This document shows positions 1 through 64,000 of a DNA stretch of 64,000 bases, piece by piece (position 1 is the first letter of the stretch; each line of letters starts with the position of its first letter). The position numbers and the translations under genes are program-made. The stretch spans positions 101,398 to 165,397 of the forward strand of contig CAWJJC010000020.1 in NCBI GenBank assembly GCA_963843145.1. The letters are read 5' to 3'. The notes under the pieces were generated by a model that saw nothing but the letters and a program-made list of their open reading frames with translations, had not been told where the DNA came from and searched no databases. Source of the stretch: an uncultured delta proteobacterium. GTDB taxonomy: Bacteria; Desulfobacterota; RBG-13-43-22.

Positions 1-15
1 CTGATCCCTCATCGT

Positions 16-92
16 GGGCGATTAGCTCAGTTGGATAGAGCGTTGGTCTCCGGAACCAAAGGCCGTGGGTTCAAGTCCCGCATCGCCCACCA
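16..92 (+). tRNA. tRNA-Arg (anticodon CCG)
   Basis: Cloverleaf folded by hand: acceptor GGGCGAT/ATCGCCC, D arm GCTC..GAGC, anticodon stem TTGGT/ACCAA with loop CTCCGGA (anticodon CCG), T arm GTGGG-TTCAAGT-CCCGC, discriminator A and encoded CCA. Confidence 0.9.
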
Positions 93-259
93 TTTTTAAA
101 TCCGTCCCCTTAATATTTTGACGCTTTGCCCTTGGGGGTGGGTACCCTCCACATCTGGTATGGTCGCCGAGATCCGGCGGCAAGGCAGATCCGATTTCAG
201 GCTAAACTGCTATATGTTGTGGCCACCCACCCCAATGGGCGAACGACCAATATTTTTGG

Positions 260-1378
260 TTAGGCCTTGGCTTCAACCGGGATTAATTCGTACTCGCGCG
301 TCCCCAGTCCGATTTCCTCGGCATAAGCCAACTGCACTTCCCAGTCGATCTGGGGGTAAATCCCGCGGAATTTATCTTCTCCCGGGTTGAAATTTTTGGT
401 CAGTGCGGAATCTCGGTTCCCGGGCTCCTGGTTGACTAGATCGACCGAGGCCTGGTCGAGGGCCACGGGGTCGGTGGAAGCCAGGATACCGATGTCCCGG
501 ACGATGGGCCGGTCGGCGTGTCCGTAGCAGTCGCAGGCCGGGGAGATATCGGTCAAAAAGTTCAGGAACAGGGACCGGCCCTCCTTGCCCTTTAAGACCC
601 CGGCCATGTGCTCCACCATCTTCTCCTGAAAAATGGGGATGGATTCGTTCCATTGAATTTGAATGGCCCCCTGGGGGCAGGTCAGGATACATTCGCCGCA
701 GCCCACGCAGGTTTCCGGGTTGATCACCGATTTTTCGTCTTCCAGGGCGATGGCGCTCTGGGCGCAGTGACTGACGCACTCCCCGCAGCCGATGCATTTC
801 TTCCGGGTCACCTTGGGCGCGATATTGGAATGCTGGCTGAGTTTCCCTTCCCGTGAAGCGCAGCCCATGCCCACATTTTTGATGGTCCCGCCGAAACCGG
901 CCAGTTCATGCCCTTTAAAATGGGCCACGCTGATGAAGGCGTCGGCTGCGACGATGTCGGCGGCAATAGAAACGGACTTAAAATTCTTTTTATTAATGGT
1001 CACCTTGACGGCGGATTTTCCCTTGAGCCCATCGGCAATAATCAGGGGGGCCCCGACCGTGTCGTAGGAAAACCCGTTTCCCAGGGCCGTCAGCAGGTGA
1101 GAAACGCTTTCGGCCCGGGTACCCACATAAAGGGTATTGGCATCGGTGATAAAGGGCTTGCCGCCCCAGGCCTTGACTGTATCGGTTATGGGTCGCACAT
1201 AGATGGGGCGCACATAGGCCGTATTGCCCTTTTCCCCGAAATGGATTTTAATAGCCACCAGGTTGTTTTTGGCCAGTGGTCTGGAAAAGGGTACTTTTCC
1301 CAGCAGTTGGCTGATCCGCTGTAGCCGATTCTCCTTCAACGAAGTCTTCAGGTCGACGAAATAAACGGGTGATGCCAT
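260..1378 (-). CDS. DUF362-type protein with embedded 2x[4Fe-4S] ferredoxin domain
   Basis: 372-aa ORF. Two CxxCxxCxxxC(P) cluster motifs (CIGCGECVSHC, CVGCGECILTCP) sit inside a DUF362-like scaffold, recognised from family memory. Confidence 0.75.
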   Translation of the reverse strand: MASPVYFVDLKTSLKENRLQRISQLLGKVPFSRPLAKNNLVAIKIHFGEKGNTAYVRPIYVRPITDTVKAWGGKPFITDANTLYVGTRAESVSHLLTALGNGFSYDTVGAPLIIADGLKGKSAVKVTINKKNFKSVSIAADIVAADAFISVAHFKGHELAGFGGTIKNVGMGCASREGKLSQHSNIAPKVTRKKCIGCGECVSHCAQSAIALEDEKSVINPETCVGCGECILTCPQGAIQIQWNESIPIFQEKMVEHMAGVLKGKEGRSLFLNFLTDISPACDCYGHADRPIVRDIGILASTDPVALDQASVDLVNQEPGNRDSALTKNFNPGEDKFRGIYPQIDWEVQLAYAEEIGLGTREYELIPVEAKA

Positions 1379-1519
1379 AAATCCTCCTTCTGAGGCGCAG
1401 AGCGTTAAAATCAGAACGATACTTCAACCAGACGCCCATCCGGCATTTTATTATATCCCGGGCGTCGAAACCATCTTTTGCTTTTATTACGCTTTGCGCT
1501 CAGCGCTCTGCGCTCTGCG

Positions 1520-2659
1520 TCATATAATACCCATCCCCTTCAACACCGAAAGCATGACCGCCGCGGCCATGACCGAACCGACCTGGCCGCCGGCGTTGGC
1601 GCCCATGGCGTGCATCAGCAGGTAATTTCTCTTGTTGTATTTGAATCCTTCTTTTTGGACCACCCGGGCCGACATGGGGAAGGCGGAAATTCCGGCTGCC
1701 CCGATCAAGGGATTCACCTTGCCGCCGGTCAAAATCATCAAGGCCTTTCCAAAAAGGACCCCGCAGGCCGTGTCCAGGCAAATGGCCAACAGACCCAGGG
1801 CCAGGATAATTAAGGTTTGGGACTTGACGAATTCCGGCCCACTCATGGTGGCCCCGATGGAAATACCCAGGAGTAAAGTAACAATATTCGAGATTTCATT
1901 TTCCGAGGCCTTGGTCAACCGGCTGACCGCCCCGGATTCCTTCATCAGGTTCCCCAGCATGATGGTGGCCAAAAGGGGCAAGCCTTTGGGGGCAATAAAG
2001 CCCCCCACTATGGTAATGACGACTGGAAAGAGGATTCGGGTTGTTTTGGAAACGGTCTTTTTATGGGTTTTCATAACAATCTGCCGCTCTTTTTCGGTGG
2101 TCAGCATTCTCATAATCGGCGGCTGAAGCACAGGAACCAGGGACATATAAGAATAGGCCGCCACCGAAACCGCCCCCAGCAAATGAGGGGCATATTGGGA
2201 GGCGACATAAATAACCGTAGGCCCGTCACAGGCTCCGATGATCCCGATGGTCACCGCATCCAGCTTACTGAAACCCAGGGCCAAAGCCAGCAGCAGGGTC
2301 AAAAAAATCCCGCATTGACCGGCGGCCCCCAGGAGAAAAGTATAGGGATTCTCCAAAACGGGTCCGAAATCGGTCATGGCGCCAATACCCACGAAAATAA
2401 GCAAAGGAAATAATTCCGTGATAACGCCGGCATCATAAATAATCCGCAGGAATCCGTCCTTAGCCATCAGATCCGCCAGGGGAATGTTGACGATGATGGC
2501 CCCAAATCCGATGGGCAGCAAAAGTAAGGGTTCAAAATCCTTTTTTATTCCCAAATAAAGGAGAAGACAACCCACGGCGATCATGACCAGGTTAGACCAC
2601 TGGAGATGAACAAACCCGGCTATGAGCCCGGACAATCCACTCAAAATGGCTTCGAGCAT
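1520..2659 (-). CDS. Na+-translocating decarboxylase beta-subunit family membrane protein (OadB/GcdB/MmdB-like)
   Basis: 379-aa polytopic ORF. N-terminus and overall pattern (FEPLLLLPIGFG, GACDGPT, YSYMSLVPVLQPPIMRMLTTEKER) are typical of the OAD_beta family. Confidence 0.85.
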   Translation of the reverse strand: MLEAILSGLSGLIAGFVHLQWSNLVMIAVGCLLLYLGIKKDFEPLLLLPIGFGAIIVNIPLADLMAKDGFLRIIYDAGVITELFPLLIFVGIGAMTDFGPVLENPYTFLLGAAGQCGIFLTLLLALALGFSKLDAVTIGIIGACDGPTVIYVASQYAPHLLGAVSVAAYSYMSLVPVLQPPIMRMLTTEKERQIVMKTHKKTVSKTTRILFPVVITIVGGFIAPKGLPLLATIMLGNLMKESGAVSRLTKASENEISNIVTLLLGISIGATMSGPEFVKSQTLIILALGLLAICLDTACGVLFGKALMILTGGKVNPLIGAAGISAFPMSARVVQKEGFKYNKRNYLLMHAMGANAGGQVGSVMAAAVMLSVLKGMGII

Positions 2660-2793
2660 TATTCTGCTTCCCCCTCTTTAACAGGAAAAATTCTCTTTAA
2701 AACCCCCATCAGCGTGCTCATAATCATTAGGGTAAGCAACGTGCCTCCCATACCGACGATGAGCATGCTCAGCCCAAAGGTCCAGTTATCCAT
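2659..2793 (-). CDS. small single-TM protein, OadG (decarboxylase gamma)-like
   Basis: Hand-translated 44-aa ORF MDNWTFGLSMLIVGMGGTLLTLMIMSTLMGVLKRIFPVKEGEAE. Its TAA overlaps the ATG of the downstream OadB-like gene (ATAATG). It is too short for the ORF track. Confidence 0.5.
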   Translation of the reverse strand: MDNWTFGLSMLIVGMGGTLLTLMIMSTLMGVLKRIFPVKEGEAE

Positions 2794-2871
2794 AAAGCCT
2801 CCATTTATCCCGGGCGGTTAAAGCCCGTTGATTTTTACCAACCCGTTGAGGATAGCGATTTCCCTATCCCT

Positions 2872-3057
2872 TTAGACAGGGTGGGCCGCTACCTCGTCGA
2901 GGTCTTCCGCCAGGTTCCGCCATTTCTCCCCGGAGGACTTCAGGTCCAGGAGGATCCGCTCCTTATCGACAAAGGCGTACTGCCTTTCCCGGGCTACGGC
3001 CCGGCCGATTTCCCGGCCGCCGCTGCGGTACTCCCTGGAAATGGATAAGATAGCCAT
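2872..3057 (-). pseudogene. 5' fragment of a cytidylate kinase-like family gene
   Basis: The 61-aa ORF starts MAILSISREYRSGGREIG, the typical N-terminus of the roughly 200-aa cytidylate-kinase-like family. It stops after about 60 residues and no continuation is seen downstream. Confidence 0.45.
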
Positions 3058-3063
3058 GCCGGA

Positions 3064-3819
3064 TTACTCCTTTTTTTCGATAGCCCGCGATGGCCGGGCC
3101 GGAGAGGCCTGATAGTCCCTTTCTTCCCTGGATATTTTAAATCGGAGCCAGAGTTTGCCGGCCGCCAGCACCCCGACCAGAAAAAAAACCTCGACCCCGT
3201 ACTGCACCCACGGGGGGGGATGGAGCAGTCCGACCACGTAAGGGTCGGTGATCATCATCTCTCCGCCGACCCGCCCCAAGACGGCCGCGCCGATATAAAG
3301 GATGACCGGGTATTTATCCATCAACATGGCCAGCAGGCTGCTGGTGAAGACGACGAAGGGGATGCTCAGGGCCAGGCCGAAGATCAGCAGAAAGAGGTTG
3401 CCCTGGGAGGCGCCGGCGACCGCCAGGACATTGTCGGTGGACATGGTGATATCGGCGATGATGATGACCCAGACGGCCTGCCAGAGGGTTTTGGCTTCCC
3501 TTTTTACCTCTTCGTCCGGGGCTCCCTCCACGAAAAGCTTGACGGCAATCCAGATGATGACCGCCCCGCCGAAAAATTTAATAAAATTGATCTGCAGCAA
3601 CTGGGCGGCAAAAAAAGTCAGCGTTACCCGAAGGATGACCGCCGCGCCGGCCCCGAAAGCGATTCCCCGGGTCCTTTGCTTGCGCGGCAGAGAGCGCACC
3701 GCCATGGCGATGACCACGGCATTGTCTCCGGCCAGGATCAGGTCGATAAGCACGATGCTCAAAAGACCGGCGACGAACTCCCAGTTAAAGTGTATCTGGC
3801 CTAAGACCCCCAGGTCCAT
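3064..3819 (-). CDS. TerC/YjbE family integral membrane protein
   Basis: 251-aa polytopic ORF with duplicated GDNAVVIA / STDNVLAVAG motifs characteristic of the TerC family. Confidence 0.85.
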   Translation of the reverse strand: MDLGVLGQIHFNWEFVAGLLSIVLIDLILAGDNAVVIAMAVRSLPRKQRTRGIAFGAGAAVILRVTLTFFAAQLLQINFIKFFGGAVIIWIAVKLFVEGAPDEEVKREAKTLWQAVWVIIIADITMSTDNVLAVAGASQGNLFLLIFGLALSIPFVVFTSSLLAMLMDKYPVILYIGAAVLGRVGGEMMITDPYVVGLLHPPPWVQYGVEVFFLVGVLAAGKLWLRFKISREERDYQASPARPSRAIEKKE

Positions 3820-3843
3820 GAATTACCGGGGACCTTCTTTAAA

Positions 3844-4002
3844 CTACTTGGCGCCTTTGGCCGGCGGCTGATCCGAGACGAACCGACTGATGATAAAACT
3901 CGACAGCCGGATGCCGATCTGCATAACGGCCAGCACAATAAAAACCCCCACAAAGCGGATAAACAGGGAACTAAGCGCAAAACTCCAATTGACCGGTTCC
4001 AT
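3844..4002 (-). CDS. small single-TM protein, OadG-like
   Basis: Hand-translated 52-aa ORF MEPVNWSFALSSLFIRFVGVFIVLAVMQIGIRLSSFIISRFVSDQPPAKGAK. An AAGGAGG RBS lies 9 nt after the stop of the upstream OadB paralog. Confidence 0.45.
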   Translation of the reverse strand: MEPVNWSFALSSLFIRFVGVFIVLAVMQIGIRLSSFIISRFVSDQPPAKGAK

Positions 4003-4011
4003 GGCGCCTCC

Positions 4012-5163
4012 TTATTTGAACATGGCAATGAACATGCCCGCGGCCGCCGCGGTCCCGATGACGCCGGCCAGATTGGGTCCCATGGCATGCATAAGCAGGT
4101 AATTTCTCTTGTTGTATTTCAACCCTTCCACCTGGGAAACCCGGGCCGCCATGGGCACGGCCGAAACCCCGGCCGAGCCGATCAGGGGGTTCATTTTGTT
4201 TTCCGACTTCAGAAACCAGTTGATGATCTGGACCGTCCAGATGCCGCCGGCGGTGCAAAAGGCAAAATCCACTATGCCCAGGCTAAGTATCATCAGGGGT
4301 TTGGGATTCAAAAATTTATCGGCCTGCATGGTGGCCCCCACGGAAAGCCCCAGGAAGATGGTGACGATATTCATCAGCGCCCCCTGAGCGGTCTCGGTCA
4401 ACCGGCCCACCACCCCGCATTCCTTCATCAGGTTGCCGAACATGAACATGCCCATGAGGGGGATGACGGCCGGTATCAGCAGGGCGATGATCGTGGCGGC
4501 GATCAAAGGAAAAAGGATTTTTTCGGTCCGGGAAACTTTGCGCAGGTTTTGCATGACGATCTTCCGCTCTTTTTCGGTAGTCAACAAGCGCATGATGGGG
4601 GGTTGAATCAGAGGAACCAGGGCCATATAAGAATAAGCCGCCAGGGCGTTGGCCCCCAGGAGGTGCGGCGCCAGGGCCTGGGTCAGATAAATGGTGGTCG
4701 GTCCGTCGGCCCCCCCGATGATCCCTATGGACCCGGCTTCCTTGAGGGTGAAGCCCAAAAGCAGGCTTCCGATAAAGGTGAAGAAAACGCCCAACTGGGC
4801 CCCGGCCCCGACCAGCAAGGTTTTGGGGTTGGCAATCAGGGGTTCAAAATCGGTCATGGCCCCCAGGCCCAGGAAGATGACGCAGGGGATCACCTCCCAG
4901 GCAATCCCATAGTGGTAAAAAACCTGGAGCAGCTCCGGGACGCCGTCCTCGGAAAAGCCCATCAAAGGGGTTAGAGGAAAATTGACAATAAAAATGCCGA
5001 AGCCGATGGGAACCAGGAGCAGCGGCTCGAATTTTTTGGCGATGGCCAGGTAGAGAAAGAAAAATCCGATCAGCCACATGACCGGATGACCCCAGGTCAG
5101 GTTCATAAATCCGGTCGTGTGTAGGATCCCGAAAAAAACTTTTAAAAACTCATCATAGCTCAT
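4012..5163 (-). CDS. Na+-translocating decarboxylase beta-subunit family membrane protein (second paralog)
   Basis: 383-aa ORF that aligns by eye along its length with the 1520..2659 product ([43 protein letters not shown]). Confidence 0.85.
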
Positions 5164-5167
5164 ACCT

Positions 5168-5599
5168 TTATTCTCCTTGTTCTCCTTTGGCCACCAGGCG
5201 AAGGCGGTCGGAAATAACGGAAGAAATCCGTTGCATCACCTTGAAACCGATGGAAGCCTCGGCGGTTACGATCTCTAGAAATTCCAGGGAGGGGACCACC
5301 AGAAACCGGCAGTCCTCCAGGCACCTCATGGAACCCAGGTAACGATAGGGGCTTACCAAGGCGGACCAGCCGGCCAGGGAACCCGGCTTATCCATCACGA
5401 TTTCCCGGCCGTTGGGGAAGGTGAGGCTCACGGACCCTTTTTCCAGCAGATAAAACCGTTCCGCCGGTTCCCGGCTTAAGATAACCGTATCTCCTTTTTT
5501 AAAATCTTCCAGGGTACAGACGACGGCGATCTTATCAAGCTCTTCATAGGTCAGGTCCTGAAATATCTCGGTATCTTTGAGACGATCGGAATTAACCAT
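5168..5599 (-). CDS. stand-alone cyclic-nucleotide-binding (cNMP/Crp-type) domain protein
   Basis: 143-aa ORF with the pattern [16 protein letters not shown]....[13 protein letters not shown], typical of a cNMP-binding beta-barrel. No HTH domain. It ends 4 nt before the OadB paralog start. Confidence 0.8.
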
Positions 5600-5679
5600 T
5601 CTTCCTCCTTCTAGATTTTTAAATTAAATAGGTTAAAGAAACCCTGTCTAACTATTACTTAAACCTGAAAGGTATTACA

Positions 5680-5711
5680 ATAGCTATTTCCCTGTCAAGT
5701 GAAATAGCTAT
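5680..5711. promoter_or_regulatory. perfect 11-bp inverted repeat ATAGCTATTTC-N10-GAAATAGCTAT in a divergent AT-rich intergenic region
   Basis: Read directly from the sequence. It lies between the cNMP-domain gene (minus strand) and kup (plus strand). Candidate operator. Confidence 0.35.
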
Positions 5712-5821
5712 AAATTAGTTATATTATAGTTGTATCTCCTCCCGGGGGAAAACAGGACGACCCCAACAAAATAACTTGCCCTAAATGCAAAAAAAAAGGT
5801 AACTTAGGCCAACTTAATTCT

Positions 5822-7729
5822 ATGATTTCCGATAAACCAACCCCTAATTCCGAAACAGAAGACTCCCCCAAACCAGGATTACTGGTCCTGTCCCTGGGCG
5901 CCTTGGGCGTGGTCTACGGCGATATCGGCACCAGCCCCTTGTACGCCATCCGGGAATGTTTTCATGGGCAACATGCCATTGCCTTGAATTCGGGGAATAT
6001 CCTGGGTGTCCTCTCCCTGGTCTTCTGGTCTCTGACGATGGTAGTCACTGTAAAATATGTGGGCTTTATTCTGAAAGCTGATAACCGGGGGGAGGGAGGG
6101 GTCTTCGCCCTGCTGGCGCTGCTGCTGCAGGCCAGGGATAAGATGTCGGCCCGGAGCTACGGCCTGGCCGTGCTGGCCGCCGTCTTCGGGGCAGCCCTGC
6201 TCTATGGAGACGGCCTGATCACCCCGGCCATTTCGGTGCTTTCGGCCATCGAGGGGCTGGAGGTGGCCACCAAGGCCTCCAAACCCTTTATCATTCCCCT
6301 GACCTGCATCGTCCTCTTTCTGCTCTTTCTGGTCCAACGCCGCGGGACGGGGGACATCGGCCGTTTCTTCGGTTTAATCATGATCGTCTGGTTCTTGACC
6401 CTGGGAACCCTGGGGCTTGTTGAAATCGTCCAGAGCCCGGGGGTGGTGTCCTCCTTAAACCCCTGGCTAGCCGTGGAATTCTTTCAGGCCAATCATCTGC
6501 ACGGCATGGTGGTCTTGGGTTCAGTCGTGCTTTGCATTACCGGCGGGGAGGCCCTCTATGCCGATATGGGCCATTTCAGCCCCCGGGCCATCAAGATTTC
6601 CTGGCTGGGCCTGGCCTACCCGGCCCTGCTGCTCAATTATTTCGGTCAGGGCGCCCTGCTGCTTTCCCACCCGGAGGAATCCTTTCACCCCTTCTATGGC
6701 CTGGTCCCCAAGATGCTCCTCTACCCGGCCGTGATGCTTTCGACTGTCGCCACAATCATTGCCTCGCAGGCGATGATCTCGGGGGTCTTCTCCCTCTCTC
6801 AGCAGGCCGTCCAGCTCGGGTATCTGCCCCGGCTACGGGTCCTGCACACTTCGGCCGGGCATCGGGGCCAGATATACCTTCCCGGGGTCAACTGGGTCAT
6901 GATGGTCGGCTGCATCGGGCTGGTGCTGGCCTTCCAGGAGTCCACCAACCTGGCCGGTGCTTACGGCATTGCCGTGACCGCCACGATGGGCATTACCTCG
7001 ATCATTTACTACTTGGTCGTCACCCGGCTCTGGAATTGGCCGGTCTGGAAGGCCGGCCTGCTGGTCGGTTTGTTTCTATTCTTTGACGTCAGCTACCTGA
7101 GCGCCAACCTGCTGAAGCTTCTTGACGGCGGCTGGTTCACCATCGGGGTCGCCGTCCTGATCACCCTCAGCATGACCACCTGGCGGGAGGGCCGTAAGTC
7201 CTTAGCTGAAATGTTGACTCCCCGCCTGACCATGGATCTTTTTTTGAAGGACATCGAGCAAAAAAATCCCTACCGGATTCCCGGGACGGCCGTTTTCATG
7301 TCCGTGAATCCCAAAGGGGTTCCGGTGGCCCTGCTGCATCATTACAAGCACCATAAGGTGCTGTTTGAGCAGGTGATCCTGTTGTCCATCGTGACCCAGG
7401 ACCAACCTCGCATCGATCCTAAGGAACGCCTGATGTTGGAAGAATTCGGCCAGGGGTTTTATCGAATCACCGCCCATTACGGGTTCATGGAAACCCCCCG
7501 GGTCCCGGAGATCATGGCCCTGGCCGGCAGACTGGGGGTTAAAACCCAAATGGCCGAGACCACTTTTTTCTTGGGGCGGGAATCCCTGTTTACTTCCGGA
7601 AAATCCAGAATGGCCCATTGGCGCAAGGTCCTGTTTTCCATGATGTCCCGCAACGCCATGAATCCCACCAATTATTTTGAGATACCCCCGGGTCGAGTCA
7701 TCGAGATCGGGGCACAAATTCAGCTCTAA
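5822..7729 (+). CDS. kup: KUP/HAK/KT family potassium transporter
   Basis: 635-aa ORF with the hallmark N-terminal motif GALGVVYGDIGTSPLY and the family's polytopic-plus-cytoplasmic-tail architecture. Confidence 0.95.
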   Translation: MISDKPTPNSETEDSPKPGLLVLSLGALGVVYGDIGTSPLYAIRECFHGQHAIALNSGNILGVLSLVFWSLTMVVTVKYVGFILKADNRGEGGVFALLALLLQARDKMSARSYGLAVLAAVFGAALLYGDGLITPAISVLSAIEGLEVATKASKPFIIPLTCIVLFLLFLVQRRGTGDIGRFFGLIMIVWFLTLGTLGLVEIVQSPGVVSSLNPWLAVEFFQANHLHGMVVLGSVVLCITGGEALYADMGHFSPRAIKISWLGLAYPALLLNYFGQGALLLSHPEESFHPFYGLVPKMLLYPAVMLSTVATIIASQAMISGVFSLSQQAVQLGYLPRLRVLHTSAGHRGQIYLPGVNWVMMVGCIGLVLAFQESTNLAGAYGIAVTATMGITSIIYYLVVTRLWNWPVWKAGLLVGLFLFFDVSYLSANLLKLLDGGWFTIGVAVLITLSMTTWREGRKSLAEMLTPRLTMDLFLKDIEQKNPYRIPGTAVFMSVNPKGVPVALLHHYKHHKVLFEQVILLSIVTQDQPRIDPKERLMLEEFGQGFYRITAHYGFMETPRVPEIMALAGRLGVKTQMAETTFFLGRESLFTSGKSRMAHWRKVLFSMMSRNAMNPTNYFEIPPGRVIEIGAQIQL

Positions 7730-7773
7730 GGAAAAAGACCAAACCGACCGAATAGAAAAGCCGGGTACTATGA

Positions 7774-9177
7774 TTGATCGAGGGACGGGTGACGTTGTTC
7801 AGTTCTAATGCTCTCCGTAAAAAAATTCGCAAGCTGGAAGGTGGGACCATCTTTATTTTCAGCTACCTGCTGGCGATCGGCCTGGGCGGATTCCTGCTCT
7901 GGCTCCCCTTTTCCAGTCCCGGAAGAGAGATTTCCTTTCTGGACGCCTTGTTCACTTCGACGTCGGCCCTCTGCGTCACCGGGCTGACCGTGGTGGACAC
8001 CGGGACCACCTACAGCCTAATGGGTCAGATCATCATCCTGATGTTGATCCAGGCCGGAGGATTGGGGATCACGACCTTCTCCGTCTGGCTGTTCCTCAGC
8101 CTGGGACGGGAGATCGGCTTTAAGAGCCGCCTGTTCATGCAGTCCTCTTTCAGCCCCCGTCCGACCGATGAACTGCGGGAATTGCTGCGGCTGATTTTTT
8201 TATTTACCTTCCTGGTCGAGGCAGGAGGCGCCCTGATTTTGCTGGTTTATTGGGGGCATTATTTCCCCTTTCAGCGGGCCCTCTATTTATCGGTGTTCCA
8301 CAGCGTTTCGGCTTTCTGCAACGCCGGGTTTTCCTTGTTCCCCGATAACCTGATAAAATTTCAAGGAAGCTTTACCGTCAGCCTGACCGTCGCCGGGCTG
8401 ATCATCCTGGGAGGGATCGGTTTTCCGGTGGCCTACGAGATCCTGGGAATCATGAAAAAGAAGAGGCAGGGAGTTCGGTTCAAACTCTCCCTGCACTCCC
8501 GGCTGGTTTTGCTGACCAGCCTGCTGCTGATCATCGGCGGAACGCTGGTCCTGTATGTTACCGAATACGATGATTCCCTGGCTTTTATTCCGATACACCG
8601 GGGGCTGCTGGTCGCTTTTTTTCAGTCCGTAACCGCCCGCACGGCCGGGTTCAATACCATTGATCTGGCGACTTTGACCAATCCCTCACTGCTGGTCCTC
8701 ATCATTCTAATGTTTATCGGTGCTTCGCCCGGGTCCTGTGGCGGAGGCATACGAACCACCACCTTCGCCCTTTTAGGAGGACTCTTGTGGAATCGGTTAA
8801 AGGGAAGAAGCCGAGTCCACCTTTTTCACCGGACCGTTCCGGAGGAAGTGGTGTCTCGGGCGGTGGCTTTGTTCGCCGTGGCCTGCGGGCTGGTTTTAAC
8901 CTTGACCACGCTGATCCTGATGGTGGAAAGCGGAAACTTTCCTTATCCGGTGGCCAAAGGGGAATTGATGGAGGTACTGTTTGAGGTGGTATCCGCCTTC
9001 GGGACGGTGGGCTTATCTCTTGGCCTGACCCCTCATCTCGAGTCGGCTAGCAAGGCGCTAATCATCATCACCATGTACCTGGGGAGGGTGGGCATACTCA
9101 GTTTAGGTTACTCCATTGCCAAAAGGGAGGAGCGCCATCCCGTTCTATACAGCGAGGAAGGCGTGATGACCGGGTAG
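7774..9177 (+). CDS. trkH: TrkH/KtrB family K+ transporter membrane subunit
   Basis: 467-aa polytopic ORF with repeated pore-loop-like segments (TSALCVTGLT, FCNAGFS, RTAGFNT, FGTVGLSLG). TTG start as listed; an in-frame GTG at 7789 is an alternative. Confidence 0.9.
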   Translation: MIEGRVTLFSSNALRKKIRKLEGGTIFIFSYLLAIGLGGFLLWLPFSSPGREISFLDALFTSTSALCVTGLTVVDTGTTYSLMGQIIILMLIQAGGLGITTFSVWLFLSLGREIGFKSRLFMQSSFSPRPTDELRELLRLIFLFTFLVEAGGALILLVYWGHYFPFQRALYLSVFHSVSAFCNAGFSLFPDNLIKFQGSFTVSLTVAGLIILGGIGFPVAYEILGIMKKKRQGVRFKLSLHSRLVLLTSLLLIIGGTLVLYVTEYDDSLAFIPIHRGLLVAFFQSVTARTAGFNTIDLATLTNPSLLVLIILMFIGASPGSCGGGIRTTTFALLGGLLWNRLKGRSRVHLFHRTVPEEVVSRAVALFAVACGLVLTLTTLILMVESGNFPYPVAKGELMEVLFEVVSAFGTVGLSLGLTPHLESASKALIIITMYLGRVGILSLGYSIAKREERHPVLYSEEGVMTG

Positions 9178-9186
9178 GGGGAATAC

Positions 9187-9846
9187 GTGAAACGATACAT
9201 CGTCATTGGATTGGGAAATTTTGGCTTCTATGTGGCCAAGACGCTCTATGAGGACGGCCACGAGGTCCTGGCCATCGATCGCAACCGGGACCGGATTGCC
9301 CGCATCCAGGATCTGGTCAGCGAGGCCATGATCCTCGATGCCATCCACCGGGAATCCCTCAAAGGATTGGGGGTCGCCGCGGCCGAGGCCGTAGTAGTGA
9401 GCATGGGAGACGACATCAGCAACTCCATTTTGACCACCCTTTATTTGAAAGAGCTGGGGGCCCGGAAAATCGTGGTCAAGTGCCAGGATGAGGACCACGG
9501 ACGGATCCTGGAAAAACTTGGGGCCAATGAGATCATCTTCCCCGAAAAGGCCATGGGCCTGAAGGTGGGCAAGGGGCTCTCCCGAGGGAATATCCTGGAC
9601 TTCATTCCTTTGTCTGAAGACTACACGATTATCGAGACCGCCGCGCCCAAAGAATTTTTGGGTAAATCGTTAAAGGAGTTAAAACTAAAAACCATCTACC
9701 AGGTCTACATCATCGCCGTCAATCAATTGATTCCCCCGGCCTTCATCCTCTCCCCCCCCGGAGATTTTGTCATCAAGGACTCGGATGGCCTGGTGCTGCT
9801 GGGAAGAGAAAAAGATATCCAGCGAATCAATGGCCTGGTCACCTAA
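9187..9846 (+). CDS. trkA: TrkA/KtrA K+ uptake regulatory subunit (RCK N + C domains)
   Basis: 219-aa ORF with a Rossmann motif IVIGLGNFG at the N-terminus and a TrkA-C-like C-terminus. GTG start. Confidence 0.9.
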   Translation: MKRYIVIGLGNFGFYVAKTLYEDGHEVLAIDRNRDRIARIQDLVSEAMILDAIHRESLKGLGVAAAEAVVVSMGDDISNSILTTLYLKELGARKIVVKCQDEDHGRILEKLGANEIIFPEKAMGLKVGKGLSRGNILDFIPLSEDYTIIETAAPKEFLGKSLKELKLKTIYQVYIIAVNQLIPPAFILSPPGDFVIKDSDGLVLLGREKDIQRINGLVT

Positions 9847-9953
9847 TTTGTATGCGAATAAAATCCAAACCCCCTGTCAAGGCGACCCCGGACTTGATCC
9901 GGGGGAAACAATCTCCCGGTGGAACTTAGGAAAGGGTAGAGGTTTAATCGGCA

Positions 9954-10475
9954 GTGAAAATATTGGACATTGGCTGTGGGAATAGAAAGATGGCGGGGGC
10001 CGTGGGGATTGACCTCAGCCCGGATTGCCAAGCCGATATCATTCACGATCTGAATTGCTTTCCTTATCCTTTGCCAGCCAATGAATTTGATCGAATTTAC
10101 TGTCTGGATGTACTGGAACACCTACAGGACGTTATCAGGACCATGGAGGAAATTCACCGCTTGGCCCGGAAAGGGGCCGGGGTATTCATTCGGGTCCCCC
10201 ATTTTACCAGCACCCTGGCCTATGGGGATCCTACCCACCGGCATTTTTTTAATACCCAGTCCCTGGATTATTTTTGTGGCGGATTCAAGGAATATGATTT
10301 TTATTCTAAGGTTGCCTTTAAAAAAAATAGGGTGCGCCTGAATTTCTGGAAAATCCATCGCCTCAGTGGGATCTCCCTTTTAGCCAATCGCTTTCCGCTC
10401 TATTATGAAAAACTTTTTGCCTTTATTTTTCCGGCCATGAATATTGAATTTGAACTGGAAGTCATTAAAGAATGA
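9954..10475 (+). CDS. class I SAM-dependent methyltransferase
   Basis: 173-aa ORF with motif I ILDIGCGN and a downstream LDVLEHL motif (Methyltransf_11-like). Confidence 0.8.
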   Translation: MKILDIGCGNRKMAGAVGIDLSPDCQADIIHDLNCFPYPLPANEFDRIYCLDVLEHLQDVIRTMEEIHRLARKGAGVFIRVPHFTSTLAYGDPTHRHFFNTQSLDYFCGGFKEYDFYSKVAFKKNRVRLNFWKIHRLSGISLLANRFPLYYEKLFAFIFPAMNIEFELEVIKE

Positions 10476-10668
10476 TTTTTTGCCTAGCCGTCATCAGATA
10501 GCGATCGAGATACATGAATTACGACTGGATATTCATACAGCCCGGTTCAATTCATCTGGCCATAAAACAACTTTTTAAATTAAATCAACAGGTTTAAAAG
10601 CGACTGACGGCTGGCATGAGGATTGCTTCCCTACCTTCCATATCAATTCAGGGAAGGGAGACAGTGAT

Positions 10669-11466
10669 ATGAAACGGTTAGCTTTGTTGTTATTGGGGGT
10701 GCTTTTTATTTGGGGGTGCGCCGGGGAGCCGAAAATGCTGCCCATGCGGGATACCGGTCTGGATCCGGCCGGACCGGAAAAAGGGATGAAGACGGTTGAG
10801 TTCCCCAAGGGAACCTGGACCGGTACAGCCTCCACCGAACAGGCCGGCGTCCTGGCCGTGACATTTGTTAATTCCCACAATATGGCCATGCGGGAATTTG
10901 ACCAGGTGAAGGATAACCAGGAAAAGATTAAGGGGTCCCTGCAAAACTTGAAGGAGGCCGCTCAGAGACTGGAGGAGTCCAACCAGAAGATCCTGGCCTC
11001 AGCCCAAAAGAATCAGGATTCGGCCGAGAAGAGCCTGATGCGCATCGAAAAGTTGTCGAAAGAGCAGGGGACCGGCGAAATTACCTTGTTCTACCCCACC
11101 GGGTCCGGAAAAATTGCCGAAGGGTCCCTGGAATACCGTCGACTGGTCGAATTTGTGGATTACCTCTCCCGAGAGAGCCGCGGCCGGAAGGTGCTGTTTG
11201 TCAACATCGGCAGCGCCTCGACGACCGGCCATAAGAGAACAAATATGAAGCTGGCCAAAGCCCGTTCGGAATTTCCCCTTCAAGTCATCGATAAATATTT
11301 GGTCAATGTACCCCACGAGTATTATAAAGTCTATGGAGTGGGAGACCAATACAGCCCCAAAAAAGCAACCAGGAAAGAACACCTGCGCTACCAGCATAAC
11401 CGGTTGATCGCCGTTTATGAAACAGATCAGGTGCCGGCAGTCCCGGAAGAACCGATGAAAAAATAA
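10669..11466 (+). CDS. probable lipoprotein with coiled-coil region and OmpA-C-like tail
   Basis: Signal peptide MKRLALLLLGVLFIWGC with a lipobox-like Cys, a Q/E/K-rich helical middle, and a C-terminal TNMKLAKARSE that loosely resembles the OmpA-like N..LS..RA motif. Confidence 0.5.
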   Translation: MKRLALLLLGVLFIWGCAGEPKMLPMRDTGLDPAGPEKGMKTVEFPKGTWTGTASTEQAGVLAVTFVNSHNMAMREFDQVKDNQEKIKGSLQNLKEAAQRLEESNQKILASAQKNQDSAEKSLMRIEKLSKEQGTGEITLFYPTGSGKIAEGSLEYRRLVEFVDYLSRESRGRKVLFVNIGSASTTGHKRTNMKLAKARSEFPLQVIDKYLVNVPHEYYKVYGVGDQYSPKKATRKEHLRYQHNRLIAVYETDQVPAVPEEPMKK

Positions 11467-11499
11467 TTTTTACAAATCGTACGAATCCTATTATAAAAA

Positions 11500-11540
11500 G
11501 GGGGGCGGTCTGGAAATAAACCGCCTCCTTTTCTTTTGGT
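11500..11540 (+). terminator. intrinsic terminator candidate
   Basis: GGGGGCGGT-loop-ACCGCCTCC hairpin followed by TTTTCTTTTGGTTGTTTTTTT, downstream of the lipoprotein gene. Confidence 0.6.
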
Positions 11541-11549
11541 TGTTTTTTT

Positions 11550-12641
11550 ATGACCAACCAGTCCCTTTTTCCTTCTAAAAAGTTAGTATCCTGGTTTAAT
11601 AAAAATCAGCGGACGATGCCCTGGCGCAGCGACCGCCATCCCTATACCGTTTGGGTGTCGGAGATTATGCTCCAGCAGACCCGGGTAGACCAGGTGGAGC
11701 CCTATTACCGGCGGTTCATGGCCTGGTTTCCCGATACTCGGGCACTGGCGCGGGCGCCGCTGGAGAAAGTGCTCAAGGCTTGGGAGGGGCTGGGATATTA
11801 CAGCCGGGCCCGTCACCTGCACCGGAGCGCCCAAGAAATAGTCAACCAGCACGGCGGAATCTTCCCGGACCGCTACGCCGAACTGGTTGCGCTTCCCGGC
11901 ATCGGACGCTCGACCGCCGGTGCCATCTTAAGCCTGGCCTTTGACCGGCCTTATCCGGTGTTGGACGGCAATATCAAAAGGGTCCTGATCCGTTTTTACC
12001 ACATCGGTCGGCCGGTGGGCGAGGCGGTCACGTTAAACGAATTGTGGCGGAGGGCCGAAGAGTTGCTACCTTCCCGGAAACCCGGGCGGTTCAATGAGGC
12101 CCTGATGGAACTGGGCGCCCTGGTCTGCCTGCCGAGGAACCCGGCTTGCGGTCACTGTCCTTTGCGGGAGGCCTGCCTGGCCCTTCTCCGCGGAGATCCT
12201 GACAAACTGCCGGTTAAGGCTCCGCGTCGGAAAATTCCCCACTACCAGGTCACGGCGGCCGTGATCCGGAAAGGCAAAAAGATTTTGATCACCCGGCGGC
12301 CGGAAAAAGGGCTTCTGGGCGGGTTATGGGAATTCCCCGGGGGTAAGCAAAAACCGGGAGAATCCTTAGAAGAATGTCTGAAGCGGGAGATTGAGGAAGA
12401 GTTGGGAATTGAGATCTCGGTGGGCGAGTCGTTTATGCAGGTCAACCACGCCTACAGTCATTTCAAAATTACCCTGCACCCCTTTTTCTGCCGTCACCTG
12501 AAAGGCCGCATACAAAAAATTGGGGTTATGGACTACCGCTGGGTGACTTCGGCGGAGCTGAGCGAATATGCCTTTCCCCGAGCCGACCAGCGGGTGATCG
12601 CCTACCTGGCGACGGGTGGAATGCAAACCAAAAGTAGTTAA
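11550..12641 (+). CDS. mutY: A/G-specific adenine DNA glycosylase
   Basis: 363-aa ORF with PWR...PY.VWVSEIMLQQTRV, a helix-hairpin-helix, the C-x6-C-x2-C-x5-C Fe-S loop (CLPRNPACGHCPLREAC) and a C-terminal NUDIX-like domain. Confidence 0.9.
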   Translation: MTNQSLFPSKKLVSWFNKNQRTMPWRSDRHPYTVWVSEIMLQQTRVDQVEPYYRRFMAWFPDTRALARAPLEKVLKAWEGLGYYSRARHLHRSAQEIVNQHGGIFPDRYAELVALPGIGRSTAGAILSLAFDRPYPVLDGNIKRVLIRFYHIGRPVGEAVTLNELWRRAEELLPSRKPGRFNEALMELGALVCLPRNPACGHCPLREACLALLRGDPDKLPVKAPRRKIPHYQVTAAVIRKGKKILITRRPEKGLLGGLWEFPGGKQKPGESLEECLKREIEEELGIEISVGESFMQVNHAYSHFKITLHPFFCRHLKGRIQKIGVMDYRWVTSAELSEYAFPRADQRVIAYLATGGMQTKSS

Positions 12642-12720
12642 AAATAAGAATAAAATTTACACCCCCTCAGCCGGCGCGCAGGATCAAAGGGAGGTAGATC
12701 CTCAGCGGCACCTGGAGCGC

Positions 12721-12948
12721 CTACAACTCATAGCCCTGTACCCCGTCGTTGGCGGTAAAATACAGGGTTTGGCCGTTTACGAATAACTATTGCGGCCAAC
12801 CACCTCCGGTAGGATTGATGTCGCAGACCATGCTCGTGCCGGTTTCCGTGCTGTCGCTCTGCCACAACTCGCGGCCATGGAATCGATCGTCGGTGGGGTG
12901 AGCGATCCCCTCAGCCATTAACCCGCGGTGGGCGATGAGGTTGGCCAT
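12721..12948 (-). pseudogene. remnant of an ELWxxDG-repeat protein gene
   Basis: Hand translation of the minus strand gives ..FHGRELWQSDSTETGTSMVCDINPTGGGWPQ*LFVNGQTLYFTANDGVQGYEL*. This matches the ELWxSDGT / NG.LFF.A.DG repeat unit but has two in-frame stops and no full-length ORF. Confidence 0.45.
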
Positions 12949-12981
12949 CTAGCCCGACATGAACAAGCGCTTGCTGATCGG

Positions 12982-14082
12982 TCAATGCACCTCGGCCGGC
13001 AAGAACTTGAACGGTTCAGCCGGTTTGAATTGGCTCGCGGCATTTCCGGAATAAAAAGTTCCTCCGGTCAGCGTCAGCCTTAGGGCGGGTTTTCCCGCGG
13101 CCAGATCCAGGTCGGCCAGATCGACCCAGAACACATTCGGACTGCGCGCCGAATCGAAGTAGTAGCGCTTGTTTTTGTGGTCCGACACCGTGCGCCAAAG
13201 GGTCGAGGAAATATTGGGTTGACCGGGCGTCTTGATCCCTAAGGGCACCGACACATTCCGAATCACCGAGAAGACGCTCGCAATCGCCTCGGCCCTATTG
13301 GCCGTCTTGGGGATGGCGTTGATATAGAAGGAAGCGCGCGCGAATCGATCTGCCGATCGGTTGGTGCCGGGCAACATAACGAGCCCGCCGATCTGTTGCC
13401 AGTAGGCATTCAGCGCGAGCTGCTGATCGAACTTCGGAGAATTCGTCATGACCTGATATTGACGTCCATGATGAATCGTCAATTTTCCCTCGATATATTC
13501 CAGTATAGCCGAGTCACCGGTTGAATCCGACATCGACAGATGGACGCTGCCGGCATGACCGTCCGGCGATTTGACCGGAACTACGTAGAACGGCTCCTGA
13601 CGAAGCGCGGCCACCGCCTCCGCGACCGTGGCGTAATTGTCGAGCACGTATTGCACCCAAACCGAGATGGACAAGGGGAGGCGTTGGTCATTAGCCGCGG
13701 GCTGAGGATATTCGGATTCCGCCAGGTACAAGAGGTTGGCCACCAGACCCTGATCATTCAGGCCATCGGCCGTGCCGGCCTCGAATACCGAGGTGATGAC
13801 GCTGCCGTATTTCGACGTCCAGCGGATCGATCTGCTGCCCGCCGCCCCGTCGCGCTGCATGCCGCGAGGGAAGGCCCAGAGGTTCGATCCCATGTCCGAC
13901 AACCAGTCCATGCTACGGGCGGTGATGATGGTTCCTTCGGGCCCGAGATAAACCGCTCGAGTGCAGGTTTGAGCCTCTGGCATCAATGCGATCGTCAGGG
14001 CAAAAAAAATCATCGCGGCCCAGAGGGCCGGTTTCGTCCATTGTATTTTCATAATTCGTCCTCCGGCTTTGATGTAATTCAT
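12982..14082 (-). CDS. secreted linear amide C-N hydrolase, choloylglycine hydrolase (Ntn) family
   Basis: 366-aa ORF. A signal peptide is followed by CTRAVY (N-terminal nucleophile Cys) and SMDW, typical of penicillin V acylase/bile-salt-hydrolase-like proteins. Confidence 0.8.
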   Translation of the reverse strand: MNYIKAGGRIMKIQWTKPALWAAMIFFALTIALMPEAQTCTRAVYLGPEGTIITARSMDWLSDMGSNLWAFPRGMQRDGAAGSRSIRWTSKYGSVITSVFEAGTADGLNDQGLVANLLYLAESEYPQPAANDQRLPLSISVWVQYVLDNYATVAEAVAALRQEPFYVVPVKSPDGHAGSVHLSMSDSTGDSAILEYIEGKLTIHHGRQYQVMTNSPKFDQQLALNAYWQQIGGLVMLPGTNRSADRFARASFYINAIPKTANRAEAIASVFSVIRNVSVPLGIKTPGQPNISSTLWRTVSDHKNKRYYFDSARSPNVFWVDLADLDLAAGKPALRLTLTGGTFYSGNAASQFKPAEPFKFLPAEVH

Positions 14083-14990
14083 CCTTGGTATTTAAGGAAA
14101 GTCCCCTGTTGATACTCTTCGAAGGCTATTTGTAATTCTTCATTGGTGTTCATGACTATGGGTCCATACCAGGCAACCGGTTCACCAATAGGCTTGCCGG
14201 AAATCAGGAGGAATCTCACCTTATGCCCTTCGGTAGAGACCAAAATCTCGTCACCGTCAGCGAACAGAACAAGCGTCTCGTTGCTGACAAAGGGGTCGCG
14301 CTGAAGGTCAAAGTAGTTCCTTCCCACCACTTCGTAGCTAAAAGGATTTTTTTCCTTACAGAAATATCCCTGGCCTTCGATCAGGTAAGCGAAGACCGTA
14401 TGGCCCCGTTTCGTGGGGTGCCGGAACTCTGAATGGGCCGGAACGGTAACGTCGATGAACTCGGGATCAATGACGATATCCAGTACCGGACCTTTAATGC
14501 CGGATACTTCACCGGAAATGATCTTGATGGTCGCACCGTTGGGGAGTTTGACTTCGGGTATCTGTTCGCTCGTTACATCTCGATAGCGCGGGTCCATCAT
14601 CTTGTCCCGGGAGGGCAGATTGGCCCAGAGTTGAAACCCGTACATTTTTCCGTTTCGATCGCCTTTTGGCATTTCCTGGTGGATGATCCCGCTGCCGGCA
14701 GTCATCCACTGTACATCCCCCGAGCCGATAATCCCTTTGTTTCCAAGACTGTCACCGTGTTCGACGTCTCCCTCCAGAACATAGGTGATTGTTTCGATCC
14801 CGCGATGAGGATGCCAGGGGAAACCTCTCAGATAATGATCCGGATTATCAGAACGGAAATCGTCCAGAAGCAGAAAAGGATCGAACAGGGGCACCTCAGC
14901 GTTCCCCAGAGCCCTTTTCAGGTGAACACCGGCGCCTTCAATCGTTGGTTTGCTCTTTAGAACTTTACGGATTTGTCGAGTGGTAGGCAT
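14079..14990 (-). CDS. pirin family protein
   Basis: 303-aa ORF with the bicupin metal motif HPHRGIETITYVLEG..H.D and the overall pirin pattern. Confidence 0.9.
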   Translation of the reverse strand: MPTTRQIRKVLKSKPTIEGAGVHLKRALGNAEVPLFDPFLLLDDFRSDNPDHYLRGFPWHPHRGIETITYVLEGDVEHGDSLGNKGIIGSGDVQWMTAGSGIIHQEMPKGDRNGKMYGFQLWANLPSRDKMMDPRYRDVTSEQIPEVKLPNGATIKIISGEVSGIKGPVLDIVIDPEFIDVTVPAHSEFRHPTKRGHTVFAYLIEGQGYFCKEKNPFSYEVVGRNYFDLQRDPFVSNETLVLFADGDEILVSTEGHKVRFLLISGKPIGEPVAWYGPIVMNTNEELQIAFEEYQQGTFLKYQG

Positions 14991-15534
14991 CGCAAGTCCT
15001 TTCTTCGTGAAAAATAAGACTTCATCCTGTCTGAAGTGATTAAGCGGCCGGAGGTCGGCTGTCGAGAATAACTCATTGTTTTTTTTGTCTTTTCAATTTA
15101 ATAGAATTATAGGTTGACAAATGAGGATCGGTCAAGAAAATATTGAGGAGCACATTTATTAGATGAACACGGGGAGGGAATCCAGGTGGTCAGGCAGATT
15201 AGAAGAGCGCAAAGGGTAGACGCGGATTTTCTGGCCAAAATCATCCTCATGGGTTGATTTTACTTTATCCCCCGGTTCTATGACCCCGGGGATGAGGTTA
15301 TCTTCATTTTCTTTTTGACGGAAGCCCCATGAGAAGTTACTATGGTGCCCTTGGCAAAGGTAAGCTCTTGCTTGGGCCGAGGAATTTCGTCTGAAAATTT
15401 ACTCATTGCAGGAGGGCAAGGTGTTCTTGAGCCCTGCCGGCCGGATAGAGAACCTAGACAGCTTGTTGATCGAGATCAGAAAACGGGCTAAGCACGCCAA
15501 CCGATAAAAAAGACGAAGGCATCGGAATCCGATC

Positions 15535-16446
15535 ATGACTGAAAAACCCGAGATCTTGACGACCCTGGCCGAAAGCCATTTGTTCGGCCATTTAAATCCT
15601 GAAATCCTGAAAGCCATTTCGGAAATTGTCCAGGAGGTCGTCTTCCCTCCCGACACCACCATTGGTACGATGGGGGAGAAGGGAAAACCCTGTTGCCTCA
15701 TTGCCTCCGGTCGGGTGAAGCTGTTCCGAACAAGCAAATCCGGGGCCGAGGTCGATCTGGTCCAATTGGTTGCCGGCGAGAGTTTCGGAGAAGTGGCCCT
15801 TTTGTCGGATGAACCGATCCCGGCTTCGGTAAAAAGCGTGGAAGAAACCCGGTTGCTCGTGATATCCAAAGATAGGTTTGATCCCCTGATGAGGCAATAT
15901 CCTGAGATCAAAGAGGCTGTCGGCAAAGGGGTTTTGAGCTGGTTCCAGCGGGCCACTGCCAATATGGAAGGTCAGGCCGAGCTTCGAGCCAAGGATTCTC
16001 GCCTAAGATGGATCGACTTGGCCATCATTATCGGTCTCAGCCTCCTGTGCGCCCTGGCTTTTAATCATTCCAACCCCAAAGGGATACCTCTTATTCCCCA
16101 ACGCGCTACCTTGGAAGGCGTTTCCTTTTTAAATCCCTCGGCCGTCTTCGAGAAACAGAAAAGAGGAGAAGTCCTTATCGTCGATGCCCTGCCTGCTATC
16201 TTTTATGATCAGGCGCATATCGCGAATGCGGTGAACCTACCCTTGGCCATCTTTGACTTTATGTATGATATGAAATTGGGGAAAATGGACAAGACCAAAG
16301 CCATTGTGGTCTATGGGCGGACTATCAGCAGGCACTATGATGAGGAGGTGGCCACTAAATTGGTCATTCGAGGGTTCAAAAATGTGAGCATTCTAAATGG
16401 CGGGCTGGCCGCCTGGAAAAAAAATCACTATCCGGTGGCGCCATGA
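15535..16446 (+). CDS. cNMP-binding domain / TM segment / rhodanese-like domain protein
   Basis: N-terminal cNMP barrel (FGEVALLSDEPIPASV), one hydrophobic segment (WIDLAIIIGLSLLCALAF) and a C-terminal rhodanese fold (VDALP..Y...HI.NAVNLP ... VVYGRT...GGLAAW). The usual active-site Cys position reads G. Confidence 0.75.
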   Translation: MTEKPEILTTLAESHLFGHLNPEILKAISEIVQEVVFPPDTTIGTMGEKGKPCCLIASGRVKLFRTSKSGAEVDLVQLVAGESFGEVALLSDEPIPASVKSVEETRLLVISKDRFDPLMRQYPEIKEAVGKGVLSWFQRATANMEGQAELRAKDSRLRWIDLAIIIGLSLLCALAFNHSNPKGIPLIPQRATLEGVSFLNPSAVFEKQKRGEVLIVDALPAIFYDQAHIANAVNLPLAIFDFMYDMKLGKMDKTKAIVVYGRTISRHYDEEVATKLVIRGFKNVSILNGGLAAWKKNHYPVAP

Positions 16447-16952
16447 AGGTCCTGGTCTCGTTTATGAAAAGGATTTTTACCAGCCCCTACCTTTCGCTGG
16501 CCTTCAGAGTCTATATAGCCTGGATTTTTTTACAAGCCGGCCTGGGTAAGATACCCGATCCCGCCCTATTCGCGGAAAACGTGGCCGATTACCGGATTAT
16601 ACCCTTCCTGGCGATTAACCTGGTGGCCCTGGTCTTACCTTGGCTGGAATTGATCTGCGCCTTTTATCTTTTTTTCGGTCTCAAGTCCAAGGCGACGGCA
16701 GCGATTTTATCCGGACTCCTCTTCCTTTTCACCCTCTTCGTGATCATCAACGTCTTCCGGGGTGTATCCATGAATTGCGGTTGTTTTGATAACGTCGGAG
16801 AGCCCATAGGTTGGGCGAAAGTCACTCAGAACACGATTTGGCTTCTGATGACCATTCAAATATTTTTCTTTGACCGGATTCCTTTTTATCGCAGGAGCGA
16901 GTACCTGTTTAAGAAGAAGACGCCGGAGATAACTCTCGTTTCCTCTTCGTGA
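16443..16952 (+). CDS. MauE/DoxX family membrane protein
   Basis: 169-aa four-TM ORF whose start overlaps the preceding stop (ATGA). Contains a CGCF motif, as in MauE-like proteins. Confidence 0.65.
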   Translation: MKVLVSFMKRIFTSPYLSLAFRVYIAWIFLQAGLGKIPDPALFAENVADYRIIPFLAINLVALVLPWLELICAFYLFFGLKSKATAAILSGLLFLFTLFVIINVFRGVSMNCGCFDNVGEPIGWAKVTQNTIWLLMTIQIFFFDRIPFYRRSEYLFKKKTPEITLVSSS

Positions 16953-17305
16953 GGGAGACTATGCCCAGATCACCGAGATCGCTTAAGCGCTTTGTATTTC
17001 TGCTGACGGTTGTGATGTTGGTTACCGTAGCCTGCTCCCAGGAAGAAAAATTCTTAGGAACGTACACGCCCATCCCAAACAGCCCGCCGGAGTACTTCGA
17101 CCTGTATGTGGAATTAAAAAAAGGCGGGGAGGGTGTCCGCCGCTTTCAGAGCGGAGAACCCATGGCCTTTCATTGGGTCGTCAAAGGCGACGAAGTGCGG
17201 ATCCATACCAAATCCGGGGGAACTATTGTGGCCAGGAAGAAAGGAGATTTGTTTGAGGTAAGATTTCCCGGTCCCGAAGTGGTGTATTTTAGAAAGATTA
17301 AATAA
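16949..17305 (+). CDS. small probable lipoprotein
   Basis: 118-aa ORF with a signal peptide ending VTVAC. Translationally coupled to the MauE/DoxX gene. Confidence 0.45.
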   Translation: MRETMPRSPRSLKRFVFLLTVVMLVTVACSQEEKFLGTYTPIPNSPPEYFDLYVELKKGGEGVRRFQSGEPMAFHWVVKGDEVRIHTKSGGTIVARKKGDLFEVRFPGPEVVYFRKIK

Positions 17306-17494
17306 TTTTCGGTCACTTCGCCCTTAAGCGGGAGTGCCTCTCTTATCCGGCCTGGCCGCCTGGGTATCTTGGGACATGGCGGAGCCCACCAATGATTTTG
17401 AACTGCTGGAACTCTGGCAGACCTTCATGACCGGCAACTATTATTAGTATTTCCCCGCCAGGCCCAATGCCCGGCCACGCGAAGGCCCGTTGGA

Positions 17495-18109
17495 TTACCT
17501 CCCCTTTTTCCGGGGATCCCCCTTATCCAAAGGTGCGGCCGCTGACTTCCGGGCGCAATCAGGACAGAGACCACCCGGCGCCCCTGTTTCGGTTCGGGCC
17601 CGGACATACCGGCTGAGCAACTCCCGATAATCTTCATCATCCCGAAACTCCCCGCAGGACCGGCAGACCGGCAAGAGGGAAGATGTTTCTTCAATCTGTT
17701 CGAGAAGTTTATTTCTTTCTAGACGCATTTTCCGGTATCCATCCACATTACGACGAATAGTGGCTGTGGTCAAGGCATTGACCAGGAAAGTCACCAGACG
17801 GATGCCCATGTTCCAATAACGATAAAATTCGCTCGAATACCGGTAGGCGTTATAGTCGGCCAGGAACCAGGCCGCTGTCGAGGCGAAAGCAACGATCATC
17901 GCCGGGTAGAGACCCACATACCAGGCGGCCATGACGATCGGCACGAAATAAAAGACCAGGAAACCGAATTCATAGCGAGTCATATGGTCCAGCCACCCCA
18001 GGATAACCACTAATAACAGGCTTAACCCGAAGCAAACACGGCGATGGTTGTTGAGGAAAAAGCTGGCCTGCTGAAGTAGATTCTTGCAGAAATTCTCGCT
18101 CGGCTTCAT
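17495..18109 (-). CDS. membrane protein with C-terminal four-Cys RDD module
   Basis: 204-aa ORF with about four TM segments, then LLPVCRSCGEFRDDEDYRELLSRYV....GGLCPDCARK. Confidence 0.6.
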   Translation of the reverse strand: MKPSENFCKNLLQQASFFLNNHRRVCFGLSLLLVVILGWLDHMTRYEFGFLVFYFVPIVMAAWYVGLYPAMIVAFASTAAWFLADYNAYRYSSEFYRYWNMGIRLVTFLVNALTTATIRRNVDGYRKMRLERNKLLEQIEETSSLLPVCRSCGEFRDDEDYRELLSRYVRARTETGAPGGLCPDCARKSAAAPLDKGDPRKKGR

Positions 18110-18148
18110 AGGACAAACCCACTCAGACGGTTCGGTCTGTCCCCCGGA

Positions 18149-18201
18149 CCTCTTCTATTTCCGAGGTCCAGGAGCAGTCGATGCACCCCTTGATGGATTG
18201 A
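18149..18201 (-). repeat. displaced copy of the last ~17 codons of the osmC-like gene (direct repeat with 20749..20801)
   Basis: 53 bp with 2 mismatches against 20749..20801. The minus strand reads ..IQSIKGCIDCSWTSEIEE.. against ..YQSIKGCIDCSWTSEIEEG* in the intact gene. Confidence 0.85.
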
Positions 18202-18482
18202 ATAGTAATCTATCACCAGGCCCGGTGAACTACCACATCCGGCAGGGGATAGTGCTTTCATCGACCCGGGCCGATAATATCTTGTCCATTTTTAATCCCT
18301 CCCTAGCTTACGTTTACATAATAACGTAAGATTTTGTACGGATCAACGCCTTGTTGGCCGGGCTACCGGAAGAATTAACAATGAGAGATCCGCTAATTCC
18401 CGGTTGGCGTTTTCGAAGACGGCCCTGAAGGGGTTTGGAAGTGGTCTCGCCGGAGGGAGCGATAAATCTGCCGCACTACCTG

Positions 18483-19046
18483 TCACCGGCCGCCGAGTTC
18501 CTCCTCCAACTCCTCGACGACCTCTGCGACGAAATCGTGAAATCCCCAGCCGATGCCTTTGGTCATCTGCTCCACTCTGGCCAACCGGTCCCTGAATTGT
18601 GGATATATGCCCTGCGCCTTGCCACGCAACAGGGCGGCCAGTTCGTCCAGCGCCGACCCCACGCTGTTGTAGAACCGCTCGTCAATGTCCCCATACTTGC
18701 GGGTGAATCTCGTGCCGTTCTCCACATAGGTCATCAGCAGTTCCGCCTTACCGGAAAGGTTGCCCGTGGCTTTGTGGTAATCGTGGATAGCCTTGCGCGC
18801 TTCTCCCAGCTTCAGTTTGCCAAAGCCTCGTGTGGGAAAGAACTGCTCTACGATCTTGCTCCGATATCTTTCCAGGGCCTCGTTGCTGCCCTCTCCGGCC
18901 TGACAGCGGGCCTGGATAAAGTCCCGGTTCTCAGTGCCCGCTTCATAAAGGTCTTTCACCAGCGCGAGCAGCACGGGCTTCTCCCAGGCAGCGAGTTGTT
19001 GGCGGACCGCGCTCCAGCCGCTGGATTTCTTGGTTGCGTTTTTCAT
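18483..19046 (-). CDS. hypothetical all-helical protein
   Basis: 187-aa ORF whose start overlaps the stop of the upstream wHTH gene. I cannot name a family with certainty. Confidence 0.6.
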   Translation of the reverse strand: MKNATKKSSGWSAVRQQLAAWEKPVLLALVKDLYEAGTENRDFIQARCQAGEGSNEALERYRSKIVEQFFPTRGFGKLKLGEARKAIHDYHKATGNLSGKAELLMTYVENGTRFTRKYGDIDERFYNSVGSALDELAALLRGKAQGIYPQFRDRLARVEQMTKGIGWGFHDFVAEVVEELEEELGGR

Positions 19047-19345
19047 GTTTTCAATAGCCTCGGTTGAACGCGTTTCAAGGCGGGCAAAGATTCGGGCGGA
19101 ACGATCAGAGTGATGCTGCGCGCCTTTCCGGGCACGCGCCGAATCAAGCCCCGCCGTTCCAGCGTGAGTACCATCGAATGCACGCTCGGCGGCGTGACCT
19201 GGAAAAACCGTTGCATATCTGCTTCAGCCGGAGCGCAACCGTTCACGAGGCTGTATTGATGGATGTAGGCCAGGAACTGGCCTTGTCGTTCGGTGTAAGT
19301 CGGTTTCATAAAGGTTTGTGGGTGGTCGACATTGACACCATTCAT
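19043..19345 (-). CDS. LexA-N-like winged-helix DNA-binding protein
   Basis: 100-aa ORF with the pattern TERQGQFLAYIHQY...G.AP..ADMQRFF.VTPPSVH.MVLTLERRGLIRR, resembling the LexA DNA-binding domain. No peptidase domain. Confidence 0.6.
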   Translation of the reverse strand: MNGVNVDHPQTFMKPTYTERQGQFLAYIHQYSLVNGCAPAEADMQRFFQVTPPSVHSMVLTLERRGLIRRVPGKARSITLIVPPESLPALKRVQPRLLKT

Positions 19346-19371
19346 GGCTCAGGCCTCCGTCGGGGCGAGCT

Positions 19372-20388
19372 TTATTCCAGCAGTTTTTTAATGTGACGAT
19401 CAAAGTCGGACTCAAACAGGCGATCCTGCACGATACGGTATTTCTCGAACTCGCTCTCGGCAAAAGCCTTGGCGACTTCCTGGCTGACCTTACCGGGATT
19501 GTCGAGGATGTCCCGTTCGTTGAATTGGAGAAAAACGTTGAGTTTTTTGGCCCAGTCTTCCATGGTCATAGGGATGTTCCGCTCGGCCTGATCCTCGGCG
19601 TAATCGAGATACATCGTCACAAACCGGTCCAGCGACTTCAGTTCCTTCTCGGTGAGGTAATTCTTCGCGATGGAGACATCCGGTTTGATGACCTTCCCGT
19701 GAGGAGCGTTCTTCCAAGTGGTCAACCCCATTTGCTCTTTCTTGCTATCAGCCCGTTCCACGATCAGTTCGGCGGCGGTGCGCCGATGGATGGCGAAATG
19801 GAGCTTGTTCTGTACAGTAGCGAAGAAGGCCTGGGTAGTTTCCGCGCCCGCGCTGTAATCCATCGCCGTGGCATAGATGTCGGTGATCTTCTGGTAGAAC
19901 TTCCGCTCGCTCGCCCTGATTTCGCGGATCTCGGCCAGCAGGTTCTCGAAATACTCCTTGCTGAAGAAGGCGCCGTTCTTCAACCGCTCCTTGTCCAGTA
20001 CGTAGCCGCGGATGGCGTAGTCGCGCAAAATTCCCGTTGCCCACTGACGGAACTGAATGGCGCGGGCTGAGTTCACCCGGAAGCCCACGGCGATGATGGC
20101 GTCGAGGTTGTAAAACCGCGTCGCGTAATCCTTGCCGTCCTCGGCAGTATGTCGGAAATCCCGACATACTGCTTTTTCATCCAGTTCTCCGGTCTCGAAG
20201 ATGTTTTTCAGATGCTCGGTGATCGTGCTGCGGCCCTTGTCGAAGAGCACGCTAATCAGCTTCTGCGTCAGCCAGACGGTTTCCTCCGCCACCCTTACCT
20301 CGATGCCGTCTTCGCCCGCCTGCCGGGTAAATATCAGGAACTCGGCTGTGCTGTTGCGGATCTGGAGTTTGTTTTTTCCCCTTTTCAT
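19372..20388 (-). CDS. RhuM family protein
   Basis: 338-aa ORF. The N-terminal region (IRNSTAEFLIF...VWLTQKLISVLFDK.RSTITEHLKNIF..GEL...VCRDFRHTA.DGK.Y....YNLDAIIAVGFRVNS..A.QFRQWA) matches the RhuM family as I remember it. Confidence 0.8.
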   Translation of the reverse strand: MKRGKNKLQIRNSTAEFLIFTRQAGEDGIEVRVAEETVWLTQKLISVLFDKGRSTITEHLKNIFETGELDEKAVCRDFRHTAEDGKDYATRFYNLDAIIAVGFRVNSARAIQFRQWATGILRDYAIRGYVLDKERLKNGAFFSKEYFENLLAEIREIRASERKFYQKITDIYATAMDYSAGAETTQAFFATVQNKLHFAIHRRTAAELIVERADSKKEQMGLTTWKNAPHGKVIKPDVSIAKNYLTEKELKSLDRFVTMYLDYAEDQAERNIPMTMEDWAKKLNVFLQFNERDILDNPGKVSQEVAKAFAESEFEKYRIVQDRLFESDFDRHIKKLLE

Positions 20389-20442
20389 GGCCTGCTCCTA
20401 TAGTTCTCCATAGAATGCACGATGCGGCGTTTGGTGTCAGTG

Positions 20443-20640
20443 TCAAGCATTTTTGACTTCCGATTTTTGATTTTTGATTTCAATCTCCCGATTTGAGGCC
20501 TTTGATTGTCCGGCAGTCTTAGCTGAGGCGACAAAAATAGCTGTTAATTCATCAGCCTCTTTCCATAACCCCTCAACAAGGCTGCGCTGCATCAGTTCAC
20601 CATCCATAATCAGTTCAAGCCAGAACTTGCATTCATCTGA
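20443..20640 (-). pseudogene. 3' fragment of a four-helix-bundle (23S rRNA IVS-type) gene
   Basis: Hand translation gives SDECKFWLELIMDGELMQRSLVEGLWKEADELTAIFVASAKTAGQSKASNREIEIKNQKSEVKNA*. This parallels the C-terminal half of the intact 27519..27899 product. There is no N-terminal half. Confidence 0.7.
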
Positions 20641-20730
20641 CCTGGTTCAAGGATACGTAATCCTTTACATATTCAGGAATCATCTTGCGGTACAGGGGCG
20701 GCACCGCCTTGAAATCCCCTTTATGAAAAT
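20633..20730 (-). pseudogene. 3' fragment of a second hsdR gene
   Basis: 20641..20716 aligns by eye with 28803..28878, the hsdR 3' end. It translates as ..DFKAVPPLYRKMIPEYVKDYVSLNQVR* against ..DFKAVPPKYRTIIPEYVKDYVSLNQFVA*. Confidence 0.75.
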
Positions 20731-20743
20731 ACTAATCAGTCCG

Positions 20744-21217
20744 CTAGCCCTCTTCTATTTCCGAGGTCCAGGAACAGTCGATACACCCCTTGATGGATTG
20801 ATAGGCCGGGCAGTTCTTTAAATAGACGGCCAAGGCCTTTTCCGCGTCCTCCCGTTTTCCCTTCGGAATTTTCATCTGATACCGGAGCCGGATTTTGGTG
20901 ATCCGCAAGACCCCCTCCACCTCTTCGATGTCCCCCTCCACCTGGGCGATCAGGATGTCTTCGGTCTTTATGCCCCGCACCTCCAGTGCGGCCGCCAGGG
21001 TGCCGGTCAGTCACCCCCCGACGCCGGCGATCATATACTCCAGCGTGGCCGGATATTCGGGACCTTCGAACTTGCGTCCGTACTTGTCCTGGTAAAAATC
21101 CTTGATGCCCCCGTGGATCCCGAAATGAACCGGCTCCGCAAAATCCCCGAAGTGGGCCGTCCGATGGGATCCCCGGTGCTTCTCGATGCGAACGCGACTG
21201 GTGTGGGCGACTGACAT
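20744..21217 (-). CDS. OsmC/Ohr-family peroxiredoxin-like protein with an in-frame TGA (probable selenocysteine) at the catalytic Cys position
   Basis: ORFs 21011..21217 and 20744..20980 share a frame and are separated only by the TGA at 21011..21013. The joined 157-aa product reads ..EYMIAGVGG-U-LTGTLAAALEVRGI.. and retains the second conserved Cys (NCPAY). A hairpin CCGCAC-UGGAG-GUGCGG starts 19 nt after the UGA. Confidence 0.7.
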
Positions 21218-21377
21218 GATCTGACCTCCTTCAATTCTTCTAGAATGGACCTGTGGCCAGAAGACATAACCTCTGGCGGCGAAACCTTAGCGGCATTGTC
21301 GGACCCCTCGTTTCATCTGGGGGTAACACCAGGGTCAGCCAGAGCCCATCGTTTGGGTGATTGGCTGCACCCATTCG

Positions 21378-22355
21378 TTAAGGCCGTTTGACTTCTTCAT
21401 TTGTTACAGCTTCCAATCTCTTAAGATACTTGACCATGCACCAACCGTTCTCATGCAGATTGTTTAGGTAGTTGAAATACTCCACGCAAATCCATTTGCC
21501 TTTTCGATTCACCAGCCGTACCTTCTGATTCGGGTAAAGTATCTTGAGTAAGTTTGATTTCCTTGTGTTCGGCTTGGAGCGCAAACATACCCTCCGTTCA
21601 ACTACGTAGTACGTCTTCTCAAACTCATGAGTTTCCGCATTTGCTACTCGCTCCAGTATTGCTTGTTGCATAGCATGAATTTGCCTCGACAGCCTTTTTT
21701 CGGACTCTTCAGAGGTCTTCAAAGAATACATGAGGATAGAAAGAGCAATCAGGAGATTGAGCCAGAACTCCAAACTCAAAAGAGTCTTAGGCGTTCTCTG
21801 GCCATCCTGTTCAAGTTCTCCGACAAGATGATCGAAGACCTCCCCTACATTGCCACCGGTTTCCGTTTCGACTCTGGCAAATCTTGCCACTGCTTCACGA
21901 AATGACTCCTCAAAGAAATTTGTGGGAATAGTGCCCTGTAGAAGTTGTCTGTACGCAGTGGTCGATGAATGCATCGCTCGTATTGCGTCCTGAATGGCGG
22001 GAGCGCGAGCCAGTGCCTGCATTTCTTGAATAGCTTCCCGAACAGGCCTTAACGGATCTATGGACTGGAAGGCTCTAACATGTTCTCGAAGACCCAGAAG
22101 TGGATCGGGGAGTTGTTGAATGGCCGCTACGGCTTGTTGTACTTCTCTAACCGGGTTGTGCAGTTGGATAAGACGGATGGCCTCGCGGAGTTCCTTGAAT
22201 GGATCGGCCATTTCTATAACCTTCAAGGTCCGCCTTATTTCTTTTAATGGGTCGATTATCTGGAATTGTCTAATTGTGTCATGCATAGCCTTAATGGCAT
22301 CAGCGACTTCACGTGACTGCGAGATTACCGCATCTGAGGTTGCCTTAATTGTCAT
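21378..22355 (-). CDS. hypothetical protein: tandem helical repeats, one TM segment, C-terminal SH3b-like domain
   Basis: 325-aa ORF with five or six degenerate 16-19-aa repeats (DPLKEIRRTLKVIEMA / DPFKELREAIRLIQLH / NPVREVQQAVAAIQQLP / DPLLGLREHVRAFQSI / DPLRPVREAIQEMQAL), a hydrophobic LSLEFWLNLLIALSILMYSL, and a C-terminus LRSKPN...L..LYPNQKV.L....G.W..V. The DNA is visibly AT-richer than its surroundings. Confidence 0.6.
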   Translation of the reverse strand: MTIKATSDAVISQSREVADAIKAMHDTIRQFQIIDPLKEIRRTLKVIEMADPFKELREAIRLIQLHNPVREVQQAVAAIQQLPDPLLGLREHVRAFQSIDPLRPVREAIQEMQALARAPAIQDAIRAMHSSTTAYRQLLQGTIPTNFFEESFREAVARFARVETETGGNVGEVFDHLVGELEQDGQRTPKTLLSLEFWLNLLIALSILMYSLKTSEESEKRLSRQIHAMQQAILERVANAETHEFEKTYYVVERRVCLRSKPNTRKSNLLKILYPNQKVRLVNRKGKWICVEYFNYLNNLHENGWCMVKYLKRLEAVTNEEVKRP

Positions 22356-22485
22356 AGACTCTTTCGGCCAATATTATTTTTTGCGATTTGGGTCGGCCCC
22401 CCCCGTTGACGATATTGCACCATTGCAGCCAACAGGACGATTGTCGGTCGCTCGAACAGAACGTTTTCGGCATGGCCGGTGGTGG

Positions 22486-22917
22486 TCATGAGTTAAACCT
22501 CTGTTTGATGTAATCCTGAGTCTGGCTGGCGCTTAACTCGGTCGTGGATGGCCCTGTGCGAATATAAAAACGTTCCGTATCGCCATCTTTCAGGAATACT
22601 GGCCTGGAGGCCCTCCGACACTTTACTACCATCACGCGGCAGCCGTCGTGATCGTCAAAACGGACATGCATGTTGGTTAAAGCCTGGATCCCCATTCGAG
22701 TTTTAACGATATTCACCAAGTGCAGACCCATTCTATCTTCATTATCAAATTCATCAGCTTGGATACCCACTGGGTTGCCATCATCGGAAACACCTACAAC
22801 CAGCGTGCCGCCGTTGCTGTTCAAAAAACCGGCCAGAGTCTTGAGCACGGCCAACTCCATGCGCGGGTCTTTGCTCCCGGTGTGCAGGTTTGTGCGTAGG
22901 GTGGACTTGAACTCCAC
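22486..22917 (-). CDS. stand-alone AlbA_2 (Schlafen-type) putative nucleic-acid-binding domain protein
   Basis: 143-aa ORF with EFKSTLR........D...E..VLKTLAGFLNSNGGTLVVGV.DDG...G, typical of the AlbA_2 domain. No attached ATPase or HTH module. Confidence 0.7.
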   Translation of the reverse strand: MEFKSTLRTNLHTGSKDPRMELAVLKTLAGFLNSNGGTLVVGVSDDGNPVGIQADEFDNEDRMGLHLVNIVKTRMGIQALTNMHVRFDDHDGCRVMVVKCRRASRPVFLKDGDTERFYIRTGPSTTELSASQTQDYIKQRFNS

Positions 22918-22954
22918 CGCTTCGGATTCCCCATTTATAATTACCTTCGACAGA

Positions 22955-24744
22955 TCATACTCTACCGTGGTCCAAATCTTCCTTGATTCCCCCAGTCATA
23001 AGGGTTGAGTAGCCCTCTCCGATCACCTGTGCCATCAGTTCGCGGCGTTTCTCCAGAAACTCTCGGTAGTCCAGATGTTCCCAGTTTTGCGGCAGAGCGT
23101 GTAACCGATACATCCGCTCAAGTTCCGATTGGTTGAATCGCGCCTTCATTCGGGCAGGTAATCGGTCGGTGCTTGATTAGATATGTCTTTATTATCGCCC
23201 CACTCCACCAGGGCGTAATTGGCGATCTGGTTGGTTTCGCGGGTAGCAGTAATGCCTTGCTTGCTCAGGAAGTCCTTGGGGAAGAGATGATGCCGTTCCA
23301 CAGCGGCGCGATTGGCCTGCATAGAAGGATCCAGTAGGTCTGCTACTTTGATCTTGGAGAATAACGCCCGTGCATCCAGCAGCACCAATGCCGCATGATA
23401 GGCAAACAGCGACGGGCTGCGTGGTGATGAGGTGGCCAGATCATTAGGTAGAGACACCGCCCAGAAATCATTGGTGAGGGTAATGTCGCAGATTTGACTG
23501 AGCGTCTTCAAAAAACCGTCGGTTGTCCTCACGTCACGCAGTCCGGCCAGATCAAACTCCATGGCCGATTCCGGCGAGCCTGTAAAGCGCCCCGTGACCG
23601 CCGACATGAAAAACCAACGGGCAATCACCCGCCGCAGGTCGAACTCGGGCACCTTGTATTCAGTGCGGCCTATCAGATAGAGTATGTAAGAAAACACCAA
23701 ATTGTTCTGCGAGCTGATCATCTTCCCACTGCGGAACCCGGCCTGACGAATGCAGTTCATGAAGTCGTGCCAGTATTGCAGACTCAGCACCCGTTGCTGA
23801 GCATTTTTGAGCAATTCAAATTGCTCCTCTCGGCGCTCGGTGCTGAATTTTTCGGTTTCAAGATCCTTGCCACGCAAAATCGAGTACACATATTTTAATC
23901 GGGCTCGTTTGAATGCCACGCCCACTCCGACCCGCAACAATTGATCGGGCGAAGGCTCGATAAAATGATTGAACGCCGATGCCTGGCCTTTCGATGGTTT
24001 GCGGGATTCACGGCAAAAGCCCTCCAAAGCAGCACGTCCTTCATCCCAAAACACAGACATCAGAGTCAAAATAAAGTCGGCCTGATTCAGCGGAGTACCC
24101 TTGCTGTTGATGCGCACGAACACATCCGACACAGCTTCTTCATCAATATCCGATGCCAGTTCAGAGCAGTGAATGGGAAACCTAAAAGCCCTTGGAGTTT
24201 GCTGATTCGATTTCTTGATTGCTTTGCTCTCTTCCACCGTTACAATACGCGAAGCACTCAGCCCCTCCAGATAGTTTCCACCACCTCAAACAAGTCTGGT
24301 CTTGTCATTCCAAAGCAAGGAAACATCAGAGATAAAAGCTTTGTCACGGCTTATAGCAGCATCAGCCACTTCAAATCTCTCTTCAAGAGGATTGAAGGCA
24401 ATCTGGATATGTTCGCTTTCAAAGTTCTCCCGCAAAACCGCTATATTTTTGATGACGGCATACAACGAAGTCAGGCGTTGCTGTCCATCTACGATCACTA
24501 AACGTGGCGGCTTTTGCTTAATGTCGGTGCCGATGGTCCTGGAGGCGTCAGCCAGCCCGTTTTGCCAAAACAGCAGATAACCCACTGGATAGCCCTTGTA
24601 CATGGAATCAAACAGATCGCGAACCTTGGCGTTCTTCCACACAAAAGGCCGTTGAATATCCGGGAGCCCAATCTCGCCTAGGCCGATAAATTTAACCAAC
24701 GAGCCCAAATCGTAGTCAACTTTGGTAAATACGGTTTCACTCAT
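22955..24744 (-). pseudogene. GmrSD-like DUF262/DUF1524 type IV restriction-type gene, disrupted
   Basis: The N-terminal DUF262 motifs (IQRPFVW, DGQQRLTSL) are in 24286..24744. The middle and the HNH-like DUF1524 part (ERHHLFPK..NYALVEW) are in 23146..24237. These two share a frame but are separated by the TGA at 24286..24288. The C-terminal tail (22955..23149) is in a different frame. Confidence 0.75.
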
Positions 24745-24958
24745 GCTTTGTTATCCTCCTAAGTAACGGCGATTATTTCTCGACATATCCACCTCGACGG
24801 GGTGAACTTAGGACTATTGAGTTCTATTGAGAGGTTAATCCAATACCTCCCAGTGGGTGTAGTTGAGGTATCCCAAAGGAAGGCGATATACTCTCGCTCG
24901 CTGCTGGTCTTGAATGAAAGCGGCTTCTTCTATAGCTCACGCCTCCGCCGAAGCCGCC

Positions 24959-26100
24959 TCATCCTTCCCCCCACACCCGCGCGAGGGTAGCCTGGATCTT
25001 CTTCTTGAAACGGGCGATCAGTTCGCGGTTGGCGGCGACCAGGGCCTGCTCAGCTTCGATCTCGGCGACGATGGTTTGCTGGGTGGCGAGAGGGGGGAGG
25101 GGGATCGGAGCACTTTCGACGATTCCCTGATTGATTTTTAGCATGCTCCCGGCAGCACCGACAGCGTTTCATGTCATATAGGATTTACTGGTGTCGCTTT
25201 GGAGAACATGGAACAGATATTTGCTTAGAATCTTCGATTCGTCCGCTCTTACCCGAATCATCAAGTCGGGATACACGAAGTTAGGTTCTGCCACATCAAA
25301 TATGGCAGCGGTACCGACCAACTCCTTCGTGTTGCCTCGCTGAAGATAGATATCGCCACGTTGACAGCGGCAAGGCGAGTCGAGCGGAATGTCCTCATCG
25401 AGGAATTTATGTTCGGAGATATCCAGTCTGCCCGATGTCGTGGCGCTCAGTAGAGGACTTTGAGATTGGTGGTGTGAGCGACTGGTTACGGAGTGACCAT
25501 TCTCGGTTTGTCCTGAATGACTTCTCCCAACTCCACCATCGGCCAGTCGGGGTGGATGGGGATGTGGGGGCGGTAGTTGTCGAGGACGGCGCGGGCGCCG
25601 TTGATGACTTTCTGGTAGCCCTCGATCTCCGCCACGATCTCCTTCTGCACCTCCAGCGGCGGCAAGGGGATTTGAATTGCTTCTACGCAGATTACTTGGT
25701 GCTACGGATAGGCCAACCTCTGCCATCAGTTCCGATCATCTGAGTCGACCGCCTTTTCGTGCCTCAAGCGATGCAAATAGATAATCCGGGAAGCAGTCGC
25801 TCTCTCTGGTGCGCAGCAGTCGAAACTCGTTGAAGCAACTGCCCTCTCCGGAATTCCATTGCGAATCGTGAATGCCTTAAGGTTAGGACGGACCTCGAGA
25901 TGAGAACATCGTCTTTCGTAACTGACTTCGTGACGGCTTGGTCGCTTCGTCGGTAGGAATTTGTTCCACCGATGGGACTGTCTCCGAGTCGTTCTCACAC
26001 AGGATATGTCAACGAGTTGAAAAAAGCACCGCGGATGTCCAATCTTCTGGCAGGATTCGAATGCTTCGGGCATTGATGGTCGCAAACCTCGCCAAGTCGG
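24959..26100 (-). pseudogene. hsdS: type I R-M specificity subunit gene, multiply frameshifted (boundaries approximate)
   Basis: Recognisable pieces lie in different frames: the central conserved region AIQIPLPPLEVQKEIVAEIEGYQKVINGARAVLDNY (about 25560..25680), a TRD2 piece ..GDIYLQRGNTKELVGTAAIF..PDLMIRVRAD (25169..25400), and the C-terminal conserved region PLPPLATQQTIVAEIEAEQALV (24959..25144). Confidence 0.75.
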
Positions 26101-27525
26101 ACCGTGTGGATATTCTGACGAGCGCGCGCTCGCACTCCCGATACCTCTCCCCACTCAGGTTGTACTCGCCATTCGCTGCGATCTTCTCCTTCTCCACGAT
26201 GAGGCCCAGCGTGGGCTGGAAGTCGTCGACCGATTCCCCTGCCCGCAGGCGGTGCAGGTATTCGCTGATCTCGGCATGGGCCTGCGGTAGGTCGTTCTTC
26301 TCAATCTCGCGCCGCTGGGCGCCGAGGCCGAAGCCGTCGTTTTCGATCTTGAAGAAGGCGATGGTACTTGTCCTTCTTGGCCAGCGACTTGTCGAGGATC
26401 AGGATCGAGGTCTTGACGCCGGAATAGGGCTGGAACACGCCGGCAGGCAGCGAGACTACGGCGACGAGGTACTCCTCCACCAGCATCTTGCGTAGTTGTT
26501 TGTAGGCGGTCTGGCTCTGGAAGATGATCCCCTCAGGCACGATGATGCCGGCTCGGCCGGTAGGGGTGAGATGCTCGGCCATGTAGTCCACGAACAGCAC
26601 TTCGGAGCGCTTGGACTGCACCGAGAAGCGGTTGTGGGGCTTGATGCCGCCCTTCGGCGACATAAAAGGTGGATTGGCGAGGATCACGTCGGCGTATTCA
26701 TTCCACCGGTCCTGACTCGTGAGGGCGTCGTACTCGGCAATGTGTGGGTCGGCGAAACCGTGCAGGTACAGGTTCACCAGGGACAAACGCACCATATCAG
26801 GCGAAATGTCGTAGCCCTTGAAATTCTGCGCGAGGCGTCCCTTTTCGTCTGGCGTCAAATTGATTGCGGATTGAGGATTGCTGATTGTGGATTTGGCAGA
26901 AGTTCCGTGCATGATGATTGGCTCAGAATTGGCTTTCAGGATGTGTTTATACGCCGAGATCAGGAACCCGGCGGTGCCGCAGGCCGGGTCGAGCACGGTC
27001 TCGTTCTTCTTCGGGTCGATTACTTCAACGATGAAATCGATGATGTGGCGCGGGAGTGCGGAACTGCCCGGCGTCGCCCTGGGAGCCGAGCACGGAAAGC
27101 AGATACTCGAAGGCGTCGCCGAGGCGCTCGCTGTGGTCGTATTCGAACTCGTCGATGACCTTGAGGAACATCTTTAGCGTTTCAGGGTCGCGGTAGGGCA
27201 GATAGGCGTTCTTGAAGATGTCGCGGAAAAGGGGCGGTATGCCGGGGTTCTCCGGCATCTTGGCGATGGCCTCGGCGTAGAGATTCAGGGTTTCAAAGCC
27301 GCCCAAGCCGGAGCGCATGAGCTTGGCCCAGCCGTAGCGGGCGAACTTATTGGCGAAAAACTTGCGCTTCCCGCCGAACTCCTCGCTCTCGGCGTCCATG
27401 TCGTCCATGAACTTGTAGATCAGGGCGATGGTGATCTGCTCGACCTGGCTCTTGGGATCGGGCACCTTGCCGACGAGGATGTCGCGGGCGGTGTCGATGC
27501 GGCGTTTGGTGGCGGAGTCTAGCAT
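26100..27525 (-). pseudogene. hsdM: type I R-M methyltransferase subunit gene with at least two frameshifts (3' boundary approximate)
   Basis: The HsdM N-domain is in 27025..27525 and the catalytic part (DPACGTAGFL, NPPF) in 26301..26996. The C-terminal piece (..FFKIENDGFGLGAQRREIEKNDL..EKEKIAANGEYNLSGERY) is in a third frame. Shifts lie near 27045..27055 and 26365..26372. Confidence 0.8.
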
Positions 27526-27899
27526 TTTGGATTTCTGATTGTGGATTTTGGATTGTTTTCCTTCGCCGTCCGTCCGGAGGCGGTGAAAATGGCCGTCAGT
27601 TCTTCGGCTTCCTGATGAATTGGAGAAACGAGTTCGAGATTGAGAAGTCCCCCGTCCATGATCATTTCGAGCCAGAAAGCCGACTCATCAGCCTCTTCGG
27701 CGACAGTGCCGATCTTGGCGATGAATTCGGCTTTTGATCGGCTGCGGCAGGCGGCGCGGTAGTTGGCGCCTACGGATGTTCCGCTACGAATCAGTTGGCT
27801 GCCGATTGCCCGTCCCGTTGTTGTTTTCGGCAACGCATCGACGAGATTCATCACGCGCAACCCGAACTGTTTGGTTCTGGCCTTTAGTTCTTGACTCAT
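27519..27899 (-). CDS. four-helix-bundle protein (23S rRNA intervening-sequence protein family)
   Basis: 126-aa ORF with ..IGSQLIRSGTSVGANYRAACR.RSKAEFIAKIG...EEADES.FWLE.., classic for this family. The tail NNPKSTIRNPKC is encoded by a heptamer-periodic repeat. Confidence 0.85.
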   Translation of the reverse strand: MSQELKARTKQFGLRVMNLVDALPKTTTGRAIGSQLIRSGTSVGANYRAACRSRSKAEFIAKIGTVAEEADESAFWLEMIMDGGLLNLELVSPIHQEAEELTAIFTASGRTAKENNPKSTIRNPKC

Positions 27900-27952
27900 T
27901 CATAACAGTTTTTTAATCCACAATCAGCAATCCAAAATCCACAATTTACTTC

Positions 27953-28780
27953 CTATCCCTTGAGTTGTTTGACTGTCGGCGCAGCAGTAAGCACCTGCAT
28001 CTGGCGGATGGCGATCTCGTTCAGGCGTTTGAGCCGGTCCCCTTGCGGCAGACCCATATGAATGAGTTCGGCGTTCATGCCTTCGATGTTGGCCAGTACC
28101 AGTAACTGTTCCACCGTGGCATATTCTCTCATGTTGTCCTCAAGTTTTGGATTGGCGTCGCGCCACTCCTTCGCGGTCTGCCCGAAGAGAGCAATATTGA
28201 GTACATCCGCCTCAGTGGCGTAGGTGATGGCCGCCTGAGCCGGAGTAACGGCAGCAGGAATAAGATGGGCTTTCACGGCATCCGTGTGGATGCGGTAATT
28301 AAGCTTGGACAAAGTGCGGTTGAGGTTCCAGGATAAGGAGAGGCGACGATTTTCGTCGTCCTTGAGGCGCTGGAATTCCTTGATGAGGTAGAGCTTAAAC
28401 TCAGGACTGAGCCAGGAGCCGAACTCAAAGGCTATGTCCTTGTGGGCATAGGTGCCGCCGTAGCGCCCGGCACTGGCGACTATACCACGGGCGGCAGTGC
28501 GCTCAACCCACTTCTTGGCTGATAGAAAAAAACTATTCCTTCCTGCCTCGTTTTTAATTCCCTCGAATTCGAGGGAATTAAAAACGGGATTGTGGATTTG
28601 CTCCCACACACCAAGGAAAAGAACGGTGTCTTTGTTCTTAAGCCACTGTTCGATCAGGGCGTTACCCCCATCAAAATGCTTTACCATATCAGTGAGTGAG
28701 ATGAAATCGCCCTGGTCCTTGGAAAGAATGGTTATAGCCGTTCCCTGGACTTCTATGATTGCTTTTTTGCCCTTGCCCAT
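27953..28780 (-). CDS. KilA-N domain protein
   Basis: 275-aa ORF. The N-terminal region (..ISLTDM.K........I..WL.N..T..FLG.WE...NP.F) and ..YAHKDIAFEFGSWLSPEFKLYLIKEF.. match the KilA-N proteins commonly embedded in type I R-M loci. Confidence 0.75.
   Translation of the reverse strand: MGKGKKAIIEVQGTAITILSKDQGDFISLTDMVKHFDGGNALIEQWLKNKDTVLFLGVWEQIHNPVFNSLEFEGIKNEAGRNSFFLSAKKWVERTAARGIVASAGRYGGTYAHKDIAFEFGSWLSPEFKLYLIKEFQRLKDDENRRLSLSWNLNRTLSKLNYRIHTDAVKAHLIPAAVTPAQAAITYATEADVLNIALFGQTAKEWRDANPKLEDNMREYATVEQLLVLANIEGMNAELIHMGLPQGDRLKRLNEIAIRQMQVLTAAPTVKQLKG
28549..28586. repeat. perfect 38-bp palindrome centred on GAATTC, inside the KilA-N CDS
   Basis: CGTTTTTAATTCCCTCGAA|TTCGAGGGAATTAAAAACG, verified base by base. 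It encodes VFNSLEFEGIKN. Confidence 0.95.
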
Positions 28781-28789
28781 GGTTCCCCC

Positions 28790-31336
28790 CTATGCCACAA
28801 ACTGGTTCAAGGATACGTAATCTTTGACATATTCAGGAATGATCGTGCGGTACTTGGGCGGCACGGCCTTGAAATCGCGGGTGGAAAAGATTGGATTGGT
28901 GGCCAGGTCGGTGAACTGCTTTTCTTCGATAATGTGGCGCAATTGGCCGCTGGTGACGTAGGCTTTGAAATAGGTCTTGATGGCGGGGATGGCCTCAGCC
29001 TCTTGGGGCTTGGTATCGGCCACGAACTTGGCGAATTCCTCTTCCAGCAGTTCGTCCTTGGACTTGAACCGCGGGATGAGGCCGAAAATCTTCTCCAGGA
29101 TCTCCCGCAGGGCCAGGCGTCGGTCCACGGCGGCAGCTTTGCGCAACTTGTGGAGGGTGTAGTACTCCTCGGGTTTGTCGAAGACCTCGCGGTTTACGTA
29201 GTCGATGACGCGGTCCCACTGCCCGGCCTCGACGGCTTTCGCGATGATCTCGTTCTCGCGCACGGTATCTTCGAATTTCTCGAAGAACATACGGTCGATC
29301 TTCATCCCTTCGAAGCCGATATCAAAAATTTTCATGGAGGCGAGAATATCCTCGCCCAAGTGCTCGTAAGCGCCGCCGTACACCACTGGTCCCCTTCCAC
29401 CGGTGTTTTCGCTCCCTTTGCCCTGGGGCCGGGGAAGCTTCAGCACCTCGTCATAGTTGAACTTCTCCTCGAAGTATTCGCAATTGGCGAAGAAGTCGAA
29501 AAGCTTGAAGGCGGACTTCTGCGGTTGTAAGACGCCCTCTTTGAGGCCGTCGTCGAAAAGCTGTTCGAGAAAGTTGTGCTTGCGGGTGCCGCGTCCCTTG
29601 ATCTGGATGAAGTCCGTCGGCGAGAAAATCGGTCGAAACAGACCGAGATTGAGGATGTCGGTGCAATCGTAGCCGGTGGTCATCATGCCGACAGTCACGC
29701 AGACGCGGGCCTTGCTGGTCCTGTAGGCGGGCAGGAAGTTGGTCGAACCGAGCAGGTTGTTGTTGGCGAAGTTGATGGTGAACTGCTGGGCGTCGGGGAT
29801 CGTTGAGGTGACCTGAACGGCGAAGTCGGACTGGTACCTGCCGGGGAACAGGCGATCGGCCATCTGATTGAAGATCTGTACCAGCTTCGCGGCGTGATTT
29901 TGGCTGACAGTGAAGATGATGGATTTGCCGATCTCTCCGCTGACGGGATCGCGCAGGGCGTTTTCCAGAAAGGTCTTGCAGAAGAGCTGGTTGGTGGCCT
30001 TAGAAAAGAAGCTCTTCTCGAAATCGCTCTTCCGCTTCCTTAAGGTCTCCTGCTGGTCTTCATCCTCTTCGTCAGTGAAGGAGCATATGAAGCCCCGTTC
30101 GGAGAGCAATTGGGTTGTAATTTCAGTGCGGGCATCCACCACCGTGGGGTTGATCAGGTAGCCTTCCTTCACGCCGTCGAGCAGCGAGTAACGATAGGTT
30201 GGCTGGCTGTTCTCGCAGCCGAAGGTCCGGTAGGTGTCCAGCAACAGTCGGCGCTCGGCTTCGCGCGGGTCGCGGGTGGAAGGATTGGTCTTGTCAAACC
30301 GTTTAAGGTAGTCGCGGGGCGTAGCGGTAAGGCCGAGCTTGTAGCCGATGAAGTAGTCGAAGACGGCGCGGGCGTTGCCGCCGATGGAGCGGTGGGCTTC
30401 GTCGGAAATGACCAGGTCGAAATCGGTTGGCGAGAAGAGCCGCTGGTACTTGTTGTTGAAGAGCAGCGACTGCACCGTGGTGACCACTATTTCCGCCCGC
30501 CGCCAGTCGTCACGGTTTTCCTTGTAGATCACCGTCTGAAAGTCAGGGGACAGCAGCGCCTTGAAGGCCTTCCTGGCCTGATCCTCCAGTTCGAGGCGAT
30601 CCACCAGAAACAGCACGCGTCGGGCATTGCCGGATCGGAGGAAGAGTTTGATGACGGCGGCGGCCGTGAGGGTCTTGCCGGTGCCGGTGGCCATCTCGAA
30701 CAGGAAGCGGTCTTTGCCGTCCTTCACGGCCCGCTGCAGGGCGTGAATGGCCTTCAACTGATAGGGCCGCAAGAAACGCAGTTTATTGGTCAGGATGTAG
30801 CCGGAACGCTCCGTCTCATTGCGCCAGGCCGCTTCGGATTGATAGTTCGGACGCTGAGTCAGCACGATGTAGTCTTCGTCGACCGGATCCTCGATTAGGC
30901 GTTGCGGGTTGGGCCTGACCTGCTGGTAGCCGATCACCGAGTCCGGCGTTGGGAAGGACGTAATAAGATAGGGGTTGCCGCGCTCCAGGTCCCAGAAGTA
31001 GTGCAAGTTGCCGTTGGAGAGGATCACGAACCGGCAGTTCTGGGACTTGGCGTATTTGCGGGCCTGCTCCTTGCCGACGAGCGGGTTCCTGTCCTCCGAT
31101 TTGGCCTCTAGGACGATGAGCGGGAAACCTTTGCTGTCGAGCAGCAGGAAGTCGATGAAGCCCTTACTCGTCTTCTCGAAGTTCTCGCCCAGCGCTTCCA
31201 GATCGGCTGACTTGATCGTCACGCTGGGTTCCAGGCGGATGTTAGCGTACGCGCCTCCTTCCGGAAAGAAGCGCCAGCCTGCCGCTTCGAGCAGCCTGTT
31301 GATCTTTATACGGGCAGTGGCTTCTTTATTTGCCAT
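28790..31336 (-). CDS. hsdR: type I restriction endonuclease R subunit (intact)
   Basis: 848-aa ORF with an N-terminal nuclease-type region (RIKINRLLEAAGW..), SF2 helicase motifs (MATGTGKT, DEAH-type ISDEAHRS, QIKGRGTR) and a C-terminal helical domain. Confidence 0.9.
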   Translation of the reverse strand: MANKEATARIKINRLLEAAGWRFFPEGGAYANIRLEPSVTIKSADLEALGENFEKTSKGFIDFLLLDSKGFPLIVLEAKSEDRNPLVGKEQARKYAKSQNCRFVILSNGNLHYFWDLERGNPYLITSFPTPDSVIGYQQVRPNPQRLIEDPVDEDYIVLTQRPNYQSEAAWRNETERSGYILTNKLRFLRPYQLKAIHALQRAVKDGKDRFLFEMATGTGKTLTAAAVIKLFLRSGNARRVLFLVDRLELEDQARKAFKALLSPDFQTVIYKENRDDWRRAEIVVTTVQSLLFNNKYQRLFSPTDFDLVISDEAHRSIGGNARAVFDYFIGYKLGLTATPRDYLKRFDKTNPSTRDPREAERRLLLDTYRTFGCENSQPTYRYSLLDGVKEGYLINPTVVDARTEITTQLLSERGFICSFTDEEDEDQQETLRKRKSDFEKSFFSKATNQLFCKTFLENALRDPVSGEIGKSIIFTVSQNHAAKLVQIFNQMADRLFPGRYQSDFAVQVTSTIPDAQQFTINFANNNLLGSTNFLPAYRTSKARVCVTVGMMTTGYDCTDILNLGLFRPIFSPTDFIQIKGRGTRKHNFLEQLFDDGLKEGVLQPQKSAFKLFDFFANCEYFEEKFNYDEVLKLPRPQGKGSENTGGRGPVVYGGAYEHLGEDILASMKIFDIGFEGMKIDRMFFEKFEDTVRENEIIAKAVEAGQWDRVIDYVNREVFDKPEEYYTLHKLRKAAAVDRRLALREILEKIFGLIPRFKSKDELLEEEFAKFVADTKPQEAEAIPAIKTYFKAYVTSGQLRHIIEEKQFTDLATNPIFSTRDFKAVPPKYRTIIPEYVKDYVSLNQFVA

Positions 31337-31698
31337 TCGGTTTCAATTTTCTGTTCGTCCTACGTGGGTGGCCGATATGATAGCCAAAAAGGTCATCCGG
31401 AGCTCCCAGTATGGGCGATCGGGGGATTGGTGCGGCATGGTAGAAGGCAGGCAGGGAACGAACGCTGGCATTCCTAACACCCATGTGGGCCGGCAAAGCG
31501 GCAACTCATTGAAAGAAGGGGTTAAAAAGTAAGAAAAGAAATTTCATTTGACTTTAATTCGGAAGAATAGGGTTGTCAAGGACTTTTGCAGTAAATACAA
31601 ATGAATAGAGAATCAGGGAAGCTTGGGGGAGCGAAAAGTTGGAAAATTTCCGCAATCTAACCGCTGAGGTACTCGCAAAAGTCCGTCAGATCGTGCTT

Positions 31699-31736
31699 GT
31701 CATTCCGAGTCCCGCGATAGCGCGGGACGAAGAATC
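31699..31736. repeat. REP-like hairpin GTCATTCCGAG-TCCCGCG-ATAG-CGCGGGA-CGAAGAATC
   Basis: 7-bp stem read directly from the sequence. It shares the GTCATTCCG.. head with the elements at 36902, 40904 and 63432. Confidence 0.6.
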
Positions 31737-31876
31737 TTGTTTTTTAAAGGGAGGGTTTTAAACGGAATTGGGTTTGGTCCGGCTCAATTATTCACAGCCG
31801 AGGGCGGCTGTGCTACATGAAAGCGCAATGGAATCCCTGTCCGCTGGAGCGCCAGGTCAGCCGCTGGGAATGCTGA

Positions 31877-32728
31877 TCACCCCAGTTCGAAAGTCGTCAC
31901 GCCGAACACTCGGTTGATGGGCAAATCAGGGCTTTTCCCCTTGTACATGCGGGCCGTCTCGAAGGCGACCATCATCTTGTGCCGCTCCACCAATTGGACT
32001 GCCGCTGAATTCACTGACGGCGTGTCCAAAAAAATGGGGGCACCTTCCGGGGCCCGGGCCTTCAAAGCCAGGAATAGTTGGTCCGCAAACTCCGGACTGT
32101 CCGCAAACAACGGACCTACCTTGTATCCGGAGCGACAAATACGCAGGACCCCATAACCTGCCAGCTTGCGATTTCGTAGAATGCCCAGTGCCGCGCTTTG
32201 GGGTTGGTCAATCCAACACCTCAGGAATTGCCTGCGCTTATCGGGGAAAAAGGGTTCGTCGTAGGCGACAATCTCTTCAAAAGGGATCGTGGACAACGGG
32301 ACGATCCCTGAATCAGCCGGAAAATACCCGCCACCGGTTCCCTGAACGCGGATATTTTTATAAGCCAATGAAAACCCGGATTTCTGGTAGTTACCTTGTT
32401 GAGCGACTACCCCATCAAGCCCGACCGTACGACCTCTAAGGTCCGCAAGACCGGCATTCCATATCTGAATACCATAGCCCTGGCCACGATACTCCGGCTT
32501 GACCAGGTAAAAACCAAGAAAGCCAAAGGAATCGCCATATTTCACGACTGAAAGCGTGGCGATCGGCTCATCCTCCAGCAATCCGATAAGGAAACCGGTG
32601 GGATCGGCGGCGTAGAAGCAATCCGCATCGTACAACCCCGGATTCCATCCTTCTGCCGCCGCCCAGTCGATGGCCATATCGACTTCCTGCCGAGTCATCG
32701 CTCTGATGGTATAGCTTTGTCCTGGCAT
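31877..32728 (-). CDS. GNAT family N-acetyltransferase (two-domain)
   Basis: 283-aa ORF with the acetyl-CoA motif V.PEYRGQGYG..IW. and a C-terminal YitH-like second domain. Confidence 0.8.
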   Translation of the reverse strand: MPGQSYTIRAMTRQEVDMAIDWAAAEGWNPGLYDADCFYAADPTGFLIGLLEDEPIATLSVVKYGDSFGFLGFYLVKPEYRGQGYGIQIWNAGLADLRGRTVGLDGVVAQQGNYQKSGFSLAYKNIRVQGTGGGYFPADSGIVPLSTIPFEEIVAYDEPFFPDKRRQFLRCWIDQPQSAALGILRNRKLAGYGVLRICRSGYKVGPLFADSPEFADQLFLALKARAPEGAPIFLDTPSVNSAAVQLVERHKMMVAFETARMYKGKSPDLPINRVFGVTTFELG

Positions 32729-32743
32729 AATGACCCTCAGCGG

Positions 32744-32956
32744 CTATTCCGTTGTTGAACTTTCCAGGGCCTCCTGGACCATCCCCCGCAAACAGGACGG
32801 CAGCCGCTTCAAAACGGGGTCCTGGGTCCGGTTCTGGTGATTCCGAATACACTCACAACAGATCCCATGATTGGGGCAGTCCTCCTTGGGGCAAGAGCAA
32901 TAGGAATTGATCCGGTCCCTGACCGGGCATTCGCAGGGTTGATTCGGGTCCATCAT
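32744..32956 (-). CDS. small Cys-rich protein
   Basis: 70-aa ORF with 10 Cys (CEC..., CSCPKEDCPNHGICCEC). Confidence 0.55.
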   Translation of the reverse strand: MMDPNQPCECPVRDRINSYCSCPKEDCPNHGICCECIRNHQNRTQDPVLKRLPSCLRGMVQEALESSTTE

Positions 32957-32984
32957 TCTTCCTGTTTTGAAACTCGAAATTGGT

Positions 32985-33647
32985 TTATTCTTTCGGGGGG
33001 TGCAGGTGGCGGATAAATTTCCCCTCCACCATATAGATCACCATCTCGGCGATGTTGGTGGCGTGGTCGGCCATGCGCTCCAGGTGTTTGGCCACGTAGC
33101 TGATCTTGACCGCCCGGGAAACCGTGCTGGGATCCTTGATCATGAAAAAAAGCAATTCGTTGAAAATCTGGACCGCCAGGTTATCCATCTGCTCGTCCCG
33201 CTGGATGACATCGTAGGCGATGGCCGTATCCGGTTTGGTGAAGGAATTCAGCACATCGACCACCATGCCCTGGACGATCTTGGCCATGAGGGGGATATCG
33301 ATATAGGGCTTTAACTGGGGCTCCGTATTCAGTTCCAGGGCCAAGTGGCTGATATTTTCCGCGAAGTCGCCGATGCGCTCCAGGTCGGTGGTGATCTTCA
33401 TAGCCGTGGTGATGAAGCGCAGATCCCCTCCCACGGGCTGCCGAAGGGCCAGGACACGGATGCACTCCTCATCGATCTCCACGTCGTAGGTATTGATCAC
33501 CCGATCCCCTTCGATGACCTCTTCGGCTAAACGGTTATTCCGCTCCACCAGCGATCGGATAGCCCGTCCGATGGCCTCCTCCACTAAAGAGCCCATTTTC
33601 AGGATCTTGACCTTCACTTCCCTCAGTTCATCCTCCACCGGTTTCAT
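32985..33647 (-). CDS. phoU: phosphate signalling complex protein PhoU
   Basis: 220-aa ORF with the duplicated PhoU repeat (E..ID.....LAL.QP...DLR.....MKI..DLERIGD and the second ..ERM.DHATNIAE). Confidence 0.9.
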   Translation of the reverse strand: MKPVEDELREVKVKILKMGSLVEEAIGRAIRSLVERNNRLAEEVIEGDRVINTYDVEIDEECIRVLALRQPVGGDLRFITTAMKITTDLERIGDFAENISHLALELNTEPQLKPYIDIPLMAKIVQGMVVDVLNSFTKPDTAIAYDVIQRDEQMDNLAVQIFNELLFFMIKDPSTVSRAVKISYVAKHLERMADHATNIAEMVIYMVEGKFIRHLHPPKE

Positions 33648-35043
33648 GTTTAGGACCTCCTTTTTTTCTTTTCTTGGGCCGCAAGTAGACCCATAACGGG
33701 CCTTTCAACCCCAAGCGATGCATCTTGGAGGCCTCGCCGGGTAGCAGGTCTATCCCCAGACCCGGAAAGACCCAGTTCGGATGGACCTCCGAAAAATCCA
33801 GCAATCGCCCTTCCAAATAATCCCGGACCTTGGGGGACAGATAAAAAAACGGCTCCAGGGGATTCCAGTCTCCGGGCAACAGCCCTTCTTCCCGGGCGAT
33901 TTCCGCCAATCGCGTCCCCGGAAAAACGCGGATGCCGGTCATACAGATCACCGCGGTGGGTTTCAGCTCCTCCACCCGGGCCAAGGTTTCCTCCAGGGTG
34001 CCCCGGGTCTCCCCGGGGCCGCCCAACAGCAGGCTGAAACAAAAAGGGATATCCCGCTCCCGACAGATCCGGACCGCTTCCCGGATTTGAGGCAATGAAA
34101 AATTCTTCCCCATGGCCTCCAGTTGCGCCGGGGCCGCCGCGTCCAGGCCGAACTCCAGGGCGGCGCAACCCGAGGCTTTCATGGCCTCGCCCAACCGGTC
34201 GGTCATGAAACCGGGGTTGACATAGGCTGTCCACTGAACCGGCACTTTTTGCCGAATAATTTCCCGGCAGATGCCTTCGGACTGTTCCTCCGGAAAATTA
34301 AAATTGTTGTCCACGAAAAAAATGTAGTCCAACCCGCGGTCCACCAGGGCCTGGATTTCCCGGACCACCCCCAAGGGTTCCCGCACCCGGACCTTTCGGC
34401 CCTCGATCAGCGGGTAGGTGCAATAGATGCAGTGGAAAGGGCAACCGCGCTTGGATTGAATATTGGTCAGCCCACCCTGTTCCCGGTAGGCCCCGGCATC
34501 AAAGGCTTCCCGGTCCGGCCAGGGAAGGCCATTTAAATCCTCCAGGATGCTGCCGGTTTCCTTTCGGTCTCGGGAAGGACTGGGGGGGAATAACCCGGCA
34601 GCGGGCGCCGGATGAGTGTTCCCCGAGAGTCCGGCTAAGAGTTCAAGGAAAACCCGTTCCCCTTCGCCGACCACCCCATAATCCACCCCCAAGTAGCCCA
34701 AAACCTCTTCCGGCAAAAGGGTGAAACCCGAACCACCGACCACGATCGGGGCCTGGCTCTTACGGCGGCAAAGCGCAACCACCTCTTTGATGAACGGCAG
34801 GTAGGCGGTGGAACGGGGATAGGTGACGTTATCGATGTTGCGGATGGACAGGCCGATGCAGTCGGGCTGGAACGATTCCAGGTCCTGTTCCAGGACCGCC
34901 TGCCAGCAAGGAAGGAAACACAGATCGCTGCCCTTGACAGTCATCCCCGCGGCCTTCAGCACCGCCGCCAGGCTCGCCAGGCCCAGCGGATACACCGGGT
35001 CAGGGCTGACCTCCCGGTTGGGAGAAATCAACAAAACGCGCAT
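33628..35043 (-). CDS. B12-binding domain radical SAM protein
   Basis: Start chosen at MRVLLISPN (ATG at 35043), not at the long ORF start 35211. N-terminal cobalamin-binding-like domain, then KRGCPFHCIYCTYP (CxxxCxxC). Confidence 0.8.
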   Translation of the reverse strand: MRVLLISPNREVSPDPVYPLGLASLAAVLKAAGMTVKGSDLCFLPCWQAVLEQDLESFQPDCIGLSIRNIDNVTYPRSTAYLPFIKEVVALCRRKSQAPIVVGGSGFTLLPEEVLGYLGVDYGVVGEGERVFLELLAGLSGNTHPAPAAGLFPPSPSRDRKETGSILEDLNGLPWPDREAFDAGAYREQGGLTNIQSKRGCPFHCIYCTYPLIEGRKVRVREPLGVVREIQALVDRGLDYIFFVDNNFNFPEEQSEGICREIIRQKVPVQWTAYVNPGFMTDRLGEAMKASGCAALEFGLDAAAPAQLEAMGKNFSLPQIREAVRICRERDIPFCFSLLLGGPGETRGTLEETLARVEELKPTAVICMTGIRVFPGTRLAEIAREEGLLPGDWNPLEPFFYLSPKVRDYLEGRLLDFSEVHPNWVFPGLGIDLLPGEASKMHRLGLKGPLWVYLRPKKRKKGGPKHETGGG

Positions 35044-35264
35044 ACTCAGGCCGCTGCCGGGGATTTGGCCGACACCTCCATCTTTCCAATCCGGCAATAA
35101 CGCATCGGTATTTGACCTTTCGGGCAGACCATCTTGGGCATACAATCCATAGTATTCGTCTTTTGAAGAGCTTGTCAATCTTATTCCCCCGTACGAGCCG
35201 GTCGGAATCAAGACCTTTGCTATTGATTTAAACGGCTTTCTTAGATACAGTAGAAAGAATCGGC

Positions 35265-36869
35265 ATGAACCCTTCCAGCAGAAAAAAAAATCCGAGCGAT
35301 CAAACCTTAAGCCCGGCGGATCTGGCCCAGTTGAAGGCCGCGGGAATCACTCCGGCCCAGGTCCGGCGCCAGCTCGCCCTGTTCCGGAAGGCCGGCCACC
35401 ACCGGAAACTCCACCGGCCCTGTACCCTCGGAGACGGCATCCACCGGATCTCCGCGGTTGCAGCCCGATCCCTGATCCCCCTGCAGGAGGAAGCCGCCGG
35501 GGCCGGGCGGTTTCTGAAATTCGTGCCCGCCTCGGGGGCCGCCAGCCGGATGCTCGAGTCCCTGCATTATTACCATTACCAGTCGGAAATGCCCCGGATC
35601 GAACAGATACGGAAAAGGGCCGCGCGGGGAGGTCAAAGAGCCCGTATGGTCATTCGCTTTCTGGAAGAATGGGAGCGCTTTCCCTTCTCGGCTGAACTGA
35701 AAGAAAAACTCCTGGAAGAGGGCCTTCAGCTCGGCCATCTGACCAAAGGGGACCGCTGGCGCAAGGTACTGAACCTGCTGTTGACCGACCGGGGTTTGAA
35801 TTACCAGGTGCTGCCCAAGGCCCTGATGAAATTCCACCGCTACCCCGACGAATCCCGTTCCGCCATGGAGGAACACCTGATCGAAGCCGCTGCCACCATC
35901 CGCGACGAAAAGGGCCGCGCCTTTCTCCATTTCACCCTCTCCCCCGAACACGAGGCTCTTTTTCTGGAAACCCTAGCTTCGGTGAAGCCCAAACACGAGG
36001 AGCGCTCCGGCACCCGGTTTGAGATCAGCTATTCCCACCAGGACCGCTCGACCGACACCATTGCCGTGGACCTGGAAGGCCGGCCGCTGCGGGAACCCGA
36101 CGGCCGCCTGCACCTGCGGCCCGGGGGGCACGGGGCGCTGCTGCTCAATCTGAACCGACTGCGTGGGGACTTGGTCTACCTGAAAAATATCGACAACGTG
36201 GTGCCCGATCACTTGAAGGGCAGCACCATCGAATGGAAGAAAATCTTGGGGGGGTACCTGATCCAGGCCCAGCGGCAGGTGTTCCGGCACCTGGATAAAC
36301 TTCAGCAGAAACCCGGGGACCAAAGAGGACAGGAGGCGGCCCTGGATTTTCTCCAGCAAGCCCTCTCCATCTCCAAACCGGAAGGGTTCTGGAATTGGCC
36401 GGCGGAGAACCGCAGGGAATTCCTGCTGAAAAAATTAAACCGACCGCTGCGGGTCTGCGGCGTAGTGAAGAACCAGGGTGAGCCGGGTGGGGGTCCCTTC
36501 TGGGTAAGGGGGCGGGACGGCAGCCTGACGCTACAAATCGTGGAAAGCGCTCAGGTGGACCTGGAGTCCGACCAGCAGCATGAAATCTGGTCTCGGGCCA
36601 CCCATTTCAATCCGGTCGACCTGGTCTGCTCACTCCGGGACTATCAGGGAAAACCATTCGATTTAAGGCGCTACGTCGATCCCGAGGCCGTCTTCATCAC
36701 CCGGAAATCCAAAGGCGGCCAGGCGCTGCAGGCCCTGGAACTGCCCGGCCTGTGGAACGGGGCCATGGCCGACTGGATCACCCTCTTCGTCGAAGTCCCC
36801 CTCGAAACCTTCAACCCGGTCAAGACCCTGATGGATCTCCTCCGCCCCGAACACCAGCCCGAATTTTAA
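35265..36869 (+). CDS. DUF4301 family protein
   Basis: 534-aa ORF. The N-terminal L..LK..GI...Q...QL..F and FLKFVPASGAASRM motifs match my recollection of DUF4301. Confidence 0.6.
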   Translation: MNPSSRKKNPSDQTLSPADLAQLKAAGITPAQVRRQLALFRKAGHHRKLHRPCTLGDGIHRISAVAARSLIPLQEEAAGAGRFLKFVPASGAASRMLESLHYYHYQSEMPRIEQIRKRAARGGQRARMVIRFLEEWERFPFSAELKEKLLEEGLQLGHLTKGDRWRKVLNLLLTDRGLNYQVLPKALMKFHRYPDESRSAMEEHLIEAAATIRDEKGRAFLHFTLSPEHEALFLETLASVKPKHEERSGTRFEISYSHQDRSTDTIAVDLEGRPLREPDGRLHLRPGGHGALLLNLNRLRGDLVYLKNIDNVVPDHLKGSTIEWKKILGGYLIQAQRQVFRHLDKLQQKPGDQRGQEAALDFLQQALSISKPEGFWNWPAENRREFLLKKLNRPLRVCGVVKNQGEPGGGPFWVRGRDGSLTLQIVESAQVDLESDQQHEIWSRATHFNPVDLVCSLRDYQGKPFDLRRYVDPEAVFITRKSKGGQALQALELPGLWNGAMADWITLFVEVPLETFNPVKTLMDLLRPEHQPEF

Positions 36870-36901
36870 CCAAAAATAATTGATTGGCCAAGGGAAAGGT
36901 C

Positions 36902-37017
36902 GTAATTCCGGCGAAAGCCCTTCGGCTGGCTCAGGGCCATGAAGCTCTGTCGAATGGCCGGAATCCAGGACCGTTTATGCGGCCAATGCCCTGGATGCCG
37001 GATCGAGTCCGGCAAGA
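36902..37017. repeat. composite REP-like palindromic element
   Basis: AATTCCGGCGAAAGCC...GGCCGGAATCCAGG...CCTGGATGCCGGATCGAGTCCGGCAAGAC. Same building blocks as 40904..40932 and 63432..63565. Confidence 0.6.
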
Positions 37018-37054
37018 CAAATTAAATAAGGAAGGAAGGGTTGTCTAAGGTTTT

Positions 37055-37966
37055 TCATCGCCGGTCGAACCGGCAACTGCTCCCCTGGACCGCCTTGGCG
37101 TATTTCTTCAGTTCCGAGGCTACTTCGGCCATCTGCCCGTAGTGGATAAATTTCTTGATCCGATTGTCGGTCACTCCGATGGACAGGCTGATCAAGGGGA
37201 AGGTCCGCTCCCGGCCCCGGCGGTCCCGGGCCAGAATCGCCCCCCGCTCCCGGTCCTCGGGATCATAAAAGGTGGGAATAATTTGTTTGAGATGATCGAT
37301 AATCTCTCCGGCGATCTCCTCCGCCAGGGCCGGTTCGACGATAAAAACAAAATCATCTCCCCCGATATGGCCCACAAAACTCTTTTGGGACTGTCTTTGC
37401 TTGACGATGTTCAAAATAAGGCGGCCCAGCATCTTCAGGACCTCGTCTCCCCGGCTGAACCCGTAGGTGTCGTTGTACGGTTTGAAATAATCAATATCCG
37501 CGTAGGCCAGGGCGAATATGTCTCCCCGGTCCAGCCGGCTTTGAATCTGTTTGATAATGGTGATATTGCCGGGCAGACGGGTTAAGGGGCTGACTTCCAT
37601 GTTGCGTTCCGCCCGCAGGATGGAGAGCCCCGCCCGGGCGGCCAAATCCGTTTCCAGAAGCGACCGCCGCAGGTAATCATCGCATTTCAGTTCTTCCCAT
37701 CCCGTAATGAAGTAATCATCCCCCAGCACGGCCAGGACCGGGACCTGCCCGAAAATAGGATCTTCCTTCAGGTCGGAAAGCAGCCGGGCCACCAGAGGAT
37801 CGCCGGGGCGCAAGTCGATCAGGATCAGGTCCGGCAGGGAATGATAGATGTAATCCAGGGAGGACTGGATCTGGTAAAAACAGACCAGTTTATAGGCCTC
37901 GCCCAGGTGCTTTTCGACCAGGCCGGCCAGGGTCTGATCCCCGGTAATATGCACGATGGTCTGCAT
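37055..37966 (-). CDS. receiver-like domain + GGDEF-family domain protein (motif reads GGDDF)
   Basis: 303-aa ORF. The N-terminal CheY-like fold (..LPDLILIDL..) is followed by LT.LPGN..I.......... YADIDYFKPYNDTYGFSRGDEVLK...FVGHIGGDDFVFIV. Confidence 0.75.
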   Translation of the reverse strand: MQTIVHITGDQTLAGLVEKHLGEAYKLVCFYQIQSSLDYIYHSLPDLILIDLRPGDPLVARLLSDLKEDPIFGQVPVLAVLGDDYFITGWEELKCDDYLRRSLLETDLAARAGLSILRAERNMEVSPLTRLPGNITIIKQIQSRLDRGDIFALAYADIDYFKPYNDTYGFSRGDEVLKMLGRLILNIVKQRQSQKSFVGHIGGDDFVFIVEPALAEEIAGEIIDHLKQIIPTFYDPEDRERGAILARDRRGRERTFPLISLSIGVTDNRIKKFIHYGQMAEVASELKKYAKAVQGSSCRFDRR

Positions 37967-37972
37967 GGGGCT

Positions 37973-38806
37973 TTACTCCAGGGCTAAAAAGTCACCCGCC
38001 ACATCCAGGGAGTCGTCCAATTCCCTCAGGATGGCCCGGAGATCCTCTTCCGAGAGGTTGAGCAATTCCCAGGCCTGGGGATGGATGGCCGGGACAAAGG
38101 GGTCGCCGGCAAAACCGAATCCGCGGGCCCGCACCAGGATGTCCGACAAATGCACCACGGCAGTGGGTATCGGGACCTGCCGAGCCAAATGGGGTTTATG
38201 GTGGTACTCGATGATCTCGGTCAAGGCCGGTGGAAAATGCCATTTCAGCGCAATCCAGCCGCCGGCATCGGCGTGGTTGATCTCAAAAAATTCTTTTTCT
38301 CCCTGGAAGACGAATAACTCGCGCCGGGCTGCGTCTTCCAGGACCCGTTCATAATCCGCCGGGAACTTCAGGCTGAAGATGACCTTGCCGATATCGTGCA
38401 ACAGGGCGGCTACCGCCACCTCATCGGGGTCTTTCAGCCCGATTTTCTGGCCGATAATCCGGGCGGCCGTGGCGCAACCCACCGAATGCTCCCAGAGCCC
38501 GGCCAGGGCCTTTTTCATCGCTTCAAACACCGACACCCCCAGCAGCAATCCGCGGATCAGATTCACCCCTAAAAGGACCAGGGACTGGTTGATCGAAGCG
38601 ATCCGTCCCGGAAAGCCGTAAATGGGTGAATTTACCGCCCGCAAAACCCGGGTGGTCAGCACCGGATCGTTAGAGATAAAGTTGCCGATTTCTTTCAAGG
38701 AAACCTTGGGGTTCTCAATGACCCGGAGCAGCTTGTGGAGGACACTGGGCAGGGTGGGCAGGGTCTCGATACTCTCAATTTCCCGACGTAAGGTTTTATA
38801 ATCCAT
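37973..38806 (-). CDS. HDOD domain protein
   Basis: 277-aa ORF with LPTLPSV..KLL.......S..EI...I..DP.LT..VL...NS..YG and HDIGK, typical of HDOD. Confidence 0.85.
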   Translation of the reverse strand: MDYKTLRREIESIETLPTLPSVLHKLLRVIENPKVSLKEIGNFISNDPVLTTRVLRAVNSPIYGFPGRIASINQSLVLLGVNLIRGLLLGVSVFEAMKKALAGLWEHSVGCATAARIIGQKIGLKDPDEVAVAALLHDIGKVIFSLKFPADYERVLEDAARRELFVFQGEKEFFEINHADAGGWIALKWHFPPALTEIIEYHHKPHLARQVPIPTAVVHLSDILVRARGFGFAGDPFVPAIHPQAWELLNLSEEDLRAILRELDDSLDVAGDFLALE

Positions 38807-39104
38807 CGTCTTCGTACAATCCGGCGATATGGTCGGCCAGGATCCTTTTCAGTTCCACCATGTGAGGTTCTGTTTCGGTTTTTTGGAAACGATACTCCAA
38901 TTCGGAAAGCAGGACTTCCAGCGACCGGGTGGGTAAGGTGCCGCCCCGCACAAAAACGCTTTCGATCTCCATTTTATGGAGCCGCTCGATCAGCTCCTCG
39001 GTTAATTCCAGTCCTTCGGTCAGCAAAACCATGCCGCTGGAGTTGGTCACCGCTTTCAAGAGCCGCATTCCGGGTTTAAGATCACTAATAATCCGCTTGG
39101 GCAA
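38796..39104 (-). CDS. hypothetical small protein, first gene of the HDOD/GGDEF operon
   Basis: 102-aa ORF that overlaps the HDOD gene start by 11 nt. No family recognised. Confidence 0.5.
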   Translation of the reverse strand: MPKRIISDLKPGMRLLKAVTNSSGMVLLTEGLELTEELIERLHKMEIESVFVRGGTLPTRSLEVLLSELEYRFQKTETEPHMVELKRILADHIAGLYEDDGL

Positions 39105-39219
39105 TTTTCGTGCTCCTTAATGTAAAAATAGAAATATACCATTTTTTTGAATCAATTGGAACGCCTTTCCCTAAATCAACCTGCTTCAGACAATCTTTGA
39201 CATCCCACGGGTATTTGTT

Positions 39220-40498
39220 ATGATGGCCGATCGTTCCAGACAGGAACCCTTCATGCCCCTTCACTATTATCATCGAGTCTGGCTGGTCCTGATCTTCGGT
39301 TGGATCAGTAATTATATGGTCCGGGTGGCCCTTTCGCCGGTGCTCCTCCCGCTGATGAAAGAATTTTCGTTGAGTTACGCCCAAGCCGGCCTTTTGGCCA
39401 GCGCGGTGTTTTACTCTTACGCCCTGATGCAGTTCCCGGCCGGCTATCTGGGCGACCGTTTCGGAAAAAAACGCATCCTCATCCTCTGCATCTTGGGGTG
39501 GGGACTCTCGTCCCTGGCCATGGCGGCGGCGGCCTCCTTCGCCGCCCTGGTCCTGGTCCGTTTTCTGACCGGACTGGCCCAGGGGACCTACTTCAGCAAC
39601 GACCGGCCGATTATCGCCTACTACACTCCCAAGGAAAAGGCCGGGATCGGCCAGGGCATCTCTTTTATGGGGTTGGGCCTGGGAATGTGTCTTGGAATCC
39701 TGTTGGCCGGCTGGATTTCAGACCATTGGGGCTGGCGAGCCGTATTTCTTATTTTTTCCCTGCCCTCCCTGGCGGCCGCTTATTCCCTTTTCCGGGTGAT
39801 TCGGGAACCACCCCGGGAAGCGATTGTTTCCGGAAAACCCAAGGGACCGTCCCTTTCCTGGATCTTTAGACACCGGGACCTGTGGCTGCTCTACCTGGGC
39901 GGCATCCCGGGCATCTACGCCCTCTGGATGATCGGAACCTGGGCCCCGGCTATGTTGAAGGAGATCGGCGTTCGGACCGTGACCGGCGCTTCCCTTTACG
40001 CCAGCCTTTTAGGCCTGTCCGCCATCCCGGGTCTGGCCCTGACCGGCTGGCTCAGCGACCGTCTGGTTCGCCGAGGGAAGGGGCCGCAAAGGGCTGATCG
40101 CCTCGGAATTCCTGATGATCGCCCTGCTGCTGCTCATCTTCGGCCTGGGTATCCGGGGGCGCTGGGAGGCCTGGATCATGGGCGGACTGATTTTTATTAT
40201 CGGGATGGTCGTTTGGGGCCATTGGGCGGCTTATTATTCCCTGATCTCGGAATTGGTCCCCCAATCTATCTTAGGGACGGTTTTCGGCTTCACCAATTCC
40301 ATCCATTTCATCGGCGGCCTGCTGGCCCCCTGGCTCACCGGGTGGATCAAGGATGCCACCCACTCTTTTGCCTCCGCCTGCTATGGAGCCGCGGTCTTCG
40401 CCTTTATGGGGGCGTTGATCCTCTTTTCGGTCCGGCCTGCTTTTCGCTGGAAGCCGGAGATTCCGCTAAGTGGTTCATTCCACGAGGATAGCGGTTGA
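39220..40498 (+). pseudogene. MFS transporter with a single-base frameshift near 40080..40085
   Basis: The N-terminal roughly 290 aa (..MQFPAGYLGDRFGKKR..) are in the 39220 frame. The C-terminal TM helices are in the 40115..40498 frame. Skipping base 40084 joins them as ..RRGKG-RKGLIASEFLMIALLLL... Confidence 0.75.
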
Positions 40499-40542
40499 TT
40501 ACCTCGCAAACAGTCCATCAGAGAAGGCTTGCCATTTTTTCA

Positions 40543-40570
40543 TTGACATTTTTCTTCAGTCCGCTAACAT
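40543..40570 (+). promoter_or_regulatory. sigma70-like promoter candidate TTGACA-N16-TAACAT
   Basis: Read directly from the sequence, immediately upstream of the cobalamin riboswitch. Confidence 0.45.
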
Positions 40571-40574
40571 TATT

Positions 40575-40745
40575 ATCGGCAATCTGGGGTAGTTCGCTAG
40601 AACTTTAAAAGGGAAGATGGTGTAATTCCATCACGGACCCGCCGCTGTGACCGGGGACGAAAGCCGCAAGAGCCACTGTTCGTTACGGACGGGAAGGCGC
40701 GGCCGGTAGAGAGATCCGGAAGTCAGAAGACCTGCCCAGCAGAAT
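40575..40745 (+). ncRNA. cobalamin (B12) riboswitch
   Basis: Conserved core AAAAGGGAAGATGGTGTAATTCCATCACGGACCCGCCGCTGT, B12-box-like GAGCCACTG, then GGGAAGGCG. P1 candidates CTGGG (40583) and CCCAG (40735). It sits upstream of the cob operon. Confidence 0.85.
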
Positions 40746-40802
40746 CTGGAATTTTACCCTCGCGGATATAGGGTTGCCTTTTGGGAGGATAGAAAACGGT
40801 AT

Positions 40803-40836
40803 CCCCGAAACCATTGGATTGGTTTCGGGGTTTTTT
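40803..40836 (+). terminator. riboswitch expression-platform terminator
   Basis: CCCCGAAACC-ATTGGATT-GGTTTCGGGG followed by TTTTTTG. Confidence 0.8.
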
Positions 40837-40903
40837 GTTTTATTTTCTTCGAAAATAAAATCAAGTTTCGCTTCAAGGTTAGCCCGAGCATTTGCTCATT
40901 TTA

Positions 40904-40932
40904 GTCATGCCGGACTCGATCCGGCATCCAGG
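40904..40932. repeat. REP-like hairpin GTCATGCCGGA-CTCGA-TCCGGCATCCAGG
   Basis: 8-bp stem. It is the reverse complement of the 3' part of the 36902..37017 element. Confidence 0.6.
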
Positions 40933-40975
40933 AAACGGGGAAATCAGAACCCTAATAACAAGGAAGCCAGACAAA

Positions 40976-43558
40976 ATGTCAGACAACAACTTTGGACATG
41001 GCGGCTATATCAATCGGTTAGCCCGACAAGCCGGGCTCAGGCCCGACCAGGTGCTTGATTTTTCAGCGAATATCAATCCCCTGGGACCGCCGGAATGGTT
41101 CCGCTCGCTGATTAGTTCCCAATTAAGCTCCCTGGTCCATTATCCGGACCCGGAATGCTCCCCCCTGGTCGAAGCCATCGCCAAGCATTACCGGACTGAC
41201 TCCCGGGAAATCGTGGTGGGGAACGGGTCCTCCGAACTGTTGTATCTGCTTCCCCGGGCCCTGCCTGTTACTAAAGCCCTGATCGCGGTTCCCGCCTATA
41301 GCGATTATGCCCGGGCCGCTCAAATCGCCGGCCTGCCTATTGTCTGGCACCATTTAAAAGAATCCGCGGGGTTCAGACTGGACCCGAGTCAACTGGAGGA
41401 CCAAATCTCCGAAGGAGGACTGGTCATCCTCGGCCAGCCCAACAACCCGACCGGCTTGACCTTCGATCCCCTGGCCTTACGGGCCTTGGCCGCCCGGCAT
41501 CCCCAGACCTGTTTCCTGGTCGACGAGGCCTTTGCCGATTTCGTAGAAGGCCTGGACAGCCTGGCCCGGAATCGCCCTCCCAATGTGATCGTCCTCCTTT
41601 CCTTCACCAAATTCTACGCCGTCCCGGGCTTGCGATTGGGCAGCGCCCTCCTGGCGCCGGACTGGGCCCGAAAAATCCAGGAATTACGCCCACCCTGGAC
41701 CGTCAATACCCTGGCCCAGCAATTCGGGGCGGACGCCCTGAGGGACCTGGAATATGAAGAGGCCAGCCGGGCCTATGTCCAGGAACAGCGTCTTCTTTTA
41801 TTCCGAGCCCTCACGGCCATCCCTTATTTGACCGTTTATCCCGGTGAGGCCAATTTTCTTTTCCTGCGTTCCGACCATCCGAAGCTAAAAGCCCCCGAAT
41901 TGGCCCGCAAGCTGCTAACCGCAGGGATCGCCATTCGGGTTTGCGCCAATTACCAGAGTTTGGATGACCGCTATTTCCGGGTGGCGGTGCGAACGGAGGC
42001 CGAAAATCAGCGGCTGGCTGACGCCCTGAAAGCCGTTCTAGCCAATACCAAAGCCCCCCGGCTAAAACGCCCCAAAACACCGGCCCTTATGTTTCAGGGG
42101 ACCAGTTCCAACGCCGGCAAGAGCGTGTTGACCGCGGCGCTGTGCCGGATACTCCTTCAGGACGGTTTTCGGGTGGCGCCTTTCAAGGCCCAGAATATGT
42201 CGCTCAACTCCTTTGTCACCCCTGACGGCGGGGAGATGGGCCGGGCCCAGGTGGTTCAGGCTCAGGCCAGCCGACTGGACCCGGACGTGCGCATGAATCC
42301 GGTGCTGCTCAAACCCAGCAGCGACACCGGCGCCCAGGTAATCGTCCACGGCCGGCCGGTGGGTAATATGGACGTGAACCAATATATCGCTTACAAGCCC
42401 CAGGCCCTGATCCGGGTCCAGGAGGCCTATGATTCCCTGGCCGGGGAATTCGAGGTCATCGTCCTGGAAGGGGCCGGCAGTCCGGCCGAAGTCAATTTAA
42501 AACACCACGATATCGTCAATATGCGCATGGCCGATTACGCCGGCGCCCCGGTCCTGCTGGTGGGCGATATCGACCGGGGCGGGGTCTTTGCCTCTTTTAT
42601 CGGGACCATGGAAGTTCTGGCCGAATGGGAACGCCGGCTGGTGGCCGGGTTTATCGTCAATCGTTTCCGGGGCCAGGAAAAACTGCTGGAACCGGCTTTT
42701 CAGTACACGGAGCGGCATACCGGCCGACCGGTTTTGGGGACCGTGCCTTATTTGAAAGATCATGGCCTGCCGGAAGAAGATTCAGTCAGTTTCAAGAGCG
42801 GCCAATGGGACCAGACGCTGGGGTCGGAAGCCGGGGTGGAGATCGCCCTGATCGATCTGCCGCATATTTCCAATTTCACGGACTTTGACTCCCTGCGGGT
42901 TGAACCGGATGTGACCCTGCGCGTCGTCCGCGGCGCGCAGGACTTGAATTGTCCGGACGCGGTGATCATCCCGGGCAGCAAAAACGTTATCGGCGACCTG
43001 ATCTATTTACAGGAAAGCGGCCTGGGACAGCGCTTGAACCAAATGGCCCGGGAAGGCCGAACGGAGATGGTGGGGGTTTGCGGCGGTTTTCAGATATTAG
43101 GCCGGGAGATCGCCGATCCTTACGGAATCGAATCCGAGGGCCGCTCTCTCCGGGGATTGGGGCTGCTGCCGGTGACCACGGTCCTCGAACAGGAGAAAAC
43201 GCTGGTTCGGGTCCGGGCCAAACACCTGCCCTCCGGGCATGATCTGTACGGCTATGAAATCCATCACGGCCGGACCGACGGCCAGGGACTGCAGCCCGTC
43301 GTCCGCCGGGAAGACGGCGAAGTGATCGGGATCGGTCTGGATCAGGAACGGATTTGGGGGACCTATCTCCACGGGCTATTCGATGCCGACGCCTTCCGCC
43401 GCTGGTTCATCGACCGCCTGCGGGCGCGCCGGGGCCTTCCGGTGGACGGACGGATACGGGCCGTTTACAACCTGGAATCGGCCCTGGACCGGCTGGCGGA
43501 GACGGTCCGCCGGAGCTTGCGGATGGATGCGATCTATCAGCTGATGGGACTGAAATAA
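40976..43558 (+). CDS. cobQ: fusion protein: threonine-phosphate decarboxylase (CobD-type aminotransferase fold) + cobyric acid synthase (CobQ/CbiP)
   Basis: Start set at ATG 40976 ([10 protein letters not shown].., AAGGA upstream). Residues 1 to about 360 look like a class I/II aminotransferase-type CobD (..[12 protein letters not shown].., YPDP). The remainder begins ..[13 protein letters not shown] and ends with the GATase domain (..VCGGFQILG..). Confidence 0.85.
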
Positions 43559-43584
43559 AGCCAACCCCGGATAAAAGAATGGCT

Positions 43585-43723
43585 AAATTCGAAACTCGAA
43601 GCACGAAATTCGAAACAAGCACGAATGTCCAAAATACAAAGGTTCAAAACAGGACCGTTTTGGATTTTGATATTCGGTCATTTGAATTTGTTTCGGATTT
43701 CGGATTTCGGATTTCGGATTTTT
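43585..43723. repeat. cob-operon inverted-repeat element, copy 1
   Basis: The left arm starts AAATTCGAAACTCGAAGCACGAAATTCGAAACAAGCACGAA. The right arm ends in 4.5 tandem GGATTTC heptamers. It lies between cobQ and cobO. Confidence 0.85.
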
Positions 43724-43756
43724 ACCCTAAACGAATTTGGAACCGTTAATTCTGGC

Positions 43757-44287
43757 ATGAATAATATTCACGGACGTCTGCTCATTTTCACCGGGGACGG
43801 CAAGGGTAAGACTACCGCCGCCCTGGGGATGGCCTTGCGGGCCGTGGGCCACGGGCAGGGGGTTTTGATCCTGCAGTTTATCAAGGCCAATACTTATAGC
43901 GGCGAATTGACGGCCCTGAAAAATCTTCCCGGGATAGAACTCCTTCAAATGGGCCGGGGTTTCCTGGTCCCGCCGGAAGACCCCCGGTTTGACGAACACC
44001 GCCGGGCCGCGGAAGAGGCGCTGAAAAAAGCGGTGGAAATTTTGGAAGCCGGGAGGCATCGGTTGATCATTTTGGATGAGGTCTGCACGGCAGTTAAAAA
44101 AAACCTGCTGACAGAAGAAGAGGTGATGGCGGCGGTCTCCCGGAGAAAGGGAAACGCGGTTTTGGTTCTCACCGGGCGAGGGGCCGGTCCCGGCTTGACG
44201 GCCCTGGCCGACACCGTGACCGAAATGCGCAGTCTCAAGCATGGACTTACCGCCGGCTGGAAGGCCCAGGAAGGGGTTGAATTTTGA
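43757..44287 (+). CDS. cobO: cob(I)yrinic acid a,c-diamide adenosyltransferase
   Basis: Start set at ATG 43757 (MNNIHGRLLIFTGDGKGKTTAALG..). The longer listed ORF start lies inside the repeat element. Confidence 0.9.
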   Translation: MNNIHGRLLIFTGDGKGKTTAALGMALRAVGHGQGVLILQFIKANTYSGELTALKNLPGIELLQMGRGFLVPPEDPRFDEHRRAAEEALKKAVEILEAGRHRLIILDEVCTAVKKNLLTEEEVMAAVSRRKGNAVLVLTGRGAGPGLTALADTVTEMRSLKHGLTAGWKAQEGVEF

Positions 44288-45675
44288 CCTGTTCCATCCC
44301 CCGGATCGTTGTGGCCGGCACCCAGAGCGGGGTTGGAAAAACCTCCCTGACCCTGGCCCTGGTGGCGGCCCTCAGCCAGCGAGGGCTGCGGGTTCAGACC
44401 TTCAAAGTCGGTCCTGATTTTCTGGACCCCTCTTATCTGACCATCGCCTCGGGAAGACCCTGTTATAACCTGGACGGCTGGATGACCGATCAGGTCTATC
44501 TCCTCCGGCTTTTCGAGCGGACCACCCGGAACGCCGATCTGGCCGTGGTAGAAGGAGTCATGGGCCTCTTTGACGGAGCCGACCCGGCCACCTCGGAAGG
44601 GAGCACCGCCGAGATCGCCCGCTGGCTGCAAGCGCCGGTGCTGCTGGTGGTCAATGCCCACGGGATGGCCCGCAGCATCGCCGCTCTGGTCAAGGGGTAC
44701 GAAGAGTTCGATCCCGAACTCCGGATAGCCGGGGTGCTGGCCAATTATTCCGGCACCGACCGCCACCGGGAATGGATCAGCGCCTCCCTGGCCTCGGCCT
44801 CCCTGCCTCCTTTGCTGGGGGCCATTCCCCGGGGGGCCTTCCCCAATCTTCCCAGCCGTCACCTGGGTCTGGTGACCGCCGACCGGCACAACCTGTCCGC
44901 CACCATCCTGGATGAACTGGCGGCCGTCGTGGACCGGCAGACGCGCTTGGAGCAAATTCTGGACGCGGCCCGCCAGGCCCCGGCCCTGTCTTTCCCCGCA
45001 CCGCCGCCCGAAATCCCGCCTCCCTTCGAAGCGGTGCCCATCGGGATAGCCCGGGACCAGGCCTTTCACTTTTACTATCAGGATAATCTGGATGAATTGA
45101 CTCGGCAGGGAGCCGCCCTGATCCCCTGCTCTCCCCTGGCCGATGAACACTTGCCTTCCGGTTTAAAAGCCTTATACTTTGGAGGTGGCTATCCCGAAGA
45201 ATATGCCCAAGCCCTGTCCGCTAATCGGCCTTTTCTCGAGGATATCCGTCGGTGGGCTGAATCCGGCCGCCCCCTTTATGCCGAATGCGGCGGCTTGATG
45301 TATCTCACCCAGGGGATAGAGACCCGGGACGGGAAGAAATACCCCCTGGCCGGGCTTCTGCCGGCCTGGACCCGGATGTTGGAACGTTTAAAAACCTTGG
45401 GTTATGTGGAAGTCTCCCTGGCCCGGGACACCCTCTTGGGCGGGAAGGGGGCTATTCTCAGGGGTCACGAATTTCATTACTCGGAACTACTGGAAGACCC
45501 GACCCGTGACGGAGCATGGGCGGCGGCCTATCACCTGAAACGACGGCGTTCGATGGCCGGGGAACTGGAAGGCTTCCAGCACCGGCAAACGTTAGCCAGT
45601 TATGTCCACCTGCACTGGGCCTCCCGCCCGGAAGCCGTTACGACCTTTATCCACCATTGCGGAGTTGCTTTATGA
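44284..45675 (+). CDS. cbiA: cobyrinate a,c-diamide synthase
   Basis: 463-aa ORF with an N-terminal AGTQSGVGKTS P-loop and a C-terminal GATase (ECGGLMYL). The start overlaps the cobO stop. Confidence 0.9.
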   Translation: MTCSIPRIVVAGTQSGVGKTSLTLALVAALSQRGLRVQTFKVGPDFLDPSYLTIASGRPCYNLDGWMTDQVYLLRLFERTTRNADLAVVEGVMGLFDGADPATSEGSTAEIARWLQAPVLLVVNAHGMARSIAALVKGYEEFDPELRIAGVLANYSGTDRHREWISASLASASLPPLLGAIPRGAFPNLPSRHLGLVTADRHNLSATILDELAAVVDRQTRLEQILDAARQAPALSFPAPPPEIPPPFEAVPIGIARDQAFHFYYQDNLDELTRQGAALIPCSPLADEHLPSGLKALYFGGGYPEEYAQALSANRPFLEDIRRWAESGRPLYAECGGLMYLTQGIETRDGKKYPLAGLLPAWTRMLERLKTLGYVEVSLARDTLLGGKGAILRGHEFHYSELLEDPTRDGAWAAAYHLKRRRSMAGELEGFQHRQTLASYVHLHWASRPEAVTTFIHHCGVAL

Positions 45676-46394
45676 CTTTAATCCAACCCAGCGATAATTC
45701 AAAAGCCAAGGATCAACGCATCCCGGTGATCCGTGATTTTTTGGCCGCCCCCTTCAACGGGGAAGAAATCGAGGCTCGGTCTTTTGCCGTGATCGACCGG
45801 GAAGCCCCTGAACACCCCTTCAGCCCCGGCGAATGGGAAGTGGTCCGGCGCATGATCCACACCGTCGGCGATTTTTCCATTATTCCCGACATCCGCTTTT
45901 CTCCGGGAGCCCTGGAGGCGGCTGTTTCGGCCCTGCGGGAGGGTCGCCTGATTTACTGCGATTCCAATATGATCCGTTCCGGTCTGTCTCTGGCTCGGTT
46001 GCGCCGGGTCAATCCCGGCTATGGACCGGAAAAAATTGTCTGCTATGTGGCGGATGAAGCGGTGGCCCGCGATTCCAAAGAATTGGGATTGCCCCGTTCC
46101 CTGTTGGGCATTCGGAAAGCCCGGCCCCTGTTGGAAGGGGCCATTGCGGTATTCGGCAATGCCCCCATCGCTCTGCTGGAATTGAATCGGATGATGGTGG
46201 AGGAAGGCCTGAAACCGGCCCTGGTCATCGGAATGCCGGTGGGTTTTGTTCATGTGGAGGAGAGCAAGCAGGAACTGCTGACGCTTCCGGTACCCTTCAT
46301 TGCCCTGGTCGGGAGGCGCGGTGGAAGCCCGCTGGCGGTCAGCGTCGTGCATGCCCTCTGCACCCTGGCATTCAAGGAAGCCAAGGAGGGATAG
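45672..46394 (+). CDS. cbiC: precorrin-8X methylmutase
   Basis: Start set at ATG 45672 (ATGA overlap with cbiA). Contains ..VRRMIHTVGDFS.. and ..FGNAPIAL.., typical of CbiC/CobH. Confidence 0.9.
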   Translation: MTLIQPSDNSKAKDQRIPVIRDFLAAPFNGEEIEARSFAVIDREAPEHPFSPGEWEVVRRMIHTVGDFSIIPDIRFSPGALEAAVSALREGRLIYCDSNMIRSGLSLARLRRVNPGYGPEKIVCYVADEAVARDSKELGLPRSLLGIRKARPLLEGAIAVFGNAPIALLELNRMMVEEGLKPALVIGMPVGFVHVEESKQELLTLPVPFIALVGRRGGSPLAVSVVHALCTLAFKEAKEG

Positions 46395-46452
46395 ATTTCT
46401 CCTTTCGCAGGGCTTATGGTTTGTTTCAAATATTGGAACCGGCGGGATCTTT

Positions 46453-46589
46453 AAATTCGAAATCCGAATATCGAAATCCGAAACAAGCACGAAGGTCCAA
46501 AATTCAAATGATCAAAACAAAAATATTTCGGATTTTGAGATTTGATCATTTGAATTTGTTTCGGATTTCGTGCTTCGAATTTCGAATTT
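46453..46589. repeat. cob-operon inverted-repeat element, copy 2
   Basis: AAATTCGAAATCCGAATATCGAAATCCGAAACAAGCACGAAGGTCCAAAATTCAAATGATCAAA ... TTTGATCATTTGAATTTGTTTCGGATTTCGTGCTTCGAATTTCGAATTT. The termini are exact reverse complements (AAATTCGAAA / TTTCGAATTT). Confidence 0.9.
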
Positions 46590-46639
46590 GAACCAAAAAT
46601 GTTATTATTTATTGAACAAGAATCAGCAGGGGGAAGATT

Positions 46640-47131
46640 ATGGAGGCGATTATTTTGCTGGGTCACGGCAGCCGGGTCCCGGACGCCGGCCAGGCCATGA
46701 CCCGGGTGGCCAAACGTTTGAAAAAAAAATTCGGTTACCCGCAGGTGGAGGTTTGTTTTATGTCCCGCCTGGGGCCCCATTTCCCGGAAACTTTTGAGAA
46801 ATGCGTGCGCCAGGGGGCCTCGCGAGTGGTAGTGATCCCCTACTTTCTGCACACCGGCTTGCATATCCTCCTGGACATTCCGGAAATGATGCAGGAAGAG
46901 GCTAAAAAACACCCGCAGGTGCAATTGATCTTCGGCCGAAGTCTAGGGTTCGACGAATCCCTGGTGGATCTGGTCAACCATTGCATCCAGGCCTCCGCGG
47001 ATTGTACCGATGTGAGAGAGATCGTCCTCCCCCCCAAAGAGAAATTCCCCATCCCCCCGGGCCAGGCGGTATTCGTGCCCATGGATCCCGAGGAAGCGGC
47101 GGTTTATCGCAAAAACGGCAACGGCCTATGA
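46640..47131 (+). CDS. cbiX: sirohydrochlorin cobaltochelatase, small CbiX type
   Basis: 163-aa ORF with LLGHGSR...... and VVIPYFLHTG.H motifs. Confidence 0.85.
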   Translation: MEAIILLGHGSRVPDAGQAMTRVAKRLKKKFGYPQVEVCFMSRLGPHFPETFEKCVRQGASRVVVIPYFLHTGLHILLDIPEMMQEEAKKHPQVQLIFGRSLGFDESLVDLVNHCIQASADCTDVREIVLPPKEKFPIPPGQAVFVPMDPEEAAVYRKNGNGL

Positions 47132-47886
47132 AGAAACAAAAACTGTTCGGCGCCCTTTTGGGTGTGCTGCTCTTCGATTTAACGTTTCCTTTGGACAGCG
47201 CCCGGGCCATGCATATTTCCGAAGGAATTCTGCCCTTTTCCTGGGCCGTCTTCTGGTTTCTGGCCGCTATCCCCTTTGTCGGCTATGGCCTTTACCGACT
47301 GAAAAAAATTTCTCGGACAGACCTGTCTTTCAAACCCCTGGTAGGGCTTTTGGCCGCCTTTGTTTTTATCATTTCCTGTATGCCGGTGCCCGTACCCACG
47401 GCCGGAACCTGTTCCCATCCCTGTGGGACCGGGTTATCGGCGATTTTGGTGGGCCCCGGCATCAGTATCCTGATTGCCGCCGTGGCCCTCCTGATCCAGG
47501 CCCTGTTTTTGGCCCATGGCGGATTAAGCACGCTGGGAGCGAATATAATGGCGATGGGAGTGCTGGGGTCTCTGGTCGGCTTTTTTACTTTCCGCATCTT
47601 AAGAACGTTTAAGGCCAGCCTGGCGGTGGCCGGTTTCTTAGCCGGATTACTGGCCGATTGGGCCACCTACGCCACGACCTCTTTCATCCTGACCCTGGGG
47701 ATTCGAGGAGATGCTTCTTTCTCCTCCATTTTCACTAAAATCCTGATCGCCTTTATTCCCACCCAGTTGCCCCTCGGTCTCCTGGAAGGGGCGATGACGG
47801 CCGGCATGGTTATCCTACTCTCCAAAAAACGCCCCGACCTGTTAATCAAAATGAGGGTCTTGAAATCATCGGAGGCGCTGGTATGA
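47128..47886 (+). CDS. cbiM: cobalt ECF transporter substrate-capture component
   Basis: Start set at ATG 47128 (ATGA overlap with cbiX). A signal-like leader is followed by the conserved MHISEGILP mature N-terminus. Confidence 0.9.
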   Translation: MKKQKLFGALLGVLLFDLTFPLDSARAMHISEGILPFSWAVFWFLAAIPFVGYGLYRLKKISRTDLSFKPLVGLLAAFVFIISCMPVPVPTAGTCSHPCGTGLSAILVGPGISILIAAVALLIQALFLAHGGLSTLGANIMAMGVLGSLVGFFTFRILRTFKASLAVAGFLAGLLADWATYATTSFILTLGIRGDASFSSIFTKILIAFIPTQLPLGLLEGAMTAGMVILLSKKRPDLLIKMRVLKSSEALV

Positions 47887-48212
47887 AAACTTCCGCCCGG
47901 AGAACGATGGTCTGGCTGGTATTCTTTTTTCTTAGCCTCTACCCCTTCTATGCCTTGGCTGTGGAAAAAAACGGGAAATGGTCCGGCATCGATGAGTCGG
48001 TGGTTGAAAAAATTGCCAAGGAGCATGGGCGCGAGGCCCGGGAACCGATCATTAATACCGATCAAGGTGACCTGCTGCTGTTCGTCTTCCTTCTGGCCGG
48101 GGCCGTGGGCGGATTTGTGGCCGGCTATTACTGGAGAAGGCTGATCACTGAAAAAGCGCCTCTCACCAACCGGGCCGAGGGCCCTAAAGGATCCCGGGGG
48201 ACACTTCATTAA
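47883..48212 (+). CDS. cbiN: cobalt transport protein CbiN-like
   Basis: 109-aa two-TM ORF between cbiM and cbiQ with the C-terminal pattern ..GDLLLFVFLLAGAVGGFVAGYYW. Confidence 0.7.
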   Translation: MKTSARRTMVWLVFFFLSLYPFYALAVEKNGKWSGIDESVVEKIAKEHGREAREPIINTDQGDLLLFVFLLAGAVGGFVAGYYWRRLITEKAPLTNRAEGPKGSRGTLH

Positions 48213-48971
48213 ATGGAACTCTTCCCCGAATCCTTTCATCCGGATCACTGGCTTTCAAAAATCGACGCCCGGGTTAAACTTCCGGCCGCGGTCCTGGTTT
48301 TGATCATGATTTTGACCCAGCAGGGCTTTGCCTTCCCCTGGATAGTTACCGCCGCCGCCCTGCTCCTCCTGAACCGGATGAGGATACCCCTTAAGGTTTA
48401 CCTGCTGAGAATCGGCGAGCCGCTGCTCATTATTCTCATGTTGATTTTTTTAAAAACCTTCTTCACCGGTCGGGAAGTCTTTTATTCCCTGGACCTCTGG
48501 GGCTGGACCTTGACGGCCCATCAGGACGGCCTGTTGGAAGGACTTCGGATCGGCAGCCGGATCATCGGAGCCGTTTCCCTGGTGGTCCTGCTCAGTTTTT
48601 GCACTTCTTTCACCGATTTCATAGCCGGCCTCTCCTGGTTCAAGGTTCCCAAGGGCCTGATTGAGATTCTTCTCTTCGCCTACCGTTACATCTTCGTTCT
48701 TTTGGAAGAGGCCCAGGTGATCTACCTGGCCCAGAAAAACCGTTTCGGCTACTCCAGCCTGGCCCGGGGACTGAATTCTTTCGGGACCCTGACCGGCTCC
48801 CTGATCCTCCGGGTCTTTGAGCACAGCCAGAATGTCTCGGTTTCCATGATCCAACGGGGTTATGACGGGCACCTGCCCTCGATGAAACATAAATCCTTCA
48901 AAACGGCTGAAGTCCTTTGTTCCTGCCTGGTGCTGCTGGTCTTTGGAATCCTATGGCAGCTAACCCGATAA
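48213..48971 (+). CDS. cbiQ: ECF transporter transmembrane (T) component
   Basis: 252-aa polytopic ORF with the C-terminal ..A...RGY motif region. Its position and size fit CbiQ. Confidence 0.85.
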   Translation: MELFPESFHPDHWLSKIDARVKLPAAVLVLIMILTQQGFAFPWIVTAAALLLLNRMRIPLKVYLLRIGEPLLIILMLIFLKTFFTGREVFYSLDLWGWTLTAHQDGLLEGLRIGSRIIGAVSLVVLLSFCTSFTDFIAGLSWFKVPKGLIEILLFAYRYIFVLLEEAQVIYLAQKNRFGYSSLARGLNSFGTLTGSLILRVFEHSQNVSVSMIQRGYDGHLPSMKHKSFKTAEVLCSCLVLLVFGILWQLTR

Positions 48972-49837
48972 GGCTCCAGGCCCGGGAGGTATTCTACCAT
49001 TACCCGGACGGCACGGCGGCCCTGGGTCAGATCAACCTCTCTATCCACGATGGGGAGTTTATCGGCCTGTTGGGGGCCAATGGGTCCGGGAAAACCACGC
49101 TGCTTAAAGTTCTGGACGGCCTGATCCGGGATTTCAAGGGGACCGTCACCCTGGACGGGTCGAATATCAAAGCACTGACGGCCAAAGAAATCTACGGCCG
49201 GATGGGCATGGTCTTCCAAAACCCGGACGACCAGCTTTTCGCCTCCACGGTCTTTGAAGATGTGGCCTTCGGACCGATTAACATGGGCTTTCCGGAGCGG
49301 GAGGTGCGGACGCGGGTCGCCCGGGCCATGGCCGACGTGGAAATGGAAGGGTTCGCCAAAAAATCGATCCACCATCTCAGCTTTGGTCAAAAGAAAAGGA
49401 TCTGCATCGCCGGCCTGCTGGCCATGGGACATCAGATTCTGCTGCTAGATGAACCGACCGCCGGCCTGGACCCTATGGGCGAATATAAGATGATGAACCT
49501 GCTGACCAAGCTGAACCAGGAATCTCGGGTCACTATCGTCATGGCCACCCACAGCGTGGATCTGGTACCTATTTTCTTGGACCGGCTGTATATCCTGGTG
49601 CAGGGCCGGATTGTCCGTAGCGGTACTCCGGAAGAAGTCCTTACGGCGCCGGAAGAGATGACCCAGGTGAAACTCCGACTGCCTCAAATCGCGGAATTGA
49701 TTTATCGTCTGAAACACGAAGATCATCTGCCCTTTAAAAAAATCCCCTTGACCATCGGCGAGGCCCGCCGGGAGCTGCTGAGGCTGTTGGAAGACAAGGA
49801 GAAAGACCTAACCAAAAATTCAAATATTTTTGGTTAA
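48953..49837 (+). CDS. cbiO: ECF transporter ATPase component
   Basis: Start set at ATG 48953. Walker A GANGSGKTT, signature LSFGQKKR, Walker B LLLDEPT. Confidence 0.9.
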   Translation: MAANPIRLQAREVFYHYPDGTAALGQINLSIHDGEFIGLLGANGSGKTTLLKVLDGLIRDFKGTVTLDGSNIKALTAKEIYGRMGMVFQNPDDQLFASTVFEDVAFGPINMGFPEREVRTRVARAMADVEMEGFAKKSIHHLSFGQKKRICIAGLLAMGHQILLLDEPTAGLDPMGEYKMMNLLTKLNQESRVTIVMATHSVDLVPIFLDRLYILVQGRIVRSGTPEEVLTAPEEMTQVKLRLPQIAELIYRLKHEDHLPFKKIPLTIGEARRELLRLLEDKEKDLTKNSNIFG

Positions 49838-49996
49838 AATTCGAAACTCGAAATCCGAAATCCGAAACAAATTCAAATGATCAAATTTCAAAATCGAAAA
49901 GTTTTTGTTTTGAACATTTGAATTTTGGACCTTCGTGCTTGTTTCGGCCTGCGACGAGCTCAGCCGAGTCGATTTCGTGCTTCGGATTTCGAATTT
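49837..49996. repeat. cob-operon inverted-repeat element, copy 3
   Basis: It starts at the cbiO stop: AAATTCGAAACTCGAAATCCGAAATCCGAAACAAATTCAAATGATCAAA ... GATTTCGTGCTTCGGATTTCGAATTT. Confidence 0.9.
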
Positions 49997-50064
49997 ATAG
50001 GTCCTCTTGTTCAAATGTTGGTGATGAATTCTCAGATTGAAACCTAAACGGATCTAACCAAAGG

Positions 50065-51144
50065 ATGAGCACTCTTCGTTCAGGCTTTACCACCGGAACC
50101 TGCGCGGCCGCGGCCGCCAAGGCGGCGACGCTTCTTCTTCTGGGGGAAGTCTCGGTCACCAACGTAGAAATCGGTCTTCCCGACGGGGAACGGATTCGAT
50201 TCCCCGTGGTCTGGAGCCGGACGGATCAGGACTATGCCCAAGCCGCCGTGCGCAAAGACGCCGGAGACGACCCGGACATTACCCATCAGGCGGTGATCAA
50301 AGCCCGGGTGGATTGGAAGGAGGGAGCGGAAATTGAATTTCAGGCCGGGGAAGGGGTCGGGATTGTTACCAAGCCGGGATTAGCCATTCCCCCCGGGGAG
50401 GCGGCCATCAATCCGGTTCCCCGGCGGATGATCCGGGATGCGGTTCGCGAAGTCACCGACCGAGCCGTCCGCGTCACCGTATCCATCCCCGACGGGAAAG
50501 CCCTGGCCGCCAAAACCTTTAACCCCAAATTGGGGGTGCAGGGCGGTTTATCCATCCTGGGGACGACCGGGAGGGTCAGGCCGTTCAGTTGTCCGGCCCT
50601 GCAGGAATCGCTGCGCTGCGCCCTGCAGGTGGCCCTGGCCCTGGGCCTGAAAGACCTGGTCTTTGTGCCCGGCCATATCGGGGAAAAGGCGGCCCACAGG
50701 CATTTTGCCCTCCGCCCGGAGCAGGTCATCGAGGTTAGCAACGAGTGGGGCTACATGCTGGGGCAGGCCATTCGTGAAAAGGTCCCCCGGCTGCTGGTGC
50801 TGGGGCATCCCGGGAAACTGGTTAAGCTGGCCGAAGGGATGTGGGACACCCATTCGGGCCGATCCGGAAGCGCCCTGCCTCTGGTGGAAAAAATCGCCGC
50901 CGATCATTTTTCCAGACCCCTTCCGGAAGCCAACACAGTGGAGGGCTTTCTGGCCGCCTGGCCGGAGGGGACCCGAGGGGAACTGGCGGAAAGGTTGGCC
51001 CGGCGGGTGCATCGGGCGGTAGAAAAATTTACCGGGCAACAAATCCATGTCGCCGTGGTCCTAGTCAACCTCAAAGGAGACCGTCTGGGCAGCGCGGGAG
51101 ATTTAACCCCATGGGCCATGAACCTTACCCCATCGTCATCGTAG
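50065..51144 (+). CDS. cbiD: cobalt-precorrin-5B (C1)-methyltransferase
   Basis: 359-aa ORF starting ..LRSGFTTGTCAAAAAKAA, the CbiD hallmark. Confidence 0.9.
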   Translation: MSTLRSGFTTGTCAAAAAKAATLLLLGEVSVTNVEIGLPDGERIRFPVVWSRTDQDYAQAAVRKDAGDDPDITHQAVIKARVDWKEGAEIEFQAGEGVGIVTKPGLAIPPGEAAINPVPRRMIRDAVREVTDRAVRVTVSIPDGKALAAKTFNPKLGVQGGLSILGTTGRVRPFSCPALQESLRCALQVALALGLKDLVFVPGHIGEKAAHRHFALRPEQVIEVSNEWGYMLGQAIREKVPRLLVLGHPGKLVKLAEGMWDTHSGRSGSALPLVEKIAADHFSRPLPEANTVEGFLAAWPEGTRGELAERLARRVHRAVEKFTGQQIHVAVVLVNLKGDRLGSAGDLTPWAMNLTPSSS

Positions 51145-51740
51145 GCTGCGGCCCGGGTTCTCCGAAATACCTGACGGCGGCGGCCATCCGGGCCGTTCAG
51201 GAGGCGGAAGTGCTGGTGGGTGCCCGGCGATTGCTGGATCTTTTTCCCGAACACCCGGGTGAACGAATTCTGATGGAAGCTCACACCGAAAAAGTGTTGG
51301 TCGCCATCGGTCAGCAACCGGGGAAAAAAATCGCCGTGCTGGTTACCGGAGACCCCGGGTTGGCCAGCCTGGCCCAACCGATCCTGAAACGCTTCGGCCG
51401 GAGCCGTTGCCGGGTGATCCCCGGGGTCAGTTCCCTTCAGGCGGCCTTTGCTCGTTTGGGACTGGATTGGCTGGGGGTCCGGATCATTGATGCCCATGGG
51501 AAAGACCCTTCGGTTCACCTGAAAACGTTGGAGGGTATAAACAAAATCGCTGTTTTGGGAGGTCGACAGGACTCCCTCGCCTGGATTCTTCAGGAGATCT
51601 CGGCTCTGGGTGATGATTTTAGGCTCTGGGCCTGCGAGGACTTGACCCTCGAGACCGAACGGATCCGGGAACTGGACCCGCGGACCTCTGCCGGGTTGGC
51701 GTTATCCTCGCGAACGATTTTTATCTTGGTGCGGAAATAA
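51111..51740 (+). CDS. cbiE: cobalt-precorrin-7 (C5)-methyltransferase, stand-alone CbiE
   Basis: Start set at ATG 51111 (..IVIVGCGPGSPKYLT..). 209 aa, so a CbiE-only length with no CbiT domain. Confidence 0.8.
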   Translation: MGHEPYPIVIVGCGPGSPKYLTAAAIRAVQEAEVLVGARRLLDLFPEHPGERILMEAHTEKVLVAIGQQPGKKIAVLVTGDPGLASLAQPILKRFGRSRCRVIPGVSSLQAAFARLGLDWLGVRIIDAHGKDPSVHLKTLEGINKIAVLGGRQDSLAWILQEISALGDDFRLWACEDLTLETERIRELDPRTSAGLALSSRTIFILVRK

Positions 51741-51759
51741 AAAAACTAGGACCGGTACT

Positions 51760-52575
51760 ATGAAATTAGGAACCATTTACGGGATCGGTGTAGGACCCGG
51801 CGACCCCGAACTGATTACTTTGAAAGGGGCCAACGTACTGAAGAAGTGCCGACAGGTCTTTGTCCCCAAGGCCCGTGGGGAGGGGGACAGCGCGGCCCTG
51901 TCCATTGCCGGGGCCTATCTGCGGGACGACGCTGAAATCCATGAGCTGGTTTTTCCCATGATCACGGATCCGGTGGAGCTGGCCCGCCGCTGGGAAGAAT
52001 CAGCCGGGCAGGTGGCCGCCGCGCTTCAAGTCGGGGAAGACGCCTGCTTCCTAACCCTGGGGGACCCGCTGCTCTATTCCACGTATATTTATCTTCTCCG
52101 GGCCCTGCGGAAGCTCCTGCCCGAGACGCAGGCGGTGACTGTTCCGGGGATTACGGCCTTCAGCGCCGCCGCGGCCCTGACCGATTTTCCCATCGGCGAA
52201 GCCAAGGAACCGGTTACCATCGTCCCTACGGCGGACGACCTGCAGGCCCTGGAAGAAGCCCTGGACCGGGGCGGCACGGTGGTCTTGATGAAGATCGGCA
52301 AACGGCTGGTCAAGATCCTGGACCTGCTGGAGAATAAAAAGCTGCTGGGCCAAGCCGTATTTGTGTCCCGGGCCGGACAGCCCGACCAGCGCTTGGAAAC
52401 GGACCTGCGCAAACTGCGGGCCGAAGGACCGGAAGCCGGTTACCTGTCCATTATTTTGGTTCATGCCGGAAAAGGCAAATTCGAAACTCGAAATCGAAAT
52501 CCGAAACAAATTCAAATGACCAAAACTCGAAATTCAAAACCCTTGGTTCATAAACCTCAGCGACCCACCAGTTGA
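51760..52575 (+). CDS. cbiL: cobalt-factor II C20-methyltransferase, with a C-terminal tail read from a repeat element
   Basis: ..IYGIGVGPGDPELITLKG.. The last ~32 codons (..KFETRNRNPKQIQMTKTRNSKPLVHKPQRPTS*) lie inside repeat copy 4. Confidence 0.85.
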   Translation: MKLGTIYGIGVGPGDPELITLKGANVLKKCRQVFVPKARGEGDSAALSIAGAYLRDDAEIHELVFPMITDPVELARRWEESAGQVAAALQVGEDACFLTLGDPLLYSTYIYLLRALRKLLPETQAVTVPGITAFSAAAALTDFPIGEAKEPVTIVPTADDLQALEEALDRGGTVVLMKIGKRLVKILDLLENKKLLGQAVFVSRAGQPDQRLETDLRKLRAEGPEAGYLSIILVHAGKGKFETRNRNPKQIQMTKTRNSKPLVHKPQRPTS

Positions 52576-52682
52576 GGCATACCATTCTTTCTATTTCTGT
52601 TCCGGAAGGGGAAGTCGTTTCGGACATTTGAATTTTGAACATTGTTATTTGTTTCGGATTTCGTGCTTCGAATTTCGAATTT
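52477..52682. repeat. cob-operon inverted-repeat element, copy 4 (longest, with a unique central segment)
   Basis: AAATTCGAAACTCGAAATCGAAATCCGAAACAAATTCAAATGACCAAAACTCGAAATTCAAAAC ... GTTTCGGACATTTGAATTTTGAAC..TTTGTTTCGGATTTCGTGCTTCGAATTTCGAATTT. Confidence 0.9.
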
Positions 52683-52706
52683 AAACTCAACATAGGCTGT
52701 AAAATT

Positions 52707-53465
52707 ATGAAGGTTTACTTTGTCGGCGCCGGGCCCGGAGACCCGGAATTATTGACCCTCAAAGCGGACCGGATACTCCGGGGCTGCCGCTGTTGCATCT
52801 ATGCCGGTTCCCTCATCAACCCGGAGATACTGAAACGCTTGCCGGAAGAGGCCGAACGCTATGATTCAGCCAAAATGGACCTTCCGGAAATCATTAAAAT
52901 CATCGAACAGGCCCGGACCCGGGGAAACGATGTGGTCCGGCTTCATTCCGGCGATCCCTCGATCTATGGCGCCATCCGGGAGCAGATGAACGAACTGGAC
53001 TTTCGAGGTATTCCTTACGAAGTGGTCCCCGGGGTCAGCTCCTTTCAGGCGGCGGCCGCGGCCCTGCCCGCCGAACTGACTGCTCCGGAGGTCTCCCAGA
53101 CCATCATCCTGACCCGCACTTCCGGCCGCACCCCGGTTCCCGAAAAACAGCAACTCCAGGAATTGGCCCGTTCCCAGGCGACCCTCTGCATCTTTCTGTC
53201 GGTAGATCGTTTAGCCGAGATCACCGCCGAGCTGATCCCCCATTATGGCGCTGATGGCCCGGCGGCTGTGGTCTACCGGGCCTCCTGGCCGGACCAAAAA
53301 GTGATCCGGGGGACTTTGGCCGATATCGCCGGTCAGGTCGAAAAGGCCGGCATTAAAAAGACCGCCTTGATTATCGTGGGTCAAGCCCTTTCCCGCCGTA
53401 TCCCGGCCTCCAAGTTGTATGACCAGGCCTTTTCCCACGGCTATCGAAAGGCCCGGCCGGAATGA
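52707..53465 (+). CDS. cbiF: cobalt-precorrin-4 C11-methyltransferase
   Basis: Start set at ATG 52707 (MKVYFVGAGPGDPELLTLKA..). The longer listed ORF start lies in the repeat. Confidence 0.9.
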   Translation: MKVYFVGAGPGDPELLTLKADRILRGCRCCIYAGSLINPEILKRLPEEAERYDSAKMDLPEIIKIIEQARTRGNDVVRLHSGDPSIYGAIREQMNELDFRGIPYEVVPGVSSFQAAAAALPAELTAPEVSQTIILTRTSGRTPVPEKQQLQELARSQATLCIFLSVDRLAEITAELIPHYGADGPAAVVYRASWPDQKVIRGTLADIAGQVEKAGIKKTALIIVGQALSRRIPASKLYDQAFSHGYRKARPE

Positions 53466-54235
53466 GGCTGGCCCTGATCAGCCTTTCCAACGAAGGGGCG
53501 CTGCTCCTTACCCGGCTGGCCCGTCATTTTCCCGAGTCCCGCATTTTTCTTCATGACAAATGCCGCTCCGACCATTCCGGAGAACGGTTCGGACAGATCA
53601 CCGAATTGACCCGAAAAATATTCTGGGAGTATCCGGGACTGGTTTTTGCCGTCCCCACGGGGGTGGCGGTCCGGGCCATCGCCCCTTGGATCAAACATAA
53701 GAAAAAAGATCCGGCCGTAGTGGTCCTGGATGCGGTCGGGCGGTTCGCCATCAGCCTGCTCTCCGGGCACGAAGGCGGAGCCAATGCGTTAGCCCTGACC
53801 GTGGGGAACATTCTCGGCGCCGAGCCGGTCATCACCACTACCACCGAGGCCCTCAAGACGGTGATCGTCGGCGTGGGCTGCCGCCGGGGCGCCCCGGCCA
53901 AAACAATCCTGGAGGCGGTCGAGGCGGCCCTTCAGGAAGCCGGAATCGACAAGGAAGAGGTACGCTGGCTGGCTTCGGCGGATATCAAGGCCGAAGAGGC
54001 CGGGCTCATTCAGGCGGCTGGGACCCTGGGGATTCCCTACCGGCTGGTCGACTCGGAGGAAATCCGCTTGTCCATTCGACCTTTCCGGCATTCCGAATTT
54101 GTGCGCCAAAAAGTAAACTTGCCCGCCGTGGCCGAGGCCTCGGCCCTGCTGGCAGGAAGGAGGACCCGATTAATACTGCCCAAGAAGATATTCAACGGGG
54201 TAACCGTGGCCCTGGCCCGGGAAAACTTTTTGTAG
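53462..54235 (+). CDS. cbiG: cobalt-precorrin-5A hydrolase
   Basis: 257-aa ORF with CbiG N-terminal (..AVPTGVAVRAIAP..KDPAVVV.D..G.F.ISLLSGHEGGAN) and C-terminal (..GVGCRRG..) domains. Confidence 0.8.
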   Translation: MRLALISLSNEGALLLTRLARHFPESRIFLHDKCRSDHSGERFGQITELTRKIFWEYPGLVFAVPTGVAVRAIAPWIKHKKKDPAVVVLDAVGRFAISLLSGHEGGANALALTVGNILGAEPVITTTTEALKTVIVGVGCRRGAPAKTILEAVEAALQEAGIDKEEVRWLASADIKAEEAGLIQAAGTLGIPYRLVDSEEIRLSIRPFRHSEFVRQKVNLPAVAEASALLAGRRTRLILPKKIFNGVTVALARENFL

Positions 54236-54258
54236 TCGGTATCGGCCCCGGGGGACCG

Positions 54259-54948
54259 TTGGATCGAACTCGGAGGGCCGAACGGGCCATCGAGGAAAGT
54301 CAGGTAATCGCCGGCTATTCCCGCTATCTGGAACTGATTGCCGATCTGACGAAAGGGAAAAAATTAGTATCTTCCGGAATGCGTCAGGAGACCGAACGCT
54401 GCCGGAAGGCCCTGGAATTAGCACGATCCGGCGAAACCGTAGCCCTGGTTTCCTCCGGGGACCCGGGAATTTACGGCATGGCCGGACTGGCCCTGGAGCT
54501 GGCCGCCGCCGAGGGAAGCTCCGTCTCCATCGAGGTAATTCCTGGGATCACGGCCTCCAGCGCGGCCGCCGCCCGTCTGGGAGCGCCGCTCATGTTGGAT
54601 TACGCCGTCATCAGCTTGAGCGATCTGCTGGTGCCCTGGGAGACCATCCGGATGCGCCTGGAAGCCGTGGCGGCTGCCGACCTGGTCACGGTCCTCTATA
54701 ATCCCAGGAGCAAGAAACGGGTGAAGCAATTGGAAGAGGCCGTGGCCATCTTCGCCCGTCACCGGCCGGGAACCACCCCGGTGGGCATCGGCACCGCGGT
54801 GGGCACGGAAGAGGAACAGATCGTCCTGACCGATCTGGCTCAAGTCCTGGAAAAGGAAATCGGCATGCGCAGCCTGGTCATCATCGGCAACCGATCCTCC
54901 AGGAAAGTCTTGGACTGGTTCATCACCCCGAGGGGATATAAAGTCTAA
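54259..54948 (+). CDS. cbiH: cobalt-factor III C17-methyltransferase; the listed TTG start cuts off the conserved N-terminus
   Basis: ..IAGYSRYLELI..SSGDPGIYGMAG.. The same frame upstream (54226..54258) encodes LFVVGIGPGGP, the SAM-binding loop, with no start codon available. Confidence 0.75.
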   Translation: MDRTRRAERAIEESQVIAGYSRYLELIADLTKGKKLVSSGMRQETERCRKALELARSGETVALVSSGDPGIYGMAGLALELAAAEGSSVSIEVIPGITASSAAAARLGAPLMLDYAVISLSDLLVPWETIRMRLEAVAAADLVTVLYNPRSKKRVKQLEEAVAIFARHRPGTTPVGIGTAVGTEEEQIVLTDLAQVLEKEIGMRSLVIIGNRSSRKVLDWFITPRGYKV

Positions 54949-54950
54949 AA

Positions 54951-55033
54951 CCGTTTATTTCGTTGATTTGGTTGATTTCGTTTCTTTCGTTTCAACCAGA
55001 CAACCCAATCAACCCAAAAAACCAAACCAACGG
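54951..55033. repeat. imperfect T-rich/A-C-rich inverted repeat at the cbiH-cbiJ junction
   Basis: CCGTTTATTTCGTTGATTTGGTTGATTTCGTTTC ... CAACCCAATCAACCCAAAAAACCAAACCAACGG. The arms are partly complementary (with G-U pairs) and roughly heptamer-periodic. Confidence 0.5.
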
Positions 55034-55035
55034 GT

Positions 55036-55797
55036 ATGATCTTATTATTAGGCGGTACCAGTGAAACCGCATCCCTGGCCGAGGCCCTGGCCGAACAGGG
55101 CTTCTTGGTGCTGGTCTCCACCGCCACGGATATCCCCTTGGATATCGGGAACCATCCCGCCATTCGGAGAAGGACCGGCCTGCTCGATGAATCCCAACTC
55201 CTTCGACTCCTTCTTGATAAAAAAATTCGCGGGGTGGTGGACGCCACTCACCCCTATGCCGAGGCCATCGGTCCGCTGACCCGCAAGGTCGCCGGCCAAT
55301 TACAACTCCCTTATTTTCGCTGGCTTCGGCCGCCGGCCCTTTCCGGATCAAGCGAAATCCTGACTGCCGCCGACCATGGGGAAGCGGCCGCCCTGGCCTT
55401 TTCCTTCGGCGCTCCCGTCCTGCTGACCATCGGCTCCAAGAACCTGGAGCCTTATCTCCGGGAAAGTCGGAGGACCGGCCTCCCGGTCATCGCCCGCGTC
55501 TTGGACCATCCCGATTCCCGGTCCGCCTGCCAAAAACTCGGCCTTCCCCCGGAAGCGACTATCACGGGCAAGGGGCCTTTTTCGGCAGACGAAAATCGGT
55601 CAACTATCCGGGATTTTCGAATTGGGGTCCTGGTGACCAAGGACAGCGGAAGGGCGGGAGGAGTGACAGAAAAGCTGGAAGCGGCCCGGATGGAAGGATG
55701 CCGGGTCATAGTAGTTCGCCGGCCGGAACCGCCGGGGGAATACTTTGATCAAATAGAAACCCTCATAAAAGTTCTGTTGGAGGCCTTAACGCCCTAA
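55036..55797 (+). CDS. cbiJ: cobalt-precorrin-6A reductase
   Basis: 253-aa ORF MILLLGGTSE...DATHPYA, typical of CobK/CbiJ. Confidence 0.85.
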   Translation: MILLLGGTSETASLAEALAEQGFLVLVSTATDIPLDIGNHPAIRRRTGLLDESQLLRLLLDKKIRGVVDATHPYAEAIGPLTRKVAGQLQLPYFRWLRPPALSGSSEILTAADHGEAAALAFSFGAPVLLTIGSKNLEPYLRESRRTGLPVIARVLDHPDSRSACQKLGLPPEATITGKGPFSADENRSTIRDFRIGVLVTKDSGRAGGVTEKLEAARMEGCRVIVVRRPEPPGEYFDQIETLIKVLLEALTP

Positions 55798-56370
55798 CCC
55801 AATATTAACGCTCCTTTCTTAATAAATCCATATAGGACTACTTCTTGTAATGGTGTTTTTGAATTTTGGCCATCCCGGCATGAGAGATAGGAACCAGACA
55901 TAGGTGGTGGAAAGATGGTGCATCGCTTAAGCCGAGGGAACCGGCTCGACGAAAACAGGGACGAGGGCAATAGACGCTCCGCAGGCCGTATAGGACGAAA
56001 ACAGCTATGCAATAAAGGGGACAAATTCAAAATAGGGAACCTGGGTATCGTATCCAGGTCCTAGCTTTTTGCAGCCGGAACAAATAGGCTGACTGTACTG
56101 ACGAGGATGAATTCAACCTCCAGTATAATTTGAGATCGATTTTTCATTAATCAGTTGGGTAAAAATGAATTCGAAATTTTCGAATGGAAATCGCTAAATC
56201 AAGCACATGACAAAGGAAAACATTTGTAGGTGTACATTGGTAATCGATGGATTCAGGGATACTTTAGAGAATTTCTTTTTTAACCTTCGCAATTCCTTCT
56301 TAGAATATCCCCTGAATGCCCGGTAAATTTATGGATTTCCGCTGCCGGAGCAGCAGATCCTAAAAACATA

Positions 56371-56399
56371 TTGACAACTCTCCAAATGAGTTGTACAAT
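56371..56399 (+). promoter_or_regulatory. sigma70-like promoter TTGACA-N17-TACAAT with embedded operator-like inverted repeat ACAACTC-N7-GAGTTGT
   Basis: Read directly from the sequence. It lies 8 nt upstream of the vapC-like start region. Confidence 0.55.
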
Positions 56400-56406
56400 A
56401 TAAAGT

Positions 56407-56796
56407 ATGGAAATAGTATCTGATGCAAGCGCGTTTCTCGCTGTGGTCCTTGATGAGGTCGCCCGTAAATGGGTTATCGATAAAACATCCGGGGCGGCCC
56501 TTATTTCGCCCGAGGTCCTCCCTTACGAAATCGCCAATGCACTGACCGCCATGAAGAAAAAAGGACGTTTAACGGATCGAGAAGCTCTTAAGGCCTTTAA
56601 CCTCTCACAAAGCATCCCGGTAAAGCTTGCGCCAATAAGAATATATGATGCTTTGAAAATAGCCATTAAATTCAATATCTATGCGTACGACGCCTACTAC
56701 GTGCAGTGTTGTCTTGAGACGAAGTTGCCCCTCATCAGCCTTGATAACCACATGTGCGAAGTGGCGAAAATTCTATCAATAAAGGTGGTGATGTAG
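56407..56796 (+). CDS. PIN-domain toxin (VapC-like)
   Basis: 129-aa ORF with the acidic residue pattern ..VSDASAFLAVVLDE.. / ..YDAYYV.. / ..LISLD.. Confidence 0.8.
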   Translation: MEIVSDASAFLAVVLDEVARKWVIDKTSGAALISPEVLPYEIANALTAMKKKGRLTDREALKAFNLSQSIPVKLAPIRIYDALKIAIKFNIYAYDAYYVQCCLETKLPLISLDNHMCEVAKILSIKVVM

Positions 56797-56800
56797 TCTC

Positions 56801-57025
56801 ATGAAAGTTTACACCTATTCTGAGGCCAGAGGAAAACTGTCGGCTATCCTCGAAGAATCTAAGTCTGAACAGGTCGTCATAAAGCGTCGTAGGGGGGATA
56901 TGTACGCCATTGTTCCCCAGACTGCCCGCCCTCGCCGTTCTCCCTTTGACGTACCCGGTTTGAATAAAAGCATCACCCGTCAGGAAATACTGGAAGCCAT
57001 TGGCGAATCACGAGAGAGGGTGTAA
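56801..57025 (+). CDS. Phd/YefM-type antitoxin
   Basis: 74-aa ORF MKVYTYSEARGKLSAILEESKSEQVVIKRRRGD, 4 nt after the PIN gene. Confidence 0.75.
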   Translation: MKVYTYSEARGKLSAILEESKSEQVVIKRRRGDMYAIVPQTARPRRSPFDVPGLNKSITRQEILEAIGESRERV

Positions 57026-57133
57026 GGTGTCGTTGCAGCCGATGTGTAAGCGCCCCTCTAAACCTCGTGTCAACTTTGCCAATTGTCCGATGGAATATCC
57101 CCTGAGCGGCCGTTCGATTTCTGAATTCGGTAA

Positions 57134-57451
57134 GTGCGTCTCAGTCGACAACCCTTTCTTCCACCCCCAACTGGACTTGCTTTGCTGATGGAACGCCCAG
57201 CCCTTGCCATCGAAGCCTATATTCCATCGCCTTGGTTGACGAGAGTCGGCGGGTGGGCTGTGGGCGGAGGGGGCACCATCCTTCGCTGGAACGGAAGCAC
57301 CTGGCGCTCCATCCCCAGTCCCAGCACAAAAGAATTGAATGCCGTCGCCCTGGTATCGGCCAATGACGGCTGGATTGTCGGAAGTGAGGGAGTAATCTTG
57401 CGGACCAGCGGTTCCGCTAATAAGTCATATCTCCCGTTAATCATCTATTAG
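57134..57451 (+). pseudogene. possible fragment of a beta-propeller (Ycf48/BNR-like) repeat protein gene
   Basis: The ORF contains two ..GGGGTILRWNGSTW.. / ..GSEGVILRT.. blade-like repeats only. There is no credible N-terminus or RBS. Confidence 0.3.
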
Positions 57452-57800
57452 GTCCAAATTGGCAACGGATTATCTCGGAATCGCCAGGCGAACGAAAGTC
57501 GTTGTGTCCATCCCCTCCCCGAACCATTGCCCACCAAGGACCAAATTCACCCTATTTACTATTTCCAAAATGGTGTATAATTACCTTATATAATTATAAA
57601 CTCGGATCAATAAGTTAACCCATCTTCCCGTTTCGTCCTTATACCGAAAGGGAGCATCCTTATGGGAGATTTACGGAAACCCCAATTCTCGGAGGAGAAG
57701 CGGGGTTTTTTTATTGAGGTTTCAGCGAATGGCCAAAGCAACGAAGTGGTTTTTATTACAGCCAAAAATATTTCAAAACTTTTTGGCTAGGTTTTAAGAT

Positions 57801-60666
57801 ATGAAGCTTCAATCCAAAGCGTCCCTTTTTCTTTCCGCCCTCCTTCTGGCGGCCCTGCTCAGCCAGTGGGGGCTATTGTCTCACTTTTTAGATAAATCCC
57901 TGCGGGACAAAGCCGACCAGGAACTTATCCATGAAGCCGCCGGTGTGAGCAGCCGCCTCGATGCCTTTATTTTAGATTCCCAAACCGATATCATGAATCT
58001 GGCTCAACATATGGATACCCAGGCTTTGGTGGACGGCAAATGGGTTAAGATCCAAACCTATTTACAATCTGCTTTTTTCGCCAATTCCCGTTTTGATAAC
58101 GGGTTTTTTATCCTGGACGCCCAAGGGGTTCTGGTCGTGGATTATCCAGTCTCAGATATCAGAGGGATCAACCTATCCTTTCGGGAATATTTTAAAAGGA
58201 CTTTTTCCGAAAAAAAACCCATCATCTCTTCTCCTTATCAATCCAAACGGACCGGGGCGAATATTATTACCTTTACGGTCCCCCTCCTCTCGTATCAGGG
58301 TAATTTTTTAGGGCTTTTAGCCGGATCGGTCAATCTCCTGCAAAGAAACTTTGCCGGAAGCATCCGAGACATCCAGATCGGTCAGGCCCGAAAGATCATG
58401 ATCTATGATTCCAAAGGAAAATTACTCTACTATCCTGATCTCGACTTGACCTCCAAAGAAGGAGAACCTCCTTACGCGGATCCGCTGCTCAAGGGCCTCC
58501 CTCAGGGAAGTAAAGGGGTAATAGATCGTCAAGGCGCCAATAGGATGGAATATACTCTGGCCTTTCACCCCCTGCAAACCACCGATTGGATGGTGGCCGT
58601 CATCATGCAGAAGAAGGAAATTCTTGCCCCCTTGAATAGCTTAAAAGAGGAGATTGCCCTATTTTTCCTAATAGCCTTGGTCGTGGGCGTAGGGGTCGGG
58701 ATCTGGGTAATAAGAATAATTATCAAACCCATCAAGGCCTTTTCTAACAGCATTAAACAGTATCAGGGGGGGGTCTGGGAAGAACCCGCCGGTCTGATTT
58801 CACGCCGGGATGAACTGGGTGATCTCGGCAAAAGTTTTCAAAGCATGGCCTCCCTGCTCGGCGAGACCTTAAGTTCCCTAACTGAGTCAGAGACGAAATA
58901 CCGGGCACTGGTCCAGGGGTCCACGGTGGGGGTATTTTTGATCCAGGGTGGGCGATTCGTTTTTGTCAATCCCCGCTTTGCCGAGATCTTTGGTTATCGC
59001 CCGGAGGAGTTGGACCCCTCATTTCGATCCCCTGGAGCTGGTTGCCCCTCTGGAACGTGATCGGGTCCTCAAGATTATGACCCAACCCATACCGGAAAAT
59101 CAGCACCTGGTCCACTTTTTCTGGCAGGGCCTTCGAAAGGATGGCTCTCTGATAGAAGTGGAAGTCCTGGGAACTCCTTTATCCTATCAAGGGAAACCAG
59201 CCATACACGGCACCCTGGTAGACATCTCCGATCGCAAGCTTATGGAAAGTAAACTAGCGCGAATCAATCGGGTGCGGGAGGAATTGATTACTTCTAAAAC
59301 CAAGGGGGAAAAGCTCAAAATAATCACCGAGGGCCTGGTTCAAATATTTGAGGCGGATTTTGCCCGAATCTGGACCGTTAAACCTGGGGATCGATGCTCT
59401 GAGTGTCTGCACGCCCAGGTGAAGGAAGGTCCCCCCGTTTGCCGAGAGAAGGAACAATGTCTTCACCTGCTGGCCAGTTCCGGGCGTTACACGCACACCG
59501 ACGGTGAGGTTCATGGCCGGGTGCCTTTCGGACAATACATGATAGGACTTATAGCGTCAGGGAACATTCCCAAGTTTTTGACCAACGACGTACTCCATGA
59601 ACCCCTTATTGAAAATCACGACTGGGCCAAAGAGCTGGGTCTGATTTCCTGCGCGGGATACCGGCTCCTGTCTAACGAGGGGGGATCGATCGGGGTATTG
59701 GCCCTTTTCAGCCGGCACATTATTTCGCCCTACGATGACATTCTGTTGGAAGGTCTGGCCAACAGTACCGCTCAGGTTATCCAGACCGCCAGGATAGAAG
59801 AGAAACTTAGAGAGGGTGAAGAGCGCTATCGGACGGCCATTGAACAATCCAATGACGGTGTTGCCCTGGTTAAAGAGGACCGGCACCTCTTTGTCAATCA
59901 AAGGCTGGTCGAAATTTTTGGTTATGACCGTCCGGAAGAAATCATCGGCCAACCGGTTGGTATGGTGGTCCATCCGGATGACCGCGAGCGGGTAATGGAT
60001 ATAACCCGTCGAAGGCAAAAAGGGGAAGCGCTGCCTCAAAAATATGAATTTATAGGCCAACGGAAAAACGGTGAACCCATCCCTATTGAAGTCTCCGCCG
60101 CCAGGACGACTTATCAGGGAGCGCCCGTTGCCCTGGTCTATCTAAGGGATATCACTGACCGTAAGCAGGCCGAGGAGCTTCTCAGGGCCTTATCGATTAA
60201 AGATGAGCTCACCGGCCTCTATAACCGCCGGGGGTTTCTTACCCTGGCCGAACAGGAGTTGAAAAGGGCCCAACGGAAGGGAACAGAGGTGCTGCTCATT
60301 TTTGGAGATTTGGACAATATGAAGGGAATTAATGATACCTTGGGCCATAAAGAAGGTGACCAGGCCTTGAAGGATATCTCACGGATCCTGATAGAAACCT
60401 TTCGGGAATCGGACATCATTGCCCGCTTGGGGGGGGATGAATTTGTCGTTTTGGCGATGAACGGCTTTGAGACCTCAGCCGAAATAATGATCAGCCGCTT
60501 CAAGAAAGTCCTGGATGACCATAATCGCCAAACCAAGAACTCCTATACCCTCTCCATGAGCCTGGGTCTGGCCTTTTTTGATCCCCAAAATCCTTGTTCC
60601 ATCGAAGTCCTGCTGGCCGAGGCGGACAAGTTGATGTATGAGAACAAGCAAAAAAAGGGGCGATAG
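57801..60666 (+). pseudogene. Cache-HAMP-PAS-GAF-PAS-GGDEF sensor diguanylate cyclase with one frameshift near 59010..59032
   Basis: 57801..59060 holds a TM, a periplasmic Cache-like domain, a second TM, HAMP and the start of PAS (..NPRFAEIFGYRPEEL). The PAS continues in the +1 frame (..FDPLELVAPLERDRV..) within ORF 58948..60666, which ends with GGDEF (RLGGDEFVV). Confidence 0.8.
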
Positions 60667-60716
60667 TTTCCGCATTATTGACCTGATGGTGAGAACCTCG
60701 ACTGGAGATTTGAGAA

Positions 60717-60992
60717 ATGAACGATAACAGTAAGCCCAAAGACCAACTGATCCAGGAGTTGGAAAATCTTCGCCGGCGGATTTGTATCGCGGCGATGACC
60801 TGGCGGTCATCGAGAGCGGCTGCTCCAAATTTCTAATCGAGGACCCGGCCGACGATAAAATGCCTGTTCCTGTCCGGCTACACCGCCGAGGTGATCACTC
60901 ACCGGGGCATGCTGGACGAGGGTCTACAGTTCATCCCCAAGCCCTTCTCGATGAGCGACCTGGCGGTTAAAGTCAGAAAAGTGCTGGGATAA
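60717..60992 (+). pseudogene. collapsed remnant of a sensor kinase/response-regulator gene
   Basis: It starts MNDNSKPKDQLIQELENLRRRI (a typical pre-PAS coiled coil). In another frame it ends ..LFLSGYTAEVITHRGMLDEGLQFIPKPFSMSDLAVKVRKVLG* (the C-terminal end of a receiver domain). Nothing lies between them. Confidence 0.5.
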
Positions 60993-60996
60993 AGAA

Positions 60997-62868
60997 TTAA
61001 ATTAGAATCTTCGGATTGACCTTTTCCGACTTCCCCTTTTCCCAGGCCTTAGTAAACCGCTCTCGCTGTCCTTCAAAATACTCGCGGTTATCGGGGTCGC
61101 CCGCCAGGATTTTTTCCACAATCCCCAATGACAGGTCCGGCCGGCCGTTGGCCAGGTAGGCCTCGGCCAGGGTGTCCCAAATCGTGGGGTCGGGCTTCAG
61201 GGCCGCGGCCGCCTGGGCCAGGACCAGGGCCTTCTCGGGCTTAAAATACTTGGGATCCCGGCTGGTGGCGTACATCCAGGCCAGGTTATTCAGCACCAGG
61301 GGATTCCGGGGCTCTTTTTTTAAGACTTTTTCGTAGGCCGCTTCGGCCTCGCCATAGCGCTTCTGCTCTTGGTAAATGAGGCCCAAGCCCGACAGGATCC
61401 GGGGGTCTTCCGGCCGGACCCGCAATTCCCTGGTCAGCAGCTTTTCCAGGATTTGGACCTCCCCCTGTCCCCCGGAAGTAAAAAGGCCGGGGGAGCGCCA
61501 GACAGAGGCCCCCAAGCCGATCAGCAAGACCAGGTAGATCCCCACGGACCAATAGACTTTCTTCTGGTGCCGCGCGATGATTTGGGGCTCCCGGCTGCTT
61601 TTTTCCAGGAAATCCACCCGTTGCGCGATGCTGTAATGATGCCAACTGGGCAGATGACGGTCCTGGCCGGAGTACAACCCGATTTTTTCCAGGGAACCGA
61701 CTAGGGGGTCGGGAGACCCTAAAAGCTGCAGCGCGTACAGGTCGGCCTGACGCTCGAAATTGCGCATAAAATAGCCGAAAAGAAAGCGGAAATAAAGGAC
61801 CAGGAAAATGGCCAGGGGGATCATGGACAGCAGGGAAAAAAGTCCCTCGAAATGGGATTGCCAGTGCGTAAGCAGCTTCAGGATCTCCGGCTGGGTCAAC
61901 AGGTGCTGGCTGACCCACTGATAAAAAAGCAGGGCCAGCAGGGCATAGCCTCCGAAAAAAAGGAGATAAAAAAACATATGCTGCTTGCGAATGTGGCCGA
62001 TCTCGTGGGCCACCACCCCTTTCAGTTCTTCCGGAGTAAGCAGTTGGAGCAGAGACGGGGTAATCAGGAGGTAGCGAAACCTTTTGATTAAGCCCATGAC
62101 CCCGGCGGTCAACATCTGACCTTCAAACACCCGCCAGAGCAGTATCTCCTGAAAGGGGGCACCCAGTTCCCGGCAGAAACGGCTGATTTCTTCTTTCTTA
62201 GGACTCTCGGGAATAGGCCGGCACTGCCACCAGACCTTGATCAGATAGGGCAAAAATATAGACATCAGCAACAAAAAAACCAGAATATAGGAAATCTCGC
62301 CCAGCGGATGGTCCAGGAAGGTCCTGACTTTGGCCCCGCCGAACTTCTCCAGCACATCCGTCAGCGCGGTGATCAGGATCCAGGGAAAAAGGATGGGCAA
62401 ATTAAACTCGAACTGGGACCAGACATAGGCGCCCTGACCCTGGGCGACATGAAAAAGCGTCCGGTAAGCCGGGAAGCCGTAATACCAGATCAGGGATAGG
62501 TGGCCCAGATAGACGGAAATCCCCAGCACTCCCTCCCAGAAGGAATACTGACGGGCCCCGGGAACCAACAGGATCAGGGATTTCAGGTTTAAAAAATAAA
62601 CTTCCGTGCCGAAAAACAGCAGGGACAAAATCATGAACTGCTGCTGGGCCCGCTGGTAACGAATTTGAATCAGGGAAGGGTCGACCGCTTCACCTTGGGC
62701 CAGACGCCCCAATTGTCTGAAACGACGGTGTACTTCAAAACCAAAGAACGCCCCCAGCAGGAGGATCCCCAAAGTGGACATCCACAATCCGGGGATCGTC
62801 AGCCGATCGGCTGTCCCCGTGTGAAAGATGAACAGGGCCAGCATGAAGTAGATAATATTAAGGAACAT
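60997..62868 (-). CDS. M48 family metallopeptidase with polytopic N-terminus and C-terminal TPR repeats
   Basis: 623-aa ORF with VVAHEIGHIRKQH (HExxH), multiple TM helices, and TPR-like ..GLIYQEQKRYGEAEAAYEKVLKKEPRNPLVLNNLAWMYA.. Confidence 0.85.
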   Translation of the reverse strand: MFLNIIYFMLALFIFHTGTADRLTIPGLWMSTLGILLLGAFFGFEVHRRFRQLGRLAQGEAVDPSLIQIRYQRAQQQFMILSLLFFGTEVYFLNLKSLILLVPGARQYSFWEGVLGISVYLGHLSLIWYYGFPAYRTLFHVAQGQGAYVWSQFEFNLPILFPWILITALTDVLEKFGGAKVRTFLDHPLGEISYILVFLLLMSIFLPYLIKVWWQCRPIPESPKKEEISRFCRELGAPFQEILLWRVFEGQMLTAGVMGLIKRFRYLLITPSLLQLLTPEELKGVVAHEIGHIRKQHMFFYLLFFGGYALLALLFYQWVSQHLLTQPEILKLLTHWQSHFEGLFSLLSMIPLAIFLVLYFRFLFGYFMRNFERQADLYALQLLGSPDPLVGSLEKIGLYSGQDRHLPSWHHYSIAQRVDFLEKSSREPQIIARHQKKVYWSVGIYLVLLIGLGASVWRSPGLFTSGGQGEVQILEKLLTRELRVRPEDPRILSGLGLIYQEQKRYGEAEAAYEKVLKKEPRNPLVLNNLAWMYATSRDPKYFKPEKALVLAQAAAALKPDPTIWDTLAEAYLANGRPDLSLGIVEKILAGDPDNREYFEGQRERFTKAWEKGKSEKVNPKILI

Positions 62869-62906
62869 GGGCTAATCTCTTCCGTAAATATTTCAAATAT
62901 TTTTGG

Positions 62907-63332
62907 CTAGATACTATGCCACATATAAATCAATAAAAAGAGGCCTATCGAGGTAATGGACAAGGTCAAGAGGATATCCAAAATTAAAGAGGGATGGTAG
63001 GTGTCGTCATCGATCTGCCTTTCGGTGTGCTTGTAGCGGATAAAAGCCAGGACCCCCATCAAGGCTCCCAGGGCAATCAACATCAGACCCAAAATGGAAG
63101 AATATCCCGGGGAGACCGCTAGCGGATGAGGGGATTTTGCACCATCCGAAGAGGCCTGTCCTAAAAAATAACCCATCTGCCTCACAAATAGTCCGAATTT
63201 TTCCACCACGAACCCGAAGGCCATAATGCCAATGCCGGTTCGAATCCAGGCCAGAAAGGTTCGTTCGTTGGCCATGTGAACACGCCGGTTTTGAACCCGA
63301 ACTTGTTTTAGTTCGATATTTTTTTTAGTCAT
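62907..63332 (-). CDS. DUF202 (YidH) family membrane protein
   Basis: 141-aa ORF with ANERTFLAWIRTGIGIMAFGF. Confidence 0.8.
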   Translation of the reverse strand: MTKKNIELKQVRVQNRRVHMANERTFLAWIRTGIGIMAFGFVVEKFGLFVRQMGYFLGQASSDGAKSPHPLAVSPGYSSILGLMLIALGALMGVLAFIRYKHTERQIDDDTYHPSLILDILLTLSITSIGLFLLIYMWHSI

Positions 63333-63431
63333 CCCTTCTTTCTTCCTACTACTTCGATTTTCGTATTAACCCTCATGCCCCGCGGCGGGGCACCCGCGAA
63401 GCAGGTAACTAATGCTTGACCATTTAAAGAA

Positions 63432-63565
63432 CCGTCATTCCGGACAAGCGAAGCGCGATCCGGAATCCAGGCCTCAGTTAAGCCTCACAGGACCTGGATG
63501 CCCCCGGCTTACTACCTGCCGGGGCAGGCTTATCGGGTCCGGCATGACGGCAAAAAACTGAGGCC
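63432..63565. repeat. composite REP-like palindromic element
   Basis: CCGTCATTCCGGA..TCCGGAATCCAGGCCTCAG ... CCTGGATGCC..GGGTCCGGCATGACGG..CTGAGGCC. The outer and inner arms are mutually complementary. Confidence 0.6.
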
Positions 63566-63613
63566 TAAAAAGCAGTGATAGATTCTTATTTACATACAAA
63601 CCCCCCAGGCGAA

Positions 63614-64000
63614 TCACTGCTGCCAGAGAATATGAGCGGCCTCCAGGGGAACCGCCACCCCCGGATAGTGGGGTATCAGGCGGGCCGTATAGTCCGTGGC
63701 CGGGCGGTCCGCAGGGACCGCGGCCCGGTAAACATAGCCGCCCGCCGCGCCCGTCAGCGGACGAAGGCGCTTCATCTTCTGCCGCACCGGGCCGTCGTGG
63801 TTGGCGTCTTGGGCATAGAGCTCGACCTCTATGACCTGCGGATCGAGGTCATCGAGATATATTTGAATGTCAAAAACGTGCTGCTCCCCGCTGGATTCCA
63901 CTTTCACCTCCCCAAAGCGCAGCGAGACCCAATGCTGTTTTAGGGCCTGCTGCCACTCGACCACCTGCCGGCCCACTGCGCCCTGATCGGCAGCACGTTC
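63614..64000 (-). CDS. glgP: alpha-glucan phosphorylase, C-terminal part (5' end beyond the window)
   Basis: The frame is open to the window edge. The C-terminal sequence ..VESSGEQHVFDIQIYLDDLDPQVIEVELYA...YTARLIPHYPGVAVPLE matches the tail of archaeal/bacterial alpha-glucan phosphorylases as I recall them. Confidence 0.7.
   Translation of the reverse strand, partial: ERAADQGAVGRQVVEWQQALKQHWVSLRFGEVKVESSGEQHVFDIQIYLDDLDPQVIEVELYAQDANHDGPVRQKMKRLRPLTGAAGGYVYRAAVPADRPATDYTARLIPHYPGVAVPLEAAHILWQQ

What the first reader, a model, noticed from the sequence alone, without database searches (positions are those of the whole stretch)
20744..21217. OsmC/Ohr-like gene with an in-frame TGA at the peroxidatic Cys position: probable selenoprotein split into two ORFs
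Seen in sequence:
- ORFs 21011..21217 and 20744..20980 (minus strand) are in the same frame. They are separated by a single TGA (plus-strand TCA at 21011..21013).
- The junction reads ..ATLEYMIAGVGG-TGA-LTGTLAAALEVRGIKTEDIL..

Established knowledge:
- OsmC/Ohr proteins carry the first catalytic Cys in exactly this small-residue-rich helix N-terminus.
- They carry a second Cys in a C-terminal CP motif, which is present here as NCPAY.

Seen in sequence:
- Nineteen nt after the UGA the mRNA can fold as CCGCAC-UGGAG-GUGCGG: a 6-bp perfect stem and a 5-nt loop with G at positions 2-3.
- That spacing and loop composition are compatible with bacterial SECIS elements.

From memory, OsmC-like proteins have appeared in computational lists of bacterial and metagenomic selenoproteins. 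The family is therefore not unprecedented, but automated annotation would break it into two fragments.
Basis: partly seen in the sequence, partly recalled or inferred. Interest (0 to 1): 0.7.

Follow-up and report, generated by a model that had tools for sequence, protein, structure and literature searches.

The report
Selenocysteine-containing OsmC-like redox gene
The two short ORFs are one 157-codon OsmC-family gene whose in-frame TGA encodes selenocysteine at the catalytic-cysteine position; OsmC-like selenoproteins are already known, but this widespread clade is routinely split or mistranslated by gene callers.

Summary
Window 21217..20744 (minus strand) is one 157-codon OsmC-family gene (Pfam PF02566). 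It is interrupted only by TGA at 21013..21011.

- **Catalytic positions:** the TGA aligns with Cys59 of E. coli OsmC, and C136 (NCPAY) aligns with Cys125.
- **Conservation:** all 80 closest orthologs in species-representative genomes carry TGA at this codon. They come from Desulfobacterota, Planctomycetota, Acidobacteriota and Myxococcota.
- **Cys forms:** more distant orthologs, mostly Acidobacteriota, have TGC/TGT.
- **SECIS hairpin:** It is 97.9% paired in 80 sequences and has compensatory AU<->GC and CG<->GC changes, about 17 of them independent. Synonymous sites are frozen (Leu CTG 81/81).
- **Control:** Cys-type orthologs encoding the same peptide lack this constraint. Only 7 of 62 keep all six pairs.

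OsmC-like selenoproteins have been listed since 2005. This clade scores far below NCBI's curated OsmC_like_Se model (at most 28 bits against a cutoff of 95). Public gene calls split it or read the TGA as Trp.

The parts
20744..21217 (-). Complete coding sequence of the OsmC-like selenoprotein: 157 codons (ATG 21217..21215, Sec-TGA as codon 69, stop TAG 20746..20744).
   Evidence: Translation. The Pfam OsmC domain covers residues 55-149 and spans the TGA. Orthologs are colinear over the full length. The structure model has an OsmC fold.
21225..21230 (-). Shine-Dalgarno-like AGGAGG, 7 nt upstream of the ATG.
   Evidence: Read directly from the sequence.
21011..21013 (-). In-frame TGA = selenocysteine codon (residue U69), at the position of the peroxidatic Cys of OsmC.
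   Evidence: Aligns with Cys59 of E. coli OsmC and the equivalent Cys of T. thermophilus OsmC. TGA is present at this codon in 80/80 closest genome loci. More distant orthologs have TGC/TGT.
20975..20991 (-). SECIS-like hairpin: 5' arm 20991..20986 (CCGCAC), loop 20985..20981 (UGGAG), 3' arm 20980..20975 (GUGCGG). 25 nt lie between the UGA and the loop.
   Evidence: RNAalifold consensus. 97.9% of cells are paired, with compensatory changes at pairs 23-39 and 27-35. At least 17 independent switches. Synonymous-site suppression. The constraint is absent from Cys-type orthologs. Meets the published bSECIS criteria. Hairpin energy -11 kcal/mol.
20810..20812 (-). Codon of Cys136 (NCPAY), the presumed resolving cysteine.
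   Evidence: Aligns with Cys125 of E. coli OsmC. C136 is invariant in alignment A1. 61 of 63 C-terminal fragments and 50 of 52 aligned Cys-type proteins have Cys here.
20774..20785 (-). C-terminal Cys145-x-x-Cys148 (GCIDCSW), an extra cysteine pair enriched in TGA-type members.
   Evidence: C145 is present in 40/68 TGA-type proteins against 4/52 Cys-type proteins. CxxC is present in 61 of 82 TGA-type genome loci. Its function is inferred only.

Best explanation
Window 21217..20744 (minus strand) is a single gene for a 157-residue OsmC-family thiol/selenol oxidoreductase. Codon 69 (UGA) is recoded to selenocysteine.

Proposed recoding mechanism: while the ribosome reads the mRNA, a 6-bp hairpin with the loop UGGAN, starting 19 nt after the UGA, is bound by the Sec-specific elongation factor SelB. 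SelB delivers Sec-tRNA(Sec) to the UGA in place of release factor 2.

Proposed catalytic mechanism: Sec69 sits where OsmC has its peroxidatic cysteine and would attack a hydroperoxide, forming a selenenic acid. Cys136 (the CP motif) would resolve this to a selenenylsulfide. The selenenylsulfide is then reduced, possibly through the clade-specific C-terminal Cys145-x-x-Cys148 pair.

Shown here:
- the gene is one OsmC-family reading frame;
- the TGA is at the catalytic-Cys position;
- the TGA is conserved;
- the hairpin is under RNA-level selection only in TGA-type genes.

Inferred, not shown:
- SelB binding and Se insertion;
- peroxidase chemistry (about 0.6 confidence);
- a role for the CxxC pair (speculative).
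For: 1. One gene of the OsmC family. The Pfam domain spans the TGA. The AlphaFold model has pLDDT 85.5 and pTM 0.81, and all top Foldseek PDB hits are OsmC/Ohr at probability 1.00.
2. U69 aligns with Cys59 and C136 with Cys125 of E. coli OsmC.
3. TGA sits at this exact codon in 80/80 closest loci from species-representative genomes of several phyla. It is also present in 16 more distant Armatimonadota-type loci.
4. Both halves are under coding selection. Codon positions 1-2 are conserved and wobble entropy is 1.4-2.0 bits, both upstream and downstream of the TGA.
5. Cys orthologs exist. Of 177 sampled proteins, 63 have Cys and 94 bear a TGA signature: 63 C-terminal fragments, 25 N-terminal fragments and 6 with 'W'.
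6. The JGI 'W' is TGA in the DNA.
7. Hairpin statistics: 97.9% of cells paired against 14-67% for slid controls; AU 39 against GC 37 at pair 27-35; CG 51 against GC 16 and GU 5 at pair 23-39; 0/500 shuffles reach the observed covariation score. RNAalifold gives the same structure. At least 17 independent switches on an NJ tree.
8. Synonymous freezing in the hairpin: Leu+9 is CTG in 81/81 and Val+11 is GTG in 41/42.
9. Negative control: 62 Cys-type genes encoding the same G-A-L-E-A-R-G peptide use Leu CTC/CTG/TTA and all four Ala codons. Only 7/62 keep six pairs, against 72/80 TGA-type genes.
10. The hairpin fits the published bSECIS rules for loop length, stem length, G in the first two loop positions, 16-37 nt spacing and MFE.
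11. TGA is an ordinary stop elsewhere in the window: 24 of 61 ORFs end in TGA, including full-length OAD_beta and Pirin.
12. The closest relatives are labelled delta proteobacteria, which a 2026 review names among the lineages richest in selenoproteins.
Against: - No tRNA-Sec, selA, selB or selD lies in the 64-kb window. The source genome could not be retrieved, so the machinery is unverified for this organism.
- Single-sequence folding of the 45-nt context is not better than shuffles.
- No Rfam family matches.
- The published motif for OsmC-like selenoproteins is UxxT; here the sequence is U-L-T-G-T.
- The curated NF041052 model scores only 22.6 bits.
- Peroxidase activity is not shown. A catalytic Arg equivalent is only approximately aligned (R48/K49 against R39 of E. 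coli OsmC) and is not invariant in the family.
Confidence: 0.92

Rival explanations
1. The TGA is a true stop. The locus is a nonsense-mutated pseudogene, or two independent small ORFs, and no full-length protein is made.
For: Gene callers produce exactly this picture: 68-aa and 78-88-aa fragments. The window has another gene cut by a single in-frame TGA (GmrSD-like), so nonsense mutations do occur here. No Sec machinery is seen in the window.
Against: The same TGA is at the same codon in 80/80 orthologs across phyla, with purifying selection on both sides. A downstream hairpin is under RNA-level selection with compensatory changes, and that selection vanishes in Cys-type orthologs. The C-terminal half has no conserved start of its own; callers use the Leu codon or later GTG/ATG codons.
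Confidence: 0.02
2. The UGA is read through without selenium in this organism, for example as Trp, Cys or Gly through code reassignment or near-cognate suppression, or it is a sequencing error for TGC/TGG.
For: JGI calls for four orthologs print W at this position. The Sec machinery is unverified for the source genome.
Against: The W comes from the caller applying a TGA=Trp table to short contigs; the DNA is TGA. TGA ends 24 of 61 ORFs in the window, including full-length Pfam-covered genes, so it is a normal stop here. The carriers belong to many phyla with the standard code. An error would not recur in 96 independent assemblies. The position is the redox-active Cys, and the hairpin matches SECIS rules.
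Confidence: 0.04
3. It is a genuine selenoprotein but not a peroxidase. The OsmC fold serves another thiol/selenol redox or sulfur/selenium-transfer role, as proposed for uncharacterised YhfA-like OsmC relatives.
For: All curated peroxiredoxin subfamily models score far below cutoff: TIGR03562 26.7 against 85.8, TIGR03563 21.6 against 166. JGI mostly labels the orthologs 'uncharacterized OsmC-like protein'. There is a clade-specific His-rich N-terminal third and an extra C-terminal CxxC. No peroxide-stress gene is a conserved neighbour.
Against: Both catalytic Cys positions of OsmC are kept. The best sequence and structure matches are bona fide OsmC/Ohr hydroperoxide reductases. An acidic residue (D/E60) aligns with the PEEL glutamate region of OsmC.
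Confidence: 0.3

Closest known systems
'OsmC-like protein' selenoprotein family (Zhang, Fomenko & Gladyshev 2005, Sargasso Sea, PMC1088965; GOS 2008, PMC2398784; Olavius symbionts 2007, PMC1976440; 2026 review, PMC13188914)
   Same: An OsmC-fold protein (pfam02566) with Sec replacing the first redox Cys, a bacterial SECIS hairpin just downstream of the UGA, and Cys-containing homologs. It was also found in deltaproteobacterial data.
   Different: The published motif is UxxT; here it is U-L-T-G-T (Thr at +2 and +4). The published counts were tiny (3 and 5 Sec sequences). This clade has at least 80 species-level genomes, all with TGA, out of 484 relatives detected. I could not obtain the published sequences, so identity of the clades is untested.
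NCBIfam NF041052 OsmC_like_Se, 'OsmC-related (seleno)protein'
   Same: A curated model for Sec/Cys OsmC relatives. The match covers the same region, residues 54-149 against profile positions 38-137 of 144.
   Different: The score is 22.6 bits for the window protein and at most 28 bits for nine other clade members, against a cutoff of 95. The clade therefore lies outside the model. NCBI-sourced relatives appear only as 86-90-aa 'OsmC family protein' fragments.
E. coli OsmC (PDB 1qwi, 1nye) and T. thermophilus OsmC (1ukk), two-Cys organic hydroperoxide reductases
   Same: Same fold (Foldseek probability 1.00, about 155 aligned columns). U69 aligns with Cys59 and C136 with Cys125. The CP motif is kept.
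   Different: About 18% identity. Sec replaces Cys. The N-terminal third is about 10 residues longer and His-rich. There is an extra C-terminal CxxC. The catalytic Arg is not clearly conserved.
Bacterial SECIS consensus (bSECISearch model as summarised in PMC13188914; the E. coli fdhF SECIS is the characterised example)
   Same: A small apical loop (5 nt) with G at loop position 2 followed by G, a 6-bp GC-rich upper stem, 25 nt between the UGA and the loop, and a hairpin energy of -11 kcal/mol. All are within the published ranges.
   Different: No conserved lower stem or bulged U was detected. The whole element is embedded in the strongly conserved peptide A-L-[DE]-[VA]-R, so the loop UGGA is also fixed by the Leu-Asp/Glu codons.

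Membership tests
Bacterial selenoprotein gene (Sec-UGA plus bSECIS) | In-frame UGA aligned with a conserved Cys of homologs (Sec/Cys pair) | tested here: met
   U69 aligns with the Cys of OsmC structures and with TGC/TGT in 64 Cys-type loci and 63 Cys-type proteins.
Bacterial selenoprotein gene (Sec-UGA plus bSECIS) | Protein-coding conservation on both sides of the UGA, in the same frame, across species | tested here: met
   80/80 loci have TGA with colinear conserved flanks. Codon-position entropy shows purifying selection both upstream and downstream.
Bacterial selenoprotein gene (Sec-UGA plus bSECIS) | bSECIS: 3-9 nt loop, 4-16 bp upper stem, G in the first two loop positions, 16-37 nt from UGA to loop, MFE <= -7.5 kcal/mol (PMC13188914) | tested here: met
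   Loop UGGAG (5 nt, G at positions 2-3), 6 bp, 25 nt spacing, -11 kcal/mol. Covariation is shown. The constraint is absent from Cys-type genes.
Bacterial selenoprotein gene (Sec-UGA plus bSECIS) | selA, selB, selC (tRNA-Sec) and selD in the same genome | not testable with these tools
   None lies in the 64-kb window or in the fetched flanks. The window's proteins are not on record, so the rest of the genome is unreachable.
Bacterial selenoprotein gene (Sec-UGA plus bSECIS) | Selenium demonstrated in the polypeptide | not testable with these tools
   Needs 75Se labelling or mass spectrometry.
OsmC/Ohr superfamily (Pfam PF02566) | Domain score above the Pfam gathering threshold | tested here: met
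   54.8 bits against 27.5, residues 55-149.
OsmC/Ohr superfamily (Pfam PF02566) | OsmC fold | tested here: met
   AlphaFold model of ortholog P0002: pLDDT 85.5, pTM 0.81. The top 50 Foldseek PDB hits are all OsmC/Ohr-type proteins; TM is about 0.5 because the crystal chains are domain-swapped dimers.
OsmC/Ohr superfamily (Pfam PF02566) | Two conserved redox cysteines (E. coli OsmC Cys59 and Cys125) | tested here: met
   U69 and C136 align with them. C136-P137 is invariant in A1.
OsmC/Ohr superfamily (Pfam PF02566) | Catalytic Arg/Glu partners and hydroperoxide reductase activity | tested here: inconclusive
   D/E60 aligns with the PEEL region. The Arg is offset by one residue and is not invariant. 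Activity is not testable here.
NCBIfam NF041052 OsmC_like_Se | Whole-protein score of at least 95 bits | tested here: not met
   22.6 bits for the window protein. Of nine other clade members scanned, the best scored 28 bits.
NCBIfam TIGR03562 OsmC and TIGR03563 peroxiredoxin subfamilies | Score above the curated cutoff (85.8 and 166.15 bits) | tested here: not met
   26.7 and 21.6 bits.
Published 'OsmC-like protein' selenoprotein family (2005/2008) | pfam02566/COG1765 membership with Sec in a UxxT motif | tested here: inconclusive
   The Pfam criterion is met, and JGI labels most orthologs 'uncharacterized OsmC-like protein'. The motif here is ULTGT, not UxxT.

The most novel reading that the evidence does not exclude
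This is a distinct, so far uncurated clade of OsmC-fold selenoproteins. It is separate from the UxxT / NF041052 group.

- In the clade closest to the window gene, found in Desulfobacterota, Planctomycetota, Acidobacteriota (Vicinamibacteria) and Myxococcota, every member sampled has Sec.
- A more distant branch (Armatimonadota) carries the same SECIS hairpin.
- The Sec forms have co-acquired a C-terminal Cys145-x-x-Cys148 pair. This pair may act as an internal relay that reduces the Sec69-Cys136 selenenylsulfide. No such three-centre redox mechanism has been described for OsmC/Ohr enzymes.
Probability: 0.3. Interest if true: 0.45.

Novelty: new member of a known kind. Interest (0 to 1): 0.3.

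Why it matters
**Annotation.** A gene present in hundreds of species-level genomes is systematically reported as two 'hypothetical/OsmC family' fragments, or with a spurious Trp. The 80 closest all carry TGA. NCBI's curated selenoprotein model for OsmC relatives does not reach this clade.

**Biology.** The finding adds a well-supported Sec/Cys family pair, with a compact and strongly covarying SECIS. That makes it a clean natural data set for studying SECIS constraints inside coding sequence: about 17 independent compensatory switches, with a matched Cys-type control.

**Limits.** The kind of element, an OsmC-like selenoprotein, has been known since 2005, so this is not a surprise to specialists.

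Tried and rejected
- **Rfam.** A scan at gathering threshold over the whole window and at E<=10 over the locus found nothing for the hairpin.
- **Single-sequence folding.** Folding the 45-nt context gave an alternative fold with a non-significant z-score. I therefore relied on comparative evidence.
- **Sigma-70 promoter and intrinsic terminator scan.** Nothing was found around the gene.
- **tRNA-Sec and sel genes.** No tRNA-Sec was found in the window or in the 86 loci fetched by then. Pfam scans of 30 window ORFs found no SelA, SelB or SelD.
- **Locating the source contig.** Exact-protein look-ups with the N-terminal fragment and with the RhuM neighbour were both not on record.
- **First Cys-type profile.** It was too divergent for the locus search; a narrower one worked.
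- **Conserved neighbours.** A search across the 80 closest loci (L007-L086) found none. The largest apparent clusters were spurious antisense or off-frame ORFs over the gene itself.
- **Other selenoprotein candidates in the window.** A scan for ORF pairs split by one TGA turned up only the GmrSD-like gene. It has no redox context and no significant hairpin.
- **Genome-level search for sel genes in relatives.** I considered it and dropped it. The locus finder returns only the 80 best hits collection-wide and cannot be restricted to one assembly.

Full report
**1. Observation**

On the minus strand, ATG 21217 opens a frame that runs to TAG 20744 and is interrupted only by TGA at 21013..21011. 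The translation is MSVAHTSRVRIEKHRGSHRTAHFGDFAEPVHFGIHGGIKDFYQDKYGRKFEGPEYPATLEYMIAGVGG*LTGTLAAALEVRGIK...NCPAYQSIKGCIDCSWTSEIEEG*. An AGGAGG lies 7 nt before the ATG. Nineteen nt after the UGA lies CCGCAC-UGGAG-GUGCGG, exactly as described.

**2. One gene of the OsmC family**

- With Cys substituted for the stop, the 157-residue product matches Pfam OsmC (PF02566) at 54.8 bits against a cutoff of 27.5. The match covers residues 55-149, so the domain spans the TGA.
- Against PDB sequences the best matches are OsmC of Thermus thermophilus (1ukk) and of E. coli (1qwi, 1nye).
- Counting along the printed 1qwi alignment, residue 69 falls on Cys59 and Cys136 (NCPAY) on Cys125. From my own knowledge of the OsmC literature, these are the peroxidatic and resolving cysteines.
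- An AlphaFold2 model of ortholog P0002 has mean pLDDT 85.5 and pTM 0.81.
- All top Foldseek PDB matches are OsmC/Ohr proteins, aligned over about 155 columns at probability 1.00. TM is about 0.5, as expected when a monomer model is compared with domain-swapped dimers.

**3. The TGA is conserved, not accidental**

- A homolog search returned four full-length 157-184-aa JGI proteins with 'W' at the position. It also returned one Cys form (P0008, 42% identical), many 86-93-aa fragments beginning right after the position (MTGTL...), and N-terminal fragments ending ...AGVAG.
- The DNA behind the 'W' protein P0001 has TGA there. The 'W' is therefore an artefact of the gene caller.
- Two NCBI MAG contigs carry adjacent 68-aa and 88-90-aa calls that are one frame with a TGA.
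- In all 80 best loci the codon is TGA. The single locus my regular expression missed, L031, also has TGA.
- By record title, the carriers are 'delta proteobacterium'/Desulfobacterales/Desulfobacteraceae MAGs, Planctomycetota (Pirellulaceae, Gemmataceae and the cultured Tautonia sp. JC769), Acidobacteriota/Vicinamibacteria and Myxococcota.
- The closest ortholog is 92% identical, from MAG MFD05942.bin.2.34, labelled 'uncultured delta proteobacterium'.
- Codon-position entropies show normal coding selection on both sides of the TGA: positions 1-2 are conserved and wobble positions carry 1.4-2.0 bits.

**4. Sec/Cys pairs**

A profile search of 1.84 billion cluster representatives gave 853 hits at E<=1e-3. 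Among the 177 sequences in hand:

| Category | Count |
|---|---|
| Full-length with Cys at the position | 63 |
| 'W' at the position | 6 |
| C-terminal fragments starting just after it | 63 |
| N-terminal fragments ending just before it | 25 |

A second genome scan with a Cys-type profile returned 64 TGC/TGT loci, mostly Acidobacteriota. It also returned 16 further TGA loci from Armatimonadota-type MAGs.

**5. The hairpin is a SECIS element by every test available here**

*Structure and covariation*
- 97.9% of cells are paired, against 14-67% when the partner column is slid.
- Pair 27-35 is A-U in 39 sequences and G-C in 37.
- Pair 23-39 is C-G in 51, G-C in 16 and G-U in 5.
- None of 500 shuffles reaches the observed covariation score.
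- On a neighbour-joining tree of the proteins, each column of pair 27-35 changes at least 17-18 times, and only 4 of 79 sequences are in an intermediate state. The covariation is therefore not one inherited event.
- In pair 27-35, column 27 is the wobble base of Ala+8 and column 35 is the second base of the Val/Ala codon at +11. No protein-level reason links them.

*Frozen synonymous sites*
- Leu+9 is CTG in 81/81 sequences.
- Val+11 is GTG in 41/42.
- The wobble base of codon +7 is almost always C.

*Control with Cys-type genes*
- The 62 distinct Cys-type genes encode the same G-A-L-E-A-R-G peptide.
- They use CTC, CTG or TTA for that Leu and all four Ala codons.
- Only 7/62 keep all six pairs, against 72/80 of the TGA-type genes.

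*Fit to the published criteria*

| Criterion (2026 review) | Allowed | Here |
|---|---|---|
| Apical loop length | 3-9 nt | 5 nt (UGGAN) |
| Upper stem length | 4-16 bp | 6 bp |
| G in the first two loop positions | required | G at positions 2-3 |
| Spacing from UGA to loop | 16-37 nt | 25 nt |
| Minimum free energy | <= -7.5 kcal/mol | -11 kcal/mol |

*Weak points*
- The 45-nt context folded alone prefers another structure and is not better than shuffles.
- Rfam has no matching family.

**6. Rivals**

- *Pseudogene or two separate ORFs.* This is excluded in practice by the conservation of the TGA, the selection on both halves and the SECIS covariation.
- *Code reassignment or sequencing error.* TGA terminates 24 of 61 window ORFs, including full-length OAD_beta and Pirin genes. 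The same codon recurs in 96 independent assemblies.
- *Read-through without selenium in this particular organism.* This cannot be formally excluded. The Sec machinery is not in the window, and the source genome could not be located.
- *Lineage.* The review names Thermodesulfobacteriota (formerly Deltaproteobacteria) among the lineages richest in selenoproteins.

**7. Function**

The gene has no conserved neighbour across the 80 closest loci, so it is a stand-alone gene.

The most likely chemistry is OsmC-type hydroperoxide reduction:
- Sec69 acts as the peroxidatic residue.
- Cys136 acts as the resolving residue.

This is inferred from the aligned catalytic positions and the fold. It is not shown, and the curated peroxiredoxin subfamily models score far below cutoff.

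One clade-specific feature stands out. An extra Cys145, usually part of Cys145-x-x-Cys148, is present in 40/68 TGA-type proteins but only 4/52 Cys-type proteins. The CxxC pair is present in 61 of 82 TGA-type genome loci. I suggest, speculatively, that it is an internal reductant for the selenenylsulfide.

**8. Comparison with what is known**

- 'OsmC-like protein' has been a listed selenoprotein family since the 2005 Sargasso Sea study (3 sequences, COG1765, motif UxxT).
- It reappears in the 2008 GOS study (5 Sec against 161 Cys sequences), in the 2007 Olavius symbiont study and in a 2026 review.
- NCBI curates NF041052, 'OsmC-related (seleno)protein'.
- The window protein scores 22.6 bits on that model, and nine other clade members at most 28, against a cutoff of 95.
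- The motif here is U-L-T-G-T rather than UxxT.
- NCBI-sourced relatives appear only as fragments.

I therefore file the gene as a member of the OsmC superfamily and of the known kind 'OsmC-like selenoprotein', but outside the curated NF041052 family. Whether it is the same clade as the 2005 sequences could not be tested.

**9. Surroundings**

The gene sits between variable islands.
- Upstream, relative to orthologous loci L007 and L008, about 3.7 kb has been inserted. It carries a 325-aa ORF, a Schlafen/AlbA_2 gene and a GmrSD-like gene.
- Downstream, a 66-nt copy of the gene's own 3' end (89% identical) recurs 2,600 nt away. The two copies bracket RhuM, a LexA-like HTH gene and a 187-aa ORF. 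This looks like an element that integrated into the 3' end of the gene and supplied a replacement end.

**10. Verdict**

- Novelty: a new member of a known kind.
- Interest is modest (0.3). The value lies in correcting a widespread annotation error and in a very clean SECIS covariation data set.

Noticed in passing
window 18136-18201 and 20736-20801: A 66-nt direct repeat (89% identical, spacing 2600). One copy is the 3' end of the selenoprotein gene. The other is a remnant that reads ...SIKGCIDCSWTSEIEEV, ending like the orthologs' C-termini. The copies bracket RhuM (19372-20388), a LexA-like HTH gene (19043-19345) and a 187-aa ORF (18483-19046). This looks like an element integrated into the gene's 3' end that brought a replacement end; no integrase was seen inside it.
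   Followed up: partly
window 21232-24966: About 3.7 kb has been inserted upstream of the gene relative to orthologous loci L007 and L008. It holds a 325-aa ORF with no Pfam hit (21378-22355), a Schlafen/AlbA_2 gene (22486-22917) and a GmrSD-like gene, so it looks like a defence island. In L008 the HTH + 187-aa block lies upstream of the gene instead of downstream.
   Followed up: partly
window 23146-24744 (minus strand), TGA at 24286-24288: A GmrSD/DUF262-like gene is interrupted by one in-frame TGA. Joined, it gives a single GmrSD_N match over residues 21-226 (104 bits) spanning the stop. There is no redox motif and no significant downstream hairpin (z -0.54). It is probably a nonsense-mutated pseudogene, not a second selenoprotein. 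Homologs were not examined.
   Followed up: partly
P0001-P0004, P0031, P0108 (public gene calls); L001 529-531: Public metagenome gene calls for orthologs print Trp at the Sec position. P0001 was checked: its DNA codon is TGA. This suggests a TGA=Trp translation table was applied to short contigs. Such calls hide selenoproteins as apparently normal full-length proteins.
   Followed up: yes
L149-L165 (Armatimonadota, 'Candidatus Fervidifonticultor' and unclassified MAGs): A more distant branch of the same OsmC subfamily (44-48% identical to the Cys form P0008) also has TGA at the catalytic position. It carries the same hairpin, GCGCGC-UGGAR-GCGCGC (GCGCGU in two loci). Sec use therefore spans several branches interleaved with Cys-type Acidobacteriota genes.
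   Followed up: partly
window 40570-40753 (+): A cobalamin riboswitch (Rfam RF00174, 118 bits) lies upstream of an anaerobic-type cobalamin biosynthesis and cobalt-uptake cluster. The cluster includes a CobQ/aminotransferase fusion (40892-43558), CbiA (44284-45675), CbiM (46981-47886) and CbiD (50065-51144).
   Followed up: no
window 1520-2659 and 4012-5163 (minus strand): Two paralogous Na+-transporting oxaloacetate decarboxylase beta-subunit genes (OAD_beta, 492 and 508 bits) lie within 4 kb, next to a DUF362/4Fe-4S protein (260-1378). This is consistent with an anaerobic lifestyle.
   Followed up: no
window 28790-31336 (minus strand) and 26301-27525: A type I restriction R subunit (ResIII + HSDR_N) is present. 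The ORFs next to it that look like HsdM appear to be split into several pieces. Only the R subunit was checked against Pfam.
   Followed up: no

Follow-up and report, generated by a model that had tools for sequence, protein, structure and literature searches.

The four palindromes that interrupt the cob operon of an uncultured delta proteobacterium are probably non-autonomous, ORF-less selfish elements, similar to the intervening sequences (IVS) of 23S rRNA and co-transcribed with the operon. They were characterised within a 64,000-nucleotide stretch of DNA, hereafter the window. The copies belong to a dispersed family whose longer members enclose an S23p gene, and their presence differs between the orthologous operons of relatives. 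The features discussed are listed in Table 1.

Table 1. Repeats and transcription signals located in the window.
Feature	Position	Strand	Description
Cobalamin riboswitch	40570..40753	+	Rfam RF00174, 118 bits, E 5e-29; operon head
Promoter-like site	40543-40570		promoter scan
Terminator hairpin	40803-40830		terminator scan
Copy 1	43585..43722	.	138 bp; left arm ~43585-43650, right arm ~43657-43722
Copy 2	46453..46589	.	137 bp; extra GCACGAAGGTCCAAAAT module in left arm
Copy 3	49837..49996	.	160 bp; orientation opposite to copy 2
Nested micro-repeat	49947..49971	.	24 nt, GC-rich, breaks copy 3 right arm
Copy 4	52477..52682	.	206 bp; 79-nt non-repeat loop 52541-52619
Fifth palindrome	54950..55030	.	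cbiH/cbiJ; 9-nt-period array CGTTTATTT x4.6 opposite AACCCAAAA units
GCGC-dialect heptamer palindrome	1393..1520	.	between two minus-strand genes
S23p element of another dialect	27517..27955	-	within type I restriction-modification locus

Palindromes of the cob operon and its surroundings

In each arm of the four copies, ~4.5 heptamers (CGAANNN) precede a conserved core. The motif CGAAATCCGAAACAA, allowing up to 2 mismatches, gave eight matches in the window, one per arm per copy, compared with 0.2 matches in shuffled sequence, and none of 100 shuffles attained eight. A profile HMM of the arm, run over the 64 kb, likewise returned exactly eight arms, every one within the four copies. Tandem Repeats Finder (TRF) assigned a period of 7 with 4.4-4.6 copies to seven of the eight arm ends, and the right arm of copy 1 terminates in a perfect (TTTCGGA)x4.4 array (TRF, 100%). 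The unit boundaries, AAATTCG...CGAATTT, are confirmed independently by contigs of foreign organisms in three metatranscriptomes, whose matches end at 43721/2, 46453, 46589 and 49837. The positions, common termini and 7-nt periodicity described in the earlier note are therefore upheld. A 10-nt flank of copy 2, AACCAAAAAT, recurs in inverted form at copy 3. The loops measure 6-79 nt and have no S23p similarity.

Pfam assignments gave the gene order as riboswitch and CobD-CobQ fusion; CobO, CbiA and CbiC; CbiX, M, N, Q and O; CbiD, E and L; CbiF, G and H; and CbiJ. Junctions within these blocks range from -34 to +23 nt, the junctions that hold the four elements are 198, 245, 227 and 131 nt long, and a palindromic repeat is present in every operon gap above 25 nt. 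The last base of the cbiO stop codon TAA (49835-49837) is the first base of copy 3. Copy 4 is partly genic, as the cbiL ORF enters it for 33 codons and stops at 52573-52575. The suspicion that the cobO and cbiF ORFs carry false N-terminal extensions proved justified: the Pfam domain begins at residue 50 of the 220-aa cobO ORF, which has an in-frame ATG at 43757; in the 276-aa cbiF ORF it begins at residue 26, and the in-frame ATG lies at 52707.

Apart from the riboswitch, Rfam identified only one tRNA in the window. No terminator-like site of the window scan coincides with an element; within the elements the scan flags only the small inner hairpin of copy 1 (43641-43656), and its overall count equals the shuffle expectation. 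The elements thus lie in one riboswitch-headed transcription unit, as had been proposed. Intrinsic terminators, with a GC-rich stem and then a U-run, were considered as an identity for the elements and rejected, their stem bases being AU-rich.

As RNA, the four copies fold with a dG between -55 and -71 kcal/mol and z-scores between -6.0 and -8.5 (copy 1, dG -58.3 and z -7.4; copy 2, dG -55.4 and z -8.5), and the folds contain unbroken helices of 15-17 bp, in agreement with the long hairpins predicted in the earlier note. The variable triplets of the heptamers display no covariation between arms (identity 0.385 within elements and 0.42 between them), and outside the unit cores and the inner core arm pairing is not maintained. 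Metatranscriptome contigs of other organisms contain family members in abundance, and we infer that the cob copies are transcribed by read-through. The stems of rRNA IVS are cut by RNase III, and by analogy the hairpins probably serve as substrates of this enzyme and/or stabilise 3' ends. The window copies probably act as RNA hairpins only.

Further short repeats were located in the window. The micro-repeat nested in copy 3, overlooked previously, is 72% GC; it appears as a clean 24-nt gap in the alignment to the relative L113, where its placement can be shifted by 1 nt. A half-element at cbiC/cbiX of L113 carries this same insert at the identical arm position, and the exact 23-mer of the micro-repeat was found at more than 116 loci in other genomes, always within other short-period repeats. 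The palindrome at cbiH/cbiJ, also overlooked, is unlike the four copies in sequence and is common to the window and L113; in the relatives L110 and L109 its place is taken by a heptamer palindrome of the GCGC type. The GCGC dialect of the palindrome near the start of the window recurs in L110 at cobQ/cobO and cbiH/cbiJ. The window also contains a full-length relative of the cob copies, in which an S23p gene (27519-27899, minus strand, PF05635/TIGR02436) has inverted heptamer arrays, AATCCAC/AATCAGC, on either side; this dialect differs from that of the cob copies.

The dispersed family and its S23p genes

The element is not specific to the cob operon; it belongs to a high-copy family spread across phyla. 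The core 24-mer occurs exactly at more than 108 loci in at least eight phyla (Aminicenantes, Desulfobacterota, Planctomycetota, Patescibacteria, Nitrospirota, Verrucomicrobiota, Omnitrophota and Gammaproteobacteria), always in the same palindromic frame, and an ordered, non-periodic core of ~60 nt is common across phyla. In many genomes, 5-10 or more copies are spread over different contigs, and lineage-specific loops recur at different loci of one genome, for example in L034, L069 and L083. The ORF-less copies are biased in position, with 51 of 55 lying 3' of a gene; 19 of the 55 are in convergent, 32 in co-directional and four in divergent contexts.

Among elements with loops of at least 300 nt, four of five contain an S23p ORF (PF05635/TIGR02436, the poorly understood 23S-rRNA IVS protein, Avd-like). 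Conversely, at 40 of the 80 closest S23p loci, matches to the arm HMM, oriented as expected, adjoin both ends of the ORF, and most of the remaining 40 bear other inverted heptamer dialects. Periodicity of 7 nt was detected in a flank at 68 of the 80 loci, compared with nine at control lags. Both arms share the same dialect in 38 of 44 classifiable elements, arm-to-arm alignments scoring 40 for arms of one element and 27 for arms of different elements, and S23p is co-oriented with both neighbouring genes at 54 of 68 loci. No transposase or other known mobility gene was found in the element, and the cargo of the long forms is S23p, in one case with an additional NOV_C-domain ORF. Target-site duplications of 2-8 nt were absent from all 66 elements inspected, direct repeats of at least 4 nt occurring at the flanks of at most three of the 66 at any offset. 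The element was not found in plasmid and phage collections. Neither the S23p/IVS link nor the absence of target-site duplications had been recognised in the earlier note.

Orthologous operons and competing explanations

Insertion sites are polymorphic among relatives, since presence and absence of the element differ between orthologous operons. L110 is a conspecific-level relative, with cob coding DNA 93-99% identical at the nucleotide level, yet it has none of the four copies; a different palindromic repeat occupies three of the four element junctions. The cbiL/cbiF site is empty in both L110 and L113, where the flanking genes overlap or abut (they overlap in L110). In L111, cbiO overlaps cbiD and the element is absent there, which shows that the division into blocks is not conserved. 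L111 also has a 26-nt mini-palindrome at cobQ/cobO, between the flanks that enclose copy 1 in the window, and a mini-palindrome at cbiL/cbiF in the place of copy 4, while L113 retains only the left half of copy 2 at cbiC/cbiX. Copies 2, 3 and 4 also occur among relatives more distant than L110. Copy 3 with its flanks matches the L113 orthologue at 228 of 233 positions with the insert left out (98%), compared with 88-92% in the flanking coding DNA; L109 holds a degenerate copy 3 orthologue and a copy 4 orthologue identical at 211 of 224 positions. The heptamer dialect switches at a fixed site among relatives, and empty sites already end cbiL with AAAT(T/C)CGAA as its last codons. These comparisons reveal a circularity in placing the elements exactly at module boundaries: it is the elements that open the gaps by which the blocks are delimited, because the flanking genes overlap or abut where a junction is empty.

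Of the two readings offered earlier, tolerated insertion fits the data better than punctuation that sets the expression of the blocks. It is unlikely that the hairpins were selected as RNA processing or stability determinants, or as attenuators, that set the expression of six blocks, as the conspecific-level relative lacks all four copies, the blocks are not conserved, and the same element adjoins unrelated genes in many phyla. On the other side stand the stability of the hairpins, the repeat in every larger operon gap, and the observation that relatives nearly always have some palindrome at cobQ/cobO, cbiC/cbiX, cbiO/cbiD and cbiH/cbiJ, although of differing families. The other palindromes at three of the L110 junctions are compatible with selection for some hairpin there, and the conservation of copy 3 above that of coding DNA could reflect functional constraint instead of selfish neutrality. 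The description of the copies as MITE/REP-like inverted repeats is sound as a resemblance, but fails for a MITE proper, whose target-site duplication and cognate transposase were not found here. A deletion derivative of a DDE-transposase IS, moved in trans by that transposase, would likewise be small, end in inverted repeats, occur in many dispersed copies and differ in presence between strains; it is nevertheless scarcely credible, given arms that are arrays of 7-nt units in variable number rather than fixed TIRs, absence from the plasmid and phage collections, the lack of target-site duplications of 2-8 nt in 66 elements, and long forms in which S23p stands in place of a transposase.

The lack of target-site duplications would also suit growth in situ without transposition, in which arrays at AT-rich gene ends form and change through replication slippage and repair on a hairpin template, with similarity between sites due to convergence and gene conversion. 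Heptamer number and variable triplets vary freely between arms and copies, dialects change at a fixed site, L111 has mini-palindromes, and the terminal motif pre-exists in empty sites. We nonetheless regard this origin as distinctly improbable: the exact 24-mer and the ordered core are common across phyla, which slippage cannot produce independently; lineage-specific loops recur at different loci within a genome, and foreign contigs match the unit up to sharp boundaries. There is similarly little chance that the 7-nt units are iterated DNA or RNA sites bound by a multimeric protein, with a pentameric S23p ring as candidate, and that this contact rather than the hairpin is the functional core. 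Each arm has 4-5 units, and the entry of the closest solved S23p homologue, 2RLD, lists five chains. The core of the unit is conserved and its triplets vary freely, the pattern that a contact motif would give; S23p genes are always embedded in heptamer arrays, and in DGRs both nucleic acid and reverse transcriptase are bound by Avd, a relative of S23p (PMC10053308). Such recognition would, however, need many specificities for the many dialects per genome, and the S23p gene of the window is flanked by a dialect unlike that of the cob copies.

Relation to known elements and proposed behaviour

Among the nearest known counterparts are the S23p-bearing 23S rRNA IVS of Leptospira, Coxiella, Xanthomonas and Brucella. 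As in these, the long form has a stem around a PF05635 ORF that is sense to the transcript, tandem heptamers adjoin the S23p ORF in long-form members, and the terminal inverted repeats of the window copies form a long enclosing stem. In Coxiella, RNase III cuts the stem that the terminal inverted repeats of the IVS form; the loop holds the S23p ORF, and tandem heptamers (GACAGAT x3-4) lie upstream of this ORF. S23p-type IVS are regarded as selfish and have no known transposase (PMC4990558). Unlike the IVS of helix 9, 25 or 45, the window copies have no PF05635 ORF and lie in an mRNA operon, between cob genes, and the S23p-palindrome family is multicopy per genome and includes miniatures. The analogy rests on architecture and not on location, because none of 40 S23p-bearing relatives had an rRNA match around it.

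REPs are tied to RAYT tyrosine transposases (Y1); no RAYT gene was noticed beside any of the elements described here. Like REP/BIME and REPIN, the cob copies are extragenic, multicopy, mostly 3' of genes, hairpin-forming and presumably non-autonomous, and those elements form their hairpins in mRNA or ssDNA, are co-transcribed and insert into or beside one another without target duplication (PMC3116915). REPs are given as 20-40 nt long with a GTAG or CGTC head in PMC3733652, whereas the arms described here are ~65 nt, built of heptamers, start with AAAT(T/C)CGAAA and are without that head. The associated gene is S23p, and the sequence is cross-phylum rather than species-specific. Correia/NEMIS of Neisseria and ERIC/IRU of enterobacteria are 100-160 bp palindromes that alter mRNA processing and stability, and Correia elements are cut by RNase III. 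They are likewise palindromic units in transcribed intergenic regions, but are genus-restricted, without heptamer arrays or a cargo-bearing long form, and Correia duplicates a TA target.

Period-7 arrays are also a property of the cyanobacterial STRR and of the TAACTGA repeats of Beggiatoaceae, Cyanobacteria and Bacteroidetes, which are intergenic and often abut ORFs; their patchy cross-phylum spread suggests horizontal transfer, without a known mechanism, and the arrays are direct, being inverted in one of 170 cases (PMC4679880). The cob arrays differ in having degenerate units (CGAANNN), arranged as inverted pairs and joined to a non-periodic conserved core. No S23p link has been reported for the STRR/TAACTGA heptamer repeats. 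The insert nested in copy 3 has an analogue, differing in sequence and phyla, in the small dispersed repeats (SDRs, 21-27 nt) of Nostoc, which Elhai et al. in 2008 reportedly found to be tiny repeats inside other short-period repeats. The SDRs are cited in PMC3116915.

A family arm comprises a short array of 7-nt units (CGAANNN in cob) and then the core ...CGAAATCCGAAACAAATTCAAATGACC..., and the full-length form, ~480-520 bp, encloses a gene of ~120 aa for S23p, the four-helix-bundle protein of 23S rRNA IVS, to which Avd, the accessory protein of DGRs, is related. S23p probably starts at the ATG of the conserved core, so that in the stem the 3' UTR would pair with the leader and the first codons. 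The elements probably behave as selfish DNA that settles just downstream of genes, mostly in co-directional gene strings, is transcribed via read-through, and is gained, lost, internally deleted or replaced over short evolutionary times; the cob copies would have been mobilised in trans. Their exact sequence is not required by the cob operon, since L110 is without all four. With each copy, the polycistronic mRNA would gain a long imperfect hairpin rich in AU, and the cistrons on the two sides of the copy would be uncoupled.

The palindromic repeats of the cob operon

The four related palindromes that the earlier note had placed between the cob genes (copies 1–4) were recovered by sequence inspection and repeat detection. 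Alignment on both strands showed that each copy is near-palindromic and that both arms of all four follow the consensus AAATTCGAAATTCGAAGCACGAAATCCGAAACAAATTCAAATGA(C/T)CAAAAT..., an arm being made of a heptamer array of the CGAA type (CGAANNN) and a conserved core. The motif CGAAATCCGAAACAA, allowing up to 2 mismatches, occurred 8 times in the window against an expectation of 0.2, and an arm profile run over the 64 kb detected exactly eight arms, none of them outside the four copies. The proposed 7-nt periodicity was also found: TRF reported period 7 with 4.4–4.6 units in seven of the eight outer arm ends, and the whole window contained 11 lag-7 periodic segments compared with 0–5 at other non-codon lags. 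The G+C content of the elements was 31–38%, against 55% for the window. On the transcribed strand, all copies were predicted to fold as RNA into the long imperfect hairpins that had been expected, with uninterrupted helices of up to 15–17 bp. No family was assigned to the elements by Rfam at the gathering threshold. Copies 2 and 3 have a common 10-nt flank in inverted orientation, and local copying may be a simple cause of the clustering of the CGAA copies (4/4 within 15 of 64 kb).

The riboswitch is followed by a single gene string: a CobD-CobQ fusion, CobO, CbiA, CbiC, CbiX, CbiM, CbiN, CbiQ, CbiO, CbiD, CbiE, CbiL, CbiF, CbiG, CbiH and CbiJ. The earlier assignments of these genes agreed with Pfam. 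A single 880-aa ORF (40907–43558) encodes CobD and CobQ as a fusion, which is kept in five relatives with orthologous cob operons (L109–L111, L114 and L115); its CobD part is an aminotransferase class I/II domain, presumably a threonine-phosphate decarboxylase. With start codons corrected, the within-block junctions measured −34 to +23 nt and those bearing copies 1–4 measured 131–245 nt. The claim that every larger gap holds an element stood for these four junctions; the cbiH|cbiJ gap (87 nt) contains a different palindrome, of 9-nt period, that is common to the window and the relative L113.

The suspected false N-terminal extensions of cobO and cbiF were borne out. The ORFs 43625–44287 and 52635–53465 begin within copies 1 and 4. 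In these ORFs the Pfam domains start as late as residues 50 and 26, and ATG 43757 and ATG 52707 are therefore the real starts. From the core ATG of copy 1 (43625) the frame runs into cobO without a stop; a 44-aa CobO N-terminal extension initiated there is formally possible, and the arrangement is probably due to chance. The cbiL ORF extends 33 codons into copy 4, and the cbiO stop codon lies on the left boundary of copy 3, its last base being an element base.

Features of the window, with fold energies (kcal/mol) and z-scores for the cob copies
Feature	Position	Strand	Details
Copy 1	43585–43722		junction 198 nt; −58.3; z −7.4
Copy 2	46453–46589		junction 245 nt; −55.4; z −8.5
Copy 3	49837–49996		junction 227 nt; −59.1; z −6.0
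Copy 4	52477–52682		junction 131 nt; −71.4; z −6.4
S23p gene, full-length relative	27519–27899 (element 27517–27955)	minus	inverted AATCCAC/AATCAGC arrays, another dialect
Cobalamin riboswitch	40570–40753		heads cob gene string; 118 bits
Promoter-like site	just upstream of riboswitch
Strong terminator hairpin	40803–40830		downstream of riboswitch
24-nt GC-rich insert GCCTGCGACGAGCTCAGCCGAGTCG	49947–49971; L113 4671–4695		nested; itself a small dispersed repeat
GCGC-dialect heptamer palindrome	1393–1520		GAGGCGCAGAGCG ... CGCTTTGCGCTCAGCGCTCTGCGCTCTGCGTC; between two minus-strand genes
9-nt-period palindrome	54950–55030		CGTTTATTT x4.6 facing AACCCAAAA x2.4; fills cbiH|cbiJ gap
Small recurring hairpin	49810–49835, 57761–57790, 62886–62910, 36868–36880		(A/G)CCAAAAAT-N6-8-ATTTTTGG(C/T)T
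32-nt inverted repeat pair	36990–37021 and 40901–40932		CCTGGATGCCGGATCGAGTCCGGCAAGACAAA; 94% complementary

The repeat family and S23p genes

In a scan of one genome per species, the conserved 24-mer GAAATCCGAAACAAATTCAAATGA was present at more than 108 loci in Aminicenantes, Desulfobacterota, Planctomycetota (anammox bacteria included), Patescibacteria, Nitrospirota, Verrucomicrobiota, Omnitrophota and Gammaproteobacteria. Every match listed had the same architecture of heptamers, core, variable loop, inverted core and heptamers. The family is also present in closed genomes, among them OY820905.2, CP070694.1 and OY970194.1. Among these matches the loops were mostly 0–130 nt long and five measured 300–800 nt; four of the five encode a protein of ~120 aa that matches PF05635 "23S rRNA-intervening sequence protein" and TIGR02436 "four helix bundle protein" (S23p, an Avd-like protein), and whose closest solved structure is 2RLD, an entry with five chains. 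Copy 2 had no blastn match in the plasmid and phage collections, and the 24-mer was found in a single one of 2.9 million viral contigs; on this evidence the element is not carried by phages or plasmids.

The association was also examined from the protein side, using S23p homologues from the genome collection, of which the 80 closest were taken (53–73% identity, a dozen phyla). Arm-profile matches were obtained at 40 of the 80 loci, with a plus-strand arm that runs up to the ORF start and a minus-strand arm that begins at the stop. Nearly all of the other loci displayed inverted arrays in dialects, that is, heptamer types, such as CTAAATC, CAAATAA and CCAAGAA, which converge on a common core ...AAACAAAT.CAAATGA.... 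A 7-nt periodicity was present in a flank of 68/80 loci, as against 9/80 for control lags. At most loci the S23p ORF has no start upstream of the in-frame core ATG; the leader and first codons are therefore paired with the 3' UTR in the inner stem. S23p was co-oriented with both neighbouring genes at 54 of 68 loci, and rRNA genes were the host at none of the 40 loci checked. The four cob copies are thus, as judged from sequence, ORF-less miniatures of an S23p-associated palindromic element.

The S23p gene of the window sits in a type I restriction-modification locus, with KilA-N/HsdR genes on one side and HsdM on the other, and its last 14 codons come from the heptamer array. A further heptamer stretch (26857–26902) lies within the hsdM coding sequence, and a second hsdM-like N-terminus, near 20420, has a truncated S23p-like remnant with heptamers (20445–20640) upstream of it. 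The hsdM-like gene (26301–27525, minus strand) is split into HsdM_N (27025–27525) and N6_Mtase (26301–26996); a frameshift, a pseudogene or an error in the sequence would explain the split. The 79-nt loop of copy 4 was considered as an S23p remnant and had no detectable S23p similarity.

Smaller repeats were also noted. An exact 23-mer (x) of the insert GCCTGCGACGAGCTCAGCCGAGTCG occurred at more than 116 loci (L256–L371) in Desulfobacterales, Nitrospirota, Opitutia and Gammaproteobacteria, and among the loci listed it was always nested in other short-period repeats of many kinds, such as CGAAATC|x|CCGAAACA, GAACCC|x|CTGAACC, CTGTCTTC|x|CTGTCCTC and GGCTTC|x|CCAGCCGC. One of the small recurring hairpins forms the last cbiO codons directly before copy 3, and two others lie elsewhere between genes; where the gene 35265–36869 ends, ...CGAATTTTAACCAAAAAT is followed by a half-site, and the motif also precedes an element in another fetched locus (L056). 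The 32-nt pair is another dispersed repeat type, and the cobD-cobQ ORF region opens with one of its arms.

Orthologous operons and the mode of spread

The relative L110 is 93–99% identical to the window through the cob coding DNA, a conspecific-level similarity, and is without any of copies 1–4. It has GCGC-type heptamer palindromes, the dialect found at 1393–1520 of the window, at cobQ|cobO and cbiH|cbiJ (L109 also has this type at the latter), and an AT-rich AATTANN palindrome at cbiC|cbiX. The place of copy 3 (cbiO|cbiD, L110 9830–9960) is taken by the palindrome GTCATGGCGAGCGGAGCGAAGCAATCCCC...GGGGATTGCTTCGCTCCGCTCGCCATGAC, which looks like yet another widespread repeat family, and cbiL and cbiF overlap. 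In L113, whose coding DNA is ~88–92% identical to the window, the copy 3 orthologue has the same flanks and 228/233 identical positions (270/276 over 49713–50012, above the flanking genes). It is without the 24-nt insert, which is polymorphic between the two and stands at the identical arm position in copy 2 of L113, of which only the left half is present; cobQ|cobO holds an AGGAGTA-type palindrome and cbiL|cbiF is empty. In L109 copy 3 is degenerate and the copy 4 orthologue is good (211/224). L111, at 75% amino-acid identity, has 26-nt mini-palindromes (AAATTCGAAACTCGGATTTCGGATTT) between flanks shared with copies 1 and 4, and its cbiO and cbiD overlap.

The insertion sites are thus polymorphic among relatives, a comparison that the earlier note had suggested. 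Its view that the elements punctuate the operon at module boundaries was not supported, as genes overlap at the empty sites (L110 cbiL/cbiF, L111 cbiO/cbiD). The ortholog comparison therefore indicates that the junction sites are old and their content fluid, that the insertions produce the block structure, and that the operon can do without this particular element sequence. Recombination of junction cassettes between lineages, or else some constraint, may account for the mosaic pattern and for the higher conservation of copy 3.

Among the 66 elements examined no target-site duplication was found, and none of the long forms encodes a transposase. Insertion into pre-existing palindromes was also considered and rejected, as flank complementarity was not beyond chance (5.39 vs 5.17 ± 0.14). 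These three observations disfavour a DDE-type MITE, which we therefore set aside; from the earlier alternative of tolerated MITE insertions we retain the tolerance. The neighbours of 55 classifiable ORF-less copies were convergent in 19, co-directional in 32 and divergent in 4 cases, gene contexts in the fetched loci being crude ORF calls. Many ORF-less copies lie ≤10 nt from a stop codon or overlap one, and the element terminus (T)TAAAT is able to supply a TAA stop. Both arms had the same dialect in 38/44 elements, and arm alignment scores were 40 within an element, 27 against the arms of other elements and 23 for a direct-repeat control. Covariation of the variable triplets between arms was absent in the CGAA dialect (identity 0.385 within and 0.42 between elements), so that the arms are concordant at the dialect level only and the stem consists of conserved 4–5-bp helices, free internal loops and a perfectly paired inner core.

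A reading of the stems as intrinsic terminators was rejected, as no terminator-like site coincides with them. In three environmental (community) metatranscriptomes, many contigs matched element bins only and not genes; in one of these (X22) the summed depth over elements reached 3495 vs 0–20 over genes, values that are not normalisable and give no evidence of processing. The contig matches end at 43721/2, 46453, 46589 and 49837. They therefore represent family members of other organisms in RNA-derived assemblies and define a sharp-ended shared unit; they carry no information on processing in this cob operon.

Relation to intervening sequences and significance

The closest described entity is the S23p-type 23S rRNA intervening sequence (IVS), in which inverted terminal repeats form a stem, the loop holds a sense S23p ORF and tandem heptamers lie beside the ORF (PMC4990558). 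The stem is cut by RNase III, and the IVS is regarded as a selfish DNA whose mobility is unexplained; its origin and the role of S23p have been open questions since the 1990s (PMC4990558). The cob copies share the stem and heptamers but have neither the ORF nor the rRNA location, and are therefore not IVSs in the strict sense. They behave like REP/REPIN, ERIC and Correia elements in being multicopy, 3' of genes, probably co-transcribed and hairpin-forming, but fail the defining features of these families. A literature search with element sequence strings returned nothing but chance primer matches, and no description of the repeat or of a general S23p-heptamer association was found in the searchable literature, which excludes subscription papers. 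A study of TAACTGA repeats described similarly patchy cross-phylum heptamers and made no S23p link (PMC4679880).

Most likely, the cob copies are selfish palindromes of a non-autonomous kind, tolerated between cistrons and 3' of genes. The AU-rich hairpins that they most likely form in the cob mRNA would uncouple adjacent cistrons and, by analogy, probably serve as substrates for RNase III or protect 3' ends. A role in tuning the stoichiometry of the B12 genes is possible but unsupported; what looks like modular punctuation is largely a consequence of where selfish palindromes can be tolerated. It is conceivable, though we consider it unlikely, that S23p genes and inverted heptamer arrays together constitute one unrecognised class of mobile "operon IVS". 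Such a class may have spread horizontally across bacterial phyla; the four cob copies would be examples of the gene-less miniatures derived from it, and still smaller micro-repeats would nest in its members. S23p, as an Avd-like pentamer, would bind to the heptamer arrays and help to copy or move the element; because target duplications and transposases were not found, the route could pass through RNA, with a reverse transcriptase provided in trans.

Gene annotation is affected: the elements give cobO and cbiF spurious N-terminal extensions, add read-through tails at C-termini (33 aa in CbiL, and the tail of S23p) and break the assemblies of MAGs. Outside rRNA, S23p genes routinely lie between inverted heptamer arrays, in sense orientation within operons and in many phyla, and their gene-less miniatures turn over between strains; the proposal that the IVS is a mobile element thereby becomes testable, with the cob junctions supplying natural filled and empty sites. 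If the operon-IVS reading were true, the classical 23S rRNA IVSs would merely be members that landed in rRNA.
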